In this document: positions 1 to 64,000 of the stretch, piece after piece
How positions within the stretch are numbered: the first letter of the stretch is position 1
How the letters are laid out: every line of letters starts with the position of its first letter
Assembly (NCBI GenBank): GCA_041879355.1
Contig: CP089922.1
Span: forward strand, 864,498-928,497
DNA from: Cyanobacteria bacterium LVE1205-1
GTDB taxonomy: Bacteria; Cyanobacteriota; Cyanobacteriia; CAIUCS01
Length of the DNA: 64,000 nucleotides
Direction of reading: 5' to 3'
Notes under the pieces: generated by a model
Seen by the model: the letters and a program-made list of their open reading frames with translations, nothing else
What the model was told of the DNA's origin: nothing
Databases searched by the model: none
Position numbers and translations under genes: made by a program

Positions 1-1277
<1,277 letters not shown>

Positions 1278-1445
1278 TTAATCGGTGAGGTGGTGGAGGG
1301 TATATGGAAAATGCCATCGGGGGATTAGCTCCCACCCTAAAACCAACAGCCTACCAACTTATGAACCAAACCTAAAGGAACTAAGCCCTTATGCGGTTGA
1401 TTAAAAGTTCATACAAGGGGAACAAGACATGCCTGACCACCCTGG

Positions 1446-1997
1446 TCATGAACCTAAACTAAGTGAAATACGTCGAAGCTGACCGCGGATACTGGCATCT
1501 AACACTTGGGAACCTACTTTAATAATCACCCCGCCAATTAAATCGGGATCAACATTAGTGTCCAGTTCAACGTGGAGAGAACCAGTGATGGCAGTGACTT
1601 TCCGTGCAACTTCTTGGCACTGTTGCTCCGTGAGAGTAACAGCAGAAGTTACTTCAGCCAGAACCGTTTGACGTAGTTTGCGTAACAAAGTTTGATAATA
1701 GTTACCAATACCTTGAATTAATTGAATGCGACGGCGATCCACTAGCAACATCAAAAAATTGGTCATCAATGGATGAATTTGCTGAGCCAACAACTGTTGG
1801 AGCACAACTTTTTTTTGCTCTGGTTTAATTAAAGGACTACCAATTAATTGAGTTAGATCGGCTGAATTATCTAGAAGACCAAGTAGAATTTGGATGTCCT
1901 CCTCAAATTTATCAACTAAATTCTGAGATTGGGCAACCGCCATTAATGCTTGGGCATAGGGTTCAACCACTTGTGCAATAAAAGCATTCCCTTTCAT
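1446..1997 (-). CDS. atpD: ATP synthase F1 delta (OSCP) subunit
   Basis: 183 aa with an OSCP-like C-terminus (GGVIIKVGSQVLDASIRGQLRR). It sits between the b and alpha subunits as in the cyanobacterial atp operon. Confidence 0.85.
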   Translation of the reverse strand: MKGNAFIAQVVEPYAQALMAVAQSQNLVDKFEEDIQILLGLLDNSADLTQLIGSPLIKPEQKKVVLQQLLAQQIHPLMTNFLMLLVDRRRIQLIQGIGNYYQTLLRKLRQTVLAEVTSAVTLTEQQCQEVARKVTAITGSLHVELDTNVDPDLIGGVIIKVGSQVLDASIRGQLRRISLSLGS

Positions 1998-2545
1998 GCC
2001 TTACCTCCCAACATGGCAATACTGCGGTCAATGAGTTGTTGTTGAGCAACGGCATCTAATCGATCCACCAACTGTCCCTCAACTCGTTGAATGGCTAACG
2101 CCACCACCTGCTGCCTTAACTGGGCGATCGCCCTCGCTTGTTCCACCTCCAGATCCTTTGCAGCAGTTTCCCGTAGCCTTTCCACATCAACCGCAGCTTG
2201 GGACAGGATGGCATCTTTCACCGACTTAGCATTGGCTTCAGCCGTTATCCGAATATGTTCGGCTTCCTTCTGGGCTTGTGCTAACTTTTGCTGTTGTTCA
2301 GCTAAAGCTACGGCGGCAGTTTTTTTTCGTTCCTCAGCAGATTCAATTGCTTCAGCAATGGCTGACCGGCGATCGCCAAGGGTCTTACTCAAAACATTAC
2401 GACCAAAATAAACTAAAACACTGATTACAATAGCAAGATTGATTAAATTAGCCTCAAAAATATCAAAGTTGAGACCAAATCCTCCAGATGCTTCTTCAGC
2501 AACTTCGGTTGCCAAAATTAAAAAACTATTCATCACTGCGTTCAT
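1994..2545 (-). CDS. atpF: ATP synthase F0 subunit b
   Basis: 183 aa with an N-terminal TM helix followed by a long Ala/Glu/Gln-rich coiled coil. Its stop overlaps the atpD start by 4 bp. Confidence 0.85.
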   Translation of the reverse strand: MNAVMNSFLILATEVAEEASGGFGLNFDIFEANLINLAIVISVLVYFGRNVLSKTLGDRRSAIAEAIESAEERKKTAAVALAEQQQKLAQAQKEAEHIRITAEANAKSVKDAILSQAAVDVERLRETAAKDLEVEQARAIAQLRQQVVALAIQRVEGQLVDRLDAVAQQQLIDRSIAMLGGKA

Positions 2546-2596
2546 ACCAATGCCATTAAAATCAGAAATTTATCAAATCTAACGGTAAACCGTTCC

Positions 2597-3028
2597 TTAA
2601 CCAGCCAATTCATGACCGAGAAGTTTTTGTAAAATCTGATGGCTAAGAGAATCGACTTGCAGTTCCAAACTAGCCAAGGCTGTCTGTTTTTGTTGATCAA
2701 TCTCTCTTTGAGCATTTTCCCGCTCTAATTGAGCTTGCTGCTGAGCCTCTGCAATTAATGTTGCTGTCACCTTTTGAGCTTCAGCCTGAGCAGTTGCAAT
2801 AACAGATTGAGACTTACGTCTTGCCTCTGCCAATTCTTGCTCATATTGCTTGGCAAGTGCTTCGGCTTTCGTTAACCGATCGTTTGCATCCACCTCATTG
2901 GTGCGGATATACTCGCTACGAGCATCTAATGACTGGGTTAGTGGCTTGTAGAAAATTGCATTCAGCACGACGGCAAGTAGTAAGAACTGTACTGCCATCA
3001 CGGGTAATGTCGCATCAAAATCAAACAT
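2597..3028 (-). CDS. atpG: ATP synthase F0 subunit b'
   Basis: 143 aa with a TM helix plus coiled coil, in the expected position between subunits c and b. Confidence 0.8.
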
Positions 3029-3163
3029 ATTTGCTTAAACCTGCACTGAATAACCGACCTAAAACCTATGGCTAAAAAGGGTGAAGGTAATGGGAGGAAT
3101 CAAACTAAAGCAACTTAGCCCTTCCATAAAACCCCATTACCCGAACCCAATCCAACGGAGAGA

Positions 3164-3445
<282 letters not shown>

Positions 3446-3490
3446 TTAAACGAAAACAAAATTAGAAGATGCGGGTAGAAGATGAGGGAT

Positions 3491-4247
3491 TAAGAATGAT
3501 GCTCCTCATGCTCTTCACCAACCTCGATTGCCTCGTGAATATATGCCGCTGCCAAGGTGGCAAAGACCAAAGCTTGAATTGCACTGGTAAATAACCCTAA
3601 GAGCATTACGGGTAAGGGCACAAACAGGGGAACCAGTAGTACCAGCACAGCCACTACCAATTCATCAGCTAAGATGTTTCCAAAAAGCCGGAAACTTAGG
3701 GAAAGAGGCTTGGTAAAATCTTCCAGTATGGCAATGGGAAGGAGAACAGGGGTTGGTTTGATATACTTGGTAAAGTAATTGAGACCAGCCTTTTAAACCC
3801 TGCATAAAAGTAAGCTAGGGAAACCAGCAAAGCAAGAGCCACCGTCGTATTGATATCGTTGGTGGGGGCTGCCAGTTCACCTTCAGGAAGCTTAATTAAT
3901 TTCCAGGGAACTAAAGCACCAGACCAATTGGAGATGAAAATAAACAAAAATAGTGTACCAATAAATGGTACCCATGGTCGGTATTCCTTTTCTCCAAGTT
4001 GGTTACGGGTCAGCTCACGGACAAACTCTAAAGCATATTCCATCAGATTTTGAATCCCGTTGGGTATTCTTTGGATATTACGAGTTGCTGCTAAAGAAGC
4101 AATCACGAGTAGTCCAATGACGATCCAAGAGGTGATCAAAACTTGACCATGAACTTTCAAGTTACCAAGATGCCAGTAAAAGTGGTGTCCCACTTCCAAG
4201 CTGGCTAATGGCATAGAGACAGGAATCAGAAAATTCAGCATTTCCAT
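3491..4247 (-). CDS. atpI: ATP synthase F0 subunit a, apparent -1 frameshift at about 3785-3790 (C run). The true C-terminus ...[17 protein letters not shown]...[20 protein letters not shown] is in another frame.
   Basis: The N-terminal 150 aa of ORF 3696..4247 match subunit a. A second frame continues with the conserved [13 protein letters not shown] motif to the stop at 3491. Confidence 0.85.
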
Positions 4248-4464
4248 CCGAGTTCTGCGGAGTTGAGCAAAGATACTGGTGAAAGTGATCCGGAACCAAA
4301 TTGGAAATTTTGTCTAGAAACGACTGCCCCACCATTGAACCCCACTTAAATTCCTTGACAAGAGAACCATAGTCGATGAAAACTGATTCCCAAAGTGAAG
4401 GAATAGTGGTGAACAAGAGGGTCACCAGTCAACTTCATGAAACAACTTAACCAAACTAGACCAT

Positions 4465-4829
4465 TTAACCAGACTTGAATAAGCGATTTGGCAAAACAAC
4501 TATTTGTAAGGTGTACGCTAAAATCGCAGCTTTATAGGTTAGGAAACCTAAAAAAATGGGTATTATATGTAGCTGCTCCCATTGAGTTGCTACTATAATC
4601 AAGCCAATAAAGATGACTAATTGGGACTTTCCTAATTTACGGTTTTGATCCCAAGACGTTCGATATTTTTAGCGAGTAATCTTAGGTAAATTAATCCCGC
4701 TCCTGCTCCAAGTAAATAATTCAGAGCAATGTTGAAGGAGTAAGTCAACCAGACAGAAATAAAGACAACTGCTGCTATGCCCCCTGTCCATAGTACCAGT
4801 TGTTGCTTCAGGCGATAATAATCTGCCAT
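4465..4829 (-). CDS. atp1: ATP synthase protein I-like Atp1 (cyanobacterial gene 1), with an apparent frameshift at about 4645-4650
   Basis: ORF 4632..4829 gives [47 protein letters not shown]. The next frame continues ...[32 protein letters not shown], as in Anabaena atp1. Confidence 0.7.
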
Positions 4830-5006
4830 TGGGTTCGTAACTGGTGACAGTGCTTCCGGGGTGAATTAGTTGACGATAAATCGGTGGTCATCCTGTCAGA
4901 ATTTCAAAAAAGCAATCATTTGGTTTAAAGCTGGTGAGATTCACCAATTCCTTAATCGACATTTATCATACCATGTCAAGGGAACAATCCTTAATTTCCA
5001 AGAAGA

Positions 5007-5970
5007 TTATGCTTTTTTCCATTCAGATCCATTGAATCCGCGGGGTATTTCAAGGCAGGGCTGAATGGTTTGAAGGATGGAATTACTCAAGGATTGAAGG
5101 TCATATCCCCCTTCCAACCCAAATACAACCCGATGACTGACTGAAAGGGTTAGTCGGGAAAGAAGAGCAAAATCCTCAGGATATAATGAAATACTCGACA
5201 AAGGGTCATCGTCATTCCCATCGTATCCAGCACTCACCAGCAACAAATCGGGTTTGATGTCTTTTAAAAAGGGAATCACATGATGGGTGAAAGCAGCTTC
5301 ATAGGCTTGGATGGTACTACCAGAGTCCATCGGCAGATTCAATACATTATGGTGCCACCCCTTTTCGTGGGGTGATCCAGTATGGGGATAAGCGGGTGAT
5401 TGGTGCAGGGAACAAAAAATAGTTGGGGATTTTTCTCCACCATTGCCTGGGTGCCATTCCCATGGTGAACATCCCAATCTAAAATGGCTACCCGGTGGAT
5501 ATGGGGTTGGGTTAGGGCATAGTGGGCAGCAATGGCAGCATTATTGAATACACAAAACCCCATACCTTGGTTAGCTAGGGCGTGATGCCCGGGGGACGGG
5601 CTAAAATAAAAACTGGATGGTTGGTGGTGAGTACCGTATCCACCCCATCCAGCCAGGCACTAACTGCTAATAAGGCGATGTCATAGGTACGGGGACAGAT
5701 GGGAGTATCGGGATCAAGATAGCCCCCTCCTTGTTGAGCTATCTGTTGAACTTGGTTGATATAAGCATCGGTATGCACCTGACGAATTGCTGATAGCACC
5801 CGGTTACGGTTCGATGGACTGATGGGGGTGGGGGGATGCCATTCTAATTGGTGGGATACTGGAGACGCTTTCAGTCGATTTACAATTGCAGTTAATCGTT
5901 TTGACGATTCTGGATGAAAAAGACCTGTATCATGTTCAAGGAATTCATCAGTATAAATAACTGGGAACAT
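5007..5970 (-). CDS. Histone-deacetylase-family amidohydrolase (AcuC/HDAC-like), split into 3 ORFs by two single-base indels
   Basis: Three overlapping minus-strand ORFs carry consecutive HDAC motifs: FHPESSKRL, then DWDVHHGNGTQ, then SAGYDG. Confidence 0.75.
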
Positions 5971-6032
5971 GGAGATTACCTCAATAAACTACTATGCCTT
6001 GGATAAACGGATCATCCTCCTTCCCTACTCCC

Positions 6033-7520
6033 CTAACGGGGCATCACCCTCATTAAGTCTATATTTGCTTCAATGGTATTTACCAAAATATCCAGACTGG
6101 CTTCCCGTTGTTCCTGGAAATTAGGGATACCCGTGGGTAAAGACTTCAGCCCCCGTTGTTGGCGAAGGCGGTTTAACCATGCCCGCCGCCAACAACCATT
6201 CTCAAAAATACCATGGAGGTAAGTACCCCAGAGGCATTGGCTGCTGTCTACCATTCCCAGAGTTCCATCGTCAAATAATGGCATCATGGTGAGGGGAGGG
6301 TTTTTTGTGCCACCACTGATAGGAGTGGTGCGTCCCTGATGGATTTCATAACCACGGATAGGGAGTCCGGTCTGGGGATAAAGGGAGTAGACCTGCCGTT
6401 GACGGGTAATTTTTGTCCCGCTGATGGTCGTTTTCAGGGGTAACAACTGAAGACCTATAAAACGACCCTCTAACCCCTCTGTACCTTCAGGATCAGCAAT
6501 GGTTTCACCCATCATTTGAAATCCTCCACAGATACCTAACAGGGTGCCGCCGGAAAGAACATAGTCACGGATTTGTGCCGCTAGTTGGGTTTTTTGCATT
6601 GCCAACAGGTCGGAAATGGTGGTTTTTGTCCCTGGGATAATGACGGCATCAGGACGACCTAAGGTGTCCCTAAGACCCAAATACTTTAGGTTGACACTTG
6701 GTTCGGCTGCCAAGGGGTCAAAATCAGTAAAGTTTGAGATGCGGGGTAAACGAATTACGGCAATAGTTAGGTCGCTACTACTCTTATCATTCCGACGTTC
6801 CCATAAGTCTAAAGAGTCTTCTGATGGAAAGGCATGGTCTAACCAAGGGATAACACCAATGACGGGAATCCCAACCCGGTTCTCCAGCCAAGTAATCCCT
6901 GAATCGAGGAGCGATCGCCGCCCGCGGAATTTATTGATAATAATCCCCTTGATCAAGGCACGTTCTTCAGGTTCTAGGAGTTCCAGGGTGCCAACCACAT
7001 GGGCAAATGCTCCTCCCCGTTCAATATCAACAACTAAGATGGTATGAGCATTTAGGTACTTAGCTACCCGCATGTTGGTTAAATCCCGATGCTTAAGATT
7101 AATTTCCGCTGGACTACCAGCCCCCTCGCAAACGATGATGTCATAATTGGCAGTTAGATAGTTGAGGGACCGCTGGATTTCCTGCCAACCCCGATCAAAG
7201 AATTGTTCATAATATTCTTCGGCTCCAACCTGTCCCTGTACGTTACCATTCAGGATGACTTGGGATGTCATATCTCCCAGGGGCTTGAGCAAAATTGGAT
7301 TCATTTCCACACGGGGAAGGATGCCAGCCGCCCATGCTTGCACTGCCTGGGCATAAGCAATTTCCGCCCCATTGGCAGTCACATAGGCATTTAGGGACAT
7401 ATTTTGTCCCTTAAAAGGAGTTACCCGCCACCCTTGCTTGTGTAGGATGCGGCATAATGCAGCTGTAATCAACGATTTGCCGGCATAGGAAGTTGTCCCC
7501 ACAACCATTAAAGCTTTCAT
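6033..7520 (-). CDS. cobQ: Cobyric acid synthase
   Basis: 495 aa with an N-terminal CobQ/CobB ATP-binding domain (VVGTTSYAGKS) and a C-terminal glutamine amidotransferase domain (GICGGFQMMG). Confidence 0.9.
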   Translation of the reverse strand: MKALMVVGTTSYAGKSLITAALCRILHKQGWRVTPFKGQNMSLNAYVTANGAEIAYAQAVQAWAAGILPRVEMNPILLKPLGDMTSQVILNGNVQGQVGAEEYYEQFFDRGWQEIQRSLNYLTANYDIIVCEGAGSPAEINLKHRDLTNMRVAKYLNAHTILVVDIERGGAFAHVVGTLELLEPEERALIKGIIINKFRGRRSLLDSGITWLENRVGIPVIGVIPWLDHAFPSEDSLDLWERRNDKSSSDLTIAVIRLPRISNFTDFDPLAAEPSVNLKYLGLRDTLGRPDAVIIPGTKTTISDLLAMQKTQLAAQIRDYVLSGGTLLGICGGFQMMGETIADPEGTEGLEGRFIGLQLLPLKTTISGTKITRQRQVYSLYPQTGLPIRGYEIHQGRTTPISGGTKNPPLTMMPLFDDGTLGMVDSSQCLWGTYLHGIFENGCWRRAWLNRLRQQRGLKSLPTGIPNFQEQREASLDILVNTIEANIDLMRVMPR

Positions 7521-7534
7521 GAATTCTTTTTAAT

Positions 7535-8488
7535 CTAGGTAAATAAATTGACTGGAGCCCCATTTTCCTTTTCCGTCACCACCTCTCTTTTGAGACTGTT
7601 CCCTCCAGTAGATTCCACTCCTGAATTTCTGGAGAACTTTACATGATCAACCTTCGCCAGATACCCCAACCAAGGCAAAGCTAATTGAGCAAAGTGCTCC
7701 CCTGAGCCACTGACATAAAAGTGAGTTGACGGAGTCAGAGAGGAAGTATTGCGGAGATTCAAAGAATCCAATTCCTGTACCGCTGAATGAACCACATAGA
7801 CGGCAGGGTCAACCGTCGTAACGGATGGGGGCAAAAAGGTCTTAAGAATTGGTGCTAAATGGGGATAATGGGTACAGCCATAAACCAAGGTATCCATTCC
7901 TAATGCTAGAAGAGGATCGATATAACCTCGAACAACTTGGAGGGTCAGAGGGTCATGAATACGCCCCTGTTCAATTAAAGGAACAAATTCGGGACAACTT
8001 ACTTGCCAAATGGTGACTGCCGGATCAATCTCTAACATTGCTTGTTTATAAGCATTACTCGCGGTTGTGGCGGGAGTGGCAATCACACCAATTCGTTTTC
8101 CCTGACCAACGGCTGCTCTGGCTCCGGGTAGAATCAACCCTAAAATGGGAATATTAAATTCACTTCGGATAGTGTCTAATGCCAATGCGGAACTGGTGTT
8201 ACAGGCCATAATCACCATCTTTACTCCCGTAAGAGTCATCCATGCAATGATGTCTCTGACAAACTGGATGATTTCAGTCTGGGAGCGTGTACCGTAGGGT
8301 AACCGGGCTGTATCCCCAAAATACAGAATCGATTCATTGGGCAATTGTCGGTAAAGTTCTCTAAGGACTGTTAGACCCCCAAGTCCACTGTCAAACATTC
8401 CAATCGGAAAATTTTTCACATTTTCAACTGTTGTCTGATGACAACTTTCACCACGAAAAAGATTGGACACGTTGTAATAAAAAAACAA
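7535..8488 (-). CDS. murI: Glutamate racemase; the true start is probably about 25 codons inside the ORF
   Basis: FPIGMFDSGLGGLTVLRE...YFGDTARLPYG and VYGCTHYP are MurI motifs. Confidence 0.85.
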   Translation of the reverse strand: MFFYYNVSNLFRGESCHQTTVENVKNFPIGMFDSGLGGLTVLRELYRQLPNESILYFGDTARLPYGTRSQTEIIQFVRDIIAWMTLTGVKMVIMACNTSSALALDTIRSEFNIPILGLILPGARAAVGQGKRIGVIATPATTASNAYKQAMLEIDPAVTIWQVSCPEFVPLIEQGRIHDPLTLQVVRGYIDPLLALGMDTLVYGCTHYPHLAPILKTFLPPSVTTVDPAVYVVHSAVQELDSLNLRNTSSLTPSTHFYVSGSGEHFAQLALPWLGYLAKVDHVKFSRNSGVESTGGNSLKREVVTEKENGAPVNLFT

Positions 8489-8732
8489 ATAATTTAACTT
8501 TTGTAATATATAGCATTCTCTCAGATAAAGGTCTAGTTGGGTTGAATTTAGTCAAACCATGATTTAATCAACTTATTCAAAAGGTTGAATGGATGAACAG
8601 ACCCAATCACCAGGGACTACCCCGTCCCCATGTGAATTCATGGTTTAGTGATACTAAGGAGGTTAGGTTAAGGACAATCATCTGTTTAGTTTGGAGAAAA
8701 ACTCAGTAAAATAGCCTTAAGGGAAACGTACT

Positions 8733-10213
8733 TTGTCTGGGGGCATATTGCTAGAAAATCACTTAAATCCACTCCTGAATCTTCCTTATGAACCCGTTTT
8801 AGAAAAGTTGGGTTCCGACTACTATGATCCCGTTTATGCTGCTGAATTTCCACAGCATAGGCTACGGTTTTGTAATTACCCATTACTTGCTTTCCTTGGG
8901 TTGGACCCCAATCAAGTCAGCGACGAAGACTTGATTCAAGCCTTTGGTCAATTTCAAGGTCGGGGTCCATTTCTTGCCCTGCGGTACCATGGATATCAAT
9001 TTGGTGAATATAATCCGTATTTAGGAGATGGACGGGGATTTTTGTATGGACAGGTGCGGGGAATAGATGGGAAACTATATGACTTAGGTACTAAGGGCTC
9101 AGGCACCACCCCCTATTCCCGGGGCGGAGATGGACGACTCACATTAAAGGGGGGGTAAGGGAAGTATTAGCGGCAGAATCCTTGTATAGTCAAGGTGTCT
9201 ATACTTCCCGCTGTCTAAGCCTTATTGAAACAGGAGAACAATTATGGCGGGGCGATGAACCATCACCGACCCGTTCATCTGTTATGGTTCGTTTTTCTCG
9301 TTCCCATATTCGTTTTGGCACTTTTGAACGCCTGTTAGCCATTGGTCGCCACGACCTAATCTCTCCACTGCTAGACCATGTTATTGACCAGTATTACCCT
9401 CAACTTCATGGACAAGTGGATGCCTATATTGCTTTTTATCACCAACTGGTGAAGCGGATTGCCCATCTAGCCGCGCAGTGGATGGCAGCAGGGTTTTGTC
9501 ATGGTGTTCTTAATACCGACAACATGTCCATCTCCGGGGAGAGTTTTGATTATGGACCCTATGCTTTTATTCCCAGCTACAACCCTCGATTTACCGCTGC
9601 CTACTTCAATCACTTTGGTCGGTACGCCTATGGGAACCAACCTCAAGTGTGTCGTTGGAACTTAGAAATGTTGCAACGTCCACTGGAAGTGATTATTTCC
9701 AGTGGGGAGTTGAAGTCTAGTTTAGATGAATTCGAAACTTACTATCTTGGTGAGTATTCCCGATTCATGTTACTCAAACTTGGTTTTGACCAACTTCCCA
9801 TTCCAATTGCATCTGATTTGTTAGAGCATACTCTTAATTTTCTGTTCGCCAGTCAGGTGAGTTACCCTGGTTTTTTTGCAACCCTGAGTAGGAAGTTCAA
9901 CCCTGGTTGGCGTAATGGATGGGACACAATACTAGGGGAGTTGACAGAGAGCGGAGTCCACCTGAATACTGAACATCAGTTCTTATTTGAACAATGGCAA
10001 CAGATTTACCACCGAGCTCTATTGGAAGTACCACTCAGGGAATTACCAACCATTGGGGAGCGATTGCGACGACATAACCCACAAACCTATTTGTTACGTC
10101 CAACCATTGAAACAGTATGGGAAGCCATTGACCAGAATAATGACTGGGAACCATTTAATTTGTTGGTGACCGCAATTCAAACTAAAACTCAGCCTCAACA
10201 TTGGTCAGTATAA
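8733..10213 (+). CDS. selO: Protein adenylyltransferase SelO (YdiU/UPF0061), frameshift in a G7 run at about 9146-9152
   Basis: ORF1 ends ...[26 protein letters not shown]. The next frame continues [28 protein letters not shown]...SHIRFGTFE, which matches the SelO kinase-like fold. Confidence 0.85.
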
Positions 10214-11179
10214 ACGGCTCAGGACGTAATCAGTCAATTCAATTAAGGTGGTATGGGACTCTGAGGGTGGAAGGTCAGCCAAGGACTGGATTGCTAACTG
10301 CCGATGATGGGCAGCAAGATGACGGGATCGATCAATACCATCACTAGAACGGACAAGGGCGATCGCCTGTTCTAAATCACCGGGTTGAGCAAATTCCCGT
10401 TCAATGAGTAACTCCAGGGCAGGCTGCTGTTCTAATGCATAGAGTATGGGGGCAGTTAAGTTGCCATCTTGCAAATCAGAGGCGGCTGGTTTACCCAACG
10501 TTTCGGAAGAACCTGTGAAATCTAATATGTCATCTACAATTTGAAATGCAAGACCAATATGGCGACCATATAGATACAAATTTTCTGACCTGCTAGCAGA
10601 TAAACCACTGAGTAAAGCAGCGGCTTTAGCACTATTTGCAATTAAAGATGCAGTTTTGTAATAACTTTTTTCAAGATAGTCATCAATGGATAAAGCCGTA
10701 TCAAATCGCTTTAAGCCTTGACGAATTTCTCCCTCAGCCAAGTCCATAATTACCTGGGACAGTAATTTAACAACTTCAAGGTTATTGAGATTAGCAAGGT
10801 ACCAAGAGGATTTGGCAAATAGAAAATCACCCGCTAGCACCCGCAATCCGGTTGCCAAAACTACTATGAACCGTTGGTACACCACGACGGGTGTTAGCTT
10901 CATCCACAACATCATCATGGACTAAACTAGCGGTATGAATCATTTCAGTAATTTCAGCTAAACGTCGATGGTGGGGAGTGATATCTTGGTTGGGGGGCAA
11001 TGTTGCCCGCGAGACCAATAACACTATCGCAGGTCGAATCCGCTTTCCTCCAGCACTAAACAGATGTTCAGCTGCAGCATATAAAATTGGATGGCGGATG
11101 CCAACTAAGTTTTTAAGATTTTCTGTAAGTTGCAGTAAATCTTTTTCGACAGGGAAAAAAGAGTAGTAGCTGAAGTCAT
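10205..11179 (-). CDS. sds: All-trans polyprenyl (solanesyl) diphosphate synthase, two homopolymer frameshifts (about 10860 and about 11140)
   Basis: [15 protein letters not shown] (first DDxxD), [10 protein letters not shown] (second), and the N-terminus [39 protein letters not shown]. Confidence 0.85.
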
Positions 11180-11402
11180 GGATAAGCCGACCCCGGCATT
11201 TAGTTAAGAAATTTTACATATATTTATTTTAAGATATGATTTCCTCACTTTTTCTGATAAACCAATAGATTTATCCATCCTTTTTGGAATTTTTACTGGG
11301 TACCCGAATTAAACGGATGAAATTCAACTGTAAACCTCAGCCCAGACAGAAAAAACGGTGAACCATACCCAAAAAATATGACTTTATTGGCACTAGAAAA
11401 AA

Positions 11403-11487
11403 CGGAGAGGGTGGGATTTGAACCCACGGAACCTTTCGGTTCACTCGATTTCAAGTCGAGCGCGTTCGACCACTCTGCCACCTCTCC
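11403..11487 (-). tRNA. tRNA-Ser (anticodon UGA), class II with a long variable arm
   Basis: Minus-strand sequence GGAGAGGTGGCAGAGTGGTCGAACGCGCTCGACTTGAAATCGAG...GGTTCAAATCCCACCCTCTCCG. The anticodon loop CTTGAAA has TGA central, and the acceptor stem is 7 bp. Confidence 0.9.
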
Positions 11488-11609
11488 AACAAAATCTAAA
11501 TCACTTATACCATATTTTCTATGGGATTTTAATTAGAACATCTACTTTTCTATTTAAGAGCCAACTTTTAAGTTAATAAACAGGGTTGCCAAAAAAGTTA
11601 ACTGGGCAG

Positions 11610-12573
11610 CTAAGGCAAATAAATATACCACGGCTCTAGTTTAAAGATTGATAACATTAGTCCTATCCCTTTGAGGTCAATCATAGGACCAAAGACAAGG
11701 AAAGCCAATAACGAGCCACTGGTAAATGTGGCGGCAAAGGATAGGGCAAAAAAAGAATCCACGGTGGAACAAATTGAAACTAATGCCGCTAAAAGCATCA
11801 TGGCCAAAATGGAAGTGACAGGACCCTGACCAAGTCCCAGTACCAATTCACGGGGAGCAGAAATTTGAATAAAGGCAGCGATGGCACTACCCAATACCAG
11901 CACCCCTCCCAGTTCTCTCACTTCTTGAATAGTATTTTCCACGAAAAGACTCAACCGGGGGAAAAGGCAGGGCAGGGTTACTAGAACTGAGGGAGGGAAC
12001 CATGGTATCCAGCCGGACAGGAGTTGTTCCTGATTGCCCTAACAAAAAAGTACCGGATTGCAATAAAGGGGATAAGGATTGGTTTGGTTGATTCGATTGG
12101 TTATCCGCCAACCGAGGCATAGCCCTGGCAACGGATGGTTGTAAAAGGGGGCGTAAATCGGTTTGGGCACTAAACACCCAACCTACAATGGTTGCAATGG
12201 TTAAGGACAATAATAAGCGTAAAACCACTATTTCCGGTTGATCCCGGAATGCTGTCCAAGTGGACCATAACACAATGGGGTTGACCGTCGGAGCCGCTAG
12301 TAAAAAGCCAATGGCAACTGGAGAGGGAGCCCCTTGCATCAACAATCGTCTTGCCACAGGAACATTACCACATTCGCACACTGGGAATAGGAAACCAACC
12401 ATACTCCCAGCCAATGCTCCCCAAAATGCATGCTTTGGCAAATAAGCAATTAGTTTACGTTCATCTACAAAAAACAACAGCAGGCTGGAAAATAGAACTC
12501 CCAACAGTAAAAATGGAAATGCTTCTACTAAAAGACTAAGGAAGAGAGTAAACCCTTTTTGAAGTTGAACCAT
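11610..12573 (-). CDS. DUF318/ArsP-like two-repeat permease, with an apparent frameshift at about 11900-11960
   Basis: The N-terminal half has the FPVCECGNVPVARRL motif. The C-terminal ORF carries the second repeat, ...CSTVDSFFALSF. Confidence 0.7.
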
Positions 12574-12650
12574 GGCGATGCTCCAGAGATATTAAAAAAT
12601 ATGAGTACATTCGTCCCCCGTCCAGGGGAAGAATCAACAGGTCTAGGACT

Positions 12651-12805
12651 GGTTGACTGACAAAAGTTGTATGCCCTCACCCCTAACCCCTCTCCCAGGG
12701 GGCGAGGGGAGCCGATTCCACCCCTCCTGTTCCCTCTCCCGATGGGAGAGGGCTAGGGTGAGGGCTTTCGGGGTTTTGGCTGAGAAGTTTTGTCAGTCAA
12801 TCAGG
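12651..12805. mobile_element. MITE-like palindromic element, copy 1 (about 155 bp, TIR TTGACTGACAAAAGTTGT)
   Basis: Near-identical copies at 21148, 25119, 43792 and 56224. It has nested inverted repeats (GCCCTCACCC/GGGTGAGGGC) and flanking 9 bp direct repeats. Confidence 0.7.
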
Positions 12806-12824
12806 GTCTAAGTTGTAACCCTCA

Positions 12825-13493
12825 TTAGGGGAAGCGAAGTCGGTTATGATCCAATAGTTCTAATAATTCATAGGGATGATGAATTAGAAAGTCAGGGTGA
12901 TGCTGGGCTAAGGTTTCGGCTGTATTAAACCCCCATGCCACGCTAATCATCTTAATCTTAACTGCTTGGGCAGCGTCAATATCTCGGGTTTCATCTCCAA
13001 CGTAAATGATCTCGCCAGGAGTGAGACCCTCCCTGGCTAGCAATTGTTTCATGATTCGACTTTTTCCAAACAGGGTGGCACCAGAGTGAATAAAGTCAAA
13101 CATACTCTCTAATCCCTGTTTCTTCAAGAAAGTGGTAACGTTGACCGATGAATTGGACGTCACAATACCTAACCGATGTCCCCTCTGTCGTAGAGTTGTT
13201 AACACGGACATCACGCCGATGATGGGTTTGAGATGTTGGATTTCTCGATTTAATTCAGTTTGAACCCGACGAATTAAAAATGGAATTTTGACCAATGGGA
13301 TTCGCGATCGCCGAATGACCTCCCGAGCATTTAAGTTACGGTAGCTTTCAACCTCCCTCTGGCTGACTGGGGTAAACCCAAATTCGGGTGCCAACCGATT
13401 AGCGATGGTTACAATTGCATCAAGGGTGTCCGCAATAGTGCCATCAAAGTCAAACACAATAACCGGCAGTGGAGGAGGGAAATGATGACTCAC
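12825..13493 (-). CDS. HAD-superfamily hydrolase (phosphoglycolate-phosphatase-like)
   Basis: VIVFDFDGTIADT and YVGDETRDIDAA are HAD motifs I and IV. Confidence 0.8.
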   Translation of the reverse strand: MSHHFPPPLPVIVFDFDGTIADTLDAIVTIANRLAPEFGFTPVSQREVESYRNLNAREVIRRSRIPLVKIPFLIRRVQTELNREIQHLKPIIGVMSVLTTLRQRGHRLGIVTSNSSVNVTTFLKKQGLESMFDFIHSGATLFGKSRIMKQLLAREGLTPGEIIYVGDETRDIDAAQAVKIKMISVAWGFNTAETLAQHHPDFLIHHPYELLELLDHNRLRFP

Positions 13494-13540
13494 AGCGAAT
13501 CCGTAGGCAATGGGTAAGGGTGGGGGAAGAAATAACGAAT

Positions 13541-13801
13541 TTACTCGTGAGGGCTAGGCTTATGGTGGCAGTACAAGGAAGGAACCGGGTCATAACCACC
13601 GGGATGAAAGGGATGGCAACGTAAAATTCGACGAATTGCCAGAACAGAACCTTGCCATGAACCAAAGCGAGCGATCGCCTCTAGTGCATAGTGGGAACAA
13701 GTGGGTTGAAATCTGCACGTTGGTAATAATAATGGGGAAATGAGCCAACGATAGCCCTGAATTAATGAAGTTAAAACAAGTTTCATACTGAAAACCATCA
13801 T
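13541..13801 (-). CDS. yidD: Membrane protein insertion efficiency factor YidD
   Basis: 86 aa with the signature [26 protein letters not shown]. Confidence 0.85.
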
Positions 13802-13926
13802 TTACAACTATGGAAAAAACGTAAATAGGCTAATACCTTCTCCAAACGGTACCCTATGGCTACAATTCTTAGCATCTCCGTCTGTTACAAGTAGGTCACC
13901 CCAAGATGGACTATCACCGTTTTGCA

Positions 13927-14763
13927 TTAATTGGGGGAATCACCAACATTAAATAAAAAGGGCACATTTTCAGAGTGATCGCCAATCACTAGAACCCTGG
14001 GCATTTGTGCCCCTCCTTCACGCCAGGCAGCAATCGCTTCTTTCTGCAACACTAGGGAACCACCAGGAGCCTTTAAGGTTTCCGCCAACAGCCGCTGAGC
14101 CTCTGCTTTACCCTGGGCGCGATTGACTTCGGCTTGGGCTTCCTGTTCGGCTTCCTGGGCTACATAGACAGCCCTCTGAGCCCGTTGTTCAGCAATTTGT
14201 TTATCTTCAACCGCCTTGGAAAATTCTTGGGAAAAATTGAGATCAACCACACTGGTATCCAACACCAGTACACCATATTTCTGCAAGCGATCGCCCAAAG
14301 CCCGATCAAAATCCTCTTTTAATTCATTCCGTTTAGTAATACACTCTTCAGCGGTTCTTAAGGCGGCAGCAATCTTAAAGGATTCCTGGGTTTGGGGGGC
14401 AATAATTTTAGAGACAATATTTTGCAACGTACCTTGGGTACGACGAATATTTACCACCTGGCTGGGGTCTAAGCGGAAATTGATCGCAAAACTAGCGGTC
14501 AAGTCTTGTAAATCTCGAGTTGCACTTTGGGCAGGCACTTCAAATTTTTGCACCGTTACATCATAAATATCCACTGTGGCCACTAAAGGAGGTTTGAAAT
14601 GGATACCTTCCAAAAATGAACCATCCTGAGCTTTTCCTAAAATACTAATAACCCCTGCTTGTCCGGGGTTAATAATAACAAATGAATTCAATCCAAATAA
14701 TAGAACAACGGTAGTGATCAATCCGAGAACAATGACCTGTAGGTTTGGTGAAGTAGTATTCAT
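13927..14763 (-). CDS. SPFH/band-7 (prohibitin/HflC-like) membrane protein
   Basis: An N-terminal TM helix, an SPFH core, and an Ala/Glu/Gln-rich coiled coil (EQRAQRAVYVAQEAEQEAQAEVNRAQGKAEAQ). Confidence 0.85.
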   Translation of the reverse strand: MNTTSPNLQVIVLGLITTVVLLFGLNSFVIINPGQAGVISILGKAQDGSFLEGIHFKPPLVATVDIYDVTVQKFEVPAQSATRDLQDLTASFAINFRLDPSQVVNIRRTQGTLQNIVSKIIAPQTQESFKIAAALRTAEECITKRNELKEDFDRALGDRLQKYGVLVLDTSVVDLNFSQEFSKAVEDKQIAEQRAQRAVYVAQEAEQEAQAEVNRAQGKAEAQRLLAETLKAPGGSLVLQKEAIAAWREGGAQMPRVLVIGDHSENVPFLFNVGDSPN

Positions 14764-14780
14764 AAAATTAATGAATGAAT

Positions 14781-15062
14781 TTAAGATAAGTCGGGTTTCA
14801 AAAACATCACAGAAAGAATTGAAATAGTAATTCTAAGGCATAGGGACAATTGGGATCCCAGGGACTTCCTATCCCATGGGTTAAGTTTTCCCATGACGGA
14901 AAGGGATTGGACTACAGGATCCCAGACAATAATACCAGCCATCCCCCCTCCTTGTTGTACCAAATGAACACCTGATTTTTCTGGGATTTGGTAATGGGTT
15001 AACCGGTGGTGGTAAAAAGGTAAGAATTTACAAGGATCTAAGAGGGGTCGTAGATGCTTCAC
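14781..15062 (-). CDS. Hypothetical protein, possibly an NfeD-like partner of the SPFH gene by position only
   Basis: This is the only long frame. It lies immediately upstream of, and co-oriented with, the SPFH gene. No motif is recognised. Confidence 0.25.
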   Translation of the reverse strand: MKHLRPLLDPCKFLPFYHHRLTHYQIPEKSGVHLVQQGGGMAGIIVWDPVVQSLSVMGKLNPWDRKSLGSQLSLCLRITISILSVMFLKPDLS

Positions 15063-15476
15063 CCCAAACCCCCAAGGTATTCCTATCCTTACTTGTTTAG
15101 GACTACCAACAAGTGACAGTCTACAGCACTGCGCTAAGGGTCAGGGGATGGCAGTACCTTGGTCACCAAGGGTTCCCTCTCAGAACCGTCCAAAATATGT
15201 GGAAGCTCACCATTTGGACGGAGAATGAGTAATGGGATTATATCAATGAATAACTTAACAATACTCCGTGGATGGCGGGATAATCAAGACCTATTCCAGT
15301 TGGAACGGGGATGGTTTAAGATATGTTTTAGAAAAAACATACTGACATCTAAGGGCTTAAAAAAGTACGATGGAAGGCATACCAGTAGGAACCCTTGACT
15401 GGGTATAGCCTCCTAACATCATCCATTCTGATACATCTGTCTATTTCTTACACCATCGTTTGACTCTGGAAAATCC

Positions 15477-16259
15477 ATGGACAAGCCGTTACTGGAGTTA
15501 CGAGGAATTAGTAAAGCCTTTGGGCAATACTTAATCTTAGACAACCTTAACCTTACCATCCAATATGGGGAAACAGTCGCCATTATTGGTCCCTCTGGCA
15601 CTGGTAAATCCACTATTTTAAGAATTATTGCAGGATTGCTGATGCCGGATAGCGGTCAGGTTTATTTACAAGGTAAACCTCGTCTAGGGTCTATTGAAGA
15701 TGGGAATGATCCGTACCGGATTTCATTAGTATTTCAACAGGCTGCTCTTTTTGACTCTCTCACTGTGGCTGAAAATGTAGGTTTTTTGTTGTACCAACAT
15801 TCCAAATTACCCCCCAAACGCATCCGTCAATTGGTGGAAGTAGGGTTAGAATTAGTGGGTCTCAAAGGAACTGCTGATTTATATCCGGCGGAACTTTCAG
15901 GGGGGATGCGTAAACGGGTTAGTTTCGCACGGGCAATCATGGAAGACCCAGACGATCCCACTGATAATCCCGAACTATTATTGTATGATGAACCTACTGC
16001 TGGTCTTGATCCGATTGCATCAACCGTCATTGAAGACTTAATGCGAGGTTTGAAAGATAAGGTACAATGCTGTTCCACTTATGTTGTCGTTACCCACCAG
16101 GAAACAACCATCCGTCGGACAGTTGACCGGGTTGTTTTTTTATATAAAGGTCGTATTCAATGGCAGGGTTCTATCTGGGAAATGGATCACGGGGATAATC
16201 CTTACATGCAACAATTCTTAAGTGGTCGGGTTAATGGACCGATTCAGGTTTTAGGTTGA
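15477..16259 (+). CDS. ABC transporter ATP-binding protein, MlaF/TGD3-like
   Basis: Walker A GPSGTGKST, the ABC signature LSGGMRKRVSFARA and Walker B LLLYDEPTAGLD. Confidence 0.85.
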   Translation: MDKPLLELRGISKAFGQYLILDNLNLTIQYGETVAIIGPSGTGKSTILRIIAGLLMPDSGQVYLQGKPRLGSIEDGNDPYRISLVFQQAALFDSLTVAENVGFLLYQHSKLPPKRIRQLVEVGLELVGLKGTADLYPAELSGGMRKRVSFARAIMEDPDDPTDNPELLLYDEPTAGLDPIASTVIEDLMRGLKDKVQCCSTYVVVTHQETTIRRTVDRVVFLYKGRIQWQGSIWEMDHGDNPYMQQFLSGRVNGPIQVLG

Positions 16260-16329
16260 CTGGTGGGAATTGTTAGGGCGGCGTTTCCCAAACGCTATTG
16301 GTATGTATCACGAGGGGTTAAAGGAAAAT

Positions 16330-17664
16330 ATGGCTGATTCAGATAATTCAACCCGACCTTCTCGAATCGTCCGGGAGGGATCAGTAGGATTGTTCATCCT
16401 ACTGGGTATGGCATTGTTTGGCAGCTTGGTCTTTTGGTTAAAGGGCTTTGTATTGGGTGAACAAGGGTTTCGGTTTACGGTGGAATTCCTTGATGCTGCG
16501 GGGCTGAAAGTAGGTTCAGTAGTGCGTTTTCGTGGGGTAGCCGTGGGTCGTATTGAACGAATCCAGCCCAGCTTAAATGGGGTGGAAGCTGAATTAGTGA
16601 TTACCACATCTTCATTAGTGATACCGAAATTAGTAACAATTACGAGTAACCAGTCGGGGTTGATTGGGGAAGCAATAATTGACATTACCCCATTACAAAC
16701 CTTATCCAATCAACCCATTGCTGGTCCACGGGATGCCCAATGTAATCCGGAAATAATTGTTTGTGAGGGGGTTCGTCTACCCGGTGAAGTGGGGGTTAGT
16801 CTGGAAGCCATGATTCGCAGCACTAATGATTTTGTTAAGTTAGTGGGAAACCCCCAATTTTTCGAAGAGTTACGGTCAGCCGTCAAAACTACCTCCCAAG
16901 CCATGGATGGAGTGACTACTTTATCAGAAGACCTATCTCAACTGACTACCTCTATTCAAAGTCCCACTCTTAAAACCATTGATTCTATGGGGCGAGCGGC
17001 TGATAAATTCAATTCTGCTGCCACACAAATTGATAGTTTATTACGGGAGAACCGGAGTGAATTAGTCAGCACCTTGACTAATTTGAGTGATGCCAGTCGT
17101 GAAACTAAAGAAATAGTTGCTAGTCTCAGCCCGGTGGCTAAACGCATTGAAACCGGGGATATGATTGCCAATTTAGAAAAATTAGCCCTCAATGCATCCC
17201 AAGCATCAGCAAACTTTAGGGATTTTACCCGGACATTAAATAACCCTGTTAATGCCTTAAAACTGCAACAAACGTTGGATGCCGCTAGGGCAACATTTCA
17301 AAATACTCAGAAAATTACTTCTGATATCAACGAACTAACGGGGGATGCCCAGCTTCGAGAGAAGATACGTCGAATTGTGGATGGGCTGAGTAAACTGGTT
17401 TCCACTACTGCACGGGTTGAACAACTGGCTCTCATTGAACAACGATTACGTCCCCTTAACCAGGAACTATTTATCCTCGCTAAACATGAATCCCAGCCCC
17501 CTTCCCCAGATTCTTTACCATTCCAGTTTATTATCCCAAGTCACAACGGTCAGTCGGCATTTGCTGACATCCCACCTCCAAATTCTTTGCCTGACAGTGT
17601 TTTTGAAAATACCATTCTATTTCCTACCCTTGAACAATTGGGTGCCCCCAGTCCCAATCCTTAG
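16330..17664 (+). CDS. MlaD/MCE-domain substrate-binding protein (TGD2-like) with a long C-terminal coiled coil
   Basis: A TM helix followed by an MCE domain (FTVEFLDAAGLKVGSVVRFRGVAVGRIERIQ), directly downstream of the MlaF-like ATPase. Confidence 0.8.
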   Translation: MADSDNSTRPSRIVREGSVGLFILLGMALFGSLVFWLKGFVLGEQGFRFTVEFLDAAGLKVGSVVRFRGVAVGRIERIQPSLNGVEAELVITTSSLVIPKLVTITSNQSGLIGEAIIDITPLQTLSNQPIAGPRDAQCNPEIIVCEGVRLPGEVGVSLEAMIRSTNDFVKLVGNPQFFEELRSAVKTTSQAMDGVTTLSEDLSQLTTSIQSPTLKTIDSMGRAADKFNSAATQIDSLLRENRSELVSTLTNLSDASRETKEIVASLSPVAKRIETGDMIANLEKLALNASQASANFRDFTRTLNNPVNALKLQQTLDAARATFQNTQKITSDINELTGDAQLREKIRRIVDGLSKLVSTTARVEQLALIEQRLRPLNQELFILAKHESQPPSPDSLPFQFIIPSHNGQSAFADIPPPNSLPDSVFENTILFPTLEQLGAPSPNP

Positions 17665-17681
17665 ATTGGGAGGGTCACGGT

Positions 17682-19545
17682 CTAACGAATATGAAAATTG
17701 AATGGGTATCGAGCATATATCCTTTTAGGGTCATTGAGTAACCGAATCATGGTCAAATCAGTGTGCATGTCACTGAACTGACCATCCAATAATTCTAAAA
17801 TGGGGTAGTGGGAAATGGGGGGTTGCCAACCAATAGTTCTTTGAATAAGATTCCATAGCATTCTTGGTAATGTACCCCTCCAAACTTGGTCATCCTGCCC
17901 CTGTCCCCAGAGTTGATCTTGCCAACGTTGGGGCTGAGGAAATTCCTCCACCTGCCATTGCCCCTTTAGATCAGCTCGTTTTGCCGCCGCCTGAATAGCC
18001 TCCTCCAGCCCTCCGAGATCATCCACTAAGCCCAATTTTTTAGCAGCTTTACCAGACCACACCCTTCCCTGGGCAATTTGATTCACTTGGGCTAAGGGTA
18101 ATTTGCGGGATTGGGATACTTTTGTAAGAAATTGCTGATAAACCTGGTTTACTGTTTGTTGATAGATAATCAGTTCTTCGGATGTTTTAGGACGAGCAAT
18201 GGTACCAATATCTGCATACTTTCCGGTTTTAACGCCATCCCAAGTAATCCCGTTGTCATTGGTTAGTTTTTGAATATTAGGTAAAATACCAAATACACCG
18301 ATTGAACCAGTGATTGTGTTGGGCTCGGCAAAAATACGATCGCCGTAGGTTGCAATCCAATATCCACCGGAAGCTGCCAAGTTTCCCATGGAGATAATGA
18401 CCGGTTTCACCTGACGGGTTAAATTAACTTCCCGTTGAATAATATCAGAAGCGGTGGCACTCCCCCGGGACTATTAATCCTCAACACCACTGCTTTAATC
18501 CCTTGGTCTAACCGGATGGAACGGAGTTGCCGTGCAAGGCGATCGCCGCCAATGGTATCGGGGGTTCCCTGTCCATTAACAATTTCACCTTCAGCATAAA
18601 CCACAGCAACCCGTTCATTTGTTTTAAGGGGGTCACCGGGCTGTGCCCTATTGATTACGTGGGTATAGTCAGCCAAACTAATTTGACGAAAGGAATCTTG
18701 ATTTTTATTTTCGTTGGTTAGCTCAATTAACTTGGCAGTTACTTCATCTGCATACATAACCCGATCAATTAATCCCCGCTTTTGCGCCTCGCTGGCAGTC
18801 ACAATAGCCTGGGTATCAACAATAGATTGAATCTGTGACGAACTCAGTTTACGAGACCGTCCAGTTTCAGTTAAAAAATCAGCCCACAGGTCATCTAGTA
18901 GTTGTTGCTCCTGTTGTTTATTTTCTGGACTTTGACGAGTTAGCACCAATGGTTCCACCGCCGACTTATATTTTCCAGCTCGTACCACCTGAATACCCAC
19001 CCCTAACCGTTCTAATGCCCCCGCTAAAAAGGGGAATCAGAGTTAAATCCATTGATTTCCAATGAACCCATGGGATGTAATGCGATGGTGTCTGCTACAG
19101 AACTTAAATAATATTCCCGTTCAGTAAAATCAGACTGGTAGGCAATAATTGGTTTACCTTGACGACCAAAGTTAACCAAAGCTCGACGAATTTCCCTTAA
19201 GTTAGCATAACCGGTTTGATTGGATTCCCCGCCACTGTAGAGATAAAGTCCTACTATTCTAGGGTCGCGACTGGCTTCTTCCAACCCATTGAGCACCTGG
19301 CGCAGGGTTGATAGGGTTTTAGTATTGGACAGTGAATTACGTAAAGTTTCAGCAAGGGTGGTAGGGGGTGAAGAGTCTCGAACTGGAATAGAAAGATTCA
19401 ATACTAAAAGTGTTTTATCACTTAACCGGGGTACAGTCTCTCTGGTGGAAATAAGAACGAGGCTGAATAAGCCCAAAGTGCTTAAAGTGGCAAATAAGAC
19501 TAATCCAAGGAAGACGGCAAGGATGGATTTGATAAAGTCAAGCAT
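17682..19545 (-). CDS. sppA: Signal peptide peptidase SppA (protease IV, 67K type), split into 3 ORFs by two homopolymer indels
   Basis: KAVVLRINSPGG (N-terminal domain) and KPVIISMGNLAASGGYWIA...GSIGVFG (C-terminal catalytic domain). Confidence 0.85.
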
Positions 19546-19566
19546 GGATTAGGGGATGAATGGGAT

Positions 19567-20589
19567 TTATAACCTGACTAGACAGTTGGATTTTTGTAAA
19601 GATGAAAAATTGGGATTTCCTGTGCAAAAAAGAACCGTGGTCAATTCAGCCAAGAGAATTTTGGTAAAGATGTGGAGTGCTTCCGTTGAAGTGTGGGCTG
19701 CCTGTAAAAAAGGACGGGCAAAACCAATTAAATTAGCTCCCAAGGCAATTGCCTTGGCTCCATCAACGCCGTTCTTCAGACCACCAGAGGCAATTAAAGG
19801 AATGGTAGGGGCAATGGAACGAATACCAGTAATGCACTCAGCAGTGGGAATTCCCCAATCGGCAAAGGTTTCACCAAGTTGTCGTTGAATTGGGTCTGTA
19901 GCCCGTTCCCCCTCTACTTTAGCCCATGAAGTTCCACCGGCACCAGCCACATCAATGGCTACCACCCCGGCTTCTATTAATAACTGAGCCATGCCAGCCG
20001 AAATTCCATTGCCCACTTCTTTCACTACAACGGGGACGGGTAACCGGTGACAAAGTTGGTTTATTTTAGCGATCAGCCCCTTAAAGTTAGTATCTCCTTT
20101 GGTTTGTACACATTCCTGTAGTGGATTCAAATGCAAAATCAAAGCATCAGCAGTCAACCAATCCACCATCCGTTGACATTCATCAATGCCATAGCCATAG
20201 TTCAGCTGTACGGCTCCCAGATTGGCAAATAAAAGGGCATTGGGTGCCAGTTTGCGCACTGTAAACGTATCTGCCAGATGGGGATTTTCCACCGCCACCC
20301 GCTGGGAACCAACTCCCATTGCCAACCGAAAGTGTTGTGCCACCTCTGCCAGTCGATAATTAATGGTTTTGGCTAATTCCGTTCCCCCTGTCATGGATGA
20401 AATTAATAAAGGAGCACTTAAAGGTTTGCCTAAAAAAACAGTATGCAGGTCAATATCATCACGATCCAATTCAGGCAAACAAGAATGAATAAATCGGTAT
20501 CGTTCCAGACCAGTAGTGGTTTGCTGAAACTCTACATCACCCGTCAAACATAATTGGATATGATCAGCTTTACGAGATTGAATTTCCAT
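19567..20589 (-). CDS. fni: Type 2 isopentenyl-diphosphate delta-isomerase (FMN-dependent)
   Basis: 340 aa TIM-barrel, [15 protein letters not shown]...SSMTGG...[11 protein letters not shown]. Confidence 0.85.
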
Positions 20590-20631
20590 TTTTTCTCCAA
20601 TTCAGTTTGGATGACACAACCCCATAAACTG

Positions 20632-20868
20632 CTAAACGTCATCAGCATCCATGTCATCGCTCCCTTCGTCTAAATCATAACTATCCTCTTCAACTCCCAT
20701 TAGGTCAGATATTTCTGCTTCATTTTCTAAATAATCAAAACTTTGGGCATCCCGTTCCAATAAGCGACCGGTACTCTCCAACCAACCTAAAATCGATGCA
20801 TTTTGCTGTAAGGGGATCACTTGAGCCGGTTGATGACGAGGTTGTTCACGTAATGATGGATTGTACAT
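20632..20868 (-). CDS. Small acidic protein (DUF3134-like)
   Basis: 78 aa with a strongly acidic C-terminus (DLDEGSDDMDADDV). Confidence 0.45.
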   Translation of the reverse strand: MYNPSLREQPRHQPAQVIPLQQNASILGWLESTGRLLERDAQSFDYLENEAEISDLMGVEEDSYDLDEGSDDMDADDV

Positions 20869-21147
20869 AGTTGAAAGGTGATATTAATGATAAAAGAACA
20901 ATCATAGAGTTGCTCTATTGAATTATACTCGACTTCCTCTGGTGAAAACAGAGTGGTGAATCAGGTTCATTTTCTAAGCCCTAGGGGTGTGGGAAATGAA
21001 CCTGAATATAAGTGAGGTATACCATTGGGTGCTACTGCCAATAGTTGGTTGACAAGTGCAATTGAAAGTAGTTTATGTCTTGATAGATTAGAAAAAGGAA
21101 GTTACCCCCCGCCGTACTAATCTTTTGTGATTCATACTTCCTACCCT

Positions 21148-21300
21148 GGTTGACTGACAAAAGTTGTACGCCCTCACCCCCAACCCCTCTCCCAGGGGGC
21201 GAGGGGAGCCGATCCACCCATCCGGTTCCCTCTCCCATCGGGAGAGGGCTAGGGTGAGGGCTTTCGGGGTTTTGGCTGAGCAGTTTTGTCAGTCAATCAG
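21148..21300. mobile_element. MITE-like element, copy 2, flanked by a perfect 9 bp TSD CTTCCTACC
   Basis: Same TIRs and core as copy 1. The direct repeat CTTCCTACC abuts both ends. Confidence 0.75.
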
Positions 21301-21403
21301 CTTCCTACCTTAAAAGGCTGGGGATTTCAAATTTTCCCCCATGGCTCTTATGATCAAGATTAACAAACAATCCACCTATATGGGAAATCCCTGAGGAGGG
21401 GAA

Positions 21404-21991
21404 ATGTCCGGCAAGGCAAATTTATTAGAAGCGATCGCAGGAAAAAATCGAGGATTATTGGCAACCCAAACCGATCGACAATTTATTTTGTCTGCGGTCT
21501 CAAAACTAGAGGACTTTAACCCCACTAGCCGACCTACGGAAGCTCTGGAACTTCTTGAAGGCAACTGGCGATTGTTATATACCAGTAGCCGTGCCCTACT
21601 GGGACTAGGTCGATTTCCTTTAGTGACCCTAGGGCAAGTCTATCAATGTATTCGGATTGGAAATTCCCAAGTCTACAATATCGCTGAAATTCTAGGTATC
21701 CCCTATTTAGAGGGAATTGTAAGTGTAACTGCCCAGTTTACAGCCACATCTGAACGTCGAATAGATATTCAGTTTCAGCGAACCATCATTGGATTGAAAC
21801 GGCTAATGGGGTACGGATCACCAACGGAATTCATTACTGGGATTGAATCAAGTCAACCTTTTCCTGCAATTGACTTTTCCAATCCTAGGAGTGAACAATC
21901 TGGCTGGTTAGACATCACTTATTTAGATCAAGATTTACGGATTAGTCGGGGGAATGAAGGAAGCATTTTTATTTTAACTAAAGCAATCTAA
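21404..21991 (+). CDS. PAP/fibrillin family protein
   Basis: 195 aa, LLEAIAG..RGL...DRQFILSAVSKLEDFNPT..P.....LEGNWRLLYTSS, the fibrillin signature. Confidence 0.8.
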   Translation: MSGKANLLEAIAGKNRGLLATQTDRQFILSAVSKLEDFNPTSRPTEALELLEGNWRLLYTSSRALLGLGRFPLVTLGQVYQCIRIGNSQVYNIAEILGIPYLEGIVSVTAQFTATSERRIDIQFQRTIIGLKRLMGYGSPTEFITGIESSQPFPAIDFSNPRSEQSGWLDITYLDQDLRISRGNEGSIFILTKAI

Positions 21992-22037
21992 TACTAGTTC
22001 CTTAGTTCAGCTTCAAGTCTATTTGCATTTCTAGTCC

Positions 22038-23981
22038 ATGAAACAGTGTCTGTTAAACCTTGCCAATTGGGTTTTGGCTTTGCCACGACCAGTAAAACGC
22101 ATCATCGTATTTGTGATTGATTTAAATTTATGTACGTTGACAGTTTGGTTAGCCTATTATCTTCGTCTGGGAGAATTTATTGATTTTACTGGCTCAGGTG
22201 TTTGGAACAGTGGCTTTCAGTGGTCTAGAAATGCTGCGATTGTTCTTGCCCTGCCAATTTTTATCCTTTCAGGTCTTTATCGAGCCATTTTTCGATATAA
22301 CGGATGGCAAGCTTTGCTAACAGTTGCTCAATCCGTTGGATTATACGGGATAGTATATGTCACCATCTTTACGGTTATTGGGGTTGATCAAGTGCCACGG
22401 ACTATCGGCATTATTCAACCCATTTTGCTTCTTTTATTTGTTGGGACATCCCGGACTATTGCCAACCAATGGTTAGGTAATCAATACCAGAGTCTCTTCA
22501 AACAAAAGACTCTTTCAAATGTCCTTATTTATGGTGCTGGAAGTGCTGGGCGACAACTGGCAGCAGCACTCACGAATATTCATGACATGAAGTTGGTTGG
22601 GTTTCTAGATGATGATGTGGGATTACAGGGATATGTCCTCAATGGACAGCCGATTTATGACCCAAAGGATTTACCCAGAATAGTCACAAAATTAAACGTG
22701 AGCCACATTCTCCTGGCAATGCCTAGTAGTAGTCGTACCAATCGTAAGGCTATTCTGGAGAAAATTCGCGGTGCCCGGGTTGCAGTCCATACTTTGCCCA
22801 GTATGTCTGATTTGGCCACAGGTAAAGTAACCGTTTCTGACCTACGGGAACTGGATCTGGATGACTTACTCGGTCGAGATCCCATTGACCCTGACCCAGT
22901 GTTATTAGCCAAGAACATTCACGGTAAAGTGGTATTAGTGACTGGTGCAGGCGGGTCAATTGGTAGTGAACTATGTCGTCAAATTATCACTGTTCACCCC
23001 TCTAAGTTACTGTTAATTGAACAAAATGAATTTGCCCTCTATATGATCCACCAGGAATTAGAGAAGGCATTGGATAATCAACATATTGAAATAGTACCAT
23101 TACTTGCTTCGGTTCAAGACCATCAACGCATGGAAGAGATTATGGGTACCTGGCATCCCCATACCATTTATCACGCCGCTGCTTACAAACACGTTCCTTT
23201 AGTGGAACATAATCCAGTTGAAGGGATTAAGAATAATGTATTTGGAACCATGTACACAGCATATGCTGCTTTAACCAGTGGGGTGAATAATTTCGTATTG
23301 ATTAGTACTGATAAAGCTGTACGACCGACTAATATCATGGGTGCCAGTAAGCGATTGGCTGAAATAACCCTACAATCCCTTGCCGCAACGAACCCATCCA
23401 CCCAATTCTCCATAGTGCGATTTGGTAACGTATTAGGTTCATCAGGTTCTGTGGTTCCCAAGTTTCGTCAACAGATTTGTAACGGTGGACCCGTTACCAT
23501 CACCCATCCAGACATAACCCGTTATTTTATGACTATTCCGGAGGCTGCCCAATTAGTAATTCAAGCTGGTGCCATGGCTCACGGGGGAGATGTATTTGTA
23601 CTGGACATGGGGCAGTCAGTCAAAATTATGGACCTGGCTCATAGAATGATTGAATTATCCGGACTAACTGTTCGGGATGTCCATAATCCAAACGGTGATA
23701 TTGAAATCCTAATTACGGGTCTCAGACCTGGTGAAAAACTATATGAAGAATTGTTGATTGGTCATAACCCTCAAGGAACTTCTCATTCCAAAATCATGAA
23801 AGCCCATGAAGACTTTATCCCTTGGCAGGAACTTCAGGGTACTCTTCATCAGTTGGAGAAATTATTCACTACCAACGACATCACTAAGATTCGGGCAATG
23901 ATGGAAAAATTAGTTCATGGTTATACTCCTCAAAGTGAGATTGTAGACTGGATATATTTGGAACATATACTGAAAACGTAA
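22038..23981 (+). CDS. Membrane-anchored polysaccharide biosynthesis protein CapD/WbpM-like (UDP-sugar 4,6-dehydratase)
   Basis: N-terminal TM segments, a Rossmann motif VLVTGAGGSIGSEL, and the catalytic region ISTDKAVRPTNIMGASKRLAE. Confidence 0.85.
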   Translation: MKQCLLNLANWVLALPRPVKRIIVFVIDLNLCTLTVWLAYYLRLGEFIDFTGSGVWNSGFQWSRNAAIVLALPIFILSGLYRAIFRYNGWQALLTVAQSVGLYGIVYVTIFTVIGVDQVPRTIGIIQPILLLLFVGTSRTIANQWLGNQYQSLFKQKTLSNVLIYGAGSAGRQLAAALTNIHDMKLVGFLDDDVGLQGYVLNGQPIYDPKDLPRIVTKLNVSHILLAMPSSSRTNRKAILEKIRGARVAVHTLPSMSDLATGKVTVSDLRELDLDDLLGRDPIDPDPVLLAKNIHGKVVLVTGAGGSIGSELCRQIITVHPSKLLLIEQNEFALYMIHQELEKALDNQHIEIVPLLASVQDHQRMEEIMGTWHPHTIYHAAAYKHVPLVEHNPVEGIKNNVFGTMYTAYAALTSGVNNFVLISTDKAVRPTNIMGASKRLAEITLQSLAATNPSTQFSIVRFGNVLGSSGSVVPKFRQQICNGGPVTITHPDITRYFMTIPEAAQLVIQAGAMAHGGDVFVLDMGQSVKIMDLAHRMIELSGLTVRDVHNPNGDIEILITGLRPGEKLYEELLIGHNPQGTSHSKIMKAHEDFIPWQELQGTLHQLEKLFTTNDITKIRAMMEKLVHGYTPQSEIVDWIYLEHILKT

Positions 23982-23990
23982 GGTTGGTTT

Positions 23991-25067
23991 TCAGGTTCCA
24001 TAAACTTGATGATAATACCGACGATAGTCATCCGATAGTAGCGGCATCCACCAATCTGAATGGTTTAAATACCAACTGACTGTTTTACGCAACCCCTCTT
24101 CCAAGGACACGCTGGGGAGCCAGCCAAGTTGGGTCTTTATTTTGGTGGTGTCCATCCCATAGCGACGGTCATGACCAGGGCGATCGGTGACAAATGTAAT
24201 TAAACGGTGACTGGGGGCAACGGGTAAGTTTAAGGCGAGTTCATCCATCAACCGACAAAGGGTGGTAATTAAGTCGATGTTAGTAATTTCACAGTTACCC
24301 CCTATGTTGAACGTTTCCCCCGCTGGGGCATGGTGGAGGACAACATCAATGGCTCTACAGTGATCTTCCACAAATAACCAATCTCGCACATTTAGTCCAT
24401 CGCCATAGACGGGTAACGTTTGCCCCAACAGTATGTTGACACACATTAAAGGAATAAGTTTTTCAGGGAAATGATAGGGTCCATAATTGTTGGAACAATT
24501 CGTAATTAAGGTTGGTAATCCGTAGGTATGAAAGTAGGAACGGACTAAATGATCGCTGCCTGCTTTAGAGGCTGAATAAGGACTATTGGGAGCATAGGCT
24601 GTGGTTTCCGAAAAAGATGGTTCATGGGGGGCTAAACTACCAAATACTTCATCCGTAGAGATGTGTAAAAAACGGAGATGGTCTGGTTTTCCCTGCCCGA
24701 TCCAATATTGGCGAAACGTTTCTAGTAAATTAAAAGTTCCCAGTACATTTGTGTTCACAAATGCACCCGGACCCAGAATGGAACGATTTACATGGGACTC
24801 AGCCGCGAAGTGAATGATGGTATCAATCTGATGCTGATTCAAAAGGTCGTTTATCAGAACTGGGTTGTTAATATCCCCTTGGATAAAGCTAATTTGATGA
24901 TTTTCGATTAAGGTGTGAATATTATTCAAATTTCCTGCATAGGTCAACGCATCTAATACCCATACAGGAGTCTGGGGGTAGTGACTTGTCCAATAATGAA
25001 CAAAATTACTGCCGATAAACCCGGCTCCTCCCGTCACCAATAATCGCTGCGGAATGAATTGAGTCAA
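23991..25067 (-). CDS. rfbB: dTDP-glucose 4,6-dehydratase
   Basis: LLVTGGAGFIGSNFV, ISTDEVFG and YSASKAGSDHLVRSY. Confidence 0.9.
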   Translation of the reverse strand: MTQFIPQRLLVTGGAGFIGSNFVHYWTSHYPQTPVWVLDALTYAGNLNNIHTLIENHQISFIQGDINNPVLINDLLNQHQIDTIIHFAAESHVNRSILGPGAFVNTNVLGTFNLLETFRQYWIGQGKPDHLRFLHISTDEVFGSLAPHEPSFSETTAYAPNSPYSASKAGSDHLVRSYFHTYGLPTLITNCSNNYGPYHFPEKLIPLMCVNILLGQTLPVYGDGLNVRDWLFVEDHCRAIDVVLHHAPAGETFNIGGNCEITNIDLITTLCRLMDELALNLPVAPSHRLITFVTDRPGHDRRYGMDTTKIKTQLGWLPSVSLEEGLRKTVSWYLNHSDWWMPLLSDDYRRYYHQVYGT

Positions 25068-25118
25068 TGGTTTACTCCTGAAGTTTGAAACATCTGGTTA
25101 GTTGAATCTTGGGTATCT

Positions 25119-25274
25119 GGTTGACTGACAAAAGTTGTACGCCCTCACCCTCAACCCCTCTCCCAGGGGGTGAGGGGAGCCGATTCCACCCCTCCCGGGT
25201 TCCCTCTCCCATCGGGAGAGGGCTAGGGTGAGGGCTTTCGGGGTTTTGGCTGAGAAGTTTTGTCAGTCAATCAG
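25119..25274. mobile_element. MITE-like element, copy 3 (between rfbB and rfbA), with a degenerate 9 bp TSD (CTTGGGTAT / CTTAGATAT)
   Basis: Same TIRs and core as the other copies. Confidence 0.7.
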
Positions 25275-25400
25275 CTTAGATATTCTGAGTGTAAACTATG
25301 TCAATAGCGACAAGTAAAATTCCTATGGTATTCTGCGCTGTTACTAGACAGACGAGGAAATCCAGATTTCACGGAGTGTCATGCACCCCATCTCTCAGAT

Positions 25401-26474
25401 CTAAACCAGTTCAATTTGAGAGTCATCACCAATTAGGAACTGGGAAGCCTTTGGACGTCGCGGATTTGTCCTCAAGTGGGCACGTTGACCAATCACACTG
25501 TCCACAATCCGATGGTGGATACCTTCAATGCATGCTGACTGAAGTACGACGCTGTGGTCAATTTCTGTATCTAACAATCGTACTCCGTCTGAAATACTAC
25601 TATAGGAACCAATAAAAGAATTTTCAATGTGACAGTCACGACCAATGATAACGGGACCCCGAATGACTGAATGAATGATGGTTGTACCCTGCCCAACTTG
25701 GACTCGACCCTTAATTTGGCTATGGATGGCTTCAATTTCAGTTGAAGGCGGTTGGAAACAAGTATCCAGTAACAGTCGATTGGCTTCTAATAAATCATCT
25801 TTTTTACCCGTATCTAACCACCAACCCGCAAGTTGACTAGCTTTAACGGTTTTACCATCGTCAATTAACTGCTGGATAGCATCTGTGATCTCCAACTCTC
25901 CCCGTGAAGATGGCTTGATTTTTGCGATCGCCCCATGGATTGTGGGAGAAAAAAGATAAATTCCCACTAATGCCAAATTAGAGGGTGGTATTTGAGGTTT
26001 TTCAATCAGTTGTATCACCTGTCCATCGGCAGCCAGTTTAGCTACTCCGAAGGATTGGGGATTTACAACTGGTTTTAGCAAAATAGATGCATCCAGAGCA
26101 TTCTGCTGAAATTCATGAATAAAACTATTTAAGTTATCTTGAATTAAGTTATCGCCCAAGTACATAATGAATGCATCATCCTGAAGAAATGGACGGGCAA
26201 CCTGAACCGCATGAGCTAAACCGCTAGGTTTATCTTGTAATATATACGTGATACGGGCTCCAAATTGATCCCCTAAACCAGTACGTTGTCTTACTTCAGC
26301 ACCCGTTTCTGGGCTAATAACAATACCAATCTGGTCAATACCGGCAGAAACAAGGTTTTCTATCCCAAACCAGAGAATGGGTTTGTTCATGACAGGAACT
26401 AATTGTTTCGCTCCTGTGTAAGTAATGGGACGGAGACGGGTTCCTTTGCCACCAGATAAAATCAGTGCTTTCAT
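25401..26474 (-). CDS. rfbA: Glucose-1-phosphate thymidylyltransferase (long form with a C-terminal left-handed beta-helix)
   Basis: MKALILSGGKGTRLRPITYTGAKQLVPV, a nucleotidyltransferase motif. Confidence 0.85.
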   Translation of the reverse strand: MKALILSGGKGTRLRPITYTGAKQLVPVMNKPILWFGIENLVSAGIDQIGIVISPETGAEVRQRTGLGDQFGARITYILQDKPSGLAHAVQVARPFLQDDAFIMYLGDNLIQDNLNSFIHEFQQNALDASILLKPVVNPQSFGVAKLAADGQVIQLIEKPQIPPSNLALVGIYLFSPTIHGAIAKIKPSSRGELEITDAIQQLIDDGKTVKASQLAGWWLDTGKKDDLLEANRLLLDTCFQPPSTEIEAIHSQIKGRVQVGQGTTIIHSVIRGPVIIGRDCHIENSFIGSYSSISDGVRLLDTEIDHSVVLQSACIEGIHHRIVDSVIGQRAHLRTNPRRPKASQFLIGDDSQIELV

Positions 26475-26495
26475 AAGTCTTTACAGTTAGGTCAC

Positions 26496-27372
26496 AGAGT
26501 AACTAATAATTGATTTAACATCTTTCGCACACTATGGTGCCAGTAAGGTAAGGGACGCTGTAAAAGGTGGCTGAGTTTAGTCGTAGACAGGACTGAATAG
26601 GCAGGACGAGGGGCAGGACGGGGGTAAGAAGCCGTGGGAATCGGAAGGATTTGGGGGGATGATGAAGTAAGCCCATCGATTGTGCTTCATCAAAAATTGT
26701 CATTGCCACATCAAACCAACTAGCCACTCCTGTACTAGTACAATGATAGATTCCGGTTGCTCCTGCGAGTATTAAGGGAATTAGATCATAAATAATAGCA
26801 GCGATATCATAGGACCAAGTGGGACTCCCAATTTGATCCACAACCACCTTGATCAGATCCTGCTCAGTTCCTAATCGAAGCATCGTTTTAATAAAGTTGT
26901 TTGATTGAGGGGCAGTCCCATAGACCCAGGCTGTTCGCACTACAACCGATTGAGGATGGGCTTGTTGCACAGCAACTTCTCCCTGTAATTTTGTTTGTCC
27001 ATAAATACTTAAAGGATTTGTAGGGTCGGTTTCCTCGTAAGGAGTATTTTTAAATCCATTAAATACATAATCAGTGGAGAGATGAATAAAGGCGGCTCCA
27101 CACCCATAGGCGGCTGATGCCAGTTGGGCAGCCGCTAAATGATTAATTTGATGTGCCAATTCATGCTCTGTTTGAGCGCGATCGACGGCGGTATAGGCTG
27201 CTGCATTGATCACAACTGTAGGGCAATACCCCTGAATAACAGGGGTAATTTGTGCCAGTTGGGTCAAGTCAAGCTCGGAACGTGATAGAGAAATGATATC
27301 TCCAAGGGGTGGTAAGACTCGAAGCAAGTCATGCCCAACTTGTCCCCGACTGCCAACAACAACAATTTTCAT
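26496..27372 (-). CDS. rfbD: dTDP-4-dehydrorhamnose reductase, frameshift in a C6 run at about 26660. The real C-terminus ...TASYPRPAPRPAYSVLSTTKLSHLLQRPLPYWHHSVRKMLNQLL is in the +2 frame.
   Basis: MKIVVVGSRGQVGHDL. The ORF tail is nonsense, but the alternate frame restores the conserved RfbD C-terminus. Confidence 0.85.
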
Positions 27373-27920
27373 TAAGGATAGACCTCGATTTCATCAAATT
27401 GCTTTCCTGCCGAGTCTTTATCTGATAAAATCACTTTTAATTTGCCGATTGGCCAGCCTATGCCGGTCCGGTTGTCACTCCAGAACAGGGTTCGTTCATG
27501 GAGAGGGGCGTAATAATCAGTTGTTTTGTAAAGAACTTCAGCCCGGTCAGACAATACTAAAAAACCATGGGCAAATCCTGGTGGAATCCACAATTGTCGT
27601 TTGTTTTCAGCCGTCAGAATTTCCCCTACCCATTGACCAAAGGTAGGGGAAGACTTGCGTAGATCCACTGCTACATCAAAAATTTCACCAATAATGACTC
27701 TTACTAATTTACCTTGAGGCTGATGAATTTGATAATGTAAGCCACGCAACGTTCCCTGTAAAGAAGAGGAATGATTATCTTGAACAAAACTGAAACTTAA
27801 ATTTGCCTTATCTTGAAATATACGTTGATTATAACTTTCCATAAAAAAACCTCGATGATCTCCAAAAATCTGAGGTTCAATAATGAGGACTTCGGGGATA
27901 TGGGTGGGAATAATGTTCAT
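27372..27920 (-). CDS. rfbC: dTDP-4-dehydrorhamnose 3,5-epimerase
   Basis: 182 aa cupin, GKLVRVIIGEIFDVAVDLRKSSPTFGQWVG..L...N...LWIPPGFAHGF. Confidence 0.9.
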   Translation of the reverse strand: MNIIPTHIPEVLIIEPQIFGDHRGFFMESYNQRIFQDKANLSFSFVQDNHSSSLQGTLRGLHYQIHQPQGKLVRVIIGEIFDVAVDLRKSSPTFGQWVGEILTAENKRQLWIPPGFAHGFLVLSDRAEVLYKTTDYYAPLHERTLFWSDNRTGIGWPIGKLKVILSDKDSAGKQFDEIEVYP

Positions 27921-27947
27921 GTTTTGATGAAGTAGTCTTTGAGTAGT

Positions 27948-29231
27948 CTAAGCAGATAGAGCAATGCGAAATCCATAGTAACCACTACGGAAAATTTGAT
28001 AATACCAATCCCGGGATGCAGACCGGGCAAACTTAGCCCCAAAGTGCCAAGAACCACCTCTCACAACCCGCTTTCGGCTATCATCCCCCGTCAACCAGGC
28101 ACTACCATCAGTGGGAGCACCTCGATAGTGAACATGATAGATATCCTCTACCCACTCCCATACATTGCCATGGATATGATATAACCCCCAGGGATTGGGG
28201 TATAGACTATCCACTGCCACTGTCTGGGTACGATACTCTCCCTTTGGAAGGGTACCATAGGGAGAATTACCATTATAGTTTGCCATCTCAGGGGTTACCC
28301 CTCCATGGTAACTAAAGGCTGTATCGGTTCCCGCCCGGGCAGCATATTCCCATTCCGCCTCCGTTGGCAACCGGTAAGCCCTCCCACTAATCCGGTTGAG
28401 TCGTTGGATAAATTCTTGGGCATCATCCCAACTCACCCGCTCTACAGGATGATTTTTCCCAGGGAAACAGGATGGATTAACACCCATAATCCTTTCATAT
28501 TGGGCTTGGGTAATTTGATAACGTCCCATAAAAAATGGTGAAATAGTGACCCAATGCTGGGGTCCTTCATCCATGGTTCGCTGTTCTTCATAATCTGGAG
28601 AACCCATCTGGAATATTCCCCCTGGTATGGCTACCATTTCCAACTTAATCCCATCAATGGGCAAATCTAAGCTGGTTTCAATAAACTTACCTCCTGGAGA
28701 ATCCCTATTGTAGGGGGTAACTTCTCCTTGAAAACTCACTCGGGCGGTGGTAAATTCATAGGGATGGATTTTTGCTGATGGGGGAGTTGGCGGTAAGTCG
28801 TATACGGGAGGTTTATTCCATTCTGAAAGATTAGCATACTTGGCAGTTGTCTCCACAGGTTGGAGATGGGTTCTAATCGAATAAGAGCTGCCTTCTCCCG
28901 GGTTGGATCGATCTAAATCACTCTGACTCCATATACCTAAAACCAAGCCCCAAGTGTCAACTGTCCACAGTGCCAATTCATGGTTTAATTTACGATTCTC
29001 TTTGAATCGATAAATCAAGTCTCCCCTAATGTCGTGCCAATTAGACTGGTTCTGAACTAATTCAGTTGGTATTTTGTCTTCAATAGCAGCGACGATAGCT
29101 GACACTTGTGCCCCAGAATTTCCACATAAGACTTTCATAACCCGGTCACATTTCTGGGGGTCTTGAGCCAAGGAAAAACCAAAACGACGAATTAGGTCAT
29201 GCAAGGTTTGTCGCGGGTCAGCCATAATCAA
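27948..29231 (-). CDS. Formylglycine-generating-enzyme (SUMF1/FGE) domain protein with an unrecognised 190 aa N-terminal domain
   Basis: The C-terminal half has RVSWDDAQEF...YRLPTEAEWEYAARAG...NPWGLYHIHGNVWEWVEDIY...RVVRGGSW. Confidence 0.8.
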   Translation of the reverse strand: MIMADPRQTLHDLIRRFGFSLAQDPQKCDRVMKVLCGNSGAQVSAIVAAIEDKIPTELVQNQSNWHDIRGDLIYRFKENRKLNHELALWTVDTWGLVLGIWSQSDLDRSNPGEGSSYSIRTHLQPVETTAKYANLSEWNKPPVYDLPPTPPSAKIHPYEFTTARVSFQGEVTPYNRDSPGGKFIETSLDLPIDGIKLEMVAIPGGIFQMGSPDYEEQRTMDEGPQHWVTISPFFMGRYQITQAQYERIMGVNPSCFPGKNHPVERVSWDDAQEFIQRLNRISGRAYRLPTEAEWEYAARAGTDTAFSYHGGVTPEMANYNGNSPYGTLPKGEYRTQTVAVDSLYPNPWGLYHIHGNVWEWVEDIYHVHYRGAPTDGSAWLTGDDSRKRVVRGGSWHFGAKFARSASRDWYYQIFRSGYYGFRIALSA

Positions 29232-29300
29232 AGAAAAACGAATGAACTATCTTTGGTTTACCGAAAATCTTAACTCTGACGATTTGGCTCTGGTGGATTC

Positions 29301-30369
29301 TTAACGTAATGCAGCCACTGAAATGAATGCCGCTACTTGTTGAGCAATAGCCTGTAATGACTGAGCAGAGGCAGACTCAGGAGCAGAAAGCACAATTGGA
29401 ATTCCCATATCTCCACCTTCCCGTAACGGGATTTCCAGAGGAACACAGCCAAGTAACGGTACGCCTAATTCTTGGGATGTCTTTAGCCCCCCTCCAGACC
29501 CAAAAATATCATATTGGCGATCGGGTTGATCAGGAGGGATAAAATAACTCATATTTTCTACAATCCCCAAGACAGGAACCCCCAATTGTTGGAACATTTT
29601 TAACCCTTTCCGGGCATCTAGAAGGGCAACAGTTTGGGGAGTGGTGACAATAATCACTCCAGCCATTGGCACCGATTGTGCCATGGTCAATTGGGCATCT
29701 CCGGTTCCGGGGGCATATCTACAACTAAATAATCCAACTCCCCCCAATCGACTTGATAAAGGAATTGACGGATCACCCCGTTTAACATTGGACCCCGCCA
29801 CATTACCGGTTGATCCCGATCAATGAGGAAACCCATAGATACCAGATGCACGCCATGATTAAAAGCAGGTTCCAGAATATCCCCTTCTATCCCAGGACGA
29901 ACGGTAATTTCTGAACCAGAAACCCCCAGCATAGTAGGTACGTTTGGACCATAAATATCGGCATCTACCATGCCAACTTTAGCACCTACCTGAGCCAAAG
30001 CAACCGCAATATTGACAGCAATGGTACTTTTGCCCACCCCCCTTTGCCACTGGATACCGCTATAATGTTCTTAACTCCTTTGATTCCCTGACGGTTGGGT
30101 AGGGGTTTTTGCTGGGGAATTTCAGCAGTAACATGTATATCCACCCCTTCCACTCCGGCTAAGTTTTGAACGGCTCGACGACAGTCATCCACAATGAACT
30201 CTCGTAAAGGGCATGCCGGGGTGGTTAATACTAGGGTGAACTGAACCTGACCACCGTTAATGTCAATATCACGGATCATGTTCAGTTCGACTAAACTTTT
30301 TTGAAGTTCTGGGTCTTGGACTGGACGAAGACTTTCGAGAACAGCGGCTTTATCAAGGGTGGCAGACAT
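29301..30369 (-). CDS. apbC: Fe-S cluster carrier ATPase Mrp/ApbC with an N-terminal DUF59 domain, split by two homopolymer indels
   Basis: DUF59 (...IRDIDINGGQVQFTLVLTTPACPL), Walker A VSSGKGG(V)GKST, and the C-terminus ...ENMSYF.... Confidence 0.85.
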
Positions 30370-30381
30370 TGTTTAGTTTGA

Positions 30382-30921
30382 CTAGGTGTAATGACTATCA
30401 ATGGATTCAAGTAACCGGAGACTTGAGGGCATCAGACAGGGATCCCCAGTTAAATGAACGATCGCCCCCATTTCAACTGTCACCTTTACCCTGGGCTCAA
30501 TGGATGGTAAAAGCACCAAATAATCTAGCTCTTGGCGAGACAAGACATAACCTTCTAGAATCCAGAGGACTAAACCTTTTGATTGGGGCGGTAAGGTTGC
30601 CAGACGATAGGTAAGGATGGGCGGAATGTAGTACACATCCCCCACTGCAGCACCATTACCAATATCTTTTTTCCCTAAATGGGGAGGGCGAACCCCATGA
30701 ACCCCAGTGAGATAAGCAGATAAATCCCCAAGCCCCCGGGCAGTAATGCTATATGTAGTATAACCTGCAATCTGTAATCGACGGTTATAGCGTCCCTCAT
30801 ATCCTCCTTCCAAGGGAACATATAGGGCTAAAGTACCTGCTTTTTCCAAATCACGTACAAATTGTTTTCCGATTTCAAGCAACGCCATGGTGAGTAATCC
30901 TAAAAAGTAGTCAGATACCAC
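30382..30921 (-). CDS. Conserved hypothetical protein
   Basis: A 179 aa ORF with clean codon structure. No family is recognised. Confidence 0.4.
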   Translation of the reverse strand: MVSDYFLGLLTMALLEIGKQFVRDLEKAGTLALYVPLEGGYEGRYNRRLQIAGYTTYSITARGLGDLSAYLTGVHGVRPPHLGKKDIGNGAAVGDVYYIPPILTYRLATLPPQSKGLVLWILEGYVLSRQELDYLVLLPSIEPRVKVTVEMGAIVHLTGDPCLMPSSLRLLESIDSHYT

Positions 30922-31356
30922 AACAGGGTAGAACTGGGATTTAATTCATAATGAAGAATACTCCATTCACACCCTCCTTAGCCGAAAGGGGCGGGGACTC
31001 CTAGGGTGACCGCTCTAAGTATACTATTGGCGGGTAGTCGGACATTGCCAACTGCGCCAGATTGGGGGTTTACGTTGGCTCACACGTCGGACTGCCCATC
31101 CACTGATTCAAGTTTACCAATCTTGTGACCTAAAGGACAACAGGACTTGACTGCTGTTATTACTATAGGTTAATTAAATAACCCTTTAATCATACTCTAT
31201 CCATGTGTCGCCCATAAAAAAATGTCAGACTTAATAAAACCTCGTCCTTCCGTGATACTGGTAAAAATAACCTAATCCCAGTATATTAGGTGGTGGGCAA
31301 TCCCACTTGTAATTAAATCCTTCACAAGGGATCTGATTGTAATCTTGAAATAATCT

Positions 31357-31743
31357 TTATCCGTTCCAGCGCTGAAGAACCAGACGAATTGAACCATCTT
31401 GATTTTGGTGCTGTTCAGTCATCTGAAAGCCCTGATGACTACTGGTTGCTAATACCGTATGATAAGCATAACGCTGACTGACTAAACTTAAAAATCGGTC
31501 AACTGACCAAGCTTGCTGCCAGAACTGTAAATCTGTTACCACTTCATATTCCTCACCATTCCAACTAAAGCCAATATCGTAACCATTATCCTGTTGGATG
31601 ATCAACTGGGCAACGCGGGTTTGGTTTTGGTATCCTCGCACTTCAGAGGAACCAGATTTCCAGTTAACTCCCAAGTCTGACAAAGCACATTGGAGGAAGT
31701 CAAGGTGACGGATTTGGGTCTTAATATGGCTAAAATGTGACAT
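31357..31743 (-). CDS. ycf35: Ycf35 (DUF1257) protein
   Basis: MSHFSHIKTQI..L..L..AL.DLG..W.....VRGYQ.Q...A.L.I.Q.NGYDIGF......YE.V.DL..W......D.FL..V.QRYAYH.VL....QGF...E......GSIRLVLQRW. Confidence 0.75.
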   Translation of the reverse strand: MSHFSHIKTQIRHLDFLQCALSDLGVNWKSGSSEVRGYQNQTRVAQLIIQQDNGYDIGFSWNGEEYEVVTDLQFWQQAWSVDRFLSLVSQRYAYHTVLATSSHQGFQMTEQHQNQDGSIRLVLQRWNG

Positions 31744-31916
31744 AAAATTTAGTATCAGTAAATTAAATTAAGTGATGAAAATACATAGAGCTAAAGAAAA
31801 CTGCTAATTCCTAGACCACTGCACTCAGGAATACACTATGGGCAAACGTTTTACAATCCAGTCAATCATCCTAATCTGTAACTTAGGGTTACAAGACGAT
31901 TTGAACGATTCACGCT

Positions 31917-32132
31917 TTAAGTCCATGATTCGTATACTCCAATCAGACCTTCGGTTGTAACGTTTGAATGGGAAGATTGATAAAAATAATCGGCAGAACT
32001 ACTACGATGGATTAAATGACCGAGTTGAGATTCAATTTCAGCAGTTAAATCTGTGCAAGCACTGCCTGATACTCCGATAACTTTTTCCACCACCCGTCCA
32101 TCCGGGTAGATGATGAATTCTAAAGTTTCCAT
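31917..32132 (-). CDS. DUF2997-like small protein (usual neighbour of ycf35)
   Basis: 71 aa, METLEFIIYPDGRVVEKV.G..G..C..LT..IE..LG. Confidence 0.55.
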   Translation of the reverse strand: METLEFIIYPDGRVVEKVIGVSGSACTDLTAEIESQLGHLIHRSSSADYFYQSSHSNVTTEGLIGVYESWT

Positions 32133-32628
32133 TAACGTGTTGTCTCCGGAAAAGAGTGACTTATATAGAATTGGGAATCGCTGATAGTATCAGGGCTCCC
32201 CATCTAAACCTTGTAGATAACGATCAACGTTGACTAACTTAACGTGTAAACGTGAAGCACCTTAAAAGTGGAATCGTGGTTTTTCCTTAGAGGAAAAACG
32301 CAATCCCACACAGGATTTACCAGATCAAAGTTATAAATCGCACACAAATGTATGCAATCTTTACAAATTTTATTTTATTTTAGAGCATTTACTCCCTAAT
32401 TCAACGGTTCTTCTTGACTTTTTGTTTGTCGGATAGATAAATTGTTTTTATACTTTTCTTGCTACTATTCCCTTTTAGGAACTCTATAAAACAAAAATCC
32501 TATTTTCTCAATTAATCAAACTATCCCTGATTAAGAATTACTGCTTTAATGGGAGGGAATTAAAATGGGGTATAAAGTCCATCTCACAATTTCAATCAAG
32601 TTTGAGAGATTCGTTCAATTCCTTATGA

Positions 32629-34394
32629 TTGTGGTTTCCTGTGCCTCTGAATTTTAGTAATGTCAATTTTCTATGGGCTTCCATCCTGGTGGAAACCTTA
32701 TATCAATTAGGGTTGAAAATTGCGCTGGTGTGTCCTGGTTCCCGTTCAGCCCCCCTTGCCGTTGAATTTGCTCAACATCCACAGATTGAATCAATCCCCA
32801 TCCTCGATGAACGTTCGGCTGCTTTTTTTGCTCTAGGTTTAGCCCAACGTAGCCAAAATCCTGTTGTTGTTGTTTGTACATCAGGAACAGCAGGGGCAAA
32901 TTTTTTTCCCGCAGTCATTGAAGCAAAGGAATGTAAAATACCATTACTTGTACTGACAGCTGATCGTCCGCCTGAGTCGCGCCATTGCCACGGGGGACAG
33001 ACCATTGACCAGTTGAAGTTATTTGGTACTTATCCTAACTGGCAACTGGAAATCGCTCTGCCTTCATTACAAATAGAACGCCTGACTTATTTACGACAAA
33101 CCCTGATTGTGGCATGGGAGCGAAGTCAATTCCCTGTAGCAGGACCCGTTCATCTGAATCTTCCCTTTGCCGATCCCCTGGCACCCCTGCTTGAGCCCAA
33201 TACTCAGGCATTATTCCCCATTCTCCGTCCAGACTCTTTTTTCCGAAGAGTTGGATCCAATTTATCCTATCGTCAGATAATTAATGAACCATTTGACTAC
33301 TCCTTCCCTCCTAACGGTTTGATTATTGCAGGGCTTGCCCAGCCGCCCAACCCCGAATCTTACAGTAGGGCGATCGCCCAATTATCCCAACTACTTCAGT
33401 TTCCGGTGCTAGCAGAAGCCCTCAGTCCAATTCGCAACTATGCCAGTCTAAATCCCAACTTAATTTCCACCTATGACCTGATTCTGAGACATTCTGAATG
33501 GGCAGACCAATTGAAACCACAAGTGGTCATCCAGATAGGGGCGTTATCCACTAGCAAGGAGTTACGCCATTGGCTAGAACCCCAACAAGTTGATGGATGG
33601 ATCATCAATCCCAGCGATCGCAATCTAAATCCGCTCCATGGTTGTACCACCCATTTAAGGGTATCAATTGAAGAATTCTTGCAAATCCTTACCAATCAAT
33701 CTCCCTATCCTCAAAACCAATCCCACTCCTATCTTCAGCAATGGAAAGAATTAGAAATCCATGTGCGTACCCATCTTGACCGTACTTTGACAGAATTAAC
33801 AGATGGATTTGAGGGTAAGATTGCCTGGATATTATCCCAACACTTACCTGCCCACACTCCCCTATTTGTAGCTAACAGCATGCCGTCCAGGGATATGGAA
33901 TGGTTCTGGGCTCCTTCGGATCGGGCTATTCAACCTTACTTTAACCGGGGGGAGGCAATGGCATTGATGGCATTTTATCCACAGCTCTTGGAGTGGCTCA
34001 TCGCAATCGTCCAACTGTTTTACTGACGGGGGATTTATCCCTCCTCCATGATGCCAATGGGTTATTGTTGTTTCCCCAATTCGTAGGACACCTAACGATT
34101 CTATTAATTAATAATCGGGGCGGTGGCATTTTTGAATTATTACCCATCAGCCAGTTTGACCCTCCCTTTGAAAACTTTTTTAGTACCCCCCAAGCCGTTG
34201 AATTTAATGCCTTAGCCACTGCTTATGGCATTGAGTATGAACTGATCCACAACTGGCAACAACTTCAACAAAAAATTCAACAACTACCCCAAACTGGTAT
34301 CCGATTATTAGAATTCCGTTGTGACCGTAAAGCTGATGCCCAATGGCGTAAGCTTCATTTGGGTGAAAAAATTCAATCCGATGGAAAAAATTGA
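32629..34394 (+). CDS. menD: SEPHCHC synthase (menaquinone/phylloquinone pathway), frameshift in a G7 run at about 33947-33953
   Basis: ThDP-enzyme motifs ([30 protein letters not shown]...[11 protein letters not shown]). After the shift the frame reads [37 protein letters not shown]. Confidence 0.85.
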
Positions 34395-34477
34395 ATGGCG
34401 GGGCGATCGCTTAAAAGAAAGCACCCTCCTTCCATCAGATGGCATAAAATTAAATTAATTGAACTCAACGGAATTTC

Positions 34478-36421
34478 ATGACTTCATCAGAGCAACTTAA
34501 ACCATCAGTTCCGAATCTCTTATCTGTCACCCCATCAGCGGCAAAACTTTCGTTGTTCAGAAATTTAATGGGAGAGGTAGGACTGGATGCATACTGGATT
34601 CCATCGACAGATGAACACTTGAATGAATATCTACCCCTTGCTCGGGAACGTCGAGCTTGGTTGACGGACTTTCATGGTTCAGCGGGGGAGTTACTCATCA
34701 GCCAAGAACAATGTTGGTTATTTGTTGATTCCCGTTACCATGAACAAGCGGAACGGGATGTGGATCAGTCCTTATTTCAAGTGGTAAAACTGGGTTTGCC
34801 TGGTCATAAAACTCCAATCGCTACATTGACGGAATTGGGAGACGGGGCAATGGCTCAACACCGTCCTTTTTGTCTAGGGTTTGACCCCTTTACCCTGACC
34901 GTAGGGCAATGGCGAAAATTTAAGGAAGAGTTGGGGTGGGTAGGAATTGACCTAGTTCCCACACCTCAAAACCTAGTGGATGAACTACGTTTGCACAGTC
35001 CTTATGCAGAAACAGATCCCATCCTTCCTGTTGGCACCTCCCCCCTCATCACTCTGCCCACCAGCATCACAGGGTTAACCATCGGTGAAAAATTGGATCG
35101 GGTTCGTGAAATGTTACGTCACCATCGAACTGACGTGCTACCCATTACTAAACTAGATCATGTTGCTTGGCTATTTAACCTACGGGGACAAGACATTCCC
35201 TATAACCCGGTTTTTTGGGCCTATGGGGTGGTGACGATGGAAAATGCTTACTTATTCACCAACCTAGAACGGATAGATGGGGAGGTAAAACAAGGGTTAA
35301 CCCCTACTGTTACCCTCTATCCCTATGAAGATTATCAATCCAAATTATCAGCATTAGTCCATTCCCATAATGGTTCGTCGTGTTCACGAGTCCTGTTGGA
35401 TATCCATCGAACAACCATGGGAACCTATGAATTACTGATGAATGCCCATGGGAAACTAGTGGAAGTTGATAGTCCGGTGGAAATCCTAAAAGCTCAGAAA
35501 AGCGCGGTGGAACTGGAGAGAATGGCTTGGGCTAATCTGAAGGCTAGTCGGGCTAAAACCCTTACTCTAAAATGGTTGGAGGCTACCATCACCCATCAGA
35601 TTCCAGTTACAGAAGTTGATGTAGCCCGACAAATAGAGAAGTTATATGGAGAAGTAGAAGGATTTCAAGGTTTGAGTTTTAATACCATTGCAGGTGCCGG
35701 TACAAATAGTTCCATCGTGCACTATGGCACCCCTAACCCCAATCAATTCTTAGAACCTAGTCAATTCCTACTGCTAGATTCTGGTGCCCAATACTGGGGC
35801 GGAACGACAGATGATACCCGTACCATCATTGTGGGTGACCCAACCCCTGAACAGCGCCATCGCTACACATCTGTCCTAAAAGCCCATATTAATTGTGCCA
35901 TGCAACACTTTCCCCAAGGAACTACGGGGCATCAACTAGATGGGATTGCCCGTTGGTCTTTGTGGCAATCCCATTTAGAATATGGACATGGCACTGGGCA
36001 TGGGGTGGGTGCATTTTTGAATGTCCATGAAGGTCCTAATGGAATTAGTAAACGTTCCAATGGGGAACTAAAACCCGGCATGGTTACTTCCATTGAGCCT
36101 GGTTACTACCAACCGGGATGGGGAGGGATCCGCCTAGAAAACCTATATGTGGTGGTGGATCAAACCTCCAACTACCAACCCACCGTTCATGGGGAAGGGG
36201 TCAACGACACAGAACCACACTGGTATGGGTTTGCACCGTTGACCTACATTCCCTTTGACAACCATCTCATTGACTTTGACCAGTTAGATCATCACCAATT
36301 AGAATGGTTAAACGCTTATTATCAATCCGTGATTGAACAACTTACACCAGAATTGACCCCGGAAGAATTAGGATGGTTACGCCAAACCTGCCAAAATGGA
36401 ATGCCGGTTACGTCCTCCTAA
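34478..36421 (+). CDS. M24B aminopeptidase P family metallopeptidase (creatinase-N plus pita-bread domain)
   Basis: HYGTPNP...LLLDSGAQYW.GTTDDTRT, HGTGHGVG and SIEPGYY are metal-ligand motifs. Confidence 0.8.
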   Translation: MTSSEQLKPSVPNLLSVTPSAAKLSLFRNLMGEVGLDAYWIPSTDEHLNEYLPLARERRAWLTDFHGSAGELLISQEQCWLFVDSRYHEQAERDVDQSLFQVVKLGLPGHKTPIATLTELGDGAMAQHRPFCLGFDPFTLTVGQWRKFKEELGWVGIDLVPTPQNLVDELRLHSPYAETDPILPVGTSPLITLPTSITGLTIGEKLDRVREMLRHHRTDVLPITKLDHVAWLFNLRGQDIPYNPVFWAYGVVTMENAYLFTNLERIDGEVKQGLTPTVTLYPYEDYQSKLSALVHSHNGSSCSRVLLDIHRTTMGTYELLMNAHGKLVEVDSPVEILKAQKSAVELERMAWANLKASRAKTLTLKWLEATITHQIPVTEVDVARQIEKLYGEVEGFQGLSFNTIAGAGTNSSIVHYGTPNPNQFLEPSQFLLLDSGAQYWGGTTDDTRTIIVGDPTPEQRHRYTSVLKAHINCAMQHFPQGTTGHQLDGIARWSLWQSHLEYGHGTGHGVGAFLNVHEGPNGISKRSNGELKPGMVTSIEPGYYQPGWGGIRLENLYVVVDQTSNYQPTVHGEGVNDTEPHWYGFAPLTYIPFDNHLIDFDQLDHHQLEWLNAYYQSVIEQLTPELTPEELGWLRQTCQNGMPVTSS

Positions 36422-36472
36422 AATTAACCTGGGAAGGAATGAAGGATAAAAATTTATGGCACTTAGGGGGAA

Positions 36473-36964
36473 TTAATCGGGAACTAATCCCTGTTGAGAA
36501 CTTTGGATATAGTCTAATAATCCTTCACAGGCATCCTGTAACAAATCCAATACTTGGTTGAATCCATCTAATCCCCCAAAGTAGGGGTCTGGCACTTCTT
36601 GTAACTTATGGCGTGAACAAAAGTCTGCCATAAGCTTTACCTTATGCCCGTATTCCTGATTACGATCCAAACTTAAAATCCCTTGATAATTATCCCGATC
36701 CATTGCCAAGATTAAATCAAATTGTGCGAAATCTGAGGAAGAAAATTGTCGGGCTTGACCTTTCATCATTATACCCCGTTGAAGGGCAGCAGCAACCATA
36801 CGCTGGTCGGGGGGACTCCCAATGTGATAACTGGCAGTACCAGCAGAGTCACAAGTGATTTTTCCTGATAAACCCCGCTTTATAATTAAGTCGTTCATCA
36901 GGTTCTCCGCTGCCGGGGAACGACAGATATTGCCTAGGCAAACAAAAAGAAGTTGATAGGACAT
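36473..36964 (-). CDS. Low-molecular-weight protein-tyrosine phosphatase
   Basis: The P-loop LFVCLGNICRSPAAE and the downstream DSAG. Confidence 0.85.
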   Translation of the reverse strand: MSYQLLFVCLGNICRSPAAENLMNDLIIKRGLSGKITCDSAGTASYHIGSPPDQRMVAAALQRGIMMKGQARQFSSSDFAQFDLILAMDRDNYQGILSLDRNQEYGHKVKLMADFCSRHKLQEVPDPYFGGLDGFNQVLDLLQDACEGLLDYIQSSQQGLVPD

Positions 36965-37112
36965 GGGGTTTTTATTGGTCTTTGATTTAATAGGATAACA
37001 AAGTTGGACAAAAAAACGATACCAATTATTCCAAACCTAGTTCTCGTTTCATTAAACTAATTGATTTTGCTCCAATATAATTTTCAGCACAGATCAACTG
37101 GGGGGGACGAAT

Positions 37113-37970
37113 TCAATCATTTCGTACCGATTGAATCGCTGCCTTAACTTTTCCCAAACTCGCTTGGTCACTGATAATTGTTTGGGCACTATGGATCAAT
37201 GCATCTAGTTTATATCGGTTGTTCACCTGGGCTGTCATAATGCGCAAGGAATCCCCGCGCAAGCTATAAACAATGACTTCTGCTGCCCTCAGGAAACCTG
37301 GACTAATGCTGACTAAGCCTAAACAACTATCTTGGGGTAAACCGGTAATCATCTTAATTTCTTTGGCATAATCATAAATGTCTACCGGGATGACTCTAAC
37401 GGAACGGGGAGCGGCGATCGCCTCTGCAGCTTGAATGAAATATCGACTGGTGACTACAGTACAAGAACGGGTTTGTTCTAAAACCTGTCCCAGTTCCTCC
37501 AAAGGCACTAACCGCACTGGCACCTTTAGGGACTGTTCCAATTCATCAGCAATCAACTGACCGGCTCCAATATCTTCTGTGGGTGCTGTAACAAGTACTT
37601 GATCATTGGAGGTTAGTCGCCAGTCTACTTCTGCCATGAATAATTCCCGGATTTCGGTTAGGGAATGACCTTTTTTTACCAATTGGTCTACTAAGGCGCG
37701 TACCTCTCCTTCATCCTCTTGGGAAAAAACGTATATGCCAGAGCCAGCTTGAGCTTCTACCACTTTTGCTTCTTCCAATTGGCGGTAAACCTTACTAATG
37801 GTATTTCGATGTAATCCAGTTTGCATCGCTAACTGTCGGGTACTGGGTAGTCGATGACCGGGAGGATATTGACCGGATGCGATGGCAAACTCGAGCTGGT
37901 TATATAACTGGGTAGATGCTGGAATTTCGCTATCGGGTTGAATATGAAATTGAATCATCAGTAAAGCCAA
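37113..37970 (-). CDS. GntR-family transcriptional regulator (PlmA-like)
   Basis: An N-terminal GntR wHTH (LPSTRQLAMQTGLHRNTISKVYRQLEEAKVVEAQAGSGIYV). Confidence 0.8.
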   Translation of the reverse strand: MALLMIQFHIQPDSEIPASTQLYNQLEFAIASGQYPPGHRLPSTRQLAMQTGLHRNTISKVYRQLEEAKVVEAQAGSGIYVFSQEDEGEVRALVDQLVKKGHSLTEIRELFMAEVDWRLTSNDQVLVTAPTEDIGAGQLIADELEQSLKVPVRLVPLEELGQVLEQTRSCTVVTSRYFIQAAEAIAAPRSVRVIPVDIYDYAKEIKMITGLPQDSCLGLVSISPGFLRAAEVIVYSLRGDSLRIMTAQVNNRYKLDALIHSAQTIISDQASLGKVKAAIQSVRND

Positions 37971-38091
37971 TAGGAAAGCGAAACAATAAAAACAAACAAA
38001 CGTACATCTTATTTACTACAGTAACCCATTATTCATCCCTCTCAATGAAATTTCATGGGAACCCCCATCCAAAAAAGGAATCTGACTAGAA

Positions 38092-39633
38092 CTATCCGCC
38101 TAAAAATAATTGGTAGGCAGGGTTTTGGCTTTCATTCCAGTAACGATAACCCAGCCCATCTAAAAAAGTTTGCCATTGGTGCATTTCATTGGGTGGTACT
38201 TGTACCCCAACCACAATCCGTCCGTAATCTGCCCCATGGTTGCGATAATGAAAAAGACTAATATTCCAGTCCGGGCTCATGGATGTTACGAACTCCATTA
38301 GTGCTCCCGGACGTTCTGGAAACTCAAATCGATATAATAATTCATTATGGGCTAATGAAGAATGTCCTCCAACCATGTGACGTAGATGTAATTTGGTCAG
38401 TTCATCGTCGGTTAAATCAAGGGTTGGGAACCCAAATGCTTCAAATTTCTCCGCCATGACGCGGGCATCTTGGCGATTTTGGATTTGTAATCCTACAAAA
38501 ATATGGGCATTATTTTGATCGGCAATACGATAATTGAATTCGGTTAGGTTGTGTTTGCCAATACATTCACAAAATCGTAATAAACTTCCGGGTTCCTCGG
38601 GAATGGTAACAGCAAAAATTGCCTCTCGATCTTCACCAAACTCAGCACGTTCAGCCACAAATCGTAAACGGTCAAAGTTCATATTTGCCCCACAGGCAAC
38701 TGCTACCAAGGTTTGTTGATGAATGTGTTCCCGCTCCACATAAGCCTTAGCGGCAGCGATGGCCAATGCCCCAGATGGTTCCAAGATTGATCGGGTATCC
38801 ACAAAGACATCTTTAATGGCAGCACAAATGGCATCCGTATCCACTAGGATCACCTCATCCACATAGGATTGACAAAGACGGAAGGTTTCTTCACCCACCT
38901 CACGCACTGCTACTCCATCAGCAAATAAACCCACCTGAGGAAGACGAACTCGTTTTCCTGCTCTTAATGATTGGGACATGGCATCGGCATCCACCGGCTC
39001 CACCCCGATGATTTTGATCTCAGGTCGTAAACGCTTAACATAAGCAGCAATCCCAGAAATTAAACCACCTCCCCCGATGGCGACAAAAATACCATGGATA
39101 GGCTGCTGGTATTGCCGTAAAATCTCCATACCAATGGTGCCCTGTCCGGCAATAACATGGGGGTCATCAAAGGGATGGATGAACGTTAGTCCATGGTTCG
39201 TTTCCAACTGACGAGCATAGGCATGGGCTTCATCGTAGGTATCCCCATATAATTGGACTTCAGCACCTTGAGCATGGACGGCATTCACCTTCACCTTTGG
39301 GGTTGTGACTGGCATGACAATCACCGCCCGAACCCCCAATCGCTGGGCAGCCAAGGCGACACCCTGGGCGTGATTCCCAGCAGAGGCAGTAATCACCCCT
39401 TTAGCTAGGACATCCCCAGGTAAGTTGATCATTTTATTGTATGCCCCCCTTAGTTTGAACGAAAAGACCGGTTGCATATCTTCTCGTTTCAAAAGTAAGG
39501 TATTCCCCAATCGGGCGGTTAGATTTGGTGCAAGTTCTAATGGACTTTCATGGGCAACATCATAAACACGGGCAGTTAGAATTTGTACTAAGTAATCGCA
39601 ATACATGGAGAGGAAAATTGAGAAAACAGGCAA
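38092..39633 (-). CDS. ilvA: Biosynthetic threonine ammonia-lyase with two C-terminal regulatory domains
   Basis: The PLP site SFKLRGAYNKM, GASAGNHAQGVA and GGGGLISG, in 513 aa. Confidence 0.9.
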   Translation of the reverse strand: MPVFSIFLSMYCDYLVQILTARVYDVAHESPLELAPNLTARLGNTLLLKREDMQPVFSFKLRGAYNKMINLPGDVLAKGVITASAGNHAQGVALAAQRLGVRAVIVMPVTTPKVKVNAVHAQGAEVQLYGDTYDEAHAYARQLETNHGLTFIHPFDDPHVIAGQGTIGMEILRQYQQPIHGIFVAIGGGGLISGIAAYVKRLRPEIKIIGVEPVDADAMSQSLRAGKRVRLPQVGLFADGVAVREVGEETFRLCQSYVDEVILVDTDAICAAIKDVFVDTRSILEPSGALAIAAAKAYVEREHIHQQTLVAVACGANMNFDRLRFVAERAEFGEDREAIFAVTIPEEPGSLLRFCECIGKHNLTEFNYRIADQNNAHIFVGLQIQNRQDARVMAEKFEAFGFPTLDLTDDELTKLHLRHMVGGHSSLAHNELLYRFEFPERPGALMEFVTSMSPDWNISLFHYRNHGADYGRIVVGVQVPPNEMHQWQTFLDGLGYRYWNESQNPAYQLFLGG

Positions 39634-39659
39634 CTTAGGATAAAGAACAGGGAATCAAA

Positions 39660-40178
39660 TTACACCTTTGCTTCTAACGATTTCAAAAACTCCGTATTGA
39701 CCCCCGATTCCCTTGCCAACGAAATTTTACCAGTCCGGGCAATTTCCCGAATACCAAATCGATTTAATACTTGGACAATTGCCACCATTTTTCCAGGATC
39801 CCCAACGACTTCGATAGTCAAAGAATCTTCAGCCACATCCACAATCCGGGCTCGAAAGATCTGTGTCAACTCAATAATTTCTGACCGATTGGAACTGGTT
39901 GCATTGATTTTCATCAACATCAGTTCTCGTTCTACACAGGGGATTTCTGAAATGTCTTGCACCTTCAAAACATTGACAAGTTTGTACAACTGCTTGGTCA
40001 GTTGCTCAATCACTCCATTATCTCCCGGAACTACCATTGTAATTCGAGAGATACCCATGTTTTCCGCTGGACCGACGGCTAAACTTTCAATGTTGAATCC
40101 ACGTCGGGCAAACAACCCGGCAATCCGGGTTAGAACTCCGGCTTCATCTTCAACCAAGACAGAGAGAGTATGTTTCAT
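39660..40178 (-). CDS. ilvH: Acetolactate synthase small (regulatory) subunit
   Basis: An ACT domain ([36 protein letters not shown]) plus the ALS small-subunit C-terminal domain. Confidence 0.9.
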
Positions 40179-40320
40179 AAATTCAATACATTCAGGTTCA
40201 ATACATTTAGGGGAGTTCCATGGGCATTATCCATTTTACCATCACAATACGTGGTGAACTCTATAAACTATAGGGAGTTGGGCAGATGGTAACAGAATAT
40301 GGTCATTCCCAAACTACCCT

Positions 40321-41489
40321 TCATTCAGCACTGATGTCCTTATAAATCAATTCGGTTTGTTGAGCTAAACCTGACCAATTAAAACGAGTACACAGATCCA
40401 AATAGGCACTTTCAACCAATTGCTCACCCAAGGATGGTTTTTGAAGAATTTCTAAAATCCCTGCGGACAAAGAATGGGGATTATTTCTACTGGTCACTAT
40501 TCCTGTTTCTCCATGGCGTACAATTTCTGGAAGACCACCTGCGTCGGAAACCACTACTGGTACTTTTGCTGCAAAGCTTTCTAACACAACAATTCCAAAG
40601 GGTTCATACAGACTTGGAAAAACGGCACAATCAGCAATCGTTTGAAATCGATCTAAATCCATGTCGGACATAAAACCAGTAAAGTAGCATTTATCCCAAA
40701 TACCCAGATGCCAAGCCTGTGCCTTTAATTCTTCGGCGGTACCGACACCAATAATAACTAATTTTGCCTGATTCTTCATTTCAGCAAATACCCGAGGAAC
40801 TGCATTTAGTAATACGGAAATCCCTTTTTCGTAGGTGAGACGACCTACATAATAGATGATCCGTTCCCCATCGGCGGCAAACTGGCGTCGAAATTGTCTC
40901 GCATCAAAATCCACGGGGATACGTTTTTTCTCAGCCCGGACTCCATTGTAGATGACGTTGATTTTATCCCAAGGTATTCTTAAAGAATGGGTAATTTCTT
41001 GACGCATATAGTGACTACATACAATTACTCTCCAAGCGTGATGGGTAAGATGAACTTCCTTTTGTCCAATGTATTGCTGGGTTTTGGTATGTAACCCGTT
41101 GTGACGTCCAGCCTCGGTAGCATGGATAGTAACAATTAAGGGTAGCTTAAAGTGATGTTGCAGAGCGACGGCCGCATCACCCACTAACCAATCATGGGCA
41201 TGAATGATATCAAATGATCCTTCCGTGTGGATTAACTTACCACCGCGATCGCCCATACTTTCATTCATATGGGCGATCCATTGAAAGAAATCAATTCCCG
41301 GAGCAACGGAAACCCGGTAAACTTTAATTCCTTCTACAATTTCATAGGGGGGGCTTGTCCAAACTCAACTGTAATTAGATGAACTTCATGCCCCAGTTTG
41401 ACTAATTCAGGATAAAGCTCAGCAGCATGACGGGCTATCCCGCCTACGATACGGGGCGGAAATTCCCAACTAAGAACTAAAATTTTCAT
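40321..41489 (-). CDS. GT4-family glycosyltransferase (GT-B fold), frameshift in a G7 run at about 41346-41352
   Basis: The N-terminus MKILVLSWEFPPRIVGGIARH in the shifted frame, then the C-terminal EPFGIVVLESFAAKVPVVVSDAGGLPEIV. Confidence 0.75.
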
Positions 41490-41664
41490 CCTTGCCCTCG
41501 AACTAATCCTGATTGAATGGATATCTCGTTCGTTCTTGTTCTTTAATCTGTCGAGTGGAATTATGTGGAATTATAGTGCCGTGTACGGTTTAATAAATCA
41601 AGCTTAGAATCTTTTGTCAATGCCCCTATGACTACTTTACTTCAAGCTAATCAATTACATCAAC

Positions 41665-42305
41665 TATAATACTCCCCATATTCTGGACAGGTTAATAAGA
41701 TAGTCTCGCTGCCAATAGACTAAGAAACTATACGGAGGAGATTGCAAGCCATACAGCGAAAACGACATACCCCAGAGTTTAAGACGAAAGTGGTCGGGGA
41801 ATAAAACGATCAACGAAATCGCCAGTGAAATGGGGATTCACGCAACCCAGATTACTCAATGGAAAAAACAGGCTCAGGAAGGACTCAAGGAGATCTTTGC
41901 GGATCGCCGAGGGAAGAGCCAGGAACCCTTAATTGAGAACCTTTACCAGAACATTGGTCGGATCCAAGTGGAACTGGAATGGTTGCAAAAAAAATCTGGT
42001 CTTACCTCTTGAATCAAAGCGGGAATTCATTGAACTCGCAAACCGAGAGATCAGCATTGTGCGTCAGTGCGAATTGCTGGGACTCAATCGAAGCAGCCAG
42101 GGAAAGCTCACCTAACGAGTACCTGATGGGAAAGTTGGATGAGCAGTATACCCAAACTCCGTTCTACGGGGTATTGGGAATGACGGAAGTCCTGCGAGCC
42201 CAAGGAGAAGAGGTCAATCCTAAACGAGTCCGTCGTCTACTCAGGGTAATGGGGTTAGAAGCTATCTATCCCAAACCCAAAATCTCATCGCCAGGTGAGA
42301 ATAGT
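41665..42305 (+). mobile_element. IS3-family element copy A, 3'-truncated (orfA plus the first roughly 110 codons of orfB, ending at a junction with IS5)
   Basis: orfA reads ...GIHATQITQWKKQAQEGLKEIFADRRGKS...LEWLQKK, followed by an A8 slippery run. orfB N-terminus is ...ISIVRQCELLGLNRSS...PFYGVLGMTEVLRAQGEEVNPKRVRRLLRVMGLEAIYPKPKISS. The 5' 110 bp match the reverse complement of 47356..47466. Confidence 0.7.
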
Positions 42306-43021
42306 CGTCATAGTGGCGGCTGCTCCCCGCTGGGCAATGGCTTCATGACAGGCGAAGGTGTCATAGGCTCCATCGCCCGAAACTTGAGCAATCTCACCAG
42401 CAATGCCCTCTAGCAAACTGGGCAATATCTCGCTGTCGTGAAAGTCATTGGTGGTGACTTCAGCGACCATACTCTCGCCAGTGGACTCATCGATACCGAG
42501 GTGCAGCTTACGCCAGGTGCGCCGTTTGCCCACCCCATGTTGTCGGGATTTCCATTCCCCCTCTCCATACACTTTTACCCCCGTAGAATCCACCACAACA
42601 TGTCGAGCCCTGCTCTGCGGTTGAACCGGTATAGAAACCGATAAGGCAGCCAATCGACGCGATACCGTGCTGTGGTCGGGCATGGGTAGGGAGATGTCCA
42701 TCAACTGAAATACCGATTCAACAAATCCTTGAGCTTGACGCCCAGCCAGATGGAATAGGCTCTTGAGGGTCGCTACAGTCGCAATCGCCGTGTCACTGTA
42801 GAGTTGAGAGGCTCCTCGCCGACCCGTCGCGGTGTTCATTACCCATTGCTCAAGGGCATCTTTGCTCAACCATAGGGTGAGAGTGCCGCGCTGCTTCAGA
42901 CCAGCGTTACAATCAGACCAGTTGCGGACTCGGTACGGCATAGATGTCAGGTTTTAGGTGGTACTTCAACTTTACGCTATACCTACCCCGTCCGTAACAC
43001 CCTATTTATGCAACAACGCCC
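42306..43021 (-). mobile_element. IS5-family element copy 1, 3'-truncated (N-terminal 210 aa of the transposase)
   Basis: Transposase MPYRVRNWSDCNAGLKQRGTLTLWLSKD...DDE region ...VVDSTGVKVYGEGEW is about 95% identical to copy 2 at 50141..51070. The shared IR GGCGTTGTTGCATAAATAGGG lies at 43000-43021. It diverges from copy 2 after ...AQRGAAAT. Confidence 0.75.
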
Positions 43022-43187
43022 GTTGGTAATACAATCCTTCAACTTGTCGGAATCGCTTTGAGCGTCCTGATAATTTATTGCCTATCACAGACAAAGGTTA
43101 AAAGATTGTTTCAGTAAGGTTTAAAGACCTCCTCCTTGGCTTAACTGTTCTTTATGAGCTGTTACTAATTTCCACAATCATTTCACC

Positions 43188-43493
43188 TTACCGCAGTCTT
43201 TCTAAGGCATCAGGAAAAGTGATAGTCAACAGTTGCCGCAAGTTTCGGTTAGTAACATTACCACAAGATAGCCAAAGGATTTGAGGAGGGCTTCCCAATC
43301 GGCAGACCAAATCAACAAAATCGCTATCCTTGGTCATGATGACAGCATTCTCAACTCGTGCTGCCTCAAAGATTTCGATATCCTTGGCATCTCGTAGCCC
43401 GAAATCTCGCAACGCCATCCCATTTACTTTAAATGTAGCATTTAGCCAGCAGGCTAACGTTGGAGGTAACTGAGCATCAATCCAAATATTCAT
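43188..43493 (-). CDS. DUF5615 (PIN-like) putative toxin
   Basis: 101 aa, MNIWIDAQLP..L...L....F.V.....FG...A.D.EIFE.A......I.TKDSDF. Its start overlaps the upstream DUF433 gene by 4 bp. Confidence 0.7.
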   Translation of the reverse strand: MNIWIDAQLPPTLACWLNATFKVNGMALRDFGLRDAKDIEIFEAARVENAVIMTKDSDFVDLVCRLGSPPQILWLSCGNVTNRNLRQLLTITFPDALERLR

Positions 43494-43804
43494 GCGGTCA
43501 ATCGAGGAAAGTCAGTACGCCGTGCAGCAAATAGCAAGCAAGCTTGAATGTCTTCAGGCTCTAAATCAGGAAAGTCTTCCAAGATTTCTTTGATATTGAC
43601 GTTTTCAGCCAACATCTCTAAAATATCACTCACTCGAATTCTCATTCCTCGAATGCAAGGGCGACCACCGCACTGCCCAGGAGTCTCCGTGATACGGGTC
43701 AATAAGTTAGGTGACTGGCTCATTATGGATTTAGATGATGGGTTAGAGTTGTTGTCTTCATCATACAAGCCCTCGTGAGTAGTATAAAGTTGGTTGATTG
43801 ACAA
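43490..43804 (-). CDS. DUF433 putative antitoxin
   Basis: The C-terminal GGRPCIRGMRIRVSDILEMLAENVNIKEILEDFPDLEPEDIQACLLFAA is the DUF433 signature. Confidence 0.7.
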   Translation of the reverse strand: MSINQLYTTHEGLYDEDNNSNPSSKSIMSQSPNLLTRITETPGQCGGRPCIRGMRIRVSDILEMLAENVNIKEILEDFPDLEPEDIQACLLFAARRTDFPRLTA

Positions 43805-43889
43805 AAGTTGTACGCCCTCACCCTAGCCCTCTCCCATCGGTAGAGGGCTAAGGTGAGAGCTTTCCGGGTTTTGGCTGAGAAGTTTTGTC
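43792..43889. mobile_element. MITE-like element, copy 4, a short variant (98 bp, central core deleted), flanked by a perfect direct repeat AGTATAAAGT(TG)
   Basis: TIRs TTGATTGACAAAAGTTGTACGCCCTCACCC ... GGTGAGAGCTTTCCGGGTTTTGGCTGAGAAGTTTTGTCAGTCAATCAG. Confidence 0.7.
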
Positions 43890-44206
43890 AGTCAATCAGA
43901 GTATAAAGTTGAAGAAGAAAAGCTACTGCATCAGAGGACTAACAACTCAGCTGGAGCGGACTGACGAGAGATTCTGGTCGGGGTGCAAAGGTTATTAGTC
44001 GCCGCTGATTGGGAACGTTATGCCGAAACCGAGAAGTCCATTTAAGTTGCTTGTTCCTAGCCGAGATTAGACAAGCAAAGGTTGTTGGATTCGGTGAGCG
44101 GCGATCGCTGTTGCAAGCGGCAATCCGTTCAAGTATAATAAATGATTGGTATGGGCATAAATTATTTCAGCCGTTATGCATCAACAATTGCAACAGAATT
44201 TCCATA

Positions 44207-45745
44207 ATGACGAGTACCCAACAACGCGCCGCTCTGCAACGCCAAATCTGGCAAATCGCTAATGATCTTCGCGGCTCAGTGGATGGCTGGGATTTTAAGC
44301 AATATGTCCTCGGCACGCTGTTTTACCGCTTTATCAGTGAAAACTTTACCAGCTACATTGAGGCTGATGATGACAGCATCCACTACGCCGAGCTGCCCGA
44401 TAGTATTGTTACCGACGATATTAAAGACGATGCCATCAAAACTAAAGGCTATTTTATTTATCCTAGCCAGTTGTTTGCCAACATTGCTGGCAATGCCAAC
44501 GCGAACGAAAGCCTGAATACTGACCTAGCGGCGATTTTTGCGGCGATCGAAAGTTCTGCCAATGGCTACCCCTCCGAGATGGACATCAAGGGGCTGTTTG
44601 CCGACTTTGACACCACCAGCAACCGCCTCGGCAACACGGTTAAAGATAAAAACCTACGCTTGGCTGCGGTACTAAAAGGCGTGGCAGGGCTAGATTTTGG
44701 TGGTTTTGATACCAGCCATATCGATTTGTTTGGCGATGCCTATGAGTTTTTGATCTCTAACTATGCCGCCAATGCAGGTAAATCGGGGGCGAGTTTTTTA
44801 CGCCGCAGCATGTTTCGCGGTTGATTGCCCAGCTTGCCATGCACCGGCAAACCAGTGTCAATAGAATTTATGACCCCGCCTGTGGTTCGGGTTCGCTGCT
44901 GTTGCAAGGGAAAAAGCATTTTGATGCTCATATTATTGAGGATGGTTTTTACGGGCAGGAGATTAACCACACGACCTATAACTTGGCGCGGATGAATATG
45001 TTTTTGCATAACATCAACTACGACAAGTTTAATATGCAGTTGGGCAATACCCTGATTGACCCGCATTTTCAGGATGACAAGCCCTTTGATGCCATCGTCT
45101 CCAACCCTCCCTATTCAGTGAACTGGATTGGTAGTGATGACCCGACGCTGATTAATGACGATCGCTTTGCCCCTGCGGGTGCTTGCGCCGAAGTCGAAGG
45201 CGGATTTTGCGTTTGTGTTGCATTGTTTGAGTTATTTATCGAGCCGGGGACGGGCGGCGATCGTCTGCTTCCCTGGCATTTTTTATCGGGGCGGGGCGGA
45301 AGCCAAAATCAGAAAGTATCTGGTGGATAACAACTATGTGGAAACGGTGATCGCCCTTGCGCCGAATCTGTTTTTTGGCACGACCATCGCTGTGACGATT
45401 TTGGTGCTATCTAAACACAAGCCCGACACGACTACCCAGTTTATTGATGCCAGTGGTTTGTTTAAGAAGGAAACGAACAATAACACCTTAACGGATGACC
45501 ATATTGCGGCAATTATGGGGGTGTTTGACAGTAAGGAAAATGTGGTTCATTTTGCCCGATCGGTAGCCTGTGAAGAGATTGCAGCGAATGATTACAATCT
45601 ATCGGTGAGTAGTTATGTGGAAGCCAAGGACACCCGCGAAATCACGGACATCACTGCCCTGAATGCTAAATTAAAAACCACTGTTGCCAAGATCGATCGC
45701 CTGCGGACTGAGATTGAGGCGATCGTGGCGGAGATTGAAGGATGA
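44207..45745 (+). CDS. hsdM: Type I restriction-modification methyltransferase subunit HsdM, orphan (no hsdS or hsdR nearby) and split by two indels (about 44810, about 45180). GC content is higher than in neighbouring sequence.
   Basis: An N-terminal HsdM_N region ([32 protein letters not shown]), the AdoMet motif [11 protein letters not shown], and the catalytic NPPY (VSNPPYSV). Confidence 0.75.
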
Positions 45746-45823
45746 GTAAATCAAAACAGCCTATGGCTTCGATCGATACACCTGATAGCTATAACATATG
45801 CTTGATAAAAGACGATCGCTTTT

Positions 45824-46147
45824 ATGGAAAAACAGGAGGAAATATGGCAAGCAGTTGGCAGAATTACAGTTAATTTTCCATTGCTAGAATGTGATAAGTG
45901 CGCGATTACTGTAATGCGGTGGCTAAAAAAGCGGGGCATTGAAGCAAAGATTCTGCGATTACGAACCAAACGCCGTAGCGAAAACTTTATCACAAGCGAT
46001 CGCTATGGACTAGAAGAAGCAATAACTGAAAATGGGACTCATTACGGAGTAGAAGTCATGGGAAAAGTATTTGATAATTTATCTGCTGAAGGCTTGTCTC
46101 GTGAAGATTGGCTAAAAGACTTTAGGGCGTTGCAGGATAAAGTATGA
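45824..46147 (+). CDS. Hypothetical protein. The last 8 codons are read from the terminal IR of the adjacent IS1-family element, so the gene is 3'-truncated by the IS.
   Basis: The ORF runs into the sequence TTTAGGGCGTTGCAGGATAAAGTATGA, which recurs at 51160-51185 as the IS1 end. Confidence 0.35.
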   Translation: MEKQEEIWQAVGRITVNFPLLECDKCAITVMRWLKKRGIEAKILRLRTKRRSENFITSDRYGLEEAITENGTHYGVEVMGKVFDNLSAEGLSREDWLKDFRALQDKV

Positions 46148-46750
46148 ATCATGAAGAGAACAGGACAGAAGGGTCATGAAGATAATGAATCAACAACCGC
46201 ACAGAGTAACGCAACATATCTACAGACTTGGAATAGCAGAAGGTTTTACGGTGCAATCGTGCCAGATAGTGACCTAACCGAGAGTTTTCTCCCTCAACTC
46301 GCTTCATGGAAGTCTTGCTAATAATCTGATCACCATCAGGGATAAAACTTGGATATACAGTCCATCCATCAGTGACATAGAAATAGCATTGCCATGCCAC
46401 TACTATTGTCCATAATGGCTCAAAAGTCTCAGCACTATGATCACCTAAAGTCCAAGCTAGGATGCCCTTACGGAAATGGTCTACTGCTGTCCACACCCAA
46501 ATCTTGTTTTTTTGATCCGATAAATGTTTCCAGTTCATCCCATTCGCCCACATCGGGGATATTCTCTGGGGGATCGCATCAGGTAACTTCTTGCCTTTTT
46601 GTTTAAACCAATCAATGACTGTGGTGTGATGTACTCCCATCACTCTTTCTATAGCCCTGAATCCCATGCCATTGAGTATGGTACTCCCCAATGTCAAGAC
46701 AGAAAAAGAGTGAATTTAAGAAGTAATCTCGCTTAGCAGTGCATTTGTTG
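46125..46750 (-). mobile_element. IS1-family element (InsB-like transposase ORF 46149..46697), apparently lacking an upstream insA
   Basis: MGFRAIERVMGVHHTTVIDWFKQ (HTH) ...WVWTAVD...DHSAETFEPLW...YVTDGWTVY...RVEGENSRLGHYLARLHRKTFCYSKSVDMLRYSVRLLIHYL matches IS1 InsB. Confidence 0.7.
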
Positions 46751-47466
46751 TTGATGTTACATTAATTACATCACCTCCTTGTAAGGCATTTGTTGGTTAA
46801 TGCTGGACATAAGACAGGAAGACTCAATGCGAATCCATTACAAGGAGGCATTGCCTTTTCTGTGAACCATAGCTGGTGTCTGATAATCCAACCACTGATG
46901 TAAACGATCGTGGTTATAAAATCTGAAATAGTCCCCAATCCCTTGAATTGCCTCTGGCACAGACCTGTAGGACTTTAGGTACACATCCTCGTATTTCAAT
47001 GAGCGCCAAAGCCATTCCACAAAAATGTTGTCTAGGACTCGACTACGCCCATCCTGACTGATTGTTTCCCTCCTTTGAGTAAACGGTCAGTAAAAGCAAT
47101 GCTGGTAAATTGGCTGCCCTGGTCGGTATTGAAAATCTCTGGTATCCCTTGAGAGAGCACTTTCCAGGGCATCCAGACAAAGGGTTCCTGGCTCTGGCTC
47201 TTCCCTCGGCGATCCGCAAAGATCTCCTTGAGTCCTCCCTGAGCCTGTTTTTTCCATTGAGTAATCTGGGTTGGGTGAATTCCCATTTCACTGACAATTT
47301 CGTTGATCGTTTTATTCCCCTTGAAAACCTCTAAGACCACTTTCGTCTTAAACTTTGGGGTATGTCGTTTTCGCTGTATGGCTTGCAATCTCCTCCGTAT
47401 AGTTTCTTAGTCTATTGGCAGCGAGACTATCTTATTAACCTGTCCAGAATATGGGAAGTATTATAT
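46750..47466 (-). mobile_element. IS3-family element copy B, internally deleted. orfA is fused in frame to the last roughly 65 codons of orfB, giving a 118 aa ORF at 47032..47388 plus a 60 aa ORF at 46838..47020.
   Basis: MQAIQRKRHTPKFKTKVV...GIHPTQITQWKKQAQGGLKEIFADRRGKSQSQEP | ...IFNTDQGSQFTS...YLKSYRSVPEAIQGIGDYFRFYNHDRLHQWLDYQTPAMV. The terminal 110 bp are inverted relative to copy A. Confidence 0.7.
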
Positions 47467-47572
47467 TGTACGTGAGCATATTTTTGCTAATCTTAATAGC
47501 GATTGCATGATCTAGCGGTCATAGATCATGTTTTTGTCAATGCGCAAGTCCTAGAGACTTAAGTGAAATCAC

Positions 47573-48236
47573 ATGAAAGAGAAACTTAAACTAATCCTCA
47601 GTGAACAGGGCATTTTCCCTACTATAGATAATTTTCGGCGCTTACCTCAAATAAGCAGGTGGTTAGTAAGTGGTTGCAGGGGCATCGCACCGCCGCCAGT
47701 AAAACGTATGGTGATCAAGAGCTATTTGAGAACTTACGATCTTAATTGGTTTATCGAAACTGGAACCCATTTAGGCGATACCTTAGCTGATGTGGCCTTT
47801 GATAAATCATTGCAAACAGTGAGTATTGAATTAGCTGATAACTATTACCATACTGCTCAAAAGCGCTTTGCAAACTATACCAATGTTGAGCTTTTTCATG
47901 GAGACAGTGGAACGTTAATACCCCAGGTAGTTGCTAGGTTACAAGAACCTGCACTTTTCTGGCTTGATGGACATTATAGCGGCGGAGTAACCGCTAGGGA
48001 GAGATTTAGAAACACCAGTTAGTCAGGAACTTCAGGCAATTTTAGCCTCTCCTGTGAGAGGGCATGTCATTTTAATTGATGACATACGATGCTTTGATGG
48101 TACTCACGATTATCCTTATTTAGATGACTTTTTAGCTGCTATCCGTACCGATGGTCGTTATCACATTGAGGTGTCGGCCGATATTTTGCGTATGACTCCT
48201 AACTACTCCCGGTTCACCCATTTTTGCGAGAGTTAG
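47573..48236 (+). CDS. Putative class I SAM-dependent methyltransferase-like protein, split by an indel near 48020-48055
   Basis: Two consecutive ORFs: ...FIETGTHLGDTLADVA...VELFHGDSGTLIP...LFWLDGHYSGG, then ...GHVILIDDIRCFDG. The family assignment is weak. Confidence 0.35.
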
Positions 48237-48325
48237 AAGAATTCTATTGAGGAGTAAAAGATTGACCACTAATCTGAGTATGAATAGTAGGGGGAAACCC
48301 AAGTAAAACAAGAATACGCTGCTAT

Positions 48326-50040
48326 AACCTACATTCCGCAGGTTGACAGGGAATAAAAGATGCGGGATGTTCTAAGCTAAAGGGAAGTCCTTCTAGCAGT
48401 AGGTTCCTCCCTTGCAAATCGAGAATTTAGACCATCTCGGCTTAGTGGCGGGGATGATTGATGAATTAGGTCTAGTAGAGCTGACCAACGAGCAGATTGA
48501 ACCCCACTGCCTGGAGCATGTGAGTGCAGGGCAAGTGGTGAAAGCGATGATCCTCAACGCCCTGGGCTTTCTGAGTGTGCCGTTATACCTATTCAGCGAG
48601 TTTTTTGACAGTAAGGCGGTGTCCCACCTGAATGATGACCGCTTAGGGCGGGTGTTAAATCAACTCTACGAGGCAGGCATCACCCCATTGCTCATGAAGG
48701 TGGCACTGCAAGCGGTACAGCGGTTTGGCATCAACATCGAGCAGTGCCATCTAGATTCGACCTCGATATCGGTTGAGGGGGAGTATGCCTGGGCTACAGT
48801 GACTAAACCCAAGGGGTCAGCAGAGAAGGACAGTCGTGAGGAACCGATTCCGATTGAGATTTGTCGAGGCTATTCCCGAGATCACCGACCAGATTTGAAG
48901 CAGTTCTTGCTCACCGTGTAGCGCCGATGGGGGTGTACCGCTGTGGTTCAAGGTAGCCAGTGGCAATCGCCCCGACAGTGAGGTGTTGCCCAAGTGCTGA
49001 AAAACTTTAGCGAGCAGTGGACTCAGGAGGGAGTGTTTGTGATGGATGCTGCCTTTTACACTCAGCCAAACCTACAGCAGGTGGGGAGTCTGGGGTGGCT
49101 ATCGCGGGTACCCCTGACCCTAAAGGCAGCTCAAGCACTGGTTCAGAGCGAGGTGAGTCTGCTGTCAGAGGTCACTTGCGACTCATTGGATTATCGGATG
49201 TGGGAAGTCGAACCTATGGCGAGGTAGCCCAGCGTTGGGTGTTAATCGAAAGTCAGCACCGCAAAGCCAATGATGCCCTGTGGCGACTGGAAGTAGAGAA
49301 GCTAGAAAGTCGGCTCAATGGGCAGCTCAAGGCTCTCACCCAGACAGTGTTTGCCTGCAAACCCGATGCCTTGGACGCGGTGATGGCGTTTCAAGATAGC
49401 TTGGAGCTCCATCAATTGACCCACATTAGCCAACCCAGTCCTGTCCAAGCGAGCCCCCGGTCGTCCGTCCAAGGAGGCTGAGCCGGTCTCGGTTCAGGGC
49501 TATCAACTACAGGCAACGTTGGAGCGCAAAGCCAATACCGAAGAGACCTTTAGCCACCAGCGTAGCCACTTTATCCTGGCAACCAACCAATTGGATAAAA
49601 CGCGGTGGTCAGCGCAGAAGCTATTGCAGGAATATAAAGCTCAACAAACTGTAGAGCGAGGGTTTCGCTTCCTCAAAGACCCCCTGTTCTTTGTCAGTAG
49701 TGTGGTTGTCAAAAAGCCCCAGCGGGTCGAGGCACTGGCACTGATTATGGCTCTCACCTTGATGGTCTACACCCTGGCAGAACGCAAGCTGCGTCAGACC
49801 CTCGAAGACCAAAACCAGACGGTGTGCGACCAACGCAAACAGCCTACTGCTAAGCCCACCTTTCGTTGGATTATGCAAAAGTTTCAGGGTATTCACTGGA
49901 TCAACCTGGAGGGACAGCACCAGATCAGCAACCTGAGCGATGAGCGACGACTGATTATTCGCCTATTGGGACCACCAGTTGAGCGGTATTACTACGCATC
50001 TGGTTAATCATTTATCAATCTGCGGAATGTAGGTTAAAAC
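48326..50040 (+). mobile_element. IS1634-family element (about 1.7 kb) with 23 bp terminal IRs AACCTACATTCCGCAG(G/A)TTGA and a 5 bp TSD ACGCT. The transposase is split into 3 ORFs.
   Basis: A DUF4277-like N-terminus (MQIENLDHLGLVAGMIDELGLVE...HVSAGQVVKAMILNALGFLS..LYLF.EFF), ...RGYSRDHRPDLKQ, and the C-terminal DDE region. ACGCT is found at 48321-48325 and 50041-50045. Confidence 0.75.
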
Positions 50041-50067
50041 GCTAGTTTAGAAGATCTATATGGCGTT

Positions 50068-51125
50068 GTTGCATGAATAGGGTGTCACGAACGGGGTAGG
50101 TATAGCGTAAAGTTGAAGTACCATCTAAAACCTGACACCTATGCCGTACCGAGTCCGCAACTGGTCTGATTATAACGCTGGTCTGAAGGAGCGCGGCAGT
50201 CTCACCCTATGGTTGAGCAAAGATGCCCTTGAGCAATGGGTAATGAACACCGCGACGGGTCGGCGAGGAGCCTCTCAACTCTACAGTGACACGGCGATTG
50301 CGACTGTAGCGACCCTCAAGAGCGTATTCCATCTGGCTGGGCGTTAAGCCCAGGGATTTGTCGAATCGGTGTTTCAGTTGATGAATATCCCCTTACCCGT
50401 GCCCGACCACAGTACGGTATCGCGTCGATTGTCCGCCTTATCGGTCTCTATACCGGTTCAACCGCAGAGCAGGGCTCGGCATGTTGTGGTGGATTCTACG
50501 GGGGTAAAAGTGTATGGAGAGGGGGAATGGAAAGCCCGACAACATGGGGTGGGCAAACGGCGCACCTGGCGTAAGCTGCACCTCGGTATCGATGAGTCCA
50601 CTGGCGAGAGTATGGTCGCTGAAGTCACCACCAATGACTTTCACGACAGCGAGATATTGCCCAGTTTGCTAGAGGGCATTGCTGGTGAGATGGCTCAAGT
50701 TTCGGGCGATGGAGCCTATGACACCTTCGCCTGTCATGAAGCCATTGCCCAGCGGGGAGCAGCCGCCACTATTCCGCCTCGCCATGATGCCCGCCCCACA
50801 CTCAGCATGGAGTACCTAACCCGACCCACCCCAGGGACTAAATCTTGCAACGTATTGAGCAGGTGGATCGTGCGGACTGGAGGCAAGAGAGCGGCTATCA
50901 CCGTCGGTCTCTTGCTGAAACCACTATGTTTCGTCTCAAGGTCACCTTTGGGGGGCGCGTCCGATTCGCGGAGTTTTGACAACCAGGCTGTCGAGCTCTT
51001 CTTGCAGTGTGCGGCGCTGAATCGTATGATTCAAGTGGCTAAGCCTGATAGCTATCCGGTTGAAGCTTAACTTACTGACCTTAACGGCGAAACCCCTGAC
51101 CCTGGATTATTCATGCAACAAAGCC
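50068..51125 (+). mobile_element. IS5-family element copy 2, full length (IRL GGCGTTGTTGCATGAATA / IRR GGCTTTGTTGCATGAATA). The transposase has one frameshift at about 50345-50370.
   Basis: ORFs 50141..50347 and 50369..51070 together give a roughly 310 aa DDE transposase. The 18 bp imperfect IRs are at both ends. Confidence 0.8.
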
Positions 51126-51185
51126 TATCTTCATGACCCTTCTGTCCTGTTCTCTTCATGATTCATACTTTATCCTGCAACGCCC
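51126..51185 (+). mobile_element. 60 bp terminal remnant of an IS1-family element (identical to the reverse complement of 46125..46185)
   Basis: TATCTTCATGACCCTTCTGTCCTGTTCTCTTCATGATTCATACTTTATCCTGCAACGCCC is shared with the IS1 copy at 46125. Confidence 0.65.
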
Positions 51186-51377
51186 GGCGTTCATTTGGTT
51201 AATCAGTCGATTTTGCAGAGCATTCATTCCCGAAGAACAGCAATTTTGCCATCCATTTACAAAAACAATATAAGGACGTGATGATTGCACTGCTGCTGGT
51301 CTTGTTAACAACGCTGTTCCAAGCAATGAAGTGAACATTACCGAACTAACCTTGGTCAGTATCTTACCTAATTTCAT
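51186..51377 (-). CDS. Integron cassette 2 ORF, 3'-truncated by an IS1 remnant: a signal peptide plus a possible alpha/beta-hydrolase (lipase-like) start
   Basis: MKLGKILTKVSSVMFTSLLGTALLTRPAAVQS|SRPYIVFVNGWQNCC.... The last 9 codons of the listed ORF (51156..51185) come from the IS1 IR. Confidence 0.4.
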
Positions 51378-51501
51378 TCAGTTACCTACTACTTATAACT
51401 TTTCCAAACAATTTTCGGCGAATCAGTTTAAATACTGCTTTACCCTTTGACTTTTACATCCAGCAGATGAATTCTAACTGCACCTTGATAAAAAGCTAGC
51501 G

Positions 51502-51588
51502 GTCTAACGTTCCCGCTCACCGGACGTAGATGAATTTGGCAACCAACTGACTGCTTAAATACGTTCCGGTGCAGCGGGCTTGTTAGAC
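51502..51588 (-). other. Integron attC recombination site (87 bp): inverse core GTCTAAC, imperfect palindrome with 2 extrahelical bases, core GTTAGAC
   Basis: GTCTAAC-G-TTCCCGCTCACCGGACGT...(loop)...ACGTTCCGGTGCAGCGGG-CTT-GTTAGAC. The arms pair except for a bulged T and a bulged C on the plus strand. It lies 24 bp downstream of the cassette 1 stop. Confidence 0.7.
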
Positions 51589-51612
51589 TGCTGTCGCGAC
51601 TACACACCCTGA

Positions 51613-52935
51613 TTACTCCTCAGGATCTCTTGAAAATCTGTATTGCTGGATAGGCAAGTTATCTCGGCGTTCAGGTAATCTTTCCAAGGGACTAATGAAA
51701 AGCCTAGATCTCGATTCTTCTATAATACGAACCCCACCTTGATTTCTAACAAAGCTCTGAAATTCCTGTAAATTCTGAATTCCAACTCCCAATTGCAGCG
51801 AAAAATCAAGAGTCTTTGCAGATGGATCAAAAGCTTCACCCATAGCAAGATTTCTAAACCAACGAAGCTTTAAGTTTTCACTTAAAGTAGCAGGAGGAAT
51901 CATAGGAGATGATGCTGGTATCTGGGCTGTTAAATGGCAGCTAAGACAAGAGGAAACGGGATTATCTACTGGGCCGTTCCCTCGTCCAGCCCAGCCTAGA
52001 GTTTTTGGAGGATTAATCCCAGCAGGTGGATTAGAGCGATATTTTACAATTGGTGCATCAGAGTCAATCCATGATTCCTTGGGACGTTGCCCTGTATCAT
52101 ACATTGACTGTGTTAAGTCTGGATCATTACCCCACATCAGAGTTAGTGGACGAACCCTTTTCCAAGGTGAGTCAGCCTGCACACTTGAATCATACTGAAA
52201 GGTTCCAAATACCCATCCACTAGCTTTAGAACGCCCATCGCGTACTGCAACATCAATCTGTAATAATCTAACTTTAGTAGCTTGAATAGTATCTACATTT
52301 CCACTTCTATCAATGTCTGCAACCCACTCAGGAGAGCCGTCAAGGTAAGGAACCTCTGAAACAGGTGCGGTGGTGAATAACAATTTATAGGAAACTGTAC
52401 CCTCTGGGAATTTTGCTTTCTCAACATCTGGCTTATCAGGCTTAGACCACACTTGCCCAAGAGTAAATCCTCCAGCACTGTTGTAAAAACCGATTGCATA
52501 ATTTCTATACTGCTGGCTTTGCTGTGGAGATAGCTCAAATGGTCTTGAGCTACGCTCACGTGTTAATCCATGAACAAATTCACGACCATTATTCCCCCAA
52601 TGCAACCAAGGCGCGTGAAACCATTTGCGAACAGTGTTTTTTTGAACCGCAAAATCATTTTCTAAACTACCTTCATAGCTGTAGTTCAAGACAGCCATTA
52701 AATACTCACGAGGGGAAGTTCGGAAATCAATGTTCATCCAGGGAGCATTTTCAGCTTCGGGTTTTTGTTGAGGGTAATCCTGGCTTAAGACAAACTTGCT
52801 TTCACTCCAGTTAGATGGGGGACTATATCCAATATCTGGGAATGTTGCAGCTAGTACTTGATTCAAAAACAACGATTGTATAAATACAAGTATTGCAACT
52901 GTGAGAAAGCATTTCTTTATCTTCTCAATGAACAT
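51613..52935 (-). CDS. Integron cassette 1 ORF: a 440 aa secreted protein of unknown family with a single CXXCH motif
   Basis: A Sec signal peptide (MFIEKIKKCFLTVAILVFIQSLFLNQVLA|AT), no recognisable domain, and ...NPVSSCLSCHLTAQ near the C-terminus. It is bounded by the attI R box (53014-53020) and the attC. Confidence 0.7.
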   Translation of the reverse strand: MFIEKIKKCFLTVAILVFIQSLFLNQVLAATFPDIGYSPPSNWSESKFVLSQDYPQQKPEAENAPWMNIDFRTSPREYLMAVLNYSYEGSLENDFAVQKNTVRKWFHAPWLHWGNNGREFVHGLTRERSSRPFELSPQQSQQYRNYAIGFYNSAGGFTLGQVWSKPDKPDVEKAKFPEGTVSYKLLFTTAPVSEVPYLDGSPEWVADIDRSGNVDTIQATKVRLLQIDVAVRDGRSKASGWVFGTFQYDSSVQADSPWKRVRPLTLMWGNDPDLTQSMYDTGQRPKESWIDSDAPIVKYRSNPPAGINPPKTLGWAGRGNGPVDNPVSSCLSCHLTAQIPASSPMIPPATLSENLKLRWFRNLAMGEAFDPSAKTLDFSLQLGVGIQNLQEFQSFVRNQGGVRIIEESRSRLFISPLERLPERRDNLPIQQYRFSRDPEE

Positions 52936-53013
52936 TGAAACACCTAGTTTTATTTTGAGTACTTTACCGTCGAGCCAGAATCATGAAGAAAACACTGCCT
53001 AGAATTTGAAGCA

Positions 53014-53200
53014 GTCTAACTATGTATTAGACAGAAACTTTCTGTCTAATCTGACTATAGGCGATTTAGCCCGAAAGTCAAATTTCTGCCTAATCACCCT
53101 ATATGTCATGTTATACGGAAACTTTCTGACTAAATACCCCATACGTTATGTTATGAAGAATCTTTCTGAATAATCATCCAAATAGCGTGTTAGCCCGACT
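53014..53200 (-). other. Putative attI: a simple site (L box GTCTAAT, 5 bp spacer, R box GTTAGAC on the minus strand) plus four tandem degenerate 40 bp direct repeats between it and intI
   Basis: Plus strand 53014-53032 is GTCTAACTATGTATTAGAC. Repeats GAAACTTTCTGTCTAAT (53034), AAATTTCTGCCTAAT (53080), GAAACTTTCTGACTAAA (53118) and AATCTTTCTGAATAAT (53159) alternate with related 20 bp spacers. There are several GTTA-containing core-like heptamers. Confidence 0.55.
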
Positions 53201-53242
53201 AGATCAGGTATTATTTATGATAGTCACACTATTTATTTAGTT

Positions 53243-54214
53243 ATGCAGTCTGAGCCATCGCATCGAAAGCTATTAGATAGGGTACGGGATCAAGTCAGGG
53301 TTAAGCATTACTCCTATCGCACTGAAGAGACTTATGTACAGTGGATTCGGCGATTTATCTTGTTTCACAACAAGCGGCATCCTAGCGAGATGGATGGCGA
53401 TGAAGTGAATGCCTTTTTGACCCACTTGGCGGTGCATGAAAATGTGGCAGCATCAACCCAAAACCAAGCTCTATGCGCCATTTTGTTTTTATATCGTGAG
53501 GTATTGCAGCAAGAGCTAAACCTCAATCTGGACACAGTGAGAGCAAAGCGTCCCCATTACTTGCCAACGGTCTTGACTGTTGAAGAAACTTTAGAAATCT
53601 TAAAAAATCTTACGGGTGTTTATCAGATTGTTGCCAAGTTGCTTTATGGTTCGGGATTACGCCTCAATGAAGCATTGTCCCTACGGGTTAAGGATCTTGA
53701 TTTTGCCCAACAGCAGATTATTGTCAGAGATAGTAAGGGGATGGAAAGTCGTGTAACAATGCTGCCCAAAAATGTTGTTGAGCAACTTAAAGAACATTTA
53801 CAACAGGTAAAGCGTACACATCAACAGGATCTAGATAGAGGTTATGGGGAGACGCTGTTACCCTTTGCTTTACAGAAAAAATATCCTAACGCCGCCAAAG
53901 AATGGATTTGGCAATATGTATTTCCTGCGGGTCGCATTGCCAAAGATCCGCGTAGTGAATTGATGTGTCGCTATCATCTTCATGAAAGCGGAATGCAAAA
54001 ATCGCTGAAGCAAGCCGTGAGAATTGCCAAGATCGAAAAACGGATCGGATGTCATACCTTTCGCCATAGTTTCGCTACACATTTATTGCAAAATGGCTAT
54101 GATATCCGCACGGTGCAAGAGTTATTGGGACATAAAGATGTAAAGACAACGATGATTTATACCCATATGCTGAATCGGGGTGGAAAGGGTGTGATTAGTC
54201 CGCTTGATCGCTAG
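53243..54214 (+). CDS. intI: Integron integrase
   Basis: 323 aa tyrosine recombinase with catalytic R ([15 protein letters not shown]), H-x-x-R ([13 protein letters not shown]) and Y (MIYTHML). It has the IntI-specific additional domain ([20 protein letters not shown]) and an IntI-type C-terminus ([28 protein letters not shown]). Confidence 0.93.
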
Positions 54215-54254
54215 ATGGAATACAGCAAAGCAAGGCTTGCTATATATTTGAACA

Positions 54255-54365
54255 ATGGCAAAAGCAAAAAGTCGATATGTATGTAATGACTGTGGTGAAG
54301 ACTTTCCACAGATGTATGGCAAATGTCCTACTTGCTCTAGTTGGGGAACCTTGCAAGAGGAAATA
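54255..54365 (+). pseudogene. radA: 5' fragment (first roughly 37 codons) of DNA repair protein RadA/Sms. The rest of the gene is absent from the window.
   Basis: MAKAKSRYVCNDCGEDFPQMYGKCPTCSSWGTLQEEI is the RadA C4 zinc-finger N-terminus. After residue 37 the ORF reads unrelated sequence. Confidence 0.7.
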
Positions 54366-54599
54366 ATTCCTGTCATGTCCACAAGTACCAATGCGATCGC
54401 ATTAAGCTATAGCAAACCCTGTATACTCGCGTATCTTAGGATAACGAAAGCCAAGTACTATATCCTCTTTGGGAATACCTGCTTCCACTAAATCAGGGGT
54501 AGTCCTTACCCCAAAATCATTACCTTCTTGCCACTACCATAAACGAATTGGGTAAAAAACAACCCTGCCATGATTTACGTCAGTGTGAATTGGATCAAT

Positions 54600-55847
54600 T
54601 CATTTATTTTCCTTGCGACGACGTTGAAGAAATTCAGGAATATCTAATCCGGGGGACGGTGGAGGAGATGGAGTGGGCTTAGACTCATTGGGTGGAACGG
54701 GAAGTTGGGATGGGAAGGATTTGTCTCCTCTCCAGGGGGTTGAAGGGGGTGAAGTACCGAAAGACTGGGATATATCAGCGGCAACTTCTGGCATAAAGCC
54801 AGTGGCAATTACAGTAATGCGGACTTCTCCCTGGATACGGTCATCAATCACAGCCCCAAAAATGATATTTGCATTAGGATCAACGACATCGTAAATTGCT
54901 TCCGCCGCCGCATTAACTTCGTATAACGTTAAATCGTGTCCACCCGTGATGTTAAAGACTACCCCCCGGGCTCCATCGATAGAGGTTGCCAACAATGGAG
55001 AGGCGATCGCTGCTGCTGCTGCCTCTCTTGCCCTAGACTTGCCAGAACCAACTCCAATACCCATCAAGGCGGAGCCTGCGTCAGCCATCACTGCCCTAAC
55101 ATCAGCAAAGTCAACATTAACTAATCCGGGGATGGTAATAATATCTGTAATACCTTGTACACCCTGACGCAAAACATCATCAGCGAAACGAAACGCTTCA
55201 TGCACCGGAGTTTGTTCGGAAACAGCAGACAAAAGCTTATCATTAGGAATGACAATTAAAGTATCCACATTGGCTTGTAAGGCAGCGATTCCTTCCTCAG
55301 CCTGATTAGTTCGCCGCCGTCCTTCAAAGGCAAACGGTCTGGTTACCACACCCACCGTAAGGGCACCAGCTTCTTTTGCCATTTCAGCGACAATGGGCGC
55401 TGCACCAGTGCCGGTTCCTCCTCCCATGCCAGCGGTAATAAATACCAAATCTGCATGTTCGATGGAAGCGGAAATATCATCCCTGGATTCTTCTGCGGCT
55501 TTGGCACCAATGGCTGGGTTACCACCAGCCCCCAAACCCCGAGTTAATTTTTGCCCCATTTGCAATCGCTGGGGGGCAGCAGACTGCAAGAGAGCCTGAG
55601 CATCAGTATTCATTGCCCAGAACTCAACCCCTGTAACTTCACTGGCAATCATGCGGTTGACTGCATTACTTCCGCCTCCACCCACACCAATTACTTTAAT
55701 GCGAGCGATACTACTGGGTATGATATTGTCTATTTTCATTTTTTCCCCTGGAGAACTATTCATACCCGGGAATGGAATGTACTCATGAGCTTTGTCAGTG
55801 TGAGATCCAGAGTGGTTAAATGGGTTAGAAGTGATCATTGTCAGCAA
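54600..55847 (-). CDS. ftsZ: Cell division GTPase FtsZ
   Basis: [17 protein letters not shown], the tubulin signature GGGTGTG, and NTDAQAL, in 415 aa. Confidence 0.95.
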
Positions 55848-56223
55848 ACGTTAAGAAATATGAACAATAGACATTCCCAATTCATGAAAGTAATTTAACG
55901 TTATCTAATGCCCATCAAATTGATTTGTTGCCAATTTAGTAGCTGACTTTCAACGATGAATACTACAAACCAAATATAATATACTCTGTTTTGACTATTT
56001 TGAATAGAGATTATTGACAAACCCTATTAGCCCAGTAATTTACTAGGAAAGTTGTGACTACCCTGTGAAAATTAAACCCAATAATTTTATAGTCAAACTA
56101 TTATTGCATTAAGATTAATAGCAATCATAGGCGGGTACATTGAATCATTCTTTCTAAGACTGGGAAATCTATATTACCCATGGGGGGTTCCCAAGAGAGT
56201 ATCCCAATGTTGCACGTTTGCCC

Positions 56224-56339
56224 CTGGTTGACTGACAAAAGTTGTACGCCCTCACCCCCAACCCCTCTCCCAAGGGGCGAGGGGAGCCGATCCACCCCTC
56301 CGGCTCCCTCTCCCATCGGGAGAGGGCTAGGGTGAGGGC
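56224..56339. mobile_element. MITE-like element, copy 5, truncated (right TIR arm missing)
   Basis: CTGGTTGACTGACAAAAGTTGTACGCCCTCACCC...GGGTGAGGGC then unrelated sequence. Confidence 0.65.
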
Positions 56340-56465
56340 GGCAAAAATGGGATGCACCCGGTTCCCAAATCAAAATTGTTGTCAACATCCATCCCTTGCC
56401 GACAGGAATCTTAACCGTGTAAAGTGATAAGTTAAATTGGTTTTATTGAGCATTTAGGACGATGA

Positions 56466-58499
56466 ATGAGTAAGCATAGGATAGGCGAATTAAATCAATT
56501 TGCTCAACATAACCCTGTATTACCGACCGGTGAGGGCAACAAATCTCAGGAAGCCGAGCCATCTCCGGGATGGTCTATTGAAGATAGTGAAGAACTGTAC
56601 CGAATTAAGGGATGGGGTGATCCTTATTTTTCCATTAATGCAGCGGGTCATGTAACAGTTTCTCCAAAAGGGGACAGGGGCGGCTCCCTAAATCTATTTG
56701 AATTGGTTAATGCTTTACGGCTCCGGAACCTGGGGTTGCCTCTATTAATACGATTTTCAGATATTTTAGAAGACCGGATTGAAAGACTGAATGCAGCGTT
56801 TGCCAAAGCGATTGCTCGGTATAATTACTGTGGCGTTTATAAGGGTGTATTCCCAGTTAAATGTAATCAACAACGTCATTTAGTTGAAGACTTAGTGAAG
56901 TTTGGTAAACCCTTTAAATTTGGATTAGAAGCGGGTTCAAAACCAGAATTAATGATTGCTCTGGCTTCATTGGATACCCCTGATGCTCTATTAATTTGCA
57001 ATGGATATAAGGATAGAGAATATATTGAAACAGCGATTCTGGCTCAACGGTTGAATCGAACAGCCATTATTGTACTGGAACAACTGGAAGAAGTAGAATT
57101 AGCCATTGCTGCCAGTCATAAGTTAGGGATCAATCCCATTTTGGGGATTCGGGCTAAACTCAGCACTAGGGGGGTTGGGCGCTGGGGTACTTCTGCGGGC
57201 GATCGCGCTAAGTTTGGACTAACAATCCCGGAAATACTGGATGTGGTGGAACATTTACGAGCAGCGAATCTACTGGATTCTTTGCAACTATTGCATTATC
57301 ATATTGGATCCCAAATTCCCGACATTACCGTAATTAAAGATGCGATTACAGAAGCCAGTCGTATTTATGTGGAACTGAGTCGATTGGGAGCCAAGATGGG
57401 CTACTTGGATGTGGGAGGTGGTCTGGGAGTTGACTATGATGGTTCAAAAACCAATTTCTATGCGTCTAAGAACTACAACATACAGAACTACGCCAATGAT
57501 ATCGTTGCAGAGCTAAAGGATGTTTGTACTGAAGCCCGCCTAAAAATGCCGACCCTCATTAGTGAAAGTGGTCGGGCAATTGCGGCACACCAATCAGTTC
57601 TTATATTTGATGTGCTAGGTTCTAGCGAAGTTCCTGCATTAGCCATTGAACCGTTGCAGGAAGAAGAACCCTTACTCATTCGCAACCTCTATGACACCTA
57701 TCAGTCAATTAATGATGACAATTATCAGGAGTGTTACCATGATGCGACTCAATTTAAGGAGCGGGCAATTAGTTTATTTAACTTGGGTTATCTCAGTTTG
57801 AAAGAACGGGCAAGGGCGGAACGATTATATTGGGGGTGTTGTCATCAGATTCTACCCATTGTCAGACGCCAGGAATACGTTCCTGACGATTTGGAAGACT
57901 TGGAAAAAATCATGGCTTCCATTTACTATGTGAATTTATCCGTATTTCAGTCTGCCCCAGATAGCTGGGCAATTGATCAATTATTCCCGATTATGCCTAT
58001 CCATCGGTTAGATGAAGAACCCACCCAACGGGCAACCCTGGCAGATTTAACCTGTGATAGTGATGGCAAAATCGATCAATTTATTGATTTGCGTGATGTA
58101 AAACATATTTTAGAACTTCATTCTTTACAACCCGAAACATCTTCCCCAATCCTGTCTTCTTCCCTCAAGTCCCTTTCCGCCCAATCTTATTATTTAGGGA
58201 TGTTTTTGGGAGGAGCTTATCAGGAAATTATGGGTAACCTGCATAATCTGTTTGGGGATGCAAATGCAGTTCATATCCAATTAACTCCAACTGGTTATCA
58301 GATTGAACATGTGGTGAAGGGGGATACTATGACCGAAGTATTGGGGTATGTCCAATATGATTCAGAGGATTTAATTGAAAGTATCCGGCGACAAACTGAA
58401 TGGGCGTTACAATCCCAACAAATTACCTTGACTGAATCCCAATTGTTGTTGCAAAATTATGAACGTAGCCTCAGTAGCTATACTTATTTGTCAAGTTGA
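56466..58499 (+). CDS. speA: Biosynthetic arginine decarboxylase
   Basis: 677 aa PLP fold-III decarboxylase, ...PLLIRFSDILEDRIERLNAAF..A......Y.G.Y.GVFPVKCNQQRHLVEDLV. Confidence 0.9.
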   Translation: MSKHRIGELNQFAQHNPVLPTGEGNKSQEAEPSPGWSIEDSEELYRIKGWGDPYFSINAAGHVTVSPKGDRGGSLNLFELVNALRLRNLGLPLLIRFSDILEDRIERLNAAFAKAIARYNYCGVYKGVFPVKCNQQRHLVEDLVKFGKPFKFGLEAGSKPELMIALASLDTPDALLICNGYKDREYIETAILAQRLNRTAIIVLEQLEEVELAIAASHKLGINPILGIRAKLSTRGVGRWGTSAGDRAKFGLTIPEILDVVEHLRAANLLDSLQLLHYHIGSQIPDITVIKDAITEASRIYVELSRLGAKMGYLDVGGGLGVDYDGSKTNFYASKNYNIQNYANDIVAELKDVCTEARLKMPTLISESGRAIAAHQSVLIFDVLGSSEVPALAIEPLQEEEPLLIRNLYDTYQSINDDNYQECYHDATQFKERAISLFNLGYLSLKERARAERLYWGCCHQILPIVRRQEYVPDDLEDLEKIMASIYYVNLSVFQSAPDSWAIDQLFPIMPIHRLDEEPTQRATLADLTCDSDGKIDQFIDLRDVKHILELHSLQPETSSPILSSSLKSLSAQSYYLGMFLGGAYQEIMGNLHNLFGDANAVHIQLTPTGYQIEHVVKGDTMTEVLGYVQYDSEDLIESIRRQTEWALQSQQITLTESQLLLQNYERSLSSYTYLSS

Positions 58500-59215
58500 G
58501 GAGATACAATAACAACGGTGATGTTATCTCCGCCACCTCTCTCGTTTGCAGCGTTAATTAACGATTGGGCTATGTGGTCATTGGTGCCATCACTGGCTAA
58601 ATAAACTGCAATTAAGTCGTCAGTTAATTCTTCAGTCAAACCATCACTACAGACTAAGAGGCGATCCCACAGTTGAAAGTCAAACGGTTGAATGTCTAAC
58701 CCAGTCACATTTTCTCTGCCTAGACATTGAGATAAGACATGACGCATGGGATGGGTTCGAATTTCTTCAGGCTGAATTAACCCCGATTTAGCCGCCCAGT
58801 TAACCCATGTATGATCTTCAGTAATTTGGGTTAGGTGGTGGGATCGGAGTCGATACAACCGAGAGTCACCAATATGGGCACACCAGTTTTCTCCCTGACG
58901 GAAGATGACAACTACTACAGTGGTTCCCATATCAGCCCGTTGGGGATAGTGACGTTGGTTTTCTAAAATGTCATCATTTGCCTTGGTAATGGCTTTTGTT
59001 AACAATTGATGGCTGGTATGGTCACCATGCCAATGTTCTTGTAAACAACAATGAATAGACTGGATAGCAATTTGACTTGCTTCCTGACCACCCGCATGTC
59101 CTCCCATCCCGTCAGCCAATACTAAAAAATAACCATTGGGGTCAATAAAATAAGCATCCTGGTTGACTGAACGAACTGATCCCAGATCGGTTAAACCTGC
59201 AATGTTAAGTTTCAT
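58484..59215 (-). CDS. PP2C-family Ser/Thr protein phosphatase
   Basis: MKLNIAGLTDLGSVRSVNQDAYF...VLADGMGGHAGGQEAS...CSDGL. Confidence 0.85.
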   Translation of the reverse strand: MKLNIAGLTDLGSVRSVNQDAYFIDPNGYFLVLADGMGGHAGGQEASQIAIQSIHCCLQEHWHGDHTSHQLLTKAITKANDDILENQRHYPQRADMGTTVVVVIFRQGENWCAHIGDSRLYRLRSHHLTQITEDHTWVNWAAKSGLIQPEEIRTHPMRHVLSQCLGRENVTGLDIQPFDFQLWDRLLVCSDGLTEELTDDLIAVYLASDGTNDHIAQSLINAANERGGGDNITVVIVSPQLDK

Positions 59216-59450
59216 AGTTTTATAGGGACATGAAGATGAATTTAGGTCAAAGTCGCCTCAATGGGTTGCCCGAAGGTTTTCATTTACAGTATCAATTTCC
59301 TTGCTCTGCAAAGGAAATCTGACTGATAGCACATCTTTGTTACCAAACACGTCTGCACCTTGTTACGCAATGTAAGTTTGCCCTCACGGGACGATGGTAG
59401 GCTCCTTCCATTCAAGTCTATGAGTACACTTCACTCGAATTATACATCAA

Positions 59451-59490
59451 CAAAAGCAGCCGGGGCTTCACCGCCCCGTACTAAAAAATA
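59451..59490 (-). terminator. Candidate intrinsic terminator downstream of the ABC1-kinase gene
   Basis: The minus strand reads GGGGCGGTGAAGCCCCGGCTGCTTTTGTTG, a GC stem-loop followed by a T-rich tract. Confidence 0.35.
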
Positions 59491-59526
59491 GAATTGCTAA
59501 GGTCCCTAGTTTTTATCCCGTAGGCA

Positions 59527-61203
59527 CTAACGATCAGATTGATCAAGACGGATCATAAGTCGCAGGAAAATTCCCCCACGATTAGTACTAAGAATCAATA
59601 ATGGGATTGCCAATCCTACCTGCCCATTAACCCATAAAATTGATGCCGATAGAAGAAAGCTACCCATAAGGATTGCGTAGTTTGTTCCTAACTGAGCTGA
59701 ACTCACGCGTCTTAATAATCGTTCAGTTTCAATTGAACGGGTTCTAATCCTTATATCCCCCTGTTCCAGTTTATCAAGGGTTTCTTCTACCCGACGGGGT
59801 AAATTGAATGCCCGATTACTAACCTCCACTGCCTGTCGCCCTAATTCATTAAACAATCCATTGGCAGTTGATTGGGCGCCGTTATTCATAATTTCCATGG
59901 CAAATGGTTTTGCTACCTCCATAAAGTTAAATGTGGGGTCTAACCCCTTACCCACTCCCTCCAACGTTGAAAATGCCCGCATCACGAAGGTAAACGTTGC
60001 TGGAAACCGAAAGGGCTGATTATAAGCAACTTCATAGAGAATCGTCACTGATGGCATCAATGGACTGTGCCTCGAAAGGTTTATCCATAAAGTTATCTAA
60101 CATGTATTGAATTGATCGGCGCACCGGTCCCCTATCCTCCCCAGGGACTAGTGCCCCCAAGTCAACTAACGAATTAATCACCCGCTCAGCATCTTTTTGG
60201 GCAATACCAAAAAACGTTTCCAATAATTTTTCTCGTATGTCTGACCGTAGTCGTCCCATCATCCCAAAGTCATAAAAAATCAATCGCCCGTCGGCACTGG
60301 CGGCGATGTTACCCGGATGGGGATCAGCGTGGAAAAAACCATCATTGAGAAGTTGCTGCAAATAAGCTTGGGCACCAAGACGAGCCAGTTCCCCACGATT
60401 TAAACCCGCTGCCTCAATGGCTTCGTAATGACTAATTTTGATTCCGGGTAAATATTCTAAGGTAAGAACCCGAGGAGAGGAATACCGCCAGTAAACCCTG
60501 GGAATCAGTGCCCAGTCAACTTGTCGAAAGTTTCGACGAAATGTGTCAGCATTCCGACCCTCATTCAAATAATCAATTTCTTCCCACAGAATTCGACAAC
60601 ATTCTTCATAAATACCAATCCAATCTCTTCCCTTTCCCCAATAGGGATGGTGCTGGAAGTAACGGGTGATTCCTTTCAGAATTGTCAAATCAATTTCAAA
60701 TAGTTTTTTTAATCCTAGTCGTTGTACTTTAACAACAACGTCTTCACCTCCATAAAGTTTAGCTCGATGAACCTGTCCTAAACTGGCGGCTGCTAGGGGT
60801 ACTGATTCGAAGTAAGCAAAAAGCTCTGGAATTGACTTGCCAAAGTCTTGAATCTATAATTGATTGCACCTGATCATAACTAAATGCAGGAACCTTATCT
60901 TGGAGTTTGGCTAATTCTTCAACATATTCGGAGGGAAATAAATCAGCGCGTGTGGAGAATAATTGACCTAGTTTAATGAAGGTGGGACCCAAATCCAAAA
61001 GAGTTTCCCGAACCCAGATGGCTTGTACCCGACGACGGTATTTCGTTTTATCGTCACTGATGCCGCCAACATAACTCCAAGACTGGCGATTGATCCATAA
61101 CGATGAGAATCCATCGCAGCACAAATGCCCAAATATCAATGAACCGGAGAACCTGGGAATAACCCTCTCGACTCCAACGATAGGTCTTAGTAGGATAATT
61201 CAT
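59527..61203 (-). CDS. ABC1/UbiB (ADCK) family atypical kinase, split into at least 3 ORFs by indels
   Basis: LGPTFIKLGQLFSTRADLFP.EYV.EL..LQD.VP, then FFHADPHPGNI...DGRLIFYDFGMMG, then C-terminal TM helices. Confidence 0.8.
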
Positions 61204-61395
61204 CACGGATTGTTGGTCAGGATCAGACTGAATAGTGTCACTAACAAGAAGTTAACCATCTGAAGAAGGTAAAAGATAAAGGAATCAGTGGTATTCCATT
61301 GTGACCAAGTTTTGTGGGTGCTTGGAAAACAGTAAACATACATCGGATTCCAATGAAACCATGGTTGCTGCAACGGTAAACAAATAGTAAAACAA

Positions 61396-61776
61396 TTATG
61401 CTCGGCTGCGATAACGTTGCAGTTCAGATCGAACGTGGGCTATTTCTGCGCGTAATTCATCAATGGTAGTCTGTAAATCAGTTATGGGGGAACCTGATGC
61501 CCCGTTGCCTCGATTGTTGACAGGTCTGTTTTGTAAAGTATCTAATTCAGCCGCATTGGCTAGTTCTAAAACCCGATTAGTGAATAGTCTGAGTTGTTCC
61601 CGTTGTTCAGCATCAAATTTACCAAACTCACCGAGGGTGTGTGTGACTTTTTTCTCCAATTGCTCACCTACAGCCTGGGCAACTGCTCGTCCTACAAAAA
61701 AGGCATGAACTACGGAATTTACCATGATGAAATCACAACTAAATGAACTAATGAGATTATAGCGTTTTATCGCCAA
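61396..61776 (-). CDS. Hypothetical protein (probable start at the internal Met, 61728)
   Basis: An ORF with amphipathic helices and a C-terminal coiled coil (DLQTTIDELRAEIAHVRSELQRYRSR). Confidence 0.35.
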   Translation of the reverse strand: MAIKRYNLISSFSCDFIMVNSVVHAFFVGRAVAQAVGEQLEKKVTHTLGEFGKFDAEQREQLRLFTNRVLELANAAELDTLQNRPVNNRGNGASGSPITDLQTTIDELRAEIAHVRSELQRYRSRA

Positions 61777-61833
61777 TTAGGGTTGTTCTCCCATTAGCTG
61801 GAGGTAATCCTGGGGATAAATCATTGGTGAATT

Positions 61834-63413
61834 TTAAGGTCTTGCATCGCTGGAAAAAATAATGTCCCGGGAATTGATTCGGGCAAAGGGGCTAAGAACT
61901 GAAAGAATGGATTGACCATAGCTGCGATGAATCACCCGACTGTCTAGTAAGGCAACGATTCCTTGTTGCTGCCTGAGGGGGGCGATCGCCCGTTGTAACG
62001 TATTGAGTGCCTTTGGCAGTAAATAAAGACGAAACCAATCCTGATGTAATTGTTTGTAGTATGCCACCCGTCCCGCAACTAAAGGATTTTCCAAAGATGG
62101 AATGGGTAGGGTGGCAATCACCAATAGACGGGGGCAGGGCAACTGGGACTGAAATTCTTGCCAAAACTCCCAACCCATGACTAAAATTCCATTTTCCGCA
62201 ACCTCAATAAACCGTTCCATCTGCACCCGTGAACCAAATTCTGCTGCCAGTAAAGCAGCCACCTGTTGTTTGAGGGGCGTGTCTCCAATAATTACCACCG
62301 TTAAACCCAAATGGTCATAGACTTGATTGAACAATTGTCTCAGCTCCACCATTAATGCAGATTGATACTGAGGTGTGTTGGGCATTGGTAATTTTTCAGG
62401 TAAGTAAAGATGGATTAAATTAGCTTGGCGATCCAGTGGGAATTGGACACAAGTAGCATCCCTTAATCCTAGTTGGTGACGGGAAAGGGAAGCATGGGCA
62501 TCTAAGTCAAGGGTGCCCCCAATTAATATGGAGGGTTGGACTGACCAAATCTGACTTAATAGGGAAGAAACATCAGCCGGTCCAGCAAATAAACTGAACT
62601 GACCCAGTTCTCGATCCACCGTTCCCCAGCACACCGTATTCAATGCATGTAGATGGAGTTCCAACTGCTGCCAATTTTTGGGTAGGGTCATACCTGGTTG
62701 ATGATGATCATCTTGATTGAGGGCATGGTATAGACGACGGAGGATTTCCTGTTCAGTCTGTTCCACAATATAACAACCATAGGGGTTTATTGGTCGCTGA
62801 AATAAGAGCCGCGTTAATTGAATGCGACTGTCTCGAATCAATTCAGTGTGTTGTGGATAGGCTAGGGTTAATTCATACCAATCTTGGGGGTGAATAGCAG
62901 TCGTAAGACAATCAATGGTCCATGCTTCAATATCGTCAATACTATCCAGCACTGTGGGGATCCCGGGGGTATTTGGTGGTTGCCAGTCAACCAATCCCGT
63001 AGCCAACTCTCCGGGGTGATCAGCATCAATCCTTGAAAATGGTGGGAATGCCAATACTCCCCCTTTACAATAGGTTTGGAAGAATTCATCCATTGCTGGA
63101 GTTGAGGAATTTCCACCAGTAATAACCGTTGTTGTACTGATGGGGGGGTAACTAAAATCACCGGTTCTGGCCAAATTAAAATTGAAGCTAGGTAACTAAG
63201 GCGATAGGGACGACAATAACCAGTACAATCCCCAGTTTGAATCAAGGCACTGCGTCCCAGCCGCAATGCCCGTGCCACTAACCGTGCCATGGTTAAGTGG
63301 TGCGGCCAGTCGGGTTGCCCCTGGGCTCTTAAAAAAGCACGGAGTCGTTGATGAACATCTACCTCAAACACGATGGTTAATAAGATTGAATAGATTTTAG
63401 AGGGATGGCTCAA
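61834..63413 (-). CDS. DinG/Rad3-like helicase C-terminal-domain protein lacking an obvious Walker A, split by an indel near 62870-63170
   Basis: The C-terminal region ...LLVIATLPIP...LP.A...L.QA...L.R...GIVALLDSRVIHRSYGQSILSVL resembles the DinG helicase C-domain. Confidence 0.5.
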
Positions 63414-63718
63414 TTAAAGCTTAATAGTATTCGAGTTGACAACTCCCCTAGGATTACTCCACCAACGTCCCAGTGCTGATTGGATGATTCTATGACAAAC
63501 TCCATTGGGGGGAAGTATTCCCCAGCCCTTTATTAGATAGTAGGGGTGAAAAGAAGATCGCCGGGCGGGAAGGGAGTGGAACGAGTGAATTGTCCATGTC
63601 ACCGGGTGGAAAATTATCCCGGTCTTCACCAGTCTTTCCAGAAAGACTATGGATTTAACGTGTTACTATGATCGTATTTTGAAGGTATTAATTCTAGTTT
63701 ATTCTAAACTTTCTTTCC

Positions 63719-64000
63719 ATGCGTGTATTTGTGTTATTGTTCAACCCTGGCACTGAAAATGAAGGAATTCATACCCTGACAGTGGGCGATCGCAACATTG
63801 TTTTAATGTTTGAATCAGAAGATGATGCCACTCGCTACGCCCTTTTACTAGAAGCTCAGGATTTTCTTCAACCGAGTATTGAAACTGTTGACCAGTCAGA
63901 GATTGAAGAATTTTGCGCTTCGGCGGGATATCAATGTCAGAATGTACCTTCTGGTTTCATTCCACACAATGATTTGGAAAAACTTTTATTAGTGCCACCG
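63719..64000 (+). CDS. DUF3110-like protein, 3' end beyond the window
   Basis: MRVFVLLFNPGTENEGIHTLTVGDRNIVLMFESEDDATRYALLLEAQDF.... There is no stop before the window edge. Confidence 0.55.
   Translation, partial: MRVFVLLFNPGTENEGIHTLTVGDRNIVLMFESEDDATRYALLLEAQDFLQPSIETVDQSEIEEFCASAGYQCQNVPSGFIPHNDLEKLLLVPP

Follow-up and report, generated by a model that had tools for sequence, protein, structure and literature searches.

A small chromosomal integron of cyanobacterial type with a cassette array damaged by insertion sequences in a Pseudanabaena-lineage genome

Results

The integrase gene and the attI region

Within the window, by which we mean the whole 64,000-nucleotide stretch of DNA that was analyzed, an intact plus-strand gene (53243..54214) encodes a protein of 323 aa that is an integron integrase and not XerC/D, as the first-pass annotation had proposed. 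In the profile search the protein scored 458.1 bits against TIGR02249 ("integron integrase", cutoff 265), and in the same kind of comparison 144 bits against the XerC model and 135 bits against the XerD model, so that the integron-integrase model wins by ~315 bits. The closest solved structure, Vibrio cholerae VchIntIA (PDB 2a3v), aligns with IntI end to end (E 9e-90), and in this alignment all of the catalytic positions (R, K, H-x-x-R, H and Y) are conserved and the IntI-specific segment KYPNA...W.Y.FP (alpha-I2 residues) is kept, which bears out the earlier claim that both the catalytic residues and the IntI-only insertion are present. Most of the VchIntIA residues that touch extrahelical bases are kept, among them W219, K209 and Y210 of the KYPNA...W segment, and the position of VchIntIA W157 is occupied by Arg, as in IntI1 (R168). 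Cyanobacterial genomes contain abundant homologues at 63-96% identity, and hundreds of close ones are already named "integron integrase".

The attI region extends from the predicted crossover to the intI start codon (53020..53242) and is conserved in 12 related genomes. On the minus strand the attI simple site (53014..53032) reads GTCTAAT-ACATA-G|TTAGAC, with the boxes GTCTAAT at 53032-53026 and GTTAGAC at 53020-53014 on either side of the spacer ACATA, and crossover is predicted at G|TT (53019|53020). The intI ATG lies 223 bp from the G of GTT, the distance previously given for an attI-type simple site. Similarity to the 12 relatives breaks at 53009-53024, that is, at the predicted crossover: in the alignment of these genomes (A3) the invariant columns start at AAC|TATGTATTAGA and conservation extends from there over attI, while to the left the bases vary and form RYYYAAC-like cassette ends.

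Four repeated units of the type TTAKAC-nGAAAnTTTCn-GnCTAA (repeat family D1) are located in attI, at 53027-53049, 53079-53093, 53111-53133 and 53151-53173. Each contains R-box-like half-sites, mostly arranged as palindromic pairs 11 nt apart, and the units are conserved across the 12 genomes in A3. The AAANTTTCTGNCTAA motif has seven matches in the window, six of them inside 53027-53173, in agreement with the multi-repeat attI of the first-pass annotation. At least two motif matches were present upstream of intI in 53/79 loci, accounting for nearly all of the cyanobacterial loci sampled; two further loci with at least two matches are labelled Rhizobium and Planctomycetota, and the remaining non-cyanobacterial loci of the set have at most one. 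The repeated motif is common to nearly all cyanobacterial integrons sampled, and no account of it was found in the literature searched. We propose, on sequence grounds, that the four units are putative accessory IntI-binding sites. A candidate cassette promoter, Pc, lies among them on the minus strand (53054..53081; TTGACT, 16 nt, TATAGT) and is directed into the cassette. It matches the consensus at 10 of 12 positions, and across the 12 aligned genomes the two hexamers are for the most part invariant; a scan of the region gave six promoter-like sites against 4.7 expected by chance, and Pc may function as the promoter of inserted cassettes.

The first cassette and its attC

Cassette 1 (51508..53019, minus strand, 1,512 bp) runs from the attI crossover to the G|TT of attC1, both ends being placed by the simple site, by attC1 and by the breakpoints of the comparison. 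Its ORF (51613..52935, minus strand) begins 84 nt past the G|TT crossover, and its stop codon is 24 nt short of attC1, which reproduces both of the spacings reported earlier. The encoded protein of 440 aa is secreted and has a CxxCH motif and a cytochrome P460/c'-beta-like domain. The first-pass annotation had described this cargo as lacking a recognizable family, a description that does not hold: the protein has >2,400 homologues in which CxxCH is invariant, its fold resembles cytochrome P460/c'-beta, and homologues recur as attC-bounded cassettes in unrelated integrons. In the sequence search its similarity to the cytochrome P460/c'-beta family (PF16694) stayed below the Pfam threshold, and at 440 aa it is about three times larger than the ~135-160 aa members of that family. 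We infer that the cargo is a secreted c-type haem protein with a haem-based function.

The cassette ends in attC1 (51502..51588, minus strand, 87 nt), which consists of R'' GTCTAAC, a 3-nt unpaired spacer, a 6-bp L box, two extra bases, a variable loop and R' GTTAGAC. Its R''/R' boxes are perfect and its stem is unbroken. When folded as single-stranded DNA it gave z = -5.6 and -6.9, with 0/200 shuffles folding as well, and a pattern-plus-fold scan of the 64 kb identified it as the sole site of such kind. The extra bases are on the R''-L'' arm, at T51565 and C51572 of the window plus strand, which is the predicted recombined bottom strand, as had been claimed. They are six apart, the spacing at which cassette excision by four tested integron integrases is most efficient (PMC3053210).

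Two covariance models, the source sites of which were chosen by our own pattern-plus-fold filter, were used to score the site: attC1 reached 79.8 bits on model R1 and 70.7 bits (E 1e-15) on model R2, which was built from other cyanobacterial integrons only and includes no window sequence. The search with R1 yielded 106 hits from 81 sources, with a consensus of 87 nt; 95 of them are on the strand expected from the intI orientation, and nearly all of these 95 lie upstream of intI. Top-strand G and A, corresponding to the extrahelical C and T of the bottom strand, occur in 94/106 and 100/106 family members, respectively. Within the family 92% of cells are paired and 14 of 18 pairs have compensatory changes, counts that lean toward structure because the alignment (A2) was fitted to the model; none of 500 shuffles was as high, and the signal collapsed when partners were slid by 1-3 columns. 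The sequence at 51502..51588 is thus an attC and a member of a cyanobacterial attC family, in keeping with its first identification as canonical. Together with the attI motif, this family of sites of roughly 86 nt is also found in Pseudanabaena, Tumidithrix, Leptolyngbya, Stenomitos, Chamaesiphon and others.

Damage to the array beyond attC1

The next cassette opens with TTAGAC (51507-51502), as noted earlier, and only its 5' stump remains (51186..51507, minus strand). Its ORF starts at 51377 and is severed at 51185/51186, after about 64 codons, by an IS1-family terminus; over its first 61 aa it matches the N-terminal part of proteins that are 190-395 aa long (best identity 82%). The terminus is a 60-nt fragment (51126..51185) that recurs, inverted and with 100% identity, at 46125-46184, where it forms the end of an IS1-family copy with its transposase at 46149..46697 on the minus strand. 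It is followed by an IS5-family element (50062..51125, plus strand) with 18-nt terminal inverted repeats (I7), a frameshifted transposase with DDE_Tnp_1_5 and DDE_Tnp_1 domains, and TAT on both sides, and by a degenerate IS4-like element (48325..50036, plus strand) with 22-nt inverted repeats (I4), in which the Pfam domains DUF4277 and DDE are split over several ORFs. Together with an IS3-like transposase fragment, these elements fill ~5 kb beside attC1. The first-pass annotation had proposed a second cassette wrecked by nested IS insertions; the truncation is confirmed, but the IS flanks do not fit simple nesting and lend support to no simple order of events, and the damage appears to be a pile-up rather than a clean nest.

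A second attC and its accompanying part of the array, overlooked in the first-pass annotation, lie farther to the left. This site, attC2 (43937..44023, plus strand), belongs to the same family as attC1, is inverted relative to intI and has decayed: it scored 44 bits on R1 and 64 bits on R2 (E 5e-14) with three broken pairs, and the folding test found no stable fold (z ~0). Identity to the relative L005 starts exactly at the G|TTATGC of its R' box. Preceding attC2 is a toxin-antitoxin pair, DUF433/DUF5615 (PIN-like) (43188..43804, minus strand; Pfam E 4e-25 and 1e-20), which from its position beside the site is probably cassette content. At the attC2 crossover starts a frameshifted type I methylase gene, hsdM (44018..45745, plus strand), with HsdM_N and N6_Mtase in separate ORFs; in L005 the hsdM unit comes right after another attC, immediately upstream of intI, and the gene is either a cassette or a fixed flank of the array. 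A partial second IS5-family copy (42310..43020, minus strand), inverted with respect to 50062-50772 and 96% identical over 711 nt, brackets with the first copy the segment that bears the inverted attC2. The distal array (toxin-antitoxin pair, attC2 and hsdM) was probably inverted by recombination between these inverted copies.

Cassette turnover in related integrons

The first-pass annotation had suggested searching other assemblies of the lineage for the same intI with different cassettes. Twelve genomes and four metagenomic copies provided 16 related attI-intI loci with 16 different left flanks, each of which ends in an RYYYAAC-like sequence. In L003 the first cassette is an Eco29kI restriction-modification pair, in L004 three genes and in L005 a 133-aa ORF, each followed by an attC. 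Such different DNA past the crossover in every relative is comparative evidence for cassette turnover, and that the first cassettes all differ even though the closest IntI is 96% identical implies recent turnover in the lineage. The locus adjoins radA, a position shared only by the nearest relatives.

Discussion

The overall arrangement first put forward (integrase, multi-repeat attI, one intact cassette, attC and an IS-truncated second cassette) is recovered in full, and the refuting tests proposed with it all turned out in its favor. We conclude that this Pseudanabaena-lineage genome very probably holds a chromosomal integron of cyanobacterial type that is small yet complete. The comparisons establish what IntI is, how the attC is built and to which family it belongs, where the crossover lies and that each relative has a different first cassette; the integron may still be active today. 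In the proposed mechanism IntI would bind attI as duplex DNA at the simple site (53014-53032), probably together with the four flanking R-box-like units, and would recombine it with an attC hairpin folded from the bottom strand, with cleavage at AA|C on that strand (top-strand G|TT). Cassettes would thereby be inserted immediately left of 53020, where transcription would start from the conserved promoter-like site in attI (53081->53054). At present the first cassette (53019..51508) carries the gene for the P460/c'-beta-like putative haem protein and ends in the attC1 hairpin. Past it the array has been damaged, cassette 2 being cut by the IS1-family end with the IS5-family and IS4-like elements piled behind, and the distal part now 7.5 kb off and inverted, probably via the IS5 copies. 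Because attC1 is the sole structurally intact attC left, the array is nearly exhausted.

It is possible, though unlikely, that the integron is a fossil, an unused and eroding platform in which the intact intI, attI and attC1 merely reflect the recency of its inactivity. Such erosion would fit the IS remains beside attC1, the lost pairing of attC2, the frameshift in hsdM and the neighbouring radA, which is reduced to a 49-codon stump; moreover, intI is split by an insertion in a close relative, P. minima Chao 2107 (L042), which indicates that integrons of the Pseudanabaena lineage do decay. However, intI here is full length with every catalytic position conserved, attI is conserved as well as in relatives, attC1 retains perfect R boxes and an unbroken stem, and first cassettes differ at 16/16 related attI sites despite IntI identity of up to 96%.

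Much less probable is that intI-attI and the cassette were joined falsely during assembly, at the repeated attI units or IS copies. The only independent short-read contig (L001, from SRR17230300) encodes a protein identical to IntI and ends at window position 53164, inside the attI repeats, so that it does not span the attI-cassette junction. The same intI-attI-cassette order is found in a 2.48-Mb JGI contig (L002) with 0 mismatches over 13.3 kb and indels as the only differences, which answers the earlier call for a check of contiguity, with the caveat that L002 may share data with the window assembly and is perhaps not independent. Against a chimera, the junction is the exact composite expected of attI x attC recombination, the attC that closes cassette 1 belongs to the family native to the lineage, and the attI units have no more than 23 nt in common, a length at which most assemblers would not go wrong. 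The last alternative, a Xer-like or phage-type tyrosine recombinase near chance palindromes (terminators or interspersed repeats), can be set aside as extremely improbable: Rfam lacks an attC family by which a curated RNA/DNA model could confirm attC1, and other GC-rich palindromic repeats exist in the genome, but the profile scores place IntI far from XerC/D, members of the attC family keep to one strand, lie upstream of intI at dozens of loci and have compensatory changes, and at two sites, attI and attC2, the similarity breakpoints fall on the G|TT crossover.

The integron is real but ordinary, as such elements are already known in cyanobacteria. The first-pass view that they are rarely described in this phylum is contradicted by the hundreds of annotated homologues, by reports that date back to 2007-2008, with more in 2016 (Cury et al. 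2016, PMC4889954, the IntegronFinder catalogue), and by a cyanobacteria-type attC covariance model published in 2021 (Ghaly et al., PMC8352920). As in those integrons, a cyanobacterial-clade intI is divergent from the cassettes and the attC sites are homogeneous within the phylum; nothing categorical differs, the present copy being distinguished by a single intact cassette and by an array that has suffered IS damage and partial inversion.

The class 1 platform (IntI1, attI1, attCaadA1) shares the divergent intI, the simple site of two inverted boxes and the G|TT crossover, and attI1 also has further repeats that resemble integrase boxes, located between its simple site and intI, although these are two direct repeats (DR1 and DR2) compared with four units here. 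The 59-be sites likewise have an R''-spacer-L'' arrangement with two bottom-strand extrahelical bases six apart, in the pattern T-N6-G versus T-N6-C here. Unlike class 1, the present locus is chromosomal, without Tn402/Tn21 context or resistance genes, and its candidate Pc is inside attI instead of inside intI. In common with the Vibrio cholerae superintegron (VCR), it is chromosomal with lineage-homogeneous attC sites and toxin-antitoxin cassettes, but the Vibrio array has >100 cassettes at a fixed locus, whereas here there is one intact cassette and the radA-side position is confined to the nearest relatives. The chromosomal integrons of Xanthomonas are likewise common to a lineage, and in them intI or arrays are often inactivated by IS elements and rearrangement (compare bioRxiv 10.1101/2025.06.18.660453); they belong to another phylum, integrase clade and attC family, and in the integron studied here intI is intact.

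The integron integrase

The ORF at 53243..54214(+), which the first-pass annotation had identified as an integron integrase gene (intI), has a 323-aa product in which Pfam recognises Phage_int_SAM_4 and Phage_integrase domains. That identification was borne out by the NCBIfam model TIGR02249 "integron integrase", which the protein matched at 458.1 bits against a cutoff of 265, whereas the XerC and XerD models reached 144 and 135 bits, each match being split into two stretches as expected if an IntI-specific segment breaks them up. The protein also aligned over its full length with VchIntIA, the integron integrase of Vibrio cholerae (PDB 2a3v; E 9e-90). Identical in the two proteins are the R in GSGLRL, the K in DSKG, the H and R in HTFRHS, the H in LGHKD and the Y in MIYTH, which we take to be the catalytic residues based on established knowledge of tyrosine recombinases. 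The KYPNA...W.Y.FP segment of the IntI-specific alpha-I2 region is likewise identical and aligned without gaps, and in the VchIntIA structure this segment touches the extrahelical bases (residue roles per PMC3053210).

attC1 and the attC family

The first-pass annotation had placed a canonical attC (attC1) at 51502..51588(-), at the end of cassette 1. This 87-nt inverted repeat (51588..51502) has perfectly matched ends (GTCTAAC/GTTAGAC), and its anatomy comprises these two boxes, 3-nt spacers, a 6-bp L box and a variable loop. Single-stranded DNA of 51495-51595 folds far above shuffled sequence (z of -5.6 and -6.9 for the two strands), and attC1 was the sole match in the 64 kb when RYYYAAC...GTTRRRY pairs enclosing a stable stem were sought by pattern and fold.

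In order to place attC1 in a family, 80 loci encoding IntI relatives, one genome per species, were used as a comparison set. The same simple scan found sites of ~86 nt upstream of intI in many of these loci, and more came to light once a covariance model was employed. Thirteen of them were aligned, and their L-box and stem sequences vary yet stay complementary, with compensatory changes in 9 of the 18 predicted pairs. A covariance model built from these 13 sites (R1) identified 106 sites in the window and the 80 loci, with attC1 scoring 79.8 bits. The arrangement is the canonical one, as 95 of the 106 are on the strand opposite intI and nearly all lie upstream of it. In the alignment of all 106 sites, which is itself fitted to the R1 model, 92% of cells were paired, 14 of 18 pairs had changed on both sides, the observed covariation was reached by none of 500 shuffles, and the signal collapsed when partners were slid by 1-3 columns. 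A second model (R2), trained on 32 attCs from cyanobacterial integrons, none of them in the window, gave exactly two matches in the window: 51502-51588(-) at 70.7 bits (E 1e-15) and 43937-44023(+), hereafter attC2, at 64 bits. For the covariance check suggested for attC1, R2 served as a substitute for the published Cyanobacteria-type model (Ghaly et al. 2021). Rfam contains no attC family, and a search of 44000-58000 against it (evalue mode) gave only spurious miRNA and lncRNA matches on unrelated repeats. The array amounts to one intact and one decayed attC in 64 kb, while relatives carry up to eight attCs in the fetched flank upstream of intI (up to 10 kb); the long array, many cassettes and homogeneous attCs of a sedentary chromosomal integron in the strict sense were not found within the 64 kb.

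The R''-L'' arm of attC1 has two extra bases, T51565 and C51572 on the window's plus strand, at a spacing of six. Since the cassettes read leftward from intI, the plus strand is the bottom strand, and the extrahelical bases are therefore located on the strand that had been predicted. Their top-strand counterparts, G and A, are kept in 94 and 100, respectively, of the 106 family members. IntI1, the class 1 integrase, most easily excises the pattern T-N6-G, all four integrases tested worked best at a spacing of six, and other extrahelical bases occur naturally, such as the A-N7-8-C of attCdfrA1 (PMC3053210). As such, T-N6-C is best regarded as a habit of the lineage and not as a departure from the known mechanism. 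We also considered a stronger claim, that an extrahelical C in place of G, together with the Arg that the window's IntI has at the position of VchIntIA W157, represents a new recognition mode. This claim was dropped because IntI1 shares the Arg (R168), and it is further weakened by the recombination of natural and engineered attCs with other extrahelical bases (PMC3053210).

Comparative signs of cassette turnover at the attI crossover

The description of the attI simple site and cassette 1 in the first-pass annotation proved accurate in every detail. The site, GTCTAAT-ACATA-GTTAGAC on the minus strand (53032..53014), is 223 bp from the intI ATG, and the ORF of cassette 1 (52935..51613(-)) starts 84 nt beyond G|TT and stops 24 nt ahead of attC1. 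When the window was compared with 12 related genomes, the DNA of the attI-intI region was 77-94% identical and similarity began at 53009-53024, about the predicted crossover at 53019|53020. In the alignment of these attI sites, the invariant columns begin at AAC|TATGTATTAGA. To the left of the crossover the bases vary (GTCTAAC, TGCTAAC, GGATAAC, GCCCAAC and others), and such variable RYYYAAC-like left ends are what would be expected of cassette-derived R' ends. A pattern scan of metagenome contigs added four more attI copies, each with a different left flank ending in a RYYYAAC-like sequence, and two of the four have family attCs 1-2 kb away. In total, 16 related attI sites have 16 different first cassettes. 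Among the nearest relatives, the first cassette holds an Eco29kI restriction-modification pair in L003, three genes in L004 and a 133-aa ORF in L005, and in each of the three it is ended by a family attC. Judged from sequence comparison, we consider the breakpoint at the crossover across relatives to be the strongest comparative result.

Two of the compared loci deserve separate mention. L003, the closest relative (IntI 96% identical), has at 533-2450 a first cassette with a complete Eco29kI-type pair, ending in a family attC; here a cyanobacterial integron carries a defence system as its cargo. In the complete genome of Pseudanabaena minima str. Chao 2107 (L042, 8763-10017), intI is split by an insertion of ~1.25 kb, the attI R box is mutated (CTACT for CTAAC), and no family attC is present within roughly 8 kb upstream of intI. 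The integron of this cultured strain appears to be inactivated.

Repeated attI units and a candidate promoter

A multi-repeat attI had been proposed, and six of the seven matches to AAANTTTCTGNCTAA in the window do fall in 53027-53173. They form four units of the type TTAKAC-nGAAAnTTTCn-GnCTAA, that is, pairs of R-box-like half-sites, and the four are kept across the 12 genomes, with the exception of one genome that is without one unit. In 53 of 79 loci, which amount to nearly all of the cyanobacterial ones, the 330 nt ahead of intI contain two or more matches to a relaxed form of the motif, against a background of 0.14 per 330 nt. Two further loci with two or more bear the labels Rhizobium and Planctomycetota, and none of the remaining non-cyanobacterial loci has more than one.

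The attI of class 1 integrons, attI1, carries the repeats DR1 and DR2, and by analogy with these we infer that the four units may be accessory IntI-binding sites. The layout consists of the simple site and up to four conserved units, mostly palindromic half-site pairs 11 nt apart. That cyanobacterial attI constitutes a distinct platform, more elaborate than the attI sites characterised so far, is a tentative idea that we would not favor at present. The units could load several IntI molecules or a regulator, in which case recombination, intI expression and cassette expression would be coupled. If the idea were true, the attI units and the lineage-wide T-N6-C attC signature would together form a recognition code specific to cyanobacteria. 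In the literature searched we found no description of the attI of cyanobacterial integrons, including the multi-unit motif and the T-N6-C code. The attI region also has a promoter-like sequence, TTGACT-16-TATAGT (53081->53054, minus strand), that is directed into the cassette and was identified by consensus match only; most bases of both hexamers are invariant across the 12 genomes. We designate it a candidate Pc and nothing beyond that.

The damaged array beyond attC1

Cassette 2 begins with TTAGAC at 51507, as had been noted, and has an ORF from 51377 whose N-terminal 61 residues match the beginnings of proteins 190-395 aa long, which indicates that the cassette is a stump. It stops at 51185/51186 against a 60-nt fragment (51126-51185) that, read in inverted orientation, is identical to the terminus (46125-46184) of an IS1-family element. 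Beyond this fragment are an IS5-family element (50062-51125) with 18-nt inverted repeats and TAT on both flanks, and a degenerate IS4-like element (48325-50036). The first-pass annotation had this cassette wrecked by nested IS insertions, of which the IS damage is upheld, but the nesting is not. The IS1 fragment has no continuation beyond the IS5 element, 50037-50061 being unrelated, the two IS1 ends lack the matching flanks that a target duplication would leave, and un-inverting the segment between the two IS5 copies did not restore the IS1 sequence. Since the flanks misfit clean nesting, "pile-up" is the fairer description.

The second R2 match, at 43937-44023(+), is a decayed attC. Its sequence is family-like, but three of its pairs are broken, it does not fold stably, and its orientation relative to intI is inverted; the strict pattern-plus-fold scan missed it because its R' box reads GTTATGC. 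A DUF433/DUF5615 toxin-antitoxin pair precedes attC2 and a frameshifted hsdM follows it. In L005 the same hsdM unit is found after a different attC, just upstream of intI, and identity between the window and L005 begins exactly at G|TTATGC of attC2. The junction of attC2 and hsdM thus appears to follow the cassette-boundary rule at a second site. Taken with the differing first cassettes at related attI sites, this breakpoint argues indirectly that IntI has inserted and excised cassettes. The segment with attC2 lies between two IS5 copies that are 96% identical and inverted relative to each other (42310-43020 and 50062-50772), and an inversion between these copies would return attC2 to the canonical orientation. 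Such an inversion is suggested by the orientation of attC2 and the L005 comparison only, because the IS flanks yield no order of events.

In the surrounding region IS elements, some whole and some in fragments, are densely clustered (41665-41922, 42310-43020, 46125-47465 and 48325-51185). They are of IS1-family, IS3-like, IS4-like (DUF4277) and IS5-family types, with inverted duplicate pieces 5-8 kb apart, and it is likely that the cluster drives local inversions and deletions. A gene for a Tox-PL-2 papain-fold toxin is located at 45824-46147(+), just before the IS1-family copy, and a frameshifted ORF pair without a Pfam match is located amid the IS elements at 47573-48236(+). None of the toxin-antitoxin pair, the Tox-PL-2 protein and the ORF at 47573 was matched to a defence system by PADLOC. 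Short GC-rich interspersed repeats, with pieces 85-97% identical and some inverted, are present at 43791-43911, 12650-12815, 21147-21300, 25118-25274 and 56225-56340; one copy adjoins attC2, and these repeats give the spurious Rfam miRNA matches.

The product of cassette 1

The 440-aa product of cassette 1 had been described as having no recognisable family, a view that we revised. Cytochrome_P460 (PF16694) scored 19.4 bits on it, below the Pfam cutoff of 27, and searches of NCBIfam, PADLOC and PDB sequences gave no match. However, homologues of the protein number more than 2,400 and span several phyla; a few of these homologues are named "cytochrome c domain-containing protein" or have a precomputed PF16694 match. 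In addition, it has the haem c attachment motif CxxCH, a P460-type beta-sheet fold and an N-terminal hydrophobic helix that is consistent with export. We read it as a predicted c-type haem protein, periplasmic or secreted, that has a P460/c'-beta-like domain.

Homologues of the cargo occur as cassettes at other loci. In L091/L092 one is the second cassette of a divergent integron, between G|TTAGGC and G|TTAAAT attCs; in L090 one follows an IntI gene and has its own attC; and in L083/L084 one follows a tyrosinase gene and an attC-like site. A widespread, uncharacterised family of P460-like haem proteins is thereby flagged as a recurrent mobile cassette. The proteins of both cassettes found nothing by tblastn in the 80 related loci, so the cargo is not common to the nearest integrons. 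In L090 (3772-7040) the IntI gene (54% identical) is on the same strand as its downstream cassettes, including the cytochrome-like cargo, and the attC next to the homologue belongs to a different type; the integrase may have an inverted arrangement here, or the region may have undergone a local inversion. In L083 (4537-7323) and L084 (585-3371) an 84%-identical homologue lies beside Tn7-like (TnsA), DndB and BREX-like genes, and may be what is left of a cassette within a defence or mobile island. Over 17 nt (52978-52994), the 5' untranslated region of cassette 1 matches the IS1-family end at 46146-46162 and 51148-51164 at 16 of 17 positions, which is probably a coincidence given a rough estimate of ~0.3 such matches by chance in the region.

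Relation to known cyanobacterial integrons

The integron observation is correct, but the element type is already known in cyanobacteria, and the statement that such integrons are rarely described is overstated. Earlier reports are those of Boucher et al. 2007 (as cited in PMC2426708), Nemergut et al. 2008 (PMC2426708) and Cury et al. 2016, a Cyanobacteria-type attC covariance model has been published and applied to environmental data (Ghaly et al. 2021), and many of the IntI homologues retrieved here already carry the name "integron integrase" in their source records. As the phylum-specific attC type is also published, knowledge of integrons is unchanged by this locus. No paper on Pseudanabaena integrons by name was found in the literature searched. 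Somewhat fresh are the presence of a multi-unit attI across the clade, the T-N6-C signature and the recurrence of the P460-like cargo family as a cassette. The locus is a clean, well-delimited cyanobacterial integron in which cassette turnover is seen comparatively at base-pair resolution. It could serve as an annotation reference for Pseudanabaena genomes and guide the choice of substrates for tests of cyanobacterial IntI, namely attI with or without the four units and attC1 with T-N6-C.

Contiguity and chromosomal position

The contiguity of intI and the cassette was supported by L002, a 2.48-Mb JGI contig that has the same order and, across 13.3 kb, shows six single-base indels and no mismatches. 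The IntI encoded on L001, an independent short-read contig, is identical, and this contig ends at 53164, inside attI. The neighbours, ftsZ and arginine decarboxylase, are chromosomal genes, and the closest IntI proteins are from Pseudanabaena genomes and MAGs.

Directly after intI, at 54255-54401(+), is a 49-codon N-terminal stump of radA (DNA repair protein RadA/Sms), followed by ftsZ on the other strand; there is no second radA copy in the window. radA also follows intI in L003, L005 and L017, where it is full-length, and in L004, which has the same 50-codon stump; it is not next to intI in relatives with 85-88% IntI identity. The stump in the window and L004, versus the full-length gene in relatives, points to a rearrangement at ~54400 in the lineage.

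Follow-up and report, generated by a model that had tools for sequence, protein, structure and literature searches.

An 87-base hairpin upstream of an integron integrase gene in a Pseudanabaena-like cyanobacterium is very probably the attC of cassette 1 in a chromosomal integron

Introduction

Integrons have already been reported from Cyanobacteria (Cury et al. 2016, PMC4889954), and a Cyanobacteria-specific model of their attC sites has already been published (Ghaly et al. 2021, PMC8352920). The attC that we describe here is an ordinary member of this known cyanobacterial type. Like the chromosomal attCs of Cyanobacteria, it is about 87 nt long, carries R boxes at its ends and contains the core TCA(C/G)CGG ... 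T-CCG(G/C)TG-C-A; the loop motif, the T-N6-C arrangement of the bulges and the orientation upstream of intI are also alike, and no structural difference is apparent. The taxon, together with our surrogate covariance model R2, suggests that the site falls into the class described by Ghaly et al.

In attC sites, the bottom strand is told by extrahelical bases on the arm opposite the AAC triplet, the extrahelical base on the L'' side is "usually a G", and the unpaired central spacer usually comprises 5-6 nt (PMC5027507). In addition, the attCs of mobile integrons show a folding bias of 2.1 kcal/mol in favor of the bottom strand, along with a purine skew (PMC5027507). A spacing of 6 bp between the bulges is needed for efficient recombination (PMC5027507; PMC3053210). 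A cytosine in place of the guanine was known in 2011 from the blaVIM-2 attC alone, and T-N6-C sites are excised by IntI1, IntI2*179E, IntI3 and SonIntIA, with IntI1 treating them equally to T-N6-G sites and the other three integrases excising them better (PMC3053210).

A first-pass annotation of the DNA studied here had pointed out a well-formed attC with two bulged bases, whose strand asymmetry was said to match the orientation of the neighboring intI gene. We followed up this observation by folding, covariance modeling and comparison with related loci.

Materials and methods

The window is the whole stretch of DNA that was analyzed (64 kb), and all coordinates refer to it unless a locus is named. 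Its IntI protein served as query for related loci, with one genome per species, which gave 80 loci, mostly from cyanobacteria; the closest are Pseudanabaena-type MAGs with 85-96% identity. A heuristic scan and BLAST over these intI-related loci yielded sites with the same arms. Fourteen attCs aligned cleanly (92% of cells paired, 12 pairs changed on both sides), and the first model, R1, gave 118 matches in 1.07 Mb.

The alignment A5 comprises 66 distinct attCs from other cyanobacterial genomes only (loci L001-L074), with the window left out. The covariance model R2 was built from A5 and run on the window with filters off. Since the window had been part of the first model, with which the seeds of R2 were found, the independence of R2 is good, but not absolute. 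An integron was regarded as complete if intI is accompanied by one or more attCs (Cury et al. 2016, PMC4889954).

Results

The hairpin at 51502-51588 comprises the following parts:

51502-51588, plus strand, putative bottom (recombinogenic) strand: very probable attC of cassette 1, 87 nt, recognized by sequence, DNA fold and covariance model R2
51502-51508, plus strand (putative bottom strand): R' box GTCTAAC, a perfect RYYYAAC
51512-51527, plus strand: 5' arm (L' side) CCCGCTCACCGGACGT, partner of 51561-51578; the homologous columns covary in related attCs
51528-51560, plus strand: variable terminal structure, a loop region of 33 nt, mostly unpaired in the fold
51561-51578, plus strand: 3' arm (L'' side) ACGT-T-CCGGTG-C-AGCGGG, bearing both extrahelical bases
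51565, plus strand: extrahelical T, the distal bulge (T in 98 of 102 related attCs)
51572, plus strand: extrahelical C in the L'' box (C in 93 of 102 related attCs)
51582-51588, plus strand: R'' box GTTAGAC, a perfect GTTRRRY that complements the R' box exactly

The first-pass annotation had read perfect GTCTAAC and GTTAGAC boxes 80 bp apart, paired arms between them, and an extra C and an extra T on the 3' arm of the plus strand, and we could confirm this base for base. R' and R'' lie 80 bp apart from start to start and are perfect reverse complements (7 of 7 positions), and the inner stem of 16 bp is accompanied by two single-base bulges on the plus-strand 3' arm. On this arm, C51572 and either T51564 or T51565 stay unpaired. 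In the single sequence, T51564 would be equally possible, but the family alignment marks T51565 as the homologous bulge, which results in a T-N6-C arrangement where 6 bp (CCGGTG) separate T51565 from C51572. We take T51565 to be the counterpart of T23/24, or of T12'' in the VCR. The stem outside the C bulge measures 6 bp, and the central spacer GTT/CTT holds 2-3 unpaired nt with a possible G.T pair. With its 87 bp, the site lies inside the length range of attCs, which extends from 57 to 141 bp.

Both strands fold into the stable bulged hairpin that the annotation had led us to expect. Folded as DNA, the plus strand (101 nt) reached -26.5 kcal/mol (z = -6.9), and none of 200 shuffles was as stable; the minus strand reached -24.5 kcal/mol (z = -5.6) and forms a mirror hairpin with the bulges on its 5' arm. 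The difference of 2 kcal/mol between these longer folds stems from the flanks: for the exact 87-nt attC, the values were -21.7 (plus) and -22.1 kcal/mol (minus), that is, the two strands are equally stable. Among all RYYYAAC...GTTRRRY pairs that lie 50-160 bp apart in the 64-kb window, the site is a clear outlier, with -0.249 kcal/mol per nt compared to -0.115 for the next pair. Sequence, fold z-score and outlier status among the R-box pairs thus confirm that the hairpin is real and far beyond chance.

Our data furthermore place the hairpin in a covarying family of attC sites. Paired cells make up 85.2% of A5, both partners have changed in 17 of 23 pairs, and double changes were counted in 268 cells, whereas sliding the partners by 1-3 columns as a control left 30-37% of the cells paired. 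R2, from which the window was left out, accepts 51502-51588 as an attC on the plus strand with 78.7 bits (E 3.5e-19), and this is the best-scoring R2 match, so that the earlier verdict of a well-formed attC stands; the minus strand scored 23.5 bits, which is 55 bits lower. The consensus and the covarying pairs are common to loci of Pseudanabaena, Tumidithrix, Stenomitos, Phormidesmis, Leptolyngbya and Chamaesiphon. About 60% of the family possess an extended outer stem with a short spacer, in which the pairs 11-85, 14-84 and 15-83 covary. The AAC triplet is near-invariant in the 102 family sites, and little or no variation occurs in the 3'-arm family columns T64, C65, G67, T69, C71 and A72.

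The 5' side of the attC loop is usually termed variable. In A5, this side (columns 26-40, corresponding to 51527-51541 in the window) is conserved across genera with the consensus GCAGATAACCTT, and the 5' part of the loop described here, AGAT.A..TTTG, agrees with this family consensus.

A generic hairpin, such as a terminator or a repeated extragenic palindrome whose likeness to R boxes would be a coincidence, could also be imagined here, because the structure begins 24 nt past the stop codon of a 440-aa gene, where terminators occur, and because both strands fold about equally well. This explanation is effectively refuted. No T-run follows the stem and a terminator scan gives no call, whereas the attC family model returns an E value of 3.5e-19. 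The near-invariant non-stem positions, both bulges and the loop motifs are common to about 100 sites beside intI elsewhere, and the hairpin is absent from ORF homologs of 81% identity in other genomes.

Upstream of which gene, and in which direction, this attC lies can be seen from the following feature:

53243-54214, plus strand: intI, integron integrase, 323 aa, full length (TIGR02249)

The IntI protein scored 458 bits against TIGR02249 (cutoff 265) and covers positions 1-314 of the 315 profile positions. Its residues 11-323 align to VchIntIA (PDB 2A3V) with an E value of 9e-90, through the alpha-I2/beta-4,5 region, and the catalytic HxxR and GH...Y motifs are conserved. Of the residues by which VchIntIA contacts flipped-out bases (contact list from PMC3053210), K213, Y214, W223, P236 and H245 are conserved in the window protein, while K150 and R162 are as in IntI1 (VchIntIA has Q145 and W157) and Y244 stands where VchIntIA has H240.

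The attC is located 1.65 kb, and thus less than 4 kb, upstream of intI, and its putative bottom strand is the intI-sense strand. This orientation is shared by the family, as 65 of the 66 A5 sites lie upstream of intI on the intI-sense strand, L030 being the exception. The bulges opposite the AAC arm (the mark of the bottom strand; PMC5027507), the R2 preference of 55 bits and the orientation of these 65 sites support the earlier proposal that the plus strand is the bottom, recombinogenic strand, which would make the minus strand the coding strand of the cassette. The agreement with the surroundings that the annotation had claimed was also recovered: intI lies on the plus strand (53243-54214), followed to its left by the attI junction (53014-53020) and by the 440-aa ORF on the minus strand. 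The features of a complete integron are present, comprising an IntI with the extra domain, an attC within 4 kb on the expected strand and an attI junction with variable content beyond.

The opposite strand assignment, with a recombinogenic minus strand in a cassette that was inserted backwards or in an array that runs the other way, appears very improbable to us. It would agree with the perfect symmetry of R' and R'' and with folding energies that do not separate the strands. However, the bulges and AAC share one arm on the minus strand, as is characteristic of a top strand (PMC5027507), R2 gives this strand 55 bits less, the family shows the same orientation to intI at 65 of 66 sites, and both the ORF and the attI junction fit coding on the minus strand.

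We rejected folding-energy asymmetry as a test of strand identity, as it is gone on the exact 87 nt and not significant over the 66 sites, where the mean advantage of the bottom strand was -0.32 kcal/mol (p = 0.19); no purine enrichment on the bottom strand was found across these 66 A5 sites. Strand identity in the cyanobacterial attC family seems to depend on where the bulges lie and on conserved sequence that is asymmetric.

Between attC and intI, we distinguished an attI region and a first cassette:

53014-53200, no strand assigned: attI region with the putative junction GTCTAA/C at 53014-53020, a palindrome and four direct repeats, conserved in nine genomes (alignment A1)
53054-53081, minus strand: candidate Pc, TTGACT-16-TATAGT, directed into the cassette (10 of 12 consensus positions, pattern only)
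51508-53019, minus strand: cassette 1 of the integron, 1512 bp, which reaches from the attI junction as far as the attC crossover and is delimited by the start of homology at 53014-53020
51613-52935, minus strand: ORF of cassette 1, 440 aa, with an N-terminal hydrophobic signal-like segment and a CLSCH (CXXCH) motif

Homology with the nine relatives (IntI 85-96% identical) starts abruptly at 53009-53024 and continues through intI. The conserved block opens with ...TAAC/TATGTATTAGACAGAAA (the slash marks the junction), and leftward of it each genome is unrelated to the others and ends in its own RYYTAA. We thus observe differing first cassettes at the same attI junction. The junction GTCTAA/C at 53014-53020 resembles an attI crossover at which different cassettes may have been inserted in each lineage, and unrelated DNA to the left of attI in every genome is what cassette turnover at attI predicts. 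As homology starts at GTCTAA/C, cassette 1 would span 51508-53019.

Beside the junction, at 53026-53050, lies the perfect palindrome ATTAGACAGAAA/TTTCTGTCTAAT of 12 nt, and attI further includes four imperfect direct repeats of about 40 bp, each with AGAAAnTTTCTGnCTAAT. The region is conserved in the nine related genomes, and its repeats may be binding sites for the integrase or a regulator. Promoter-like matches in the region of the candidate Pc are no more frequent than in its shuffles.

The 440-aa protein of cassette 1 shows a weak similarity to Cytochrome P460 (Pfam PF16694, E 0.0015, below the cutoff) and has 2412 homologs, nearly all of them unnamed. With its closest homologs (80-84% amino-acid and 81% nucleotide identity), it shares the ORF and 12-24 bp upstream, and the homology ends 5-7 bp past the stop codon. 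No attC was found downstream of these closest homologs on other cyanobacterial contigs (L082 5989-7330, L084 5977-7328), and none of the 80 intI-related loci encodes a homolog. In L082/L083, a family attC in matching orientation is followed by a tyrosinase gene and then by the homolog. The gene therefore occurs both inside and outside cassettes. The homolog comparison says nothing firm about the origin of cassette 1, as intergenic DNA would have diverged anyway at 81% coding identity, and it gave no direct evidence for the mobility of this cassette.

Beyond the attC, the array is interrupted:

51186-51507, minus strand: remnant of cassette 2 (start and 5' part of a gene), beginning at the attC crossover and cut at 51185/51186
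50062-51125, plus strand: IS5-family element that ends the recognizable array, with DDE_Tnp_1 and DDE_Tnp_1_5 domains and the terminal inverted repeats GGCGTTGTTGCATGAATA / GGCTTTGTTGCATGAATA
43937-44023, minus strand: decayed attC homolog, inverted (R2 51.2 bits, E 1.4e-11)

The 73-aa ORF of cassette 2 (51156-51377) extends into a 60-bp segment that adjoins the IS element and is probably a truncated gene. The annotation had drawn the cassette orientation from both cassette ORFs; the 440-aa ORF bears this out, and the 73-aa ORF, on the minus side, is probably a remnant of this kind. A full-sensitivity R2 scan of the window detected no attC after cassette 2.

The 60-bp segment at 51126-51185 is an exact inverted copy of 46125-46184, and the pair brackets a 5-kb nest of IS fragments. 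A complete Tox-PL-2 gene has its natural 3' end in the copy at 46125-46184, which contains a further 37 bp, and the copy at 51126-51185 truncates the ORF of cassette 2. Both copies adjoin an IS at the same end, namely the IS5-family element at 50062-51125 and an IS1-family fragment that starts at 46185, and further IS3-like and IS4-like fragments lie between them. Two explanations for this duplication were considered and dropped: an IS end, as there is no matching opposite inverted repeat, and paralogy of Tox-PL-2 and cassette 2, as there is no similarity outside the 60 bp.

A second, partial copy of the IS5-family element lies inverted at 42310-43020 (96% identical over 711 bp) and is truncated by another IS fragment. 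The two inverted copies are a possible substrate for an inversion that displaced the relic attC. A simple inversion between them was, however, not adopted as the cause, since the matching TAT flanks of the full copy argue against it, although 3 bp are too short to decide. We also observed that 41665-41922 resembles 47194-47465.

About 12 pairs are broken in the homolog at 43937-44023, which fails to fold (z = +0.84) and lies 7.5 kb from the first attC; it is probably a displaced relic of the same array. In the 64-kb window, a strict R-box and folding scan revealed no other attC, and the R2 scan gave 43937-44023 only, which leaves the first attC without an intact partner site in these 64 kb. 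IS-mediated rearrangement of a once longer array would be the simplest way to explain this state.

Two further observations concern the neighborhood of the relic. It adjoins an overlapping pair of DUF433 and DUF5615 (PIN-like) genes at 43188-43804 (minus strand), which is probably a toxin-antitoxin module; such modules are common in the arrays of chromosomal integrons. Between the relic and the Tox-PL-2 gene, an hsdM gene for a type I restriction-modification methylase (44009-45745, plus strand) is split over three frames and apparently a pseudogene.

In the complete genome of Pseudanabaena minima Chao 2107 (L040 8763-10017), intI is interrupted by about 1.25 kb and the sequence of the attI junction differs; no family attC was found within 10 kb upstream. 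This integron appears to be inactivated.

Discussion

We are highly confident that the 87-base hairpin is the attC that belongs to cassette 1 of a chromosomal integron in a Pseudanabaena-like cyanobacterium. According to this explanation, the plus strand, when single-stranded, would fold back on itself, with pairing of GTCTAAC to GTTAGAC and of the two inner arms to each other, leaving T51565 and C51572 flipped out on the arm opposite the AAC triplet. IntI, encoded 1.65 kb away, would bind this bottom-strand hairpin and distinguish it from the top strand by the two flipped-out bases. The integrase could then cut between A51507 and C51508, which is the AA/C cleavage position within the attC R' box given in PMC5027507. 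Recombination with attI (putative crossover 53019/53020) or with another attC would insert or excise the 1512-bp cassette, and the 440-aa gene would thereby have been placed on the minus strand downstream of attI. By analogy with integrons that have been studied, this cleavage, the reading of the bulges by IntI and activity at present may be expected here.

The site could also be a true attC by descent that is now a fossil, belonging to a decaying integron and persisting because it has not had the time to decay. An array with a single intact cassette and the truncation of cassette 2 at 51185/51186, beside the IS5-like element and the other IS fragments at 46185-51125, fit such a course, as do the decayed and inverted state of the only other attC homolog in the window and the interrupted intI of the relative P. 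minima Chao 2107 (L040), which has no attC within 10 kb. On the other hand, the window intI is full length with intact motifs, and the attC stem, in contrast to that of the decayed copy, is free of mismatches. First cassettes differ between genomes whose IntI proteins are 95-96% identical, which points to recent turnover in the lineage, and an exchange between attI and attC requires no second attC in cis. We therefore consider a fossil rather unlikely and prefer to regard the hairpin as the attC of a first cassette in an integron whose array has been eroded.

How does this attC compare with well-studied sites? The mobile-integron attCs attCaadA7 and attCant(3'')-Ia (T-N6-G) share with it the RYYYAAC/GTTRRRY boxes, the imperfect hairpin and two extrahelical bases opposite AAC, with a distal T and a spacing of 6 bp (PMC5027507, PMC3053210). 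They differ in the proximal bulge, which is C in the window attC instead of G, in the L stem outside the bulge (6 bp with a spacer of 2-3 nt, compared to 3 bp with 5-6 nt) and in the loop, which measures 33 nt here and about 3 nt there. Unlike mobile-integron attCs, the window attC furthermore has neither purine enrichment nor a folding advantage of the bottom strand. Like the window attC, the VCRs recognized by VchIntIA are large-looped attCs of a sedentary chromosomal integron, and the integrases largely agree in their contact residues of the T-pocket and alpha-I2, but VCRs are longer (about 120-130 nt) and have three bulges (G, T, T).

The same cytosine at the L''-side bulge occurs in the blaVIM-2 attC and in engineered T-N6-C mutants of attCdfrA1 (Larouche and Roy 2011, PMC3053210). 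These sites are clinical or engineered and were assayed with proteobacterial integrases, whereas the cyanobacterial C is natural, nearly fixed and known here from sequence. Among the plus-strand model matches in the related loci, T occupies the distal bulge in 98 of 102 and C the proximal bulge in 93 of 102 sites, and among the G-type matches inspected, G occurs at the proximal bulge in seven attCs of three non-cyanobacterial loci (L063, L068, L070). Since the model does detect such G-type sites, the dominance of C is not merely a model bias. The first-pass annotation had correctly reported T and C in place of the canonical T and G, but this is no peculiarity of the site; with C in 93 of 102 related attCs and T-N6-C sites known to recombine, C51572 is a trait of the lineage and no defect of this attC. 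In both its proximal C and its spacer of 2-3 nt, the window attC departs from the usual G and the usual 5-6 nt, and these usual features are typical of attCs, not defining. Its large loop and the lack of a folding or purine bias likewise touch no defining property.

These properties might indicate that cyanobacterial integrons use a flipped-out-base code of their own, consisting of T-N6-C and a spacer of 2-3 nt with no folding bias of the bottom strand, as a high-mobility attC variant or one that has co-evolved with its integrase clade. We offer this as a tentative suggestion that we hold to be possible, not likely; if true, strand choice would depend almost wholly on the position of the bulges. 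No signature of an adaptation of the integrase to C is visible, as the positions that contact the bulges equal those of IntI1.

Conclusion

The general understanding of how integrons work is unchanged by this attC. What is new, in a modest way, is the near-fixation of T-N6-C among the cyanobacterial attCs of our collection. The "canonical G" bulge goes back to studies of clinical and proteobacterial sites, and in the collected cyanobacterial sites it is replaced by C. These sites also lack the asymmetries in folding energy and purine content that are thought to aid strand choice in mobile integrons. For the Pseudanabaena-like organism, our analysis fixes the annotation boundaries of a complete but eroding integron, with intI at 53243-54214, the putative attI crossover at 53019/53020, cassette 1 at 51508-53019 and the attC at 51502-51588, and it marks the secreted 440-aa CXXCH protein as mobile cargo.

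Follow-up and report, generated by a model that had tools for sequence, protein, structure and literature searches.

An integron cassette of a cyanobacterium encodes a predicted exported protein distantly related to cytochromes P460

The integron cassette and its gene

The stretch of DNA analysed (the window, 64 kb) contains an integron integrase gene and, divergent from it, one intact gene cassette with a single ORF between the attI core and the attC site. The features of the integron and of the cassette gene are as follows.

50141..51070 (+): insertion sequence (IS) with a DDE transposase in two frames, terminating the cassette array (ORF list)
51156..51377 (-): 73-aa ORF past the attC, apparently truncated by the IS, with no second attC after it (ORF list, attC scans)
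51502..51588 (-): attC, 87 nt, with R'' GTCTAAC and R' GTTAGAC and imperfect inverted arms (repeat search and attC scan)
51508..53019 (-): cassette 1, about 1.5 kb, bounded by recombination points between G and TTAGAC (derived from the attI and attC cores)
51613..52935 (-): ORF of 440 aa, putative exported P460-like single-haem protein XGB40062.1 (ORF call, homologue alignment, database record)
52849..52935 (-): predicted Sec-type signal peptide, residues 1-29, with predicted cleavage between VLA and A (hydrophobicity profile, onset of family conservation)
53014..53185 (-): attI region, with the GTTAGAC core at 53014-53020 (kept beside related Pseudanabaena intI genes)
53054..53081 (-): candidate Pc, promoter-like TTGACT-16-TATAGT directed towards the cassette (consensus match only; such sites are no more numerous than expected by chance)
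53243..54214 (+): intI, integron integrase XGB40063.1, divergent from the cassette (TIGR02249, 458 bits; NCBI name integron integrase)

The integrase score lies well above the TIGR02249 cut-off of 265 bits, the attC has a folding energy of -39.7 kcal/mol, and the attI region contains a perfect palindrome (53026-53050) and four CAGAAAGTTTC-like direct repeats. The integrase, the attI core and the 87-nt attC agree with the first-pass annotation, which had described the gene as an integron cassette. Since no second credible attC was found in the 64-kb window, looser scans included, the array is not a multi-cassette one. A further IS copy lies at about 42285-42941.

As in other chromosomal integrons, one ORF lies between the attI core and the attC, the intI gene is divergent, and the content varies between related genomes. 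Pseudanabaena genomes with an IntI at least 90% identical carry other first cassettes in the same attI position, and the P460-like gene is a genuine, accessory cassette, as had been proposed. The integron differs from its counterparts in three respects: most chromosomal cassettes are smaller than 1.5 kb, the array here consists of one intact cassette followed by an IS, and the attC is of the type GTCTAAC...GTTAGAC, in contrast to GCATAAC...GTTATGC in related Pseudanabaena arrays. Homologues do occur as cassettes elsewhere, a point which the first-pass annotation had wished to see checked: a 67%-identical one is the first cassette of another integron (L083), of which the IntI is 54% identical. 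The 437-aa first cassette of Pseudanabaena L087 was ruled out as a homologue (E = 3).

The ORF starts with ATG, with stops in frame just upstream, and the identical protein is recorded as a 'hypothetical protein' of the MAG 'Cyanobacteria bacterium LVE1205-1'. The alignment with a homologue of 89% identity (P0001) runs end to end across 100% of the length; therefore, the frame is intact and the 440-aa ORF is no frameshift artefact. The N-terminus, MFIEKIKKCFLTVAILVFIQSLFLNQVLA followed by ATFPD, combines a basic n-region with a hydrophobic core (Kyte-Doolittle mean over 12 residues, up to 2.66) and the VLA/A site, and family conservation begins at F32-P33-D34, directly past the variable leader. 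The export proposed earlier is thus well predicted, with a mature protein of 411 of the 440 aa. There is neither a lipobox Cys nor a twin-arginine motif, so that a lipoprotein and a Tat substrate are both out. Enrichment in W (3.2%) and P (8.8%) of the mature protein, as stated before, was confirmed, but G (6.6%) and N (5.1%), named together with them, are unremarkable; the two motifs that had been quoted are present, WFHAPWLHWGNNGREF at residue 105 and GWAGRGNGPVDNPVSSCLSCH at residue 314. The lone CXXCH is single indeed (CLSCH, 330-334; the sole further Cys sits in the leader), but, although described earlier as C-terminal, it lies three-quarters along the protein and not at its extreme C-terminus.

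Relationship to the P460/c'-beta superfamily

Proteins of the P460/c'-beta superfamily have a five-stranded antiparallel beta-sheet fold unique to the family, and are small single-domain proteins of about 135-200 aa, usually forming homodimers. The cassette protein had been said to belong to no recognisable family. This view cannot be maintained, since its only Pfam match, PF16694 (Cytochrome_P460; residues 175-251, 19.4 bits, E 0.0015), is reproducible although it falls below the gathering score of 27 bits. The profile is matched by 26 of 27 diverse relatives at E<=0.1 (best E 1.8e-7), and five relatives exceed the cut-off (P0177, 33.2; P0394, 32.2; P0114, 32.1; P0428, 30.4; P0178, 28.8 bits). 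Matches in the family span profile positions ~16-99 of 125 and never the CXXCH part. A 49%-identical Variovorax homologue is labelled 'cytochrome P460 family protein' at NCBI. No match was obtained from NCBIfam with the query or from PDB sequences with the query and the family profile, and no confident homology to a characterised haem-free family was found.

Structure prediction followed by Foldseek, as the first-pass annotation had advised, gave a similar result. In searches of 350,542 PDB chains, the top 8 matches of the full model (pTM 0.80) and the top 5 of the core model (pLDDT 87, pTM 0.86) were all P460 or c'-beta cytochromes, with weak scores (E 0.02-0.25, TM-scores ~0.3). When the family was compared with a P460 profile by hhalign (118 columns), E was 0.0015-0.006 and the probability 6-17%. 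The real score of 31.4 was higher than that of the reversed profile (15.6) and the maximum of 30 column shuffles (22.9), but block shuffling left scores at the level of the real one (mean of 27, up to 33.3); therefore, the signal comes from local motifs and is not proof of collinearity. Local motifs common to P460 and the query are F-x-[DE]-G-T-V-x-x-K-x-L and G-[N]-W-x-F. An HMM built on 120 sequences with 56% identity or more to NeP460 did not separate the family from shuffled or reversed decoys. Each of these links is weak by itself, and the family is related to P460. Between the two earlier suggestions, a novel family or one too diverged to place, the latter comes nearer: judged from its sequences, the family appears to be an uncharacterised, enlarged (~2.5-fold), distant branch of the cytochrome P460/c'-beta superfamily and not an orphan.

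The core and the residues of interest map to the following positions.

51919..52584 (-): P460/c'-beta-like core, residues 118-339 (PF16694 at 175-251, hhalign over 118 columns, top Foldseek matches)
52384..52386 (-): codon of K184, aligned to the haem cross-linking lysine, NeP460 Lys70 (hhalign, conservation; mid-strand in both models)
52252..52254 (-): codon of D228, aligned to the distal proton-relay carboxylate, NeP460 Glu96 and McP460 Asp102 (hhalign, conservation; review Table 2, PMC11928373)
51934..51948 (-): CLSCH (C330, C333, H334), putative haem c attachment motif and proximal His (motif search, family conservation)

The closest known proteins are the P460 cytochromes (CytL) of Nitrosomonas europaea and Methylococcus capsulatus (PDB codes: 2je2/2je3 and 6hiu; PF16694). 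They are exported mono-haem c proteins, as the query would be, with CXXCH towards the C-terminal side of the beta-sheet core, and their genes typically stand alone and are sometimes found on mobile elements. K184 falls on NeP460 Lys70 in three hhalign runs, an alignment-level assignment that places a Lys at the cross-link position in both (Lys70/Lys78 in P460). D228 supplies a carboxylate at the proton-relay position (Glu96/Asp102 in P460), being Asp as in McP460. By extending the alignment by eye, F157 comes to the column of NeP460 Phe41, which would put an aromatic residue at the presumed capping position in both. In addition, hhalign pairs W241 with Trp, R118-E-F with R-E-W, and CLSCH with the CxxCH of NeP460, for which the reference sequence is 100% identical to PDB 2je2, and the Pfam profile coordinates are consistent with this mapping. 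The cross-link Lys, the distal carboxylate, and a capping residue (Phe41, Arg50 or Phe76) are regarded as defining P460 (PMC11928373). G160 is aligned to NeP460 Arg44, which there ruffles the haem and promotes cross-linking; such a residue is not universal, and McP460 and NsP460 also differ at this position (PMC11928373).

Apart from this Gly and a Pfam score below the cut-off, the query differs from P460 (CytL) mainly in size. Compared with 135-200 aa, its 440 aa include about 250 extra residues in an N-terminal extension, two large insertions into the core (at about 190-222 and 250-326) and a C-terminal tail, and the last core strand is separated from CXXCH by ~80 residues, as opposed to ~20. 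The c'-beta cytochromes, McCP-beta (6hih), NeCP-beta (7s5o) and TtCP-beta (7ead), share the superfamily and, by prediction, the fold, and are the best Foldseek matches; they are mono-haem c proteins with a five-coordinate, ligand-binding haem, which is also counted as a likeness. HAO, of which haem P460 is a cross-linked c-haem oxidising NH2OH, may be a functional analogue, but it has an unrelated multi-haem fold, a Tyr instead of a Lys cross-link, and dedicated electron-transfer partners, none of which were seen here.

The family and its genomic associations

The family of the query comprises ~2,400 clusters at 90% identity and 1,080 at 50%, from more than 10 phyla and 28 plasmids. Members occur in Cyanobacteria, Acidobacteriota, Verrucomicrobiota, Planctomycetota, Bacteroidota, Actinobacteria, and others, and not in nitrifiers or methanotrophs. 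No description of this enlarged P460-like family was found in the literature on P460 or heterotrophic nitrification, nor in literature joining P460 with integrons, nucleases or cyanobacteria.

Conservation of CXXCH among homologues, on which the earlier suggestion of covalent haem had been made to depend, is high, with the motif kept in about 250 of 259 members (~97%). Because of this conservation, and because the domain around the motif is related to P460 cytochromes of the c type, covalent attachment of haem c at this site is, as judged from sequence, almost certain. K184 is kept in 265 of 269 members and D228 in 266 of 268, and 227 of 267 have Y, F or W at position 157. Conservation is also high for H107 and H112, and many polar residues are invariant, but there is no conserved Met able to act as a sixth haem ligand: M345, the only Met past CXXCH in a conserved stretch, is M/L/V/I among homologues. 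A class I (His/Met) cytochrome c is therefore out, and the query does not match PF00034 in the Pfam search.

Neighbouring genes were surveyed at 80-83 genome loci by all-against-all clustering and a Pfam scan of 106 operon-like neighbours. Across these loci there is no universal partner gene, and no amo, hao, nir or nor genes lie near family members; no contig position was located for the Kamptonema member (P0004). Several domains are fused to the P460-like module: a DoxX membrane domain in Bacteroidota (Bacteroidota loci, P0140), a sulfite-oxidase-type Mo domain (P0152), and nucleases (Endonuclease I, S1/P1 nuclease and EEP; P0177, P0178, P0240, P0214), with seven Endonuclease I fusion clusters. 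Other associations are by linkage. In Rheinheimera, a Trypsin_2 + Endonuclease I gene is directly upstream of the P460-like gene; clusters of S41 peptidase, P460-like protein and amidohydrolase are present in Variovorax, Burkholderiales, Chthoniobacterales, and Steroidobacter; genes for a caspase-family protein and a DNA/RNA endonuclease lie near the P460-like gene on a Sinorhizobium plasmid; and an 84%-identical cyanobacterial homologue adjoins a tyrosinase gene. The DoxX and Mo fusions are of a redox type and count in favour of a P460 reading. The nuclease, peptidase and amidohydrolase associations are not predicted by a hydroxylamine-oxidase role, and for the family the DoxX, molybdoenzyme, nuclease, peptidase and amidohydrolase associations are so far without explanation.

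Proposed function and competing explanations

Cytochrome P460 enzymes convert hydroxylamine to NO/N2O, and the haem P460 cofactor is, among biological haems, the only one for which oxidation of a bound substrate (NH2OH) to NO is known (PMC11928373). On balance, it is probable that the cassette encodes an exported P460-type haem enzyme with a hydroxylamine-like substrate, built on a distant, enlarged P460/c'-beta core. A possible scheme can be described as follows. The gene, an accessory trait of a Pseudanabaena-like cyanobacterium, occupies the first position in a chromosomal integron, in which no other cassette is intact, and may be transcribed from the attI side. One c-type haem would be bound covalently to the Sec-exported protein through C330 and C333, and ligated proximally by H334, in a core akin to the P460/c'-beta beta-sheet fold, around which the ~250 additional residues would be arranged. 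In genuine P460 cytochromes a lysine is cross-linked to the haem, by a covalent bond from its N-epsilon to a meso-carbon, and the ferrous Soret band lies characteristically near 460 nm; K184 may be the counterpart of this lysine, and D228 may act as the carboxylate of the catalytic proton relay. Given the near-invariant K184 and D228, the polar residues and the lack of a conserved Met, a high-spin, open-site, catalytic haem of the P460 type is most likely. Its substrate would be a small nitrogen species, bound and oxidised there with hydroxylamine to NO/N2O as the model reaction, and the electrons would pass to periplasmic or membrane acceptors. In the periplasm, the most likely substrates would be hydroxylamine or NO-like small molecules.

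It is unlikely that the protein is instead a non-catalytic haem protein of the same fold, i.e. a c'-beta-like NO/CO binder or buffer or an electron-transfer cytochrome, in which Lys and Asp would be structural. Such a role would agree with the c'-beta proteins being ranked as high as P460s by Foldseek, and with the Mo-domain fusion of P0152, which resembles haem electron-acceptor domains; moreover, H107 or H112 could be the sixth ligand of a low-spin electron carrier, and NsP460 is cross-linked yet catalytically inactive (PMC11928373). However, characterised c'-beta cytochromes have Met/Phe at the cross-link position, Ala/Gly at the carboxylate position, and mostly hydrophobic pockets (PMC11928373), whereas the family keeps K and D at ~99% together with a set of invariant polar residues. 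Furthermore, no dedicated redox partner is a conserved neighbour of the gene across the 83 loci.

Still less likely is an oxidative part in a secreted toolkit to digest or attack, in which peroxidase-like or reactive-nitrogen chemistry would operate beside nucleases, peptidases and amidohydrolases, and no hydroxylamine would be detoxified. The Endonuclease I, S1/P1 nuclease and EEP fusions, the Rheinheimera gene, the S41 peptidase/amidohydrolase clusters in several lineages, the Sinorhizobium plasmid genes and the cyanobacterial tyrosinase could all be accommodated in this way, as could the peroxidase-like activity of NeCP-beta. The hydrolase associations are nevertheless a minority (amidohydrolase in 8 and S41 peptidase in 4 of the 83 loci, nuclease fusions in a handful of clusters), joint secretion is no proof of shared function, and in the 64-kb window the P460-like protein is alone in its cassette. 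That CXXCH is a metal or disulfide site and the likeness to P460 fortuitous is highly improbable: although all the links are statistically modest, three independent methods point to the same small family, five relatives pass the curated PF16694 cut-off, and CXXCH is kept almost throughout the family in a protein that is exported and has no further Cys.

So far the P460 haem cofactor is known from HAO and the small cytochromes P460 of proteobacteria alone, and it links nitrification directly to N2O emission (PMC11928373). Here a family of ~2,400 clusters, over many phyla and mobile elements, keeps the cross-link Lys and the carboxylate in a protein 2.5 times larger. Activity would greatly widen the known distribution of P460 chemistry, suggest candidate genes for hydroxylamine metabolism in heterotrophs, which is poorly understood, and give protein chemists an elaborated P460 scaffold of natural origin. 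Should the proteins prove inactive, or serve only in electron transfer, this would still be among the larger uncharacterised families of exported haem proteins, and one whose ties to secreted nucleases, peptidases and amidohydrolases call for explanation. A broader proposal is tentative and rather doubtful: that large, Lys-cross-linked P460 enzymes convert hydroxylamine to NO/N2O in non-nitrifiers of more than 10 phyla, spread by integrons and conjugative plasmids. They would then make a hidden contribution to hydroxylamine turnover and N2O emission, and in cyanobacteria might, as a mobile trait, protect photosystem II from hydroxylamine that nearby nitrifiers release. The hosts named under such a wide distribution are soil Acidobacteriota, Verrucomicrobiota, Planctomycetota, Pseudomonas, Xanthomonas, rhizobial plasmids, and cyanobacteria.

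Probable relationship to the cytochrome P460/c'-beta superfamily

The first-pass annotation placed the 440-aa product of the first cassette (XGB40062.1, hereafter the cassette-1 protein) in no recognisable family, a view now superseded by Pfam matches, Foldseek comparison and profile alignment, all of which lead to the cytochromes P460 and c'-beta. The only Pfam match of the protein is PF16694 (Cytochrome_P460), which at 19.4 bits lies below the cut-off of 27 and spans residues 175-251 on profile positions 40-98. Of 27 diverse relatives, 26 match this profile and no other family (best E 1.8e-7). The curated cut-off is passed by five relatives, with 28.8-33.2 bits, and a 49%-identical homologue on a Variovorax plasmid is named 'cytochrome P460 family protein' by the NCBI pipeline.

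Two AlphaFold models, one of the full protein (pLDDT 79, pTM 0.80) and one of the core, residues 97-395, built from a 65-sequence alignment (pLDDT 87, pTM 0.86), were compared by Foldseek with 350,542 PDB chains. The best 8 matches of the full model and the best 5 of the core are all cytochromes c'-beta/P460 (6hih, 7s5o, 2je2, 8gar, 9htv), with weak scores (E 0.02-0.25, TM-score ~0.3). For sequence comparison, 120 true P460 sequences were gathered, and the cytochrome P460 of Nitrosomonas europaea (NeP460; 100% identical to PDB 2je2 chain A) served as reference. Profile-profile alignment with P460 gave E-values of 0.0015-0.006 and a residue mapping that agrees with the PF16694 profile coordinates. 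The real profile scored 31.4, compared with 15.6 for the reversed profile and at most 22.9 in 30 column shuffles; ten-column block shuffles scored similarly to it (mean 27, maximum 33.3). Therefore, the signal comes from short motifs, above all F-x-[DE]-G-T-V-x-x-K-x-L, rather than from demonstrated collinearity. An HMM confined to NeP460-like sequences did not separate the family from decoys. With three independent lines converging, the superfamily relationship is considered likely, and the cassette-1 protein, which is not an orphan, is likely part of a huge, uncharacterised, enlarged branch of this superfamily.

Homologues form about 2,412 clusters at 90% identity and 1,080 at 50% identity, 361 of the latter below E 1e-30, and occur at 360 loci in species-representative genomes. 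They are found in Planctomycetota, Verrucomicrobiota, Acidobacteriota, Bacteroidota, Actinobacteria, Chloroflexota, Armatimonadota, Melainabacteria, and many Proteobacteria (e.g. Variovorax, Massilia, Dyella, Paraburkholderia, and Rheinheimera); additional searches extended this range to Pseudomonas, Xanthomonas, and Hymenobacter. Nearly all are labelled 'hypothetical' or 'cytochrome c domain-containing', and literature searches found no published description of this enlarged P460-like family.

Predicted haem site and additional segments

The Sec-type leader proposed earlier is present, with a basic n-region, a hydrophobic core, and a VLA|A site; it is variable among relatives, and strict conservation starts just past it at F32-P33-D34 (27-sequence alignment). 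The two sequence motifs quoted in the first-pass annotation and the single CXXCH were also found, the only other cysteine lying within the leader. The haem drawn from this CXXCH gains support, since the motif is widely conserved and aligns with the haem-attachment CAACH of P460.

Residues of the cassette-1 protein, their NeP460 counterparts by profile-profile alignment, and conservation counted over 269 members of the enlarged P460-like family
R118-E-F: R-E-W, first core strand; R118 in 265/266
Position 157: presumed cap; aromatic in 227/267
K184: Lys70, haem cross-link; 265/269
Q226: 266/268
D228: Glu96 (Asp102 in the P460 of Methylococcus capsulatus), distal proton-relay carboxylate; 266/268
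W241: Trp of GNWAF, core strand; 266/266
CLSCH, 330-334: CAACH, haem attachment; CXXCH in ~250/259

True P460s are defined by a lysine cross-linked to haem, and those oxidising NH2OH additionally require a precisely placed distal carboxylate, whereas cytochromes c'-beta have Met or Phe at the lysine position and Ala or Gly at the carboxylate position (PMC11928373). Judged by alignment, the enlarged family appears to retain, almost throughout, both the lysine that defines P460s and the carboxylate needed for catalysis. In the AlphaFold models K184 and D228 each fall mid-strand in predicted beta-strands, as in P460. Gly160 stands opposite Arg44, which helps cross-linking in NeP460; this arginine is not universal among P460s (PMC11928373). 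No conserved Met that could be a sixth ligand was found in the 27-sequence alignment; H107 and H112 are conserved in the family, and either may be a ligand of the iron.

Known superfamily members are proteobacterial proteins of 135-200 aa with a five-stranded sheet (PMC11928373, a 2025 review). The cassette-1 protein exceeds every characterised member about 2.5-fold in size, and its additional segments are as follows.

Residues 30 to ~100: N-terminal extension
Between the K and D strands: insertion
Before CXXCH: ~60 additional residues, with an invariant N-G-P-V-D-N
After CXXCH: ~40 additional residues
C-terminal tail: low-confidence in the model

Because pTM is high, the models suggest that the extra segments would pack around the core as one globule.

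Proposed function and gene neighbourhood

As the most likely mechanism, it is proposed that the protein is periplasmic with a covalently bound, probably Lys-cross-linked, open-site haem, which would oxidise hydroxylamine or related small nitrogen species. Superfamily membership with haem is quite probable, and a P460-type cross-linked catalytic site is slightly favoured; as to the substrate and physiological role that we infer, hydroxylamine specifically is a tentative assignment. Since hydroxylamine destroys the photosystem II manganese cluster, its removal offers an appealing, if hypothetical, rationale for a cyanobacterial host to carry the gene.

Neighbours were clustered at 80 loci, and 106 operon-like neighbours from 83 loci were scanned against Pfam; neither a universal partner gene nor any nitrogen-cycle gene was found among them. 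Redox fusions occur as a C-terminal DoxX membrane domain in Bacteroidota (loci L046, L047, L061, L072, and L074, target ~5940-7710; protein P0140) and as a sulfite-oxidase-type molybdopterin domain in one representative (P0152). These fusions suggest electron transfer to quinone or another redox centre, and fit an oxidoreductase. At the Bacteroidota DoxX loci a ~440-aa ORF matching reverse transcriptase (RVT_1) follows directly.

Alternatively, though less probably, the protein may be the oxidative part of a secreted toolkit with nucleases, peptidases, and amidohydrolases. Only two neighbours recur, an amidohydrolase at 8 loci and an S41 peptidase at 4. On Variovorax sp. RA8 plasmid 2 (L090:3858-8862) they form an operon-like trio, S41 peptidase - P460-like - amidohydrolase, and in Steroidobacter (L057) the two enzymes are joined in one 1157-aa protein. 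Fusions to Endonuclease I (7 clusters only), S1/P1, and EEP link the family to secreted nucleases and phosphoesterases. The gene immediately upstream in Rheinheimera encodes a Trypsin_2 + Endonuclease I protein, and a Sinorhizobium plasmid has genes for a caspase-family protein and a DNA/RNA endonuclease close by. The nuclease linkage has no explanation in current models of P460 function. The hydrolase links are not accounted for by a hydroxylamine-oxidase role, and the toolkit reading therefore stays alive beside it.

The trio is also listed for L007, L012, L015, L017, L026, L027, and L057. Fused or adjacent secreted nucleases recur repeatedly and are of the Endonuclease I, S1/P1, EEP, and DNA/RNA non-specific types (proteins P0177, P0178, P0240, P0214, and P0389-P0393 (metagenomic); loci L005:3743-5887 and L091:10363-12288).

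Integron context and mobility

Features around the cassette
52935-51613, minus: cassette-1 ORF, 440 codons, ATG start, in-frame stops immediately 5'
51502-51588: attC directly after the ORF, 87 nt, canonical, R'' GTCTAAC and R' GTTAGAC, imperfect arms
53014-53020: attI core GTTAGAC; the attI region also holds a perfect palindrome and four repeats
53243-54214, plus: intI, 323 aa
51156-51377, minus: 73-aa ORF just past attC, ending abruptly near an IS with DDE transposase
42285-42941 and 50141-51070: two copies of the DDE-transposase IS, sharing sequence at 42716-42809 and 50273-50349
48994-50007: further transposase remnant
54255-54491, plus: 78-aa ORF starting MAKAKSRYVCNDCGEDFPQMYGKCPTCSSWGTLQEE, between intI and ftsZ
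54600-55847: ftsZ

Homologues align over the full length (P0001, 89% identity, 100% coverage), and XGB40062.1, a 'hypothetical protein' of the MAG 'Cyanobacteria bacterium LVE1205-1', is the exact deposited sequence; therefore the frame is not an artefact of assembly indels, a possibility raised earlier. The gene is an integron cassette, as first described: the IntI matches the integron-integrase model TIGR02249 at 458 bits, and the attC and attI core are in place, this attC being the sole one in the 64-kb window. A promoter-like TTGACT-16-TATAGT in the attI region is directed at the cassette; consensus promoter matches in that region are no more frequent than by chance. The palindrome (12+12, at 53026-53050) and the four direct, CAGAAAGTTTC-like repeats (within 53040-53185) are kept beside intI at the Pseudanabaena loci L084, L087, and L088, and are candidate IntI accessory binding sites.

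The IntI cluster at 90% identity holds 86 sequences, for the most part from Pseudanabaena. The accessory nature claimed for the cassette is borne out, since near-identical intI genes adjoin other, unrelated first cassettes, with ORFs of 148, 53, and 201 aa in P. mucicola, 437 aa at L087 (unrelated to the cassette-1 protein), and 122 and 130 aa at L088. The attC is of type GTCTAAC...GTTAGAC, whereas GCATAAC...GTTATGC repeats populate related Pseudanabaena arrays (L084/L087, e.g. L087:3404-3643); this difference suggests that the cassette came from another integron pool.

A different cyanobacterial integron (L083:3772-6419) has a 67%-identical homologue (P0005) as its first cassette; its IntI is 54% identical to that of the window, and its intI is co-directional with the cassettes (the 'inverted' arrangement). 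At L081 an 84%-identical homologue, with a tyrosinase gene directly upstream and DndB (Dnd) and Tn7 TnsA-like genes nearby, has no recognisable attC around it and is flanked by ~100-bp direct repeats (L081:4850-4960 and 6350-6440). Homologues are also borne by 28 plasmids, 18 of them conjugative. Therefore, this type of gene is mobile via several routes.

The L081 repeats contain GCGATCGC (HIP1-like) in place of attC. The L083 core sites are somewhat off consensus (AGCTAAC...GTTAGCT), and its later cassettes encode HNH/HIT, HigB, and TacA/TacT. In the window, the region downstream of the cassette is truncated by the IS copy at 50141-51070 and the transposase remnant; the 73-aa ORF, with a signal-peptide-like N-terminus of its own (MKLGKILTKVSSVMFTSLLGTALL...YIVFVNGW), may be what is left of a second cassette. 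The 78-aa ORF resembles RadA/Sms in its zinc-finger N-terminus and is apparently a truncated gene.

Follow-up and report, generated by a model that had tools for sequence, protein, structure and literature searches.

The way in which attI sites are recognized and processed by integrases is what is understood least about integrons; according to one paper, attI is a gap in present knowledge, and the two DR sites of attI1 are the only ones that have been studied. The integron analysed here carries a regular series of repeats between its first cassette and the integrase gene intI, which an earlier note on this DNA had read as an attI-like region built from four tandem units. The question raised by this locus is what these repeats are and which protein they could serve. 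They were analysed in the window, that is, the whole stretch of DNA under study (64,000 nucleotides), and in related loci.

Integron setting of the repeats

The gene next to the repeats encodes an integron-type tyrosine recombinase that includes the IntI-specific insertion (Table 1). The V. cholerae integrase IntI4 (PDB 2a3v) aligns with it over its full length (E = 9e-90), and the alignment is nearly gapless (one indel of a single residue), the segment of residues ~195-235 included. The nearest relatives of this IntI (85-96% identity) come from Pseudanabaena and Pseudanabaenales assemblies, and FtsZ is located just downstream. Therefore, this is a chromosomal integron of the Pseudanabaena type, carried by a Pseudanabaena-like cyanobacterium.

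The platform also holds a cassette that ends in an attC hairpin. A relaxed attC scan of the window gave equal numbers of matches on both strands, which corresponds to noise, and only the attC at 51502-51588 was convincing. The ORF of this first cassette did not match any Pfam or NCBIfam family; by eye, it shows a hydrophobic N-terminus and a CLSCH motif (CXXCH-like). The second cassette is interrupted by IS-type transposase genes. Transposase fragments (IS1, HTH_Tnp_1, DUF4277, DDE_Tnp_1 and DDE_Tnp_1_5) occupy positions 46149-51070, in a cluster that starts ~85 bp past the short ORF of the second cassette (51156-51377), and the cassette array seems to be eroded by IS insertions. Beyond intI, an ORF of 78 amino acids (54255-54491, plus strand) shows a RadA/Sms-like start, with a zinc-ribbon match only, and then a stop; it may be a truncated or interrupted radA adjoining intI.

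Two observations concern the relatives of the integrase. One Pseudanabaenales MAG contains two intI loci (L002 and L003) that have 95% and 90% identity to the window IntI and differ in array subtype. In the complete genome of Pseudanabaena minima Chao 2107 (L040), the match spans IntI residues 93-323 only, and this intI may be 5'-truncated.

The attI simple site and the crossover point

The simple site proposed at 53014-53032, GTCTAAC-TATGT-ATTAGAC (GTCTAAT-ACATA-GTTAGAC on the minus strand), was borne out as the recombination junction by comparison with relatives. For this, 16 related loci were anchored on AACTATGT. Identity among them was 26% over the 60 nt on the cassette side, which is the random level, versus 75% over the 36 nt on the intI side, and the bases directly left of the homology break fit RYYYAA/C (the slash marks the crossover) in each related locus. 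Because the homology among relatives stops there and this fit holds, the crossover is placed between 53019 and 53020. An R box of the GTTRRRY type is thus found at the border between a conserved platform and variable cassettes, which is what characterizes an attI site. A terminator-like hairpin with a T-rich tail (52994-53015, minus strand) was also observed directly past the R box, where the first cassette begins; it is downstream of the candidate cassette promoter.

Anatomy of the repeat array

Tandem Repeats Finder described the array with a period of 40, 2.3 copies and 78% matches. The four repeats are present where the earlier note had placed them, with TTTCTGNMTAAW cores that start at 53039, 53083, 53123 and 53163, in steps of 44, 40 and 40 bp. 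When TTTCTGNCTAAT was searched with at most one mismatch, five matches were found in the 64-kb window, all of them in 53026-53174, for a chance expectation of ~1.7 per window. The fifth match, which had been missed, is on the opposite strand (53026-53037) and pairs with repeat 1 in a perfect 12+1+12 palindrome, ATTAGACAGAAA-c-TTTCTGTCTAAT.

The two alternating spacer types that had been described are also present (53057-74 and 53182-98; 53099-116 and 53139-56), but they are not spacers, as they hold the inverted half-sites TTTAGCCCGAAA, GTTATACGGAAA, GTTATGAAGAAT and GTTAGCCCGACT. Repeats and supposed spacers together are nine copies of one 12-bp half-site, RTTAKNCNGAAA, composed of a GTTRRRY-like heptamer and a 5-bp extension. 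Hence, the four direct repeats exist, but the unit is not a repeat with two kinds of spacer; it is a 25-bp palindrome plus a 15-bp spacer, with 8-9 sites in both orientations (Table 1).

The half-sites form four tail-to-tail palindromes in a 40-bp phase plus a degenerate lone copy at the intI promoter. Their orientation alternates, with four half-sites and the lone copy on the plus strand and four on the minus strand. The four repeats show, in R-box orientation, the core-site-like heptamers that had been pointed out for them; the heptamers of the array are ATTAGAC, TTTAGCC, ATTAGGC, GTTATAC, TTTAGTC, GTTATGA, ATTATTC and GTTAGCC. The array adjoins the simple site on the intI side and shares its core heptamer, as expected of accessory repeats, and it is continuous with the simple site because half-site 1 is the L box. 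The lone half-site 9 scores below the PWM threshold in the window; gtGTTAGCCCGAC is kept in the subclade, and the counterpart of this copy passes as a half-site in L004 and L005. Judging from the spacing, the head-to-head distance in the array (15 bp) may correspond to the core-site distance (5 bp) plus one helical turn. No motif palindrome or cluster was found anywhere else in the window.

Table 1. Features of the integron platform and of the repeat array, with positions in the window.
Feature	Position	Strand	Description
First-cassette attC	51502-51588	-	R'' GTCTAAC ... R' GTTAGAC; 87 nt hairpin; -38.6 kcal/mol
First gene cassette ORF	51613-52935	-	440 aa; between attI crossover and attC
attI-intI intergenic region	53014-53243		
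R box of simple site	53014-53020	-	GTTAGAC, fits GTTRRRY; DNA up to 53019 belongs to first cassette
L box = half-site 1	53026-53037	+	ATTAGACAGAAA; left arm of palindrome 1; PWM 19.6 bits; 5 bp from R box
Half-site 2	53039-53050	-	ATTAGACAGAAA; repeat 1 of earlier note
Candidate Pc	53054-53081	-	TTGACT (53081-53076), 16 nt, TATAGT (53059-53054); toward cassettes; 10/12 consensus
Half-site 3	53065-53076	+	TTTAGCCCGAAA; left arm of palindrome 2, inside "spacer type 1"; PWM 12.5 bits
Half-site 4	53083-53094	-	ATTAGGCAGAAA; repeat 2; PWM 18.6 bits
Head-to-head spacer, 15 bp	53095-53109		CACCCTATATGTCAT; CCC, A/T-rich centre, G-rich end
Half-site 5	53110-53121	+	GTTATACGGAAA; left arm of palindrome 3, inside "spacer type 2"; PWM 17.2 bits
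Half-site 6	53123-53134	-	TTTAGTCAGAAA; repeat 3; PWM 12.5 bits
Second head-to-head spacer, 15 bp	53135-53149		TACCCCATACGTTAT
Half-site 7	53150-53161	+	GTTATGAAGAAT; left arm of palindrome 4; PWM 11.8 bits
Half-site 8	53163-53174	-	ATTATTCAGAAA; repeat 4; PWM 15.7 bits
Half-site 9	53189-53200	+	GTTAGCCCGACT; lone, degenerate; overlaps -35 region of candidate PintI
Candidate PintI, -10	53209-53214	+	TATTAT; 28 nt upstream of intI ATG; -35 weak
intI	53243-54214	+	Integron integrase, 323 aa; TIGR02249 458 bits (cutoff 265)
Palindrome 1	53026-37 / 53039-50		Left arm = L box
Palindrome 2	53065-76 / 53083-94		Centre 6 nt rather than 1 nt
Palindrome 3	53110-21 / 53123-34		
Palindrome 4	53150-61 / 53163-74		

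Conservation and specificity of the array

With a position matrix derived from 17 close loci, half-sites were sought in 42 further cyanobacterial intI loci. In these independent loci, half-sites occurred at 12.2/kb in the 260 bp upstream of intI versus 0.15/kb elsewhere (~80-fold), and 28 palindromes were found inside this 260-bp stretch and none outside. The assignment of the repeats to attI depended on homologous integrons also having them, and it held, since the cyanobacterial homologues do carry the array upstream of intI. A further 20 loci, mostly non-cyanobacterial, showed no array (half-sites at 1.0/kb versus 0.24/kb elsewhere, and no palindromes either inside or outside the stretch). 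A generic palindrome finder (arm 11, at most 2 mismatches) was also run on all loci; it was too strict for the degenerate arms and little was gained over the matrix. In an NJ tree of IntI, the array-bearing integrons belong to one cyanobacterial clade, and those of Chloroflexi and other phyla are placed outside it.

The phase of the array is conserved as well. Spacings between half-sites of the same orientation in the 42 loci were 40 bp (31 cases), 41 bp (12) and 42 bp (2), plus multiples near 80 and 120 bp. An autocorrelation of the 190 bp upstream of intI, independent of the motif, peaked at lag 40/41 or 79-83 in 46 of the 51 cyanobacterial loci and in 2 of the 17 non-cyanobacterial ones. 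Across loci, the gap at the palindrome centre was 1 bp in 84 of 93 pairs, and head-to-head spacers of 15 bp (47 cases) predominated over those of 16 bp (15) and 14 bp (7). The consensus of this spacer is dyad-like, with CCC at positions 3-5, T/A at positions 6-10 and GG at positions 11-12. Half-sites numbered 3-10 per locus (~13 by eye in L034), and L008 has one unit fewer than its relatives.

Dispersal of the unit over the genome, which would have made it a generic repeat, was looked for in the window and in ~0.7 Mb of flanks of related loci (79 loci), and no palindromes were found outside the attI regions. For the window and these flanks, a dispersed repeat or MITE was consequently rejected, the strong copies of the window being all in 53026-53174. 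A CRISPR-like or iteron-like array was rejected too, in view of the conserved "spacers" and of sites that run on from the recombination core.

In the Leptolyngbya-type clade (L017, L018, L020, L022, L025 and L037), a conserved inverted repeat of the form TGTACTATT...ACAGTACA was observed ~25-55 nt upstream of intI, in the interval that separates the array from the start of the gene. This repeat could be an operator for another regulator.

Candidate promoters overlapping the array

Two candidate promoters, Pc toward the cassettes and PintI toward the integrase gene, were recognized by consensus match and conservation. For Pc, TTGAC[AT]-N16/17-TATA[GAT]T is found at the same place in all the loci of the window's subclade (11/11). 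Palindrome 2 has a centre widened to 6 nt, into which the -35 hexamer of Pc falls, and this is the reason for the 44-bp step between repeats 1 and 2. For PintI, TATTAT is present at -32 to -34, again in 11/11 loci of the subclade; the promoter scan gave no PintI call, owing to the poor -35. Since the array covers both promoters, any protein filling it would sit on Pc and PintI.

A LexA/SOS-controlled intI promoter was considered and rejected, as there is no cyanobacterial LexA box overlapping PintI. The box RGTACNNNDGTWCB (at most 1 mismatch) had no match in 53000-53243, this consensus being cyanobacterial and perhaps not the one of this genus; its 15 matches in the window are at chance level.

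In view of these features, the earlier interpretation is partly supported, being right in kind and wrong in anatomical details. The region is the attI region of a real integron, as had been proposed, but one of its units is modified to hold a conserved candidate promoter directed toward the cassettes, and the L box itself is the first site of the array.

Arrays without intI in metagenomes

Metagenomes were scanned with the exact palindrome RTTAKNCNGAAANTTTCNGNMTAAY. The scan gave at least 120 stretches, 80 of which were kept (L081-L160), and no palindrome was found in the viral contigs scanned. Automated calling of simple sites and attC missed obvious junctions in these sequences, and a simpler rule with inspection by eye was used instead. 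Most of the kept stretches show the same design, with an AAC-N3-6 junction by the terminal palindrome and half-sites at 40-bp steps.

The integrase gene is at the expected place in four of the 80 stretches kept from the at least 120 found. Another 18 of them have at least 1.3 kb on the intI side and no intI, and 15 more have 600-1300 bp on that side with no intI match; the remaining ones gave no clear call or are isolated palindromes, possibly due to chance. Arrays of the intI-less type are, for example, L087 1721-1865, L149 7340-7483 and L094 3799-3870. Where examples were examined, cassette-like genes (DUF433, Fic/Doc-like by eye, PIN) and sometimes a recognizable attC were found on the junction side, and housekeeping genes such as ArgZ and protein kinases on the opposite side. 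Arrays thus persist without an adjacent intI; therefore, autoregulation of intI cannot be their sole role, and the array is a property of the recombination platform and not of the intI promoter alone.

In some contigs the array is part of a recurring ~370-bp module between cassette-like ORFs. This was the case of L103 (8015-8386 and 4542-4912, both on the minus strand, with a partial copy at ~6779-6900) and L144 (1719-2285, plus strand). The modules have outward-facing R boxes at both ends, RYYYAAC ... G/TTRRRY, and the homology between copies stops at G/TT on both sides. As far as these sequences indicate, the topology of the module would be that of an attC site, and it resembles a giant attC or a double-ended attI.

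A broader proposal, speculative and rather unlikely, is that the cyanobacterial attI could be a self-contained phased scaffold of up to ~14 IntI arms that would replace the host accessory factors and the LexA control of proteobacterial integrons. In such a case, the same module might also occur as intI-less landing pads served in trans and, in the ~370-bp junction elements with attC-like ends between cassettes, as a natural attI-attC intermediate.

The probable binder of the array

With the anatomy, crossover, conservation, phasing, attI restriction and L-box continuity observed, it is very likely that this is a conserved and functional protein-binding array associated with attI. The protein in question is probably IntI itself, to judge from the sites. 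The L box, which is an integrase arm by its position, is the best-scoring copy of the repeated 12-mer, and every half-site carries a core-like heptamer. An arm of 12 bp is normal for tyrosine recombinases (13 in Cre, 13 in Flp and 11 in XerCD).

Changes between lineages point in the same direction. In those with an altered 5-bp extension, the L box and the array copies are altered alike; the extension is AGAT(C) in L034 and L048 and TGAC/GGAC in L074, and the first palindrome of L015 is ATTATCCTGTGA, the remaining L015 array being hard to parse. On the protein side, residue 253 of IntI (window 53999-54001) is K in every IntI with a GAAA-type array except L014 (R), and it is R in three independent lineages with other extensions (L015, L034/L048 and L054). 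This residue is located in the helix HESGMQK, after the residues that align with H240/H241 of V. cholerae. The pattern of K253R and extensions weakly supports IntI as the binder, K253R being a conservative change that is also present in L014 despite its GAAA-type extension. Residues unique to the variant-half-site lineages occur at 11 and 5 positions of IntI, mostly C-terminal and with no clear clustering, and K253R alone recurs.

The palindromes could instead be the operators of a different protein, either a dimeric host regulator or an architectural accessory factor of attI, which every 40 bp would control Pc/PintI and/or bend attI, IntI being on the simple site only. The sites are indeed 25-mers with dyad symmetry, as classical operators are; the spacer also contains a conserved dyad (CCC-TATA-GGG), two divergent candidate promoters fall within the array, and the confinement of the array to cyanobacterial hosts would agree with a host protein. 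Moreover, attI x attC recombination in chromosomal integrons of the V. cholerae type is believed to require host factors, and the lack of a cyanobacterial LexA box upstream of intI makes some other control plausible. However, we regard this explanation as unlikely, given that the L box, at a distance of 5 bp from the R box, is itself the left arm of palindrome 1, that the GTTRRRY-like heptamer defining IntI sites is in every half-site, and that the L-box extension and the array change together between lineages. A regulator would also fit poorly with the absence of palindromes outside attI regions in the ~0.7 Mb of flanks, and with the ordinary and unrelated genes that flank the intI-less arrays L094, L116 and L158 (the three intI-less loci examined). 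On the other hand, the palindromes might act through structure, as hairpins or cruciforms extruded from single-stranded or supercoiled DNA that mimic the R-box stem of folded attC. Folded attC is known to be recognized by IntI, the region folds well as ssDNA (-24.9 kcal/mol, z = -4.5), and palindrome 1 is perfect in six loci. Nevertheless, the arms of inner palindromes differ by 3.75 mismatches of 12 within the same palindrome versus 3.41 between different palindromes, so there is no compensatory change; the first palindromes are somewhat more symmetric (2.78 mismatches). This lack of co-variation between the arms of one palindrome speaks for independent half-sites for a protein on duplex DNA and against hairpins. 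In addition, a centre of 1 nt leaves no loop unless the stem melts, and there was no Rfam match at E <= 1. Recognition by structure is therefore very improbable, and a folded DNA or RNA element, whether an attC-like hairpin or an ncRNA, was rejected on the same grounds of no compensatory arm change and no Rfam match at that threshold.

It is hardly credible, finally, that the array is a neutral by-product, that is, the result of the simple site being duplicated in tandem, or some generic repeat or MITE of cyanobacteria located here by chance. The copy number does vary among relatives (3-10 half-sites, with one unit fewer in L008), and the ~370-bp array-containing module recurs within one locus in some metagenome contigs. 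But four features (the half-site, a centre of 1 bp, a spacer of 15 bp and a phase of 40 bp) persist among loci whose IntI proteins are just 64-70% identical, the rest of the window and the flanks are without the array, viral contigs gave zero matches, and the recurring copies are still bounded by R-box junctions beside cassette-like genes.

The explanation that we favour, with some confidence, is an extended attI, in which the array would be a multi-site IntI-binding scaffold and an enlarged analogue of DR1/DR2 of attI1. IntI would most likely bind as one monomer per half-site. Many IntI molecules would then be held beside the core, and attI would become a defined nucleoprotein scaffold that could promote attI x attC synapsis or give it an orientation, in the manner of DR1/DR2 in attI1 and of the TnpI accessory motifs. 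Pc would be covered by palindromes 1 and 2 and the intI -35 region by the last half-site, and IntI occupancy might exert feedback on the transcription of the cassettes and of intI. Both the architecture of the synapse and the transcriptional feedback are consequences that we infer from this arrangement. We know of no productive geometry with tail-to-tail pairs separated by a 1-bp gap and head-to-head pairs 15 bp apart. The CCC-TATA-GGG spacer could be the site for a second protein.

Comparison with known attI sites and other recombination systems

[quoted passage not shown] The likeness to attI1 that had been suggested stands in so far as, in both cases, additional core-like GTTA heptamers come after the L and R boxes of the simple site in the direction of intI, here expanded into a regular array. 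It fails in that the half-sites alternate and are not all direct repeats. The direct repeats of attI1 are two, each of 7 bp, within ~65 bp, whereas the present array adds 8 sites of 12 bp along ~175 bp; these face both ways and are arranged in palindromes with a strict 40-bp phase and conserved spacers. Furthermore, in contrast to attI1, the L box is the consensus copy and not the degenerate one, and a candidate cassette promoter is built into one unit. Because the sites are not direct repeats, the array is set apart from the DR1/DR2 type, as a probable new form of accessory recombinase sites. These features point to an integrase-docking platform much larger than any described attI site.

Beyond integrons, the internal resolution site of Tn4430 (TnpI; core IR1-IR2 and accessory DR1-DR2) has accessory motifs that bind extra TnpI subunits and set the synapse geometry. 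As in the present array, these motifs share the recombinase-binding sequence of the core half-sites. However, it belongs to a resolution system and not to an integron; its accessory motifs are two in tandem, in 116 bp, and it lacks both palindromic pairs and a 40-bp array. By analogy, the array may work most like DR1/DR2 of attI1 and the accessory motifs of Tn4430. The attIA site of V. cholerae is free of repeated sequences and is believed to depend on host factors; like this locus, it belongs to a sedentary chromosomal integron in which intI and the cassettes diverge and the stretch from attI to intI contains a promoter region.

The arm-type sites of lambda Int and its related integrases are another case in which multiple recombinase sites flank the core and build a higher-order complex. 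Their sequence differs from that of the core and a separate N-terminal domain recognizes them, together with IHF, Xis and Fis. In this array, by contrast, the core-arm sequence is repeated in the extra sites, and IntI, which has an ordinary length (323 aa), matches IntI4 end-to-end.

No description of such an array was found in the literature on cyanobacterial attI or integron repeats that was searched, a search with most subscription journals outside its scope. A clade-wide attI with at least 8 extra consensus arms in fixed phase is a natural system in which to study how accessory subunits shape the attI x attC synapse, and it is also suited to asking whether IntI feeds back on Pc and PintI. 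Moreover, the 12-bp motif together with the 40-bp phase is a sequence signature with which attI can be located in cyanobacterial genomes, and it already exposes many cassette arrays with an attI-like platform and no integrase nearby. To our knowledge, current tools annotate attI1-3 only.

Outside cyanobacteria, a Planctomycetota MAG (L059) shows direct repeats of the form GTTATG...TTTTTTTGGTC with a ~30-bp period, ~300 nt upstream of intI, and its autocorrelation reaches 0.46 at lag 30. GTTA-type repeats upstream of intI may exist in other forms outside this phylum.
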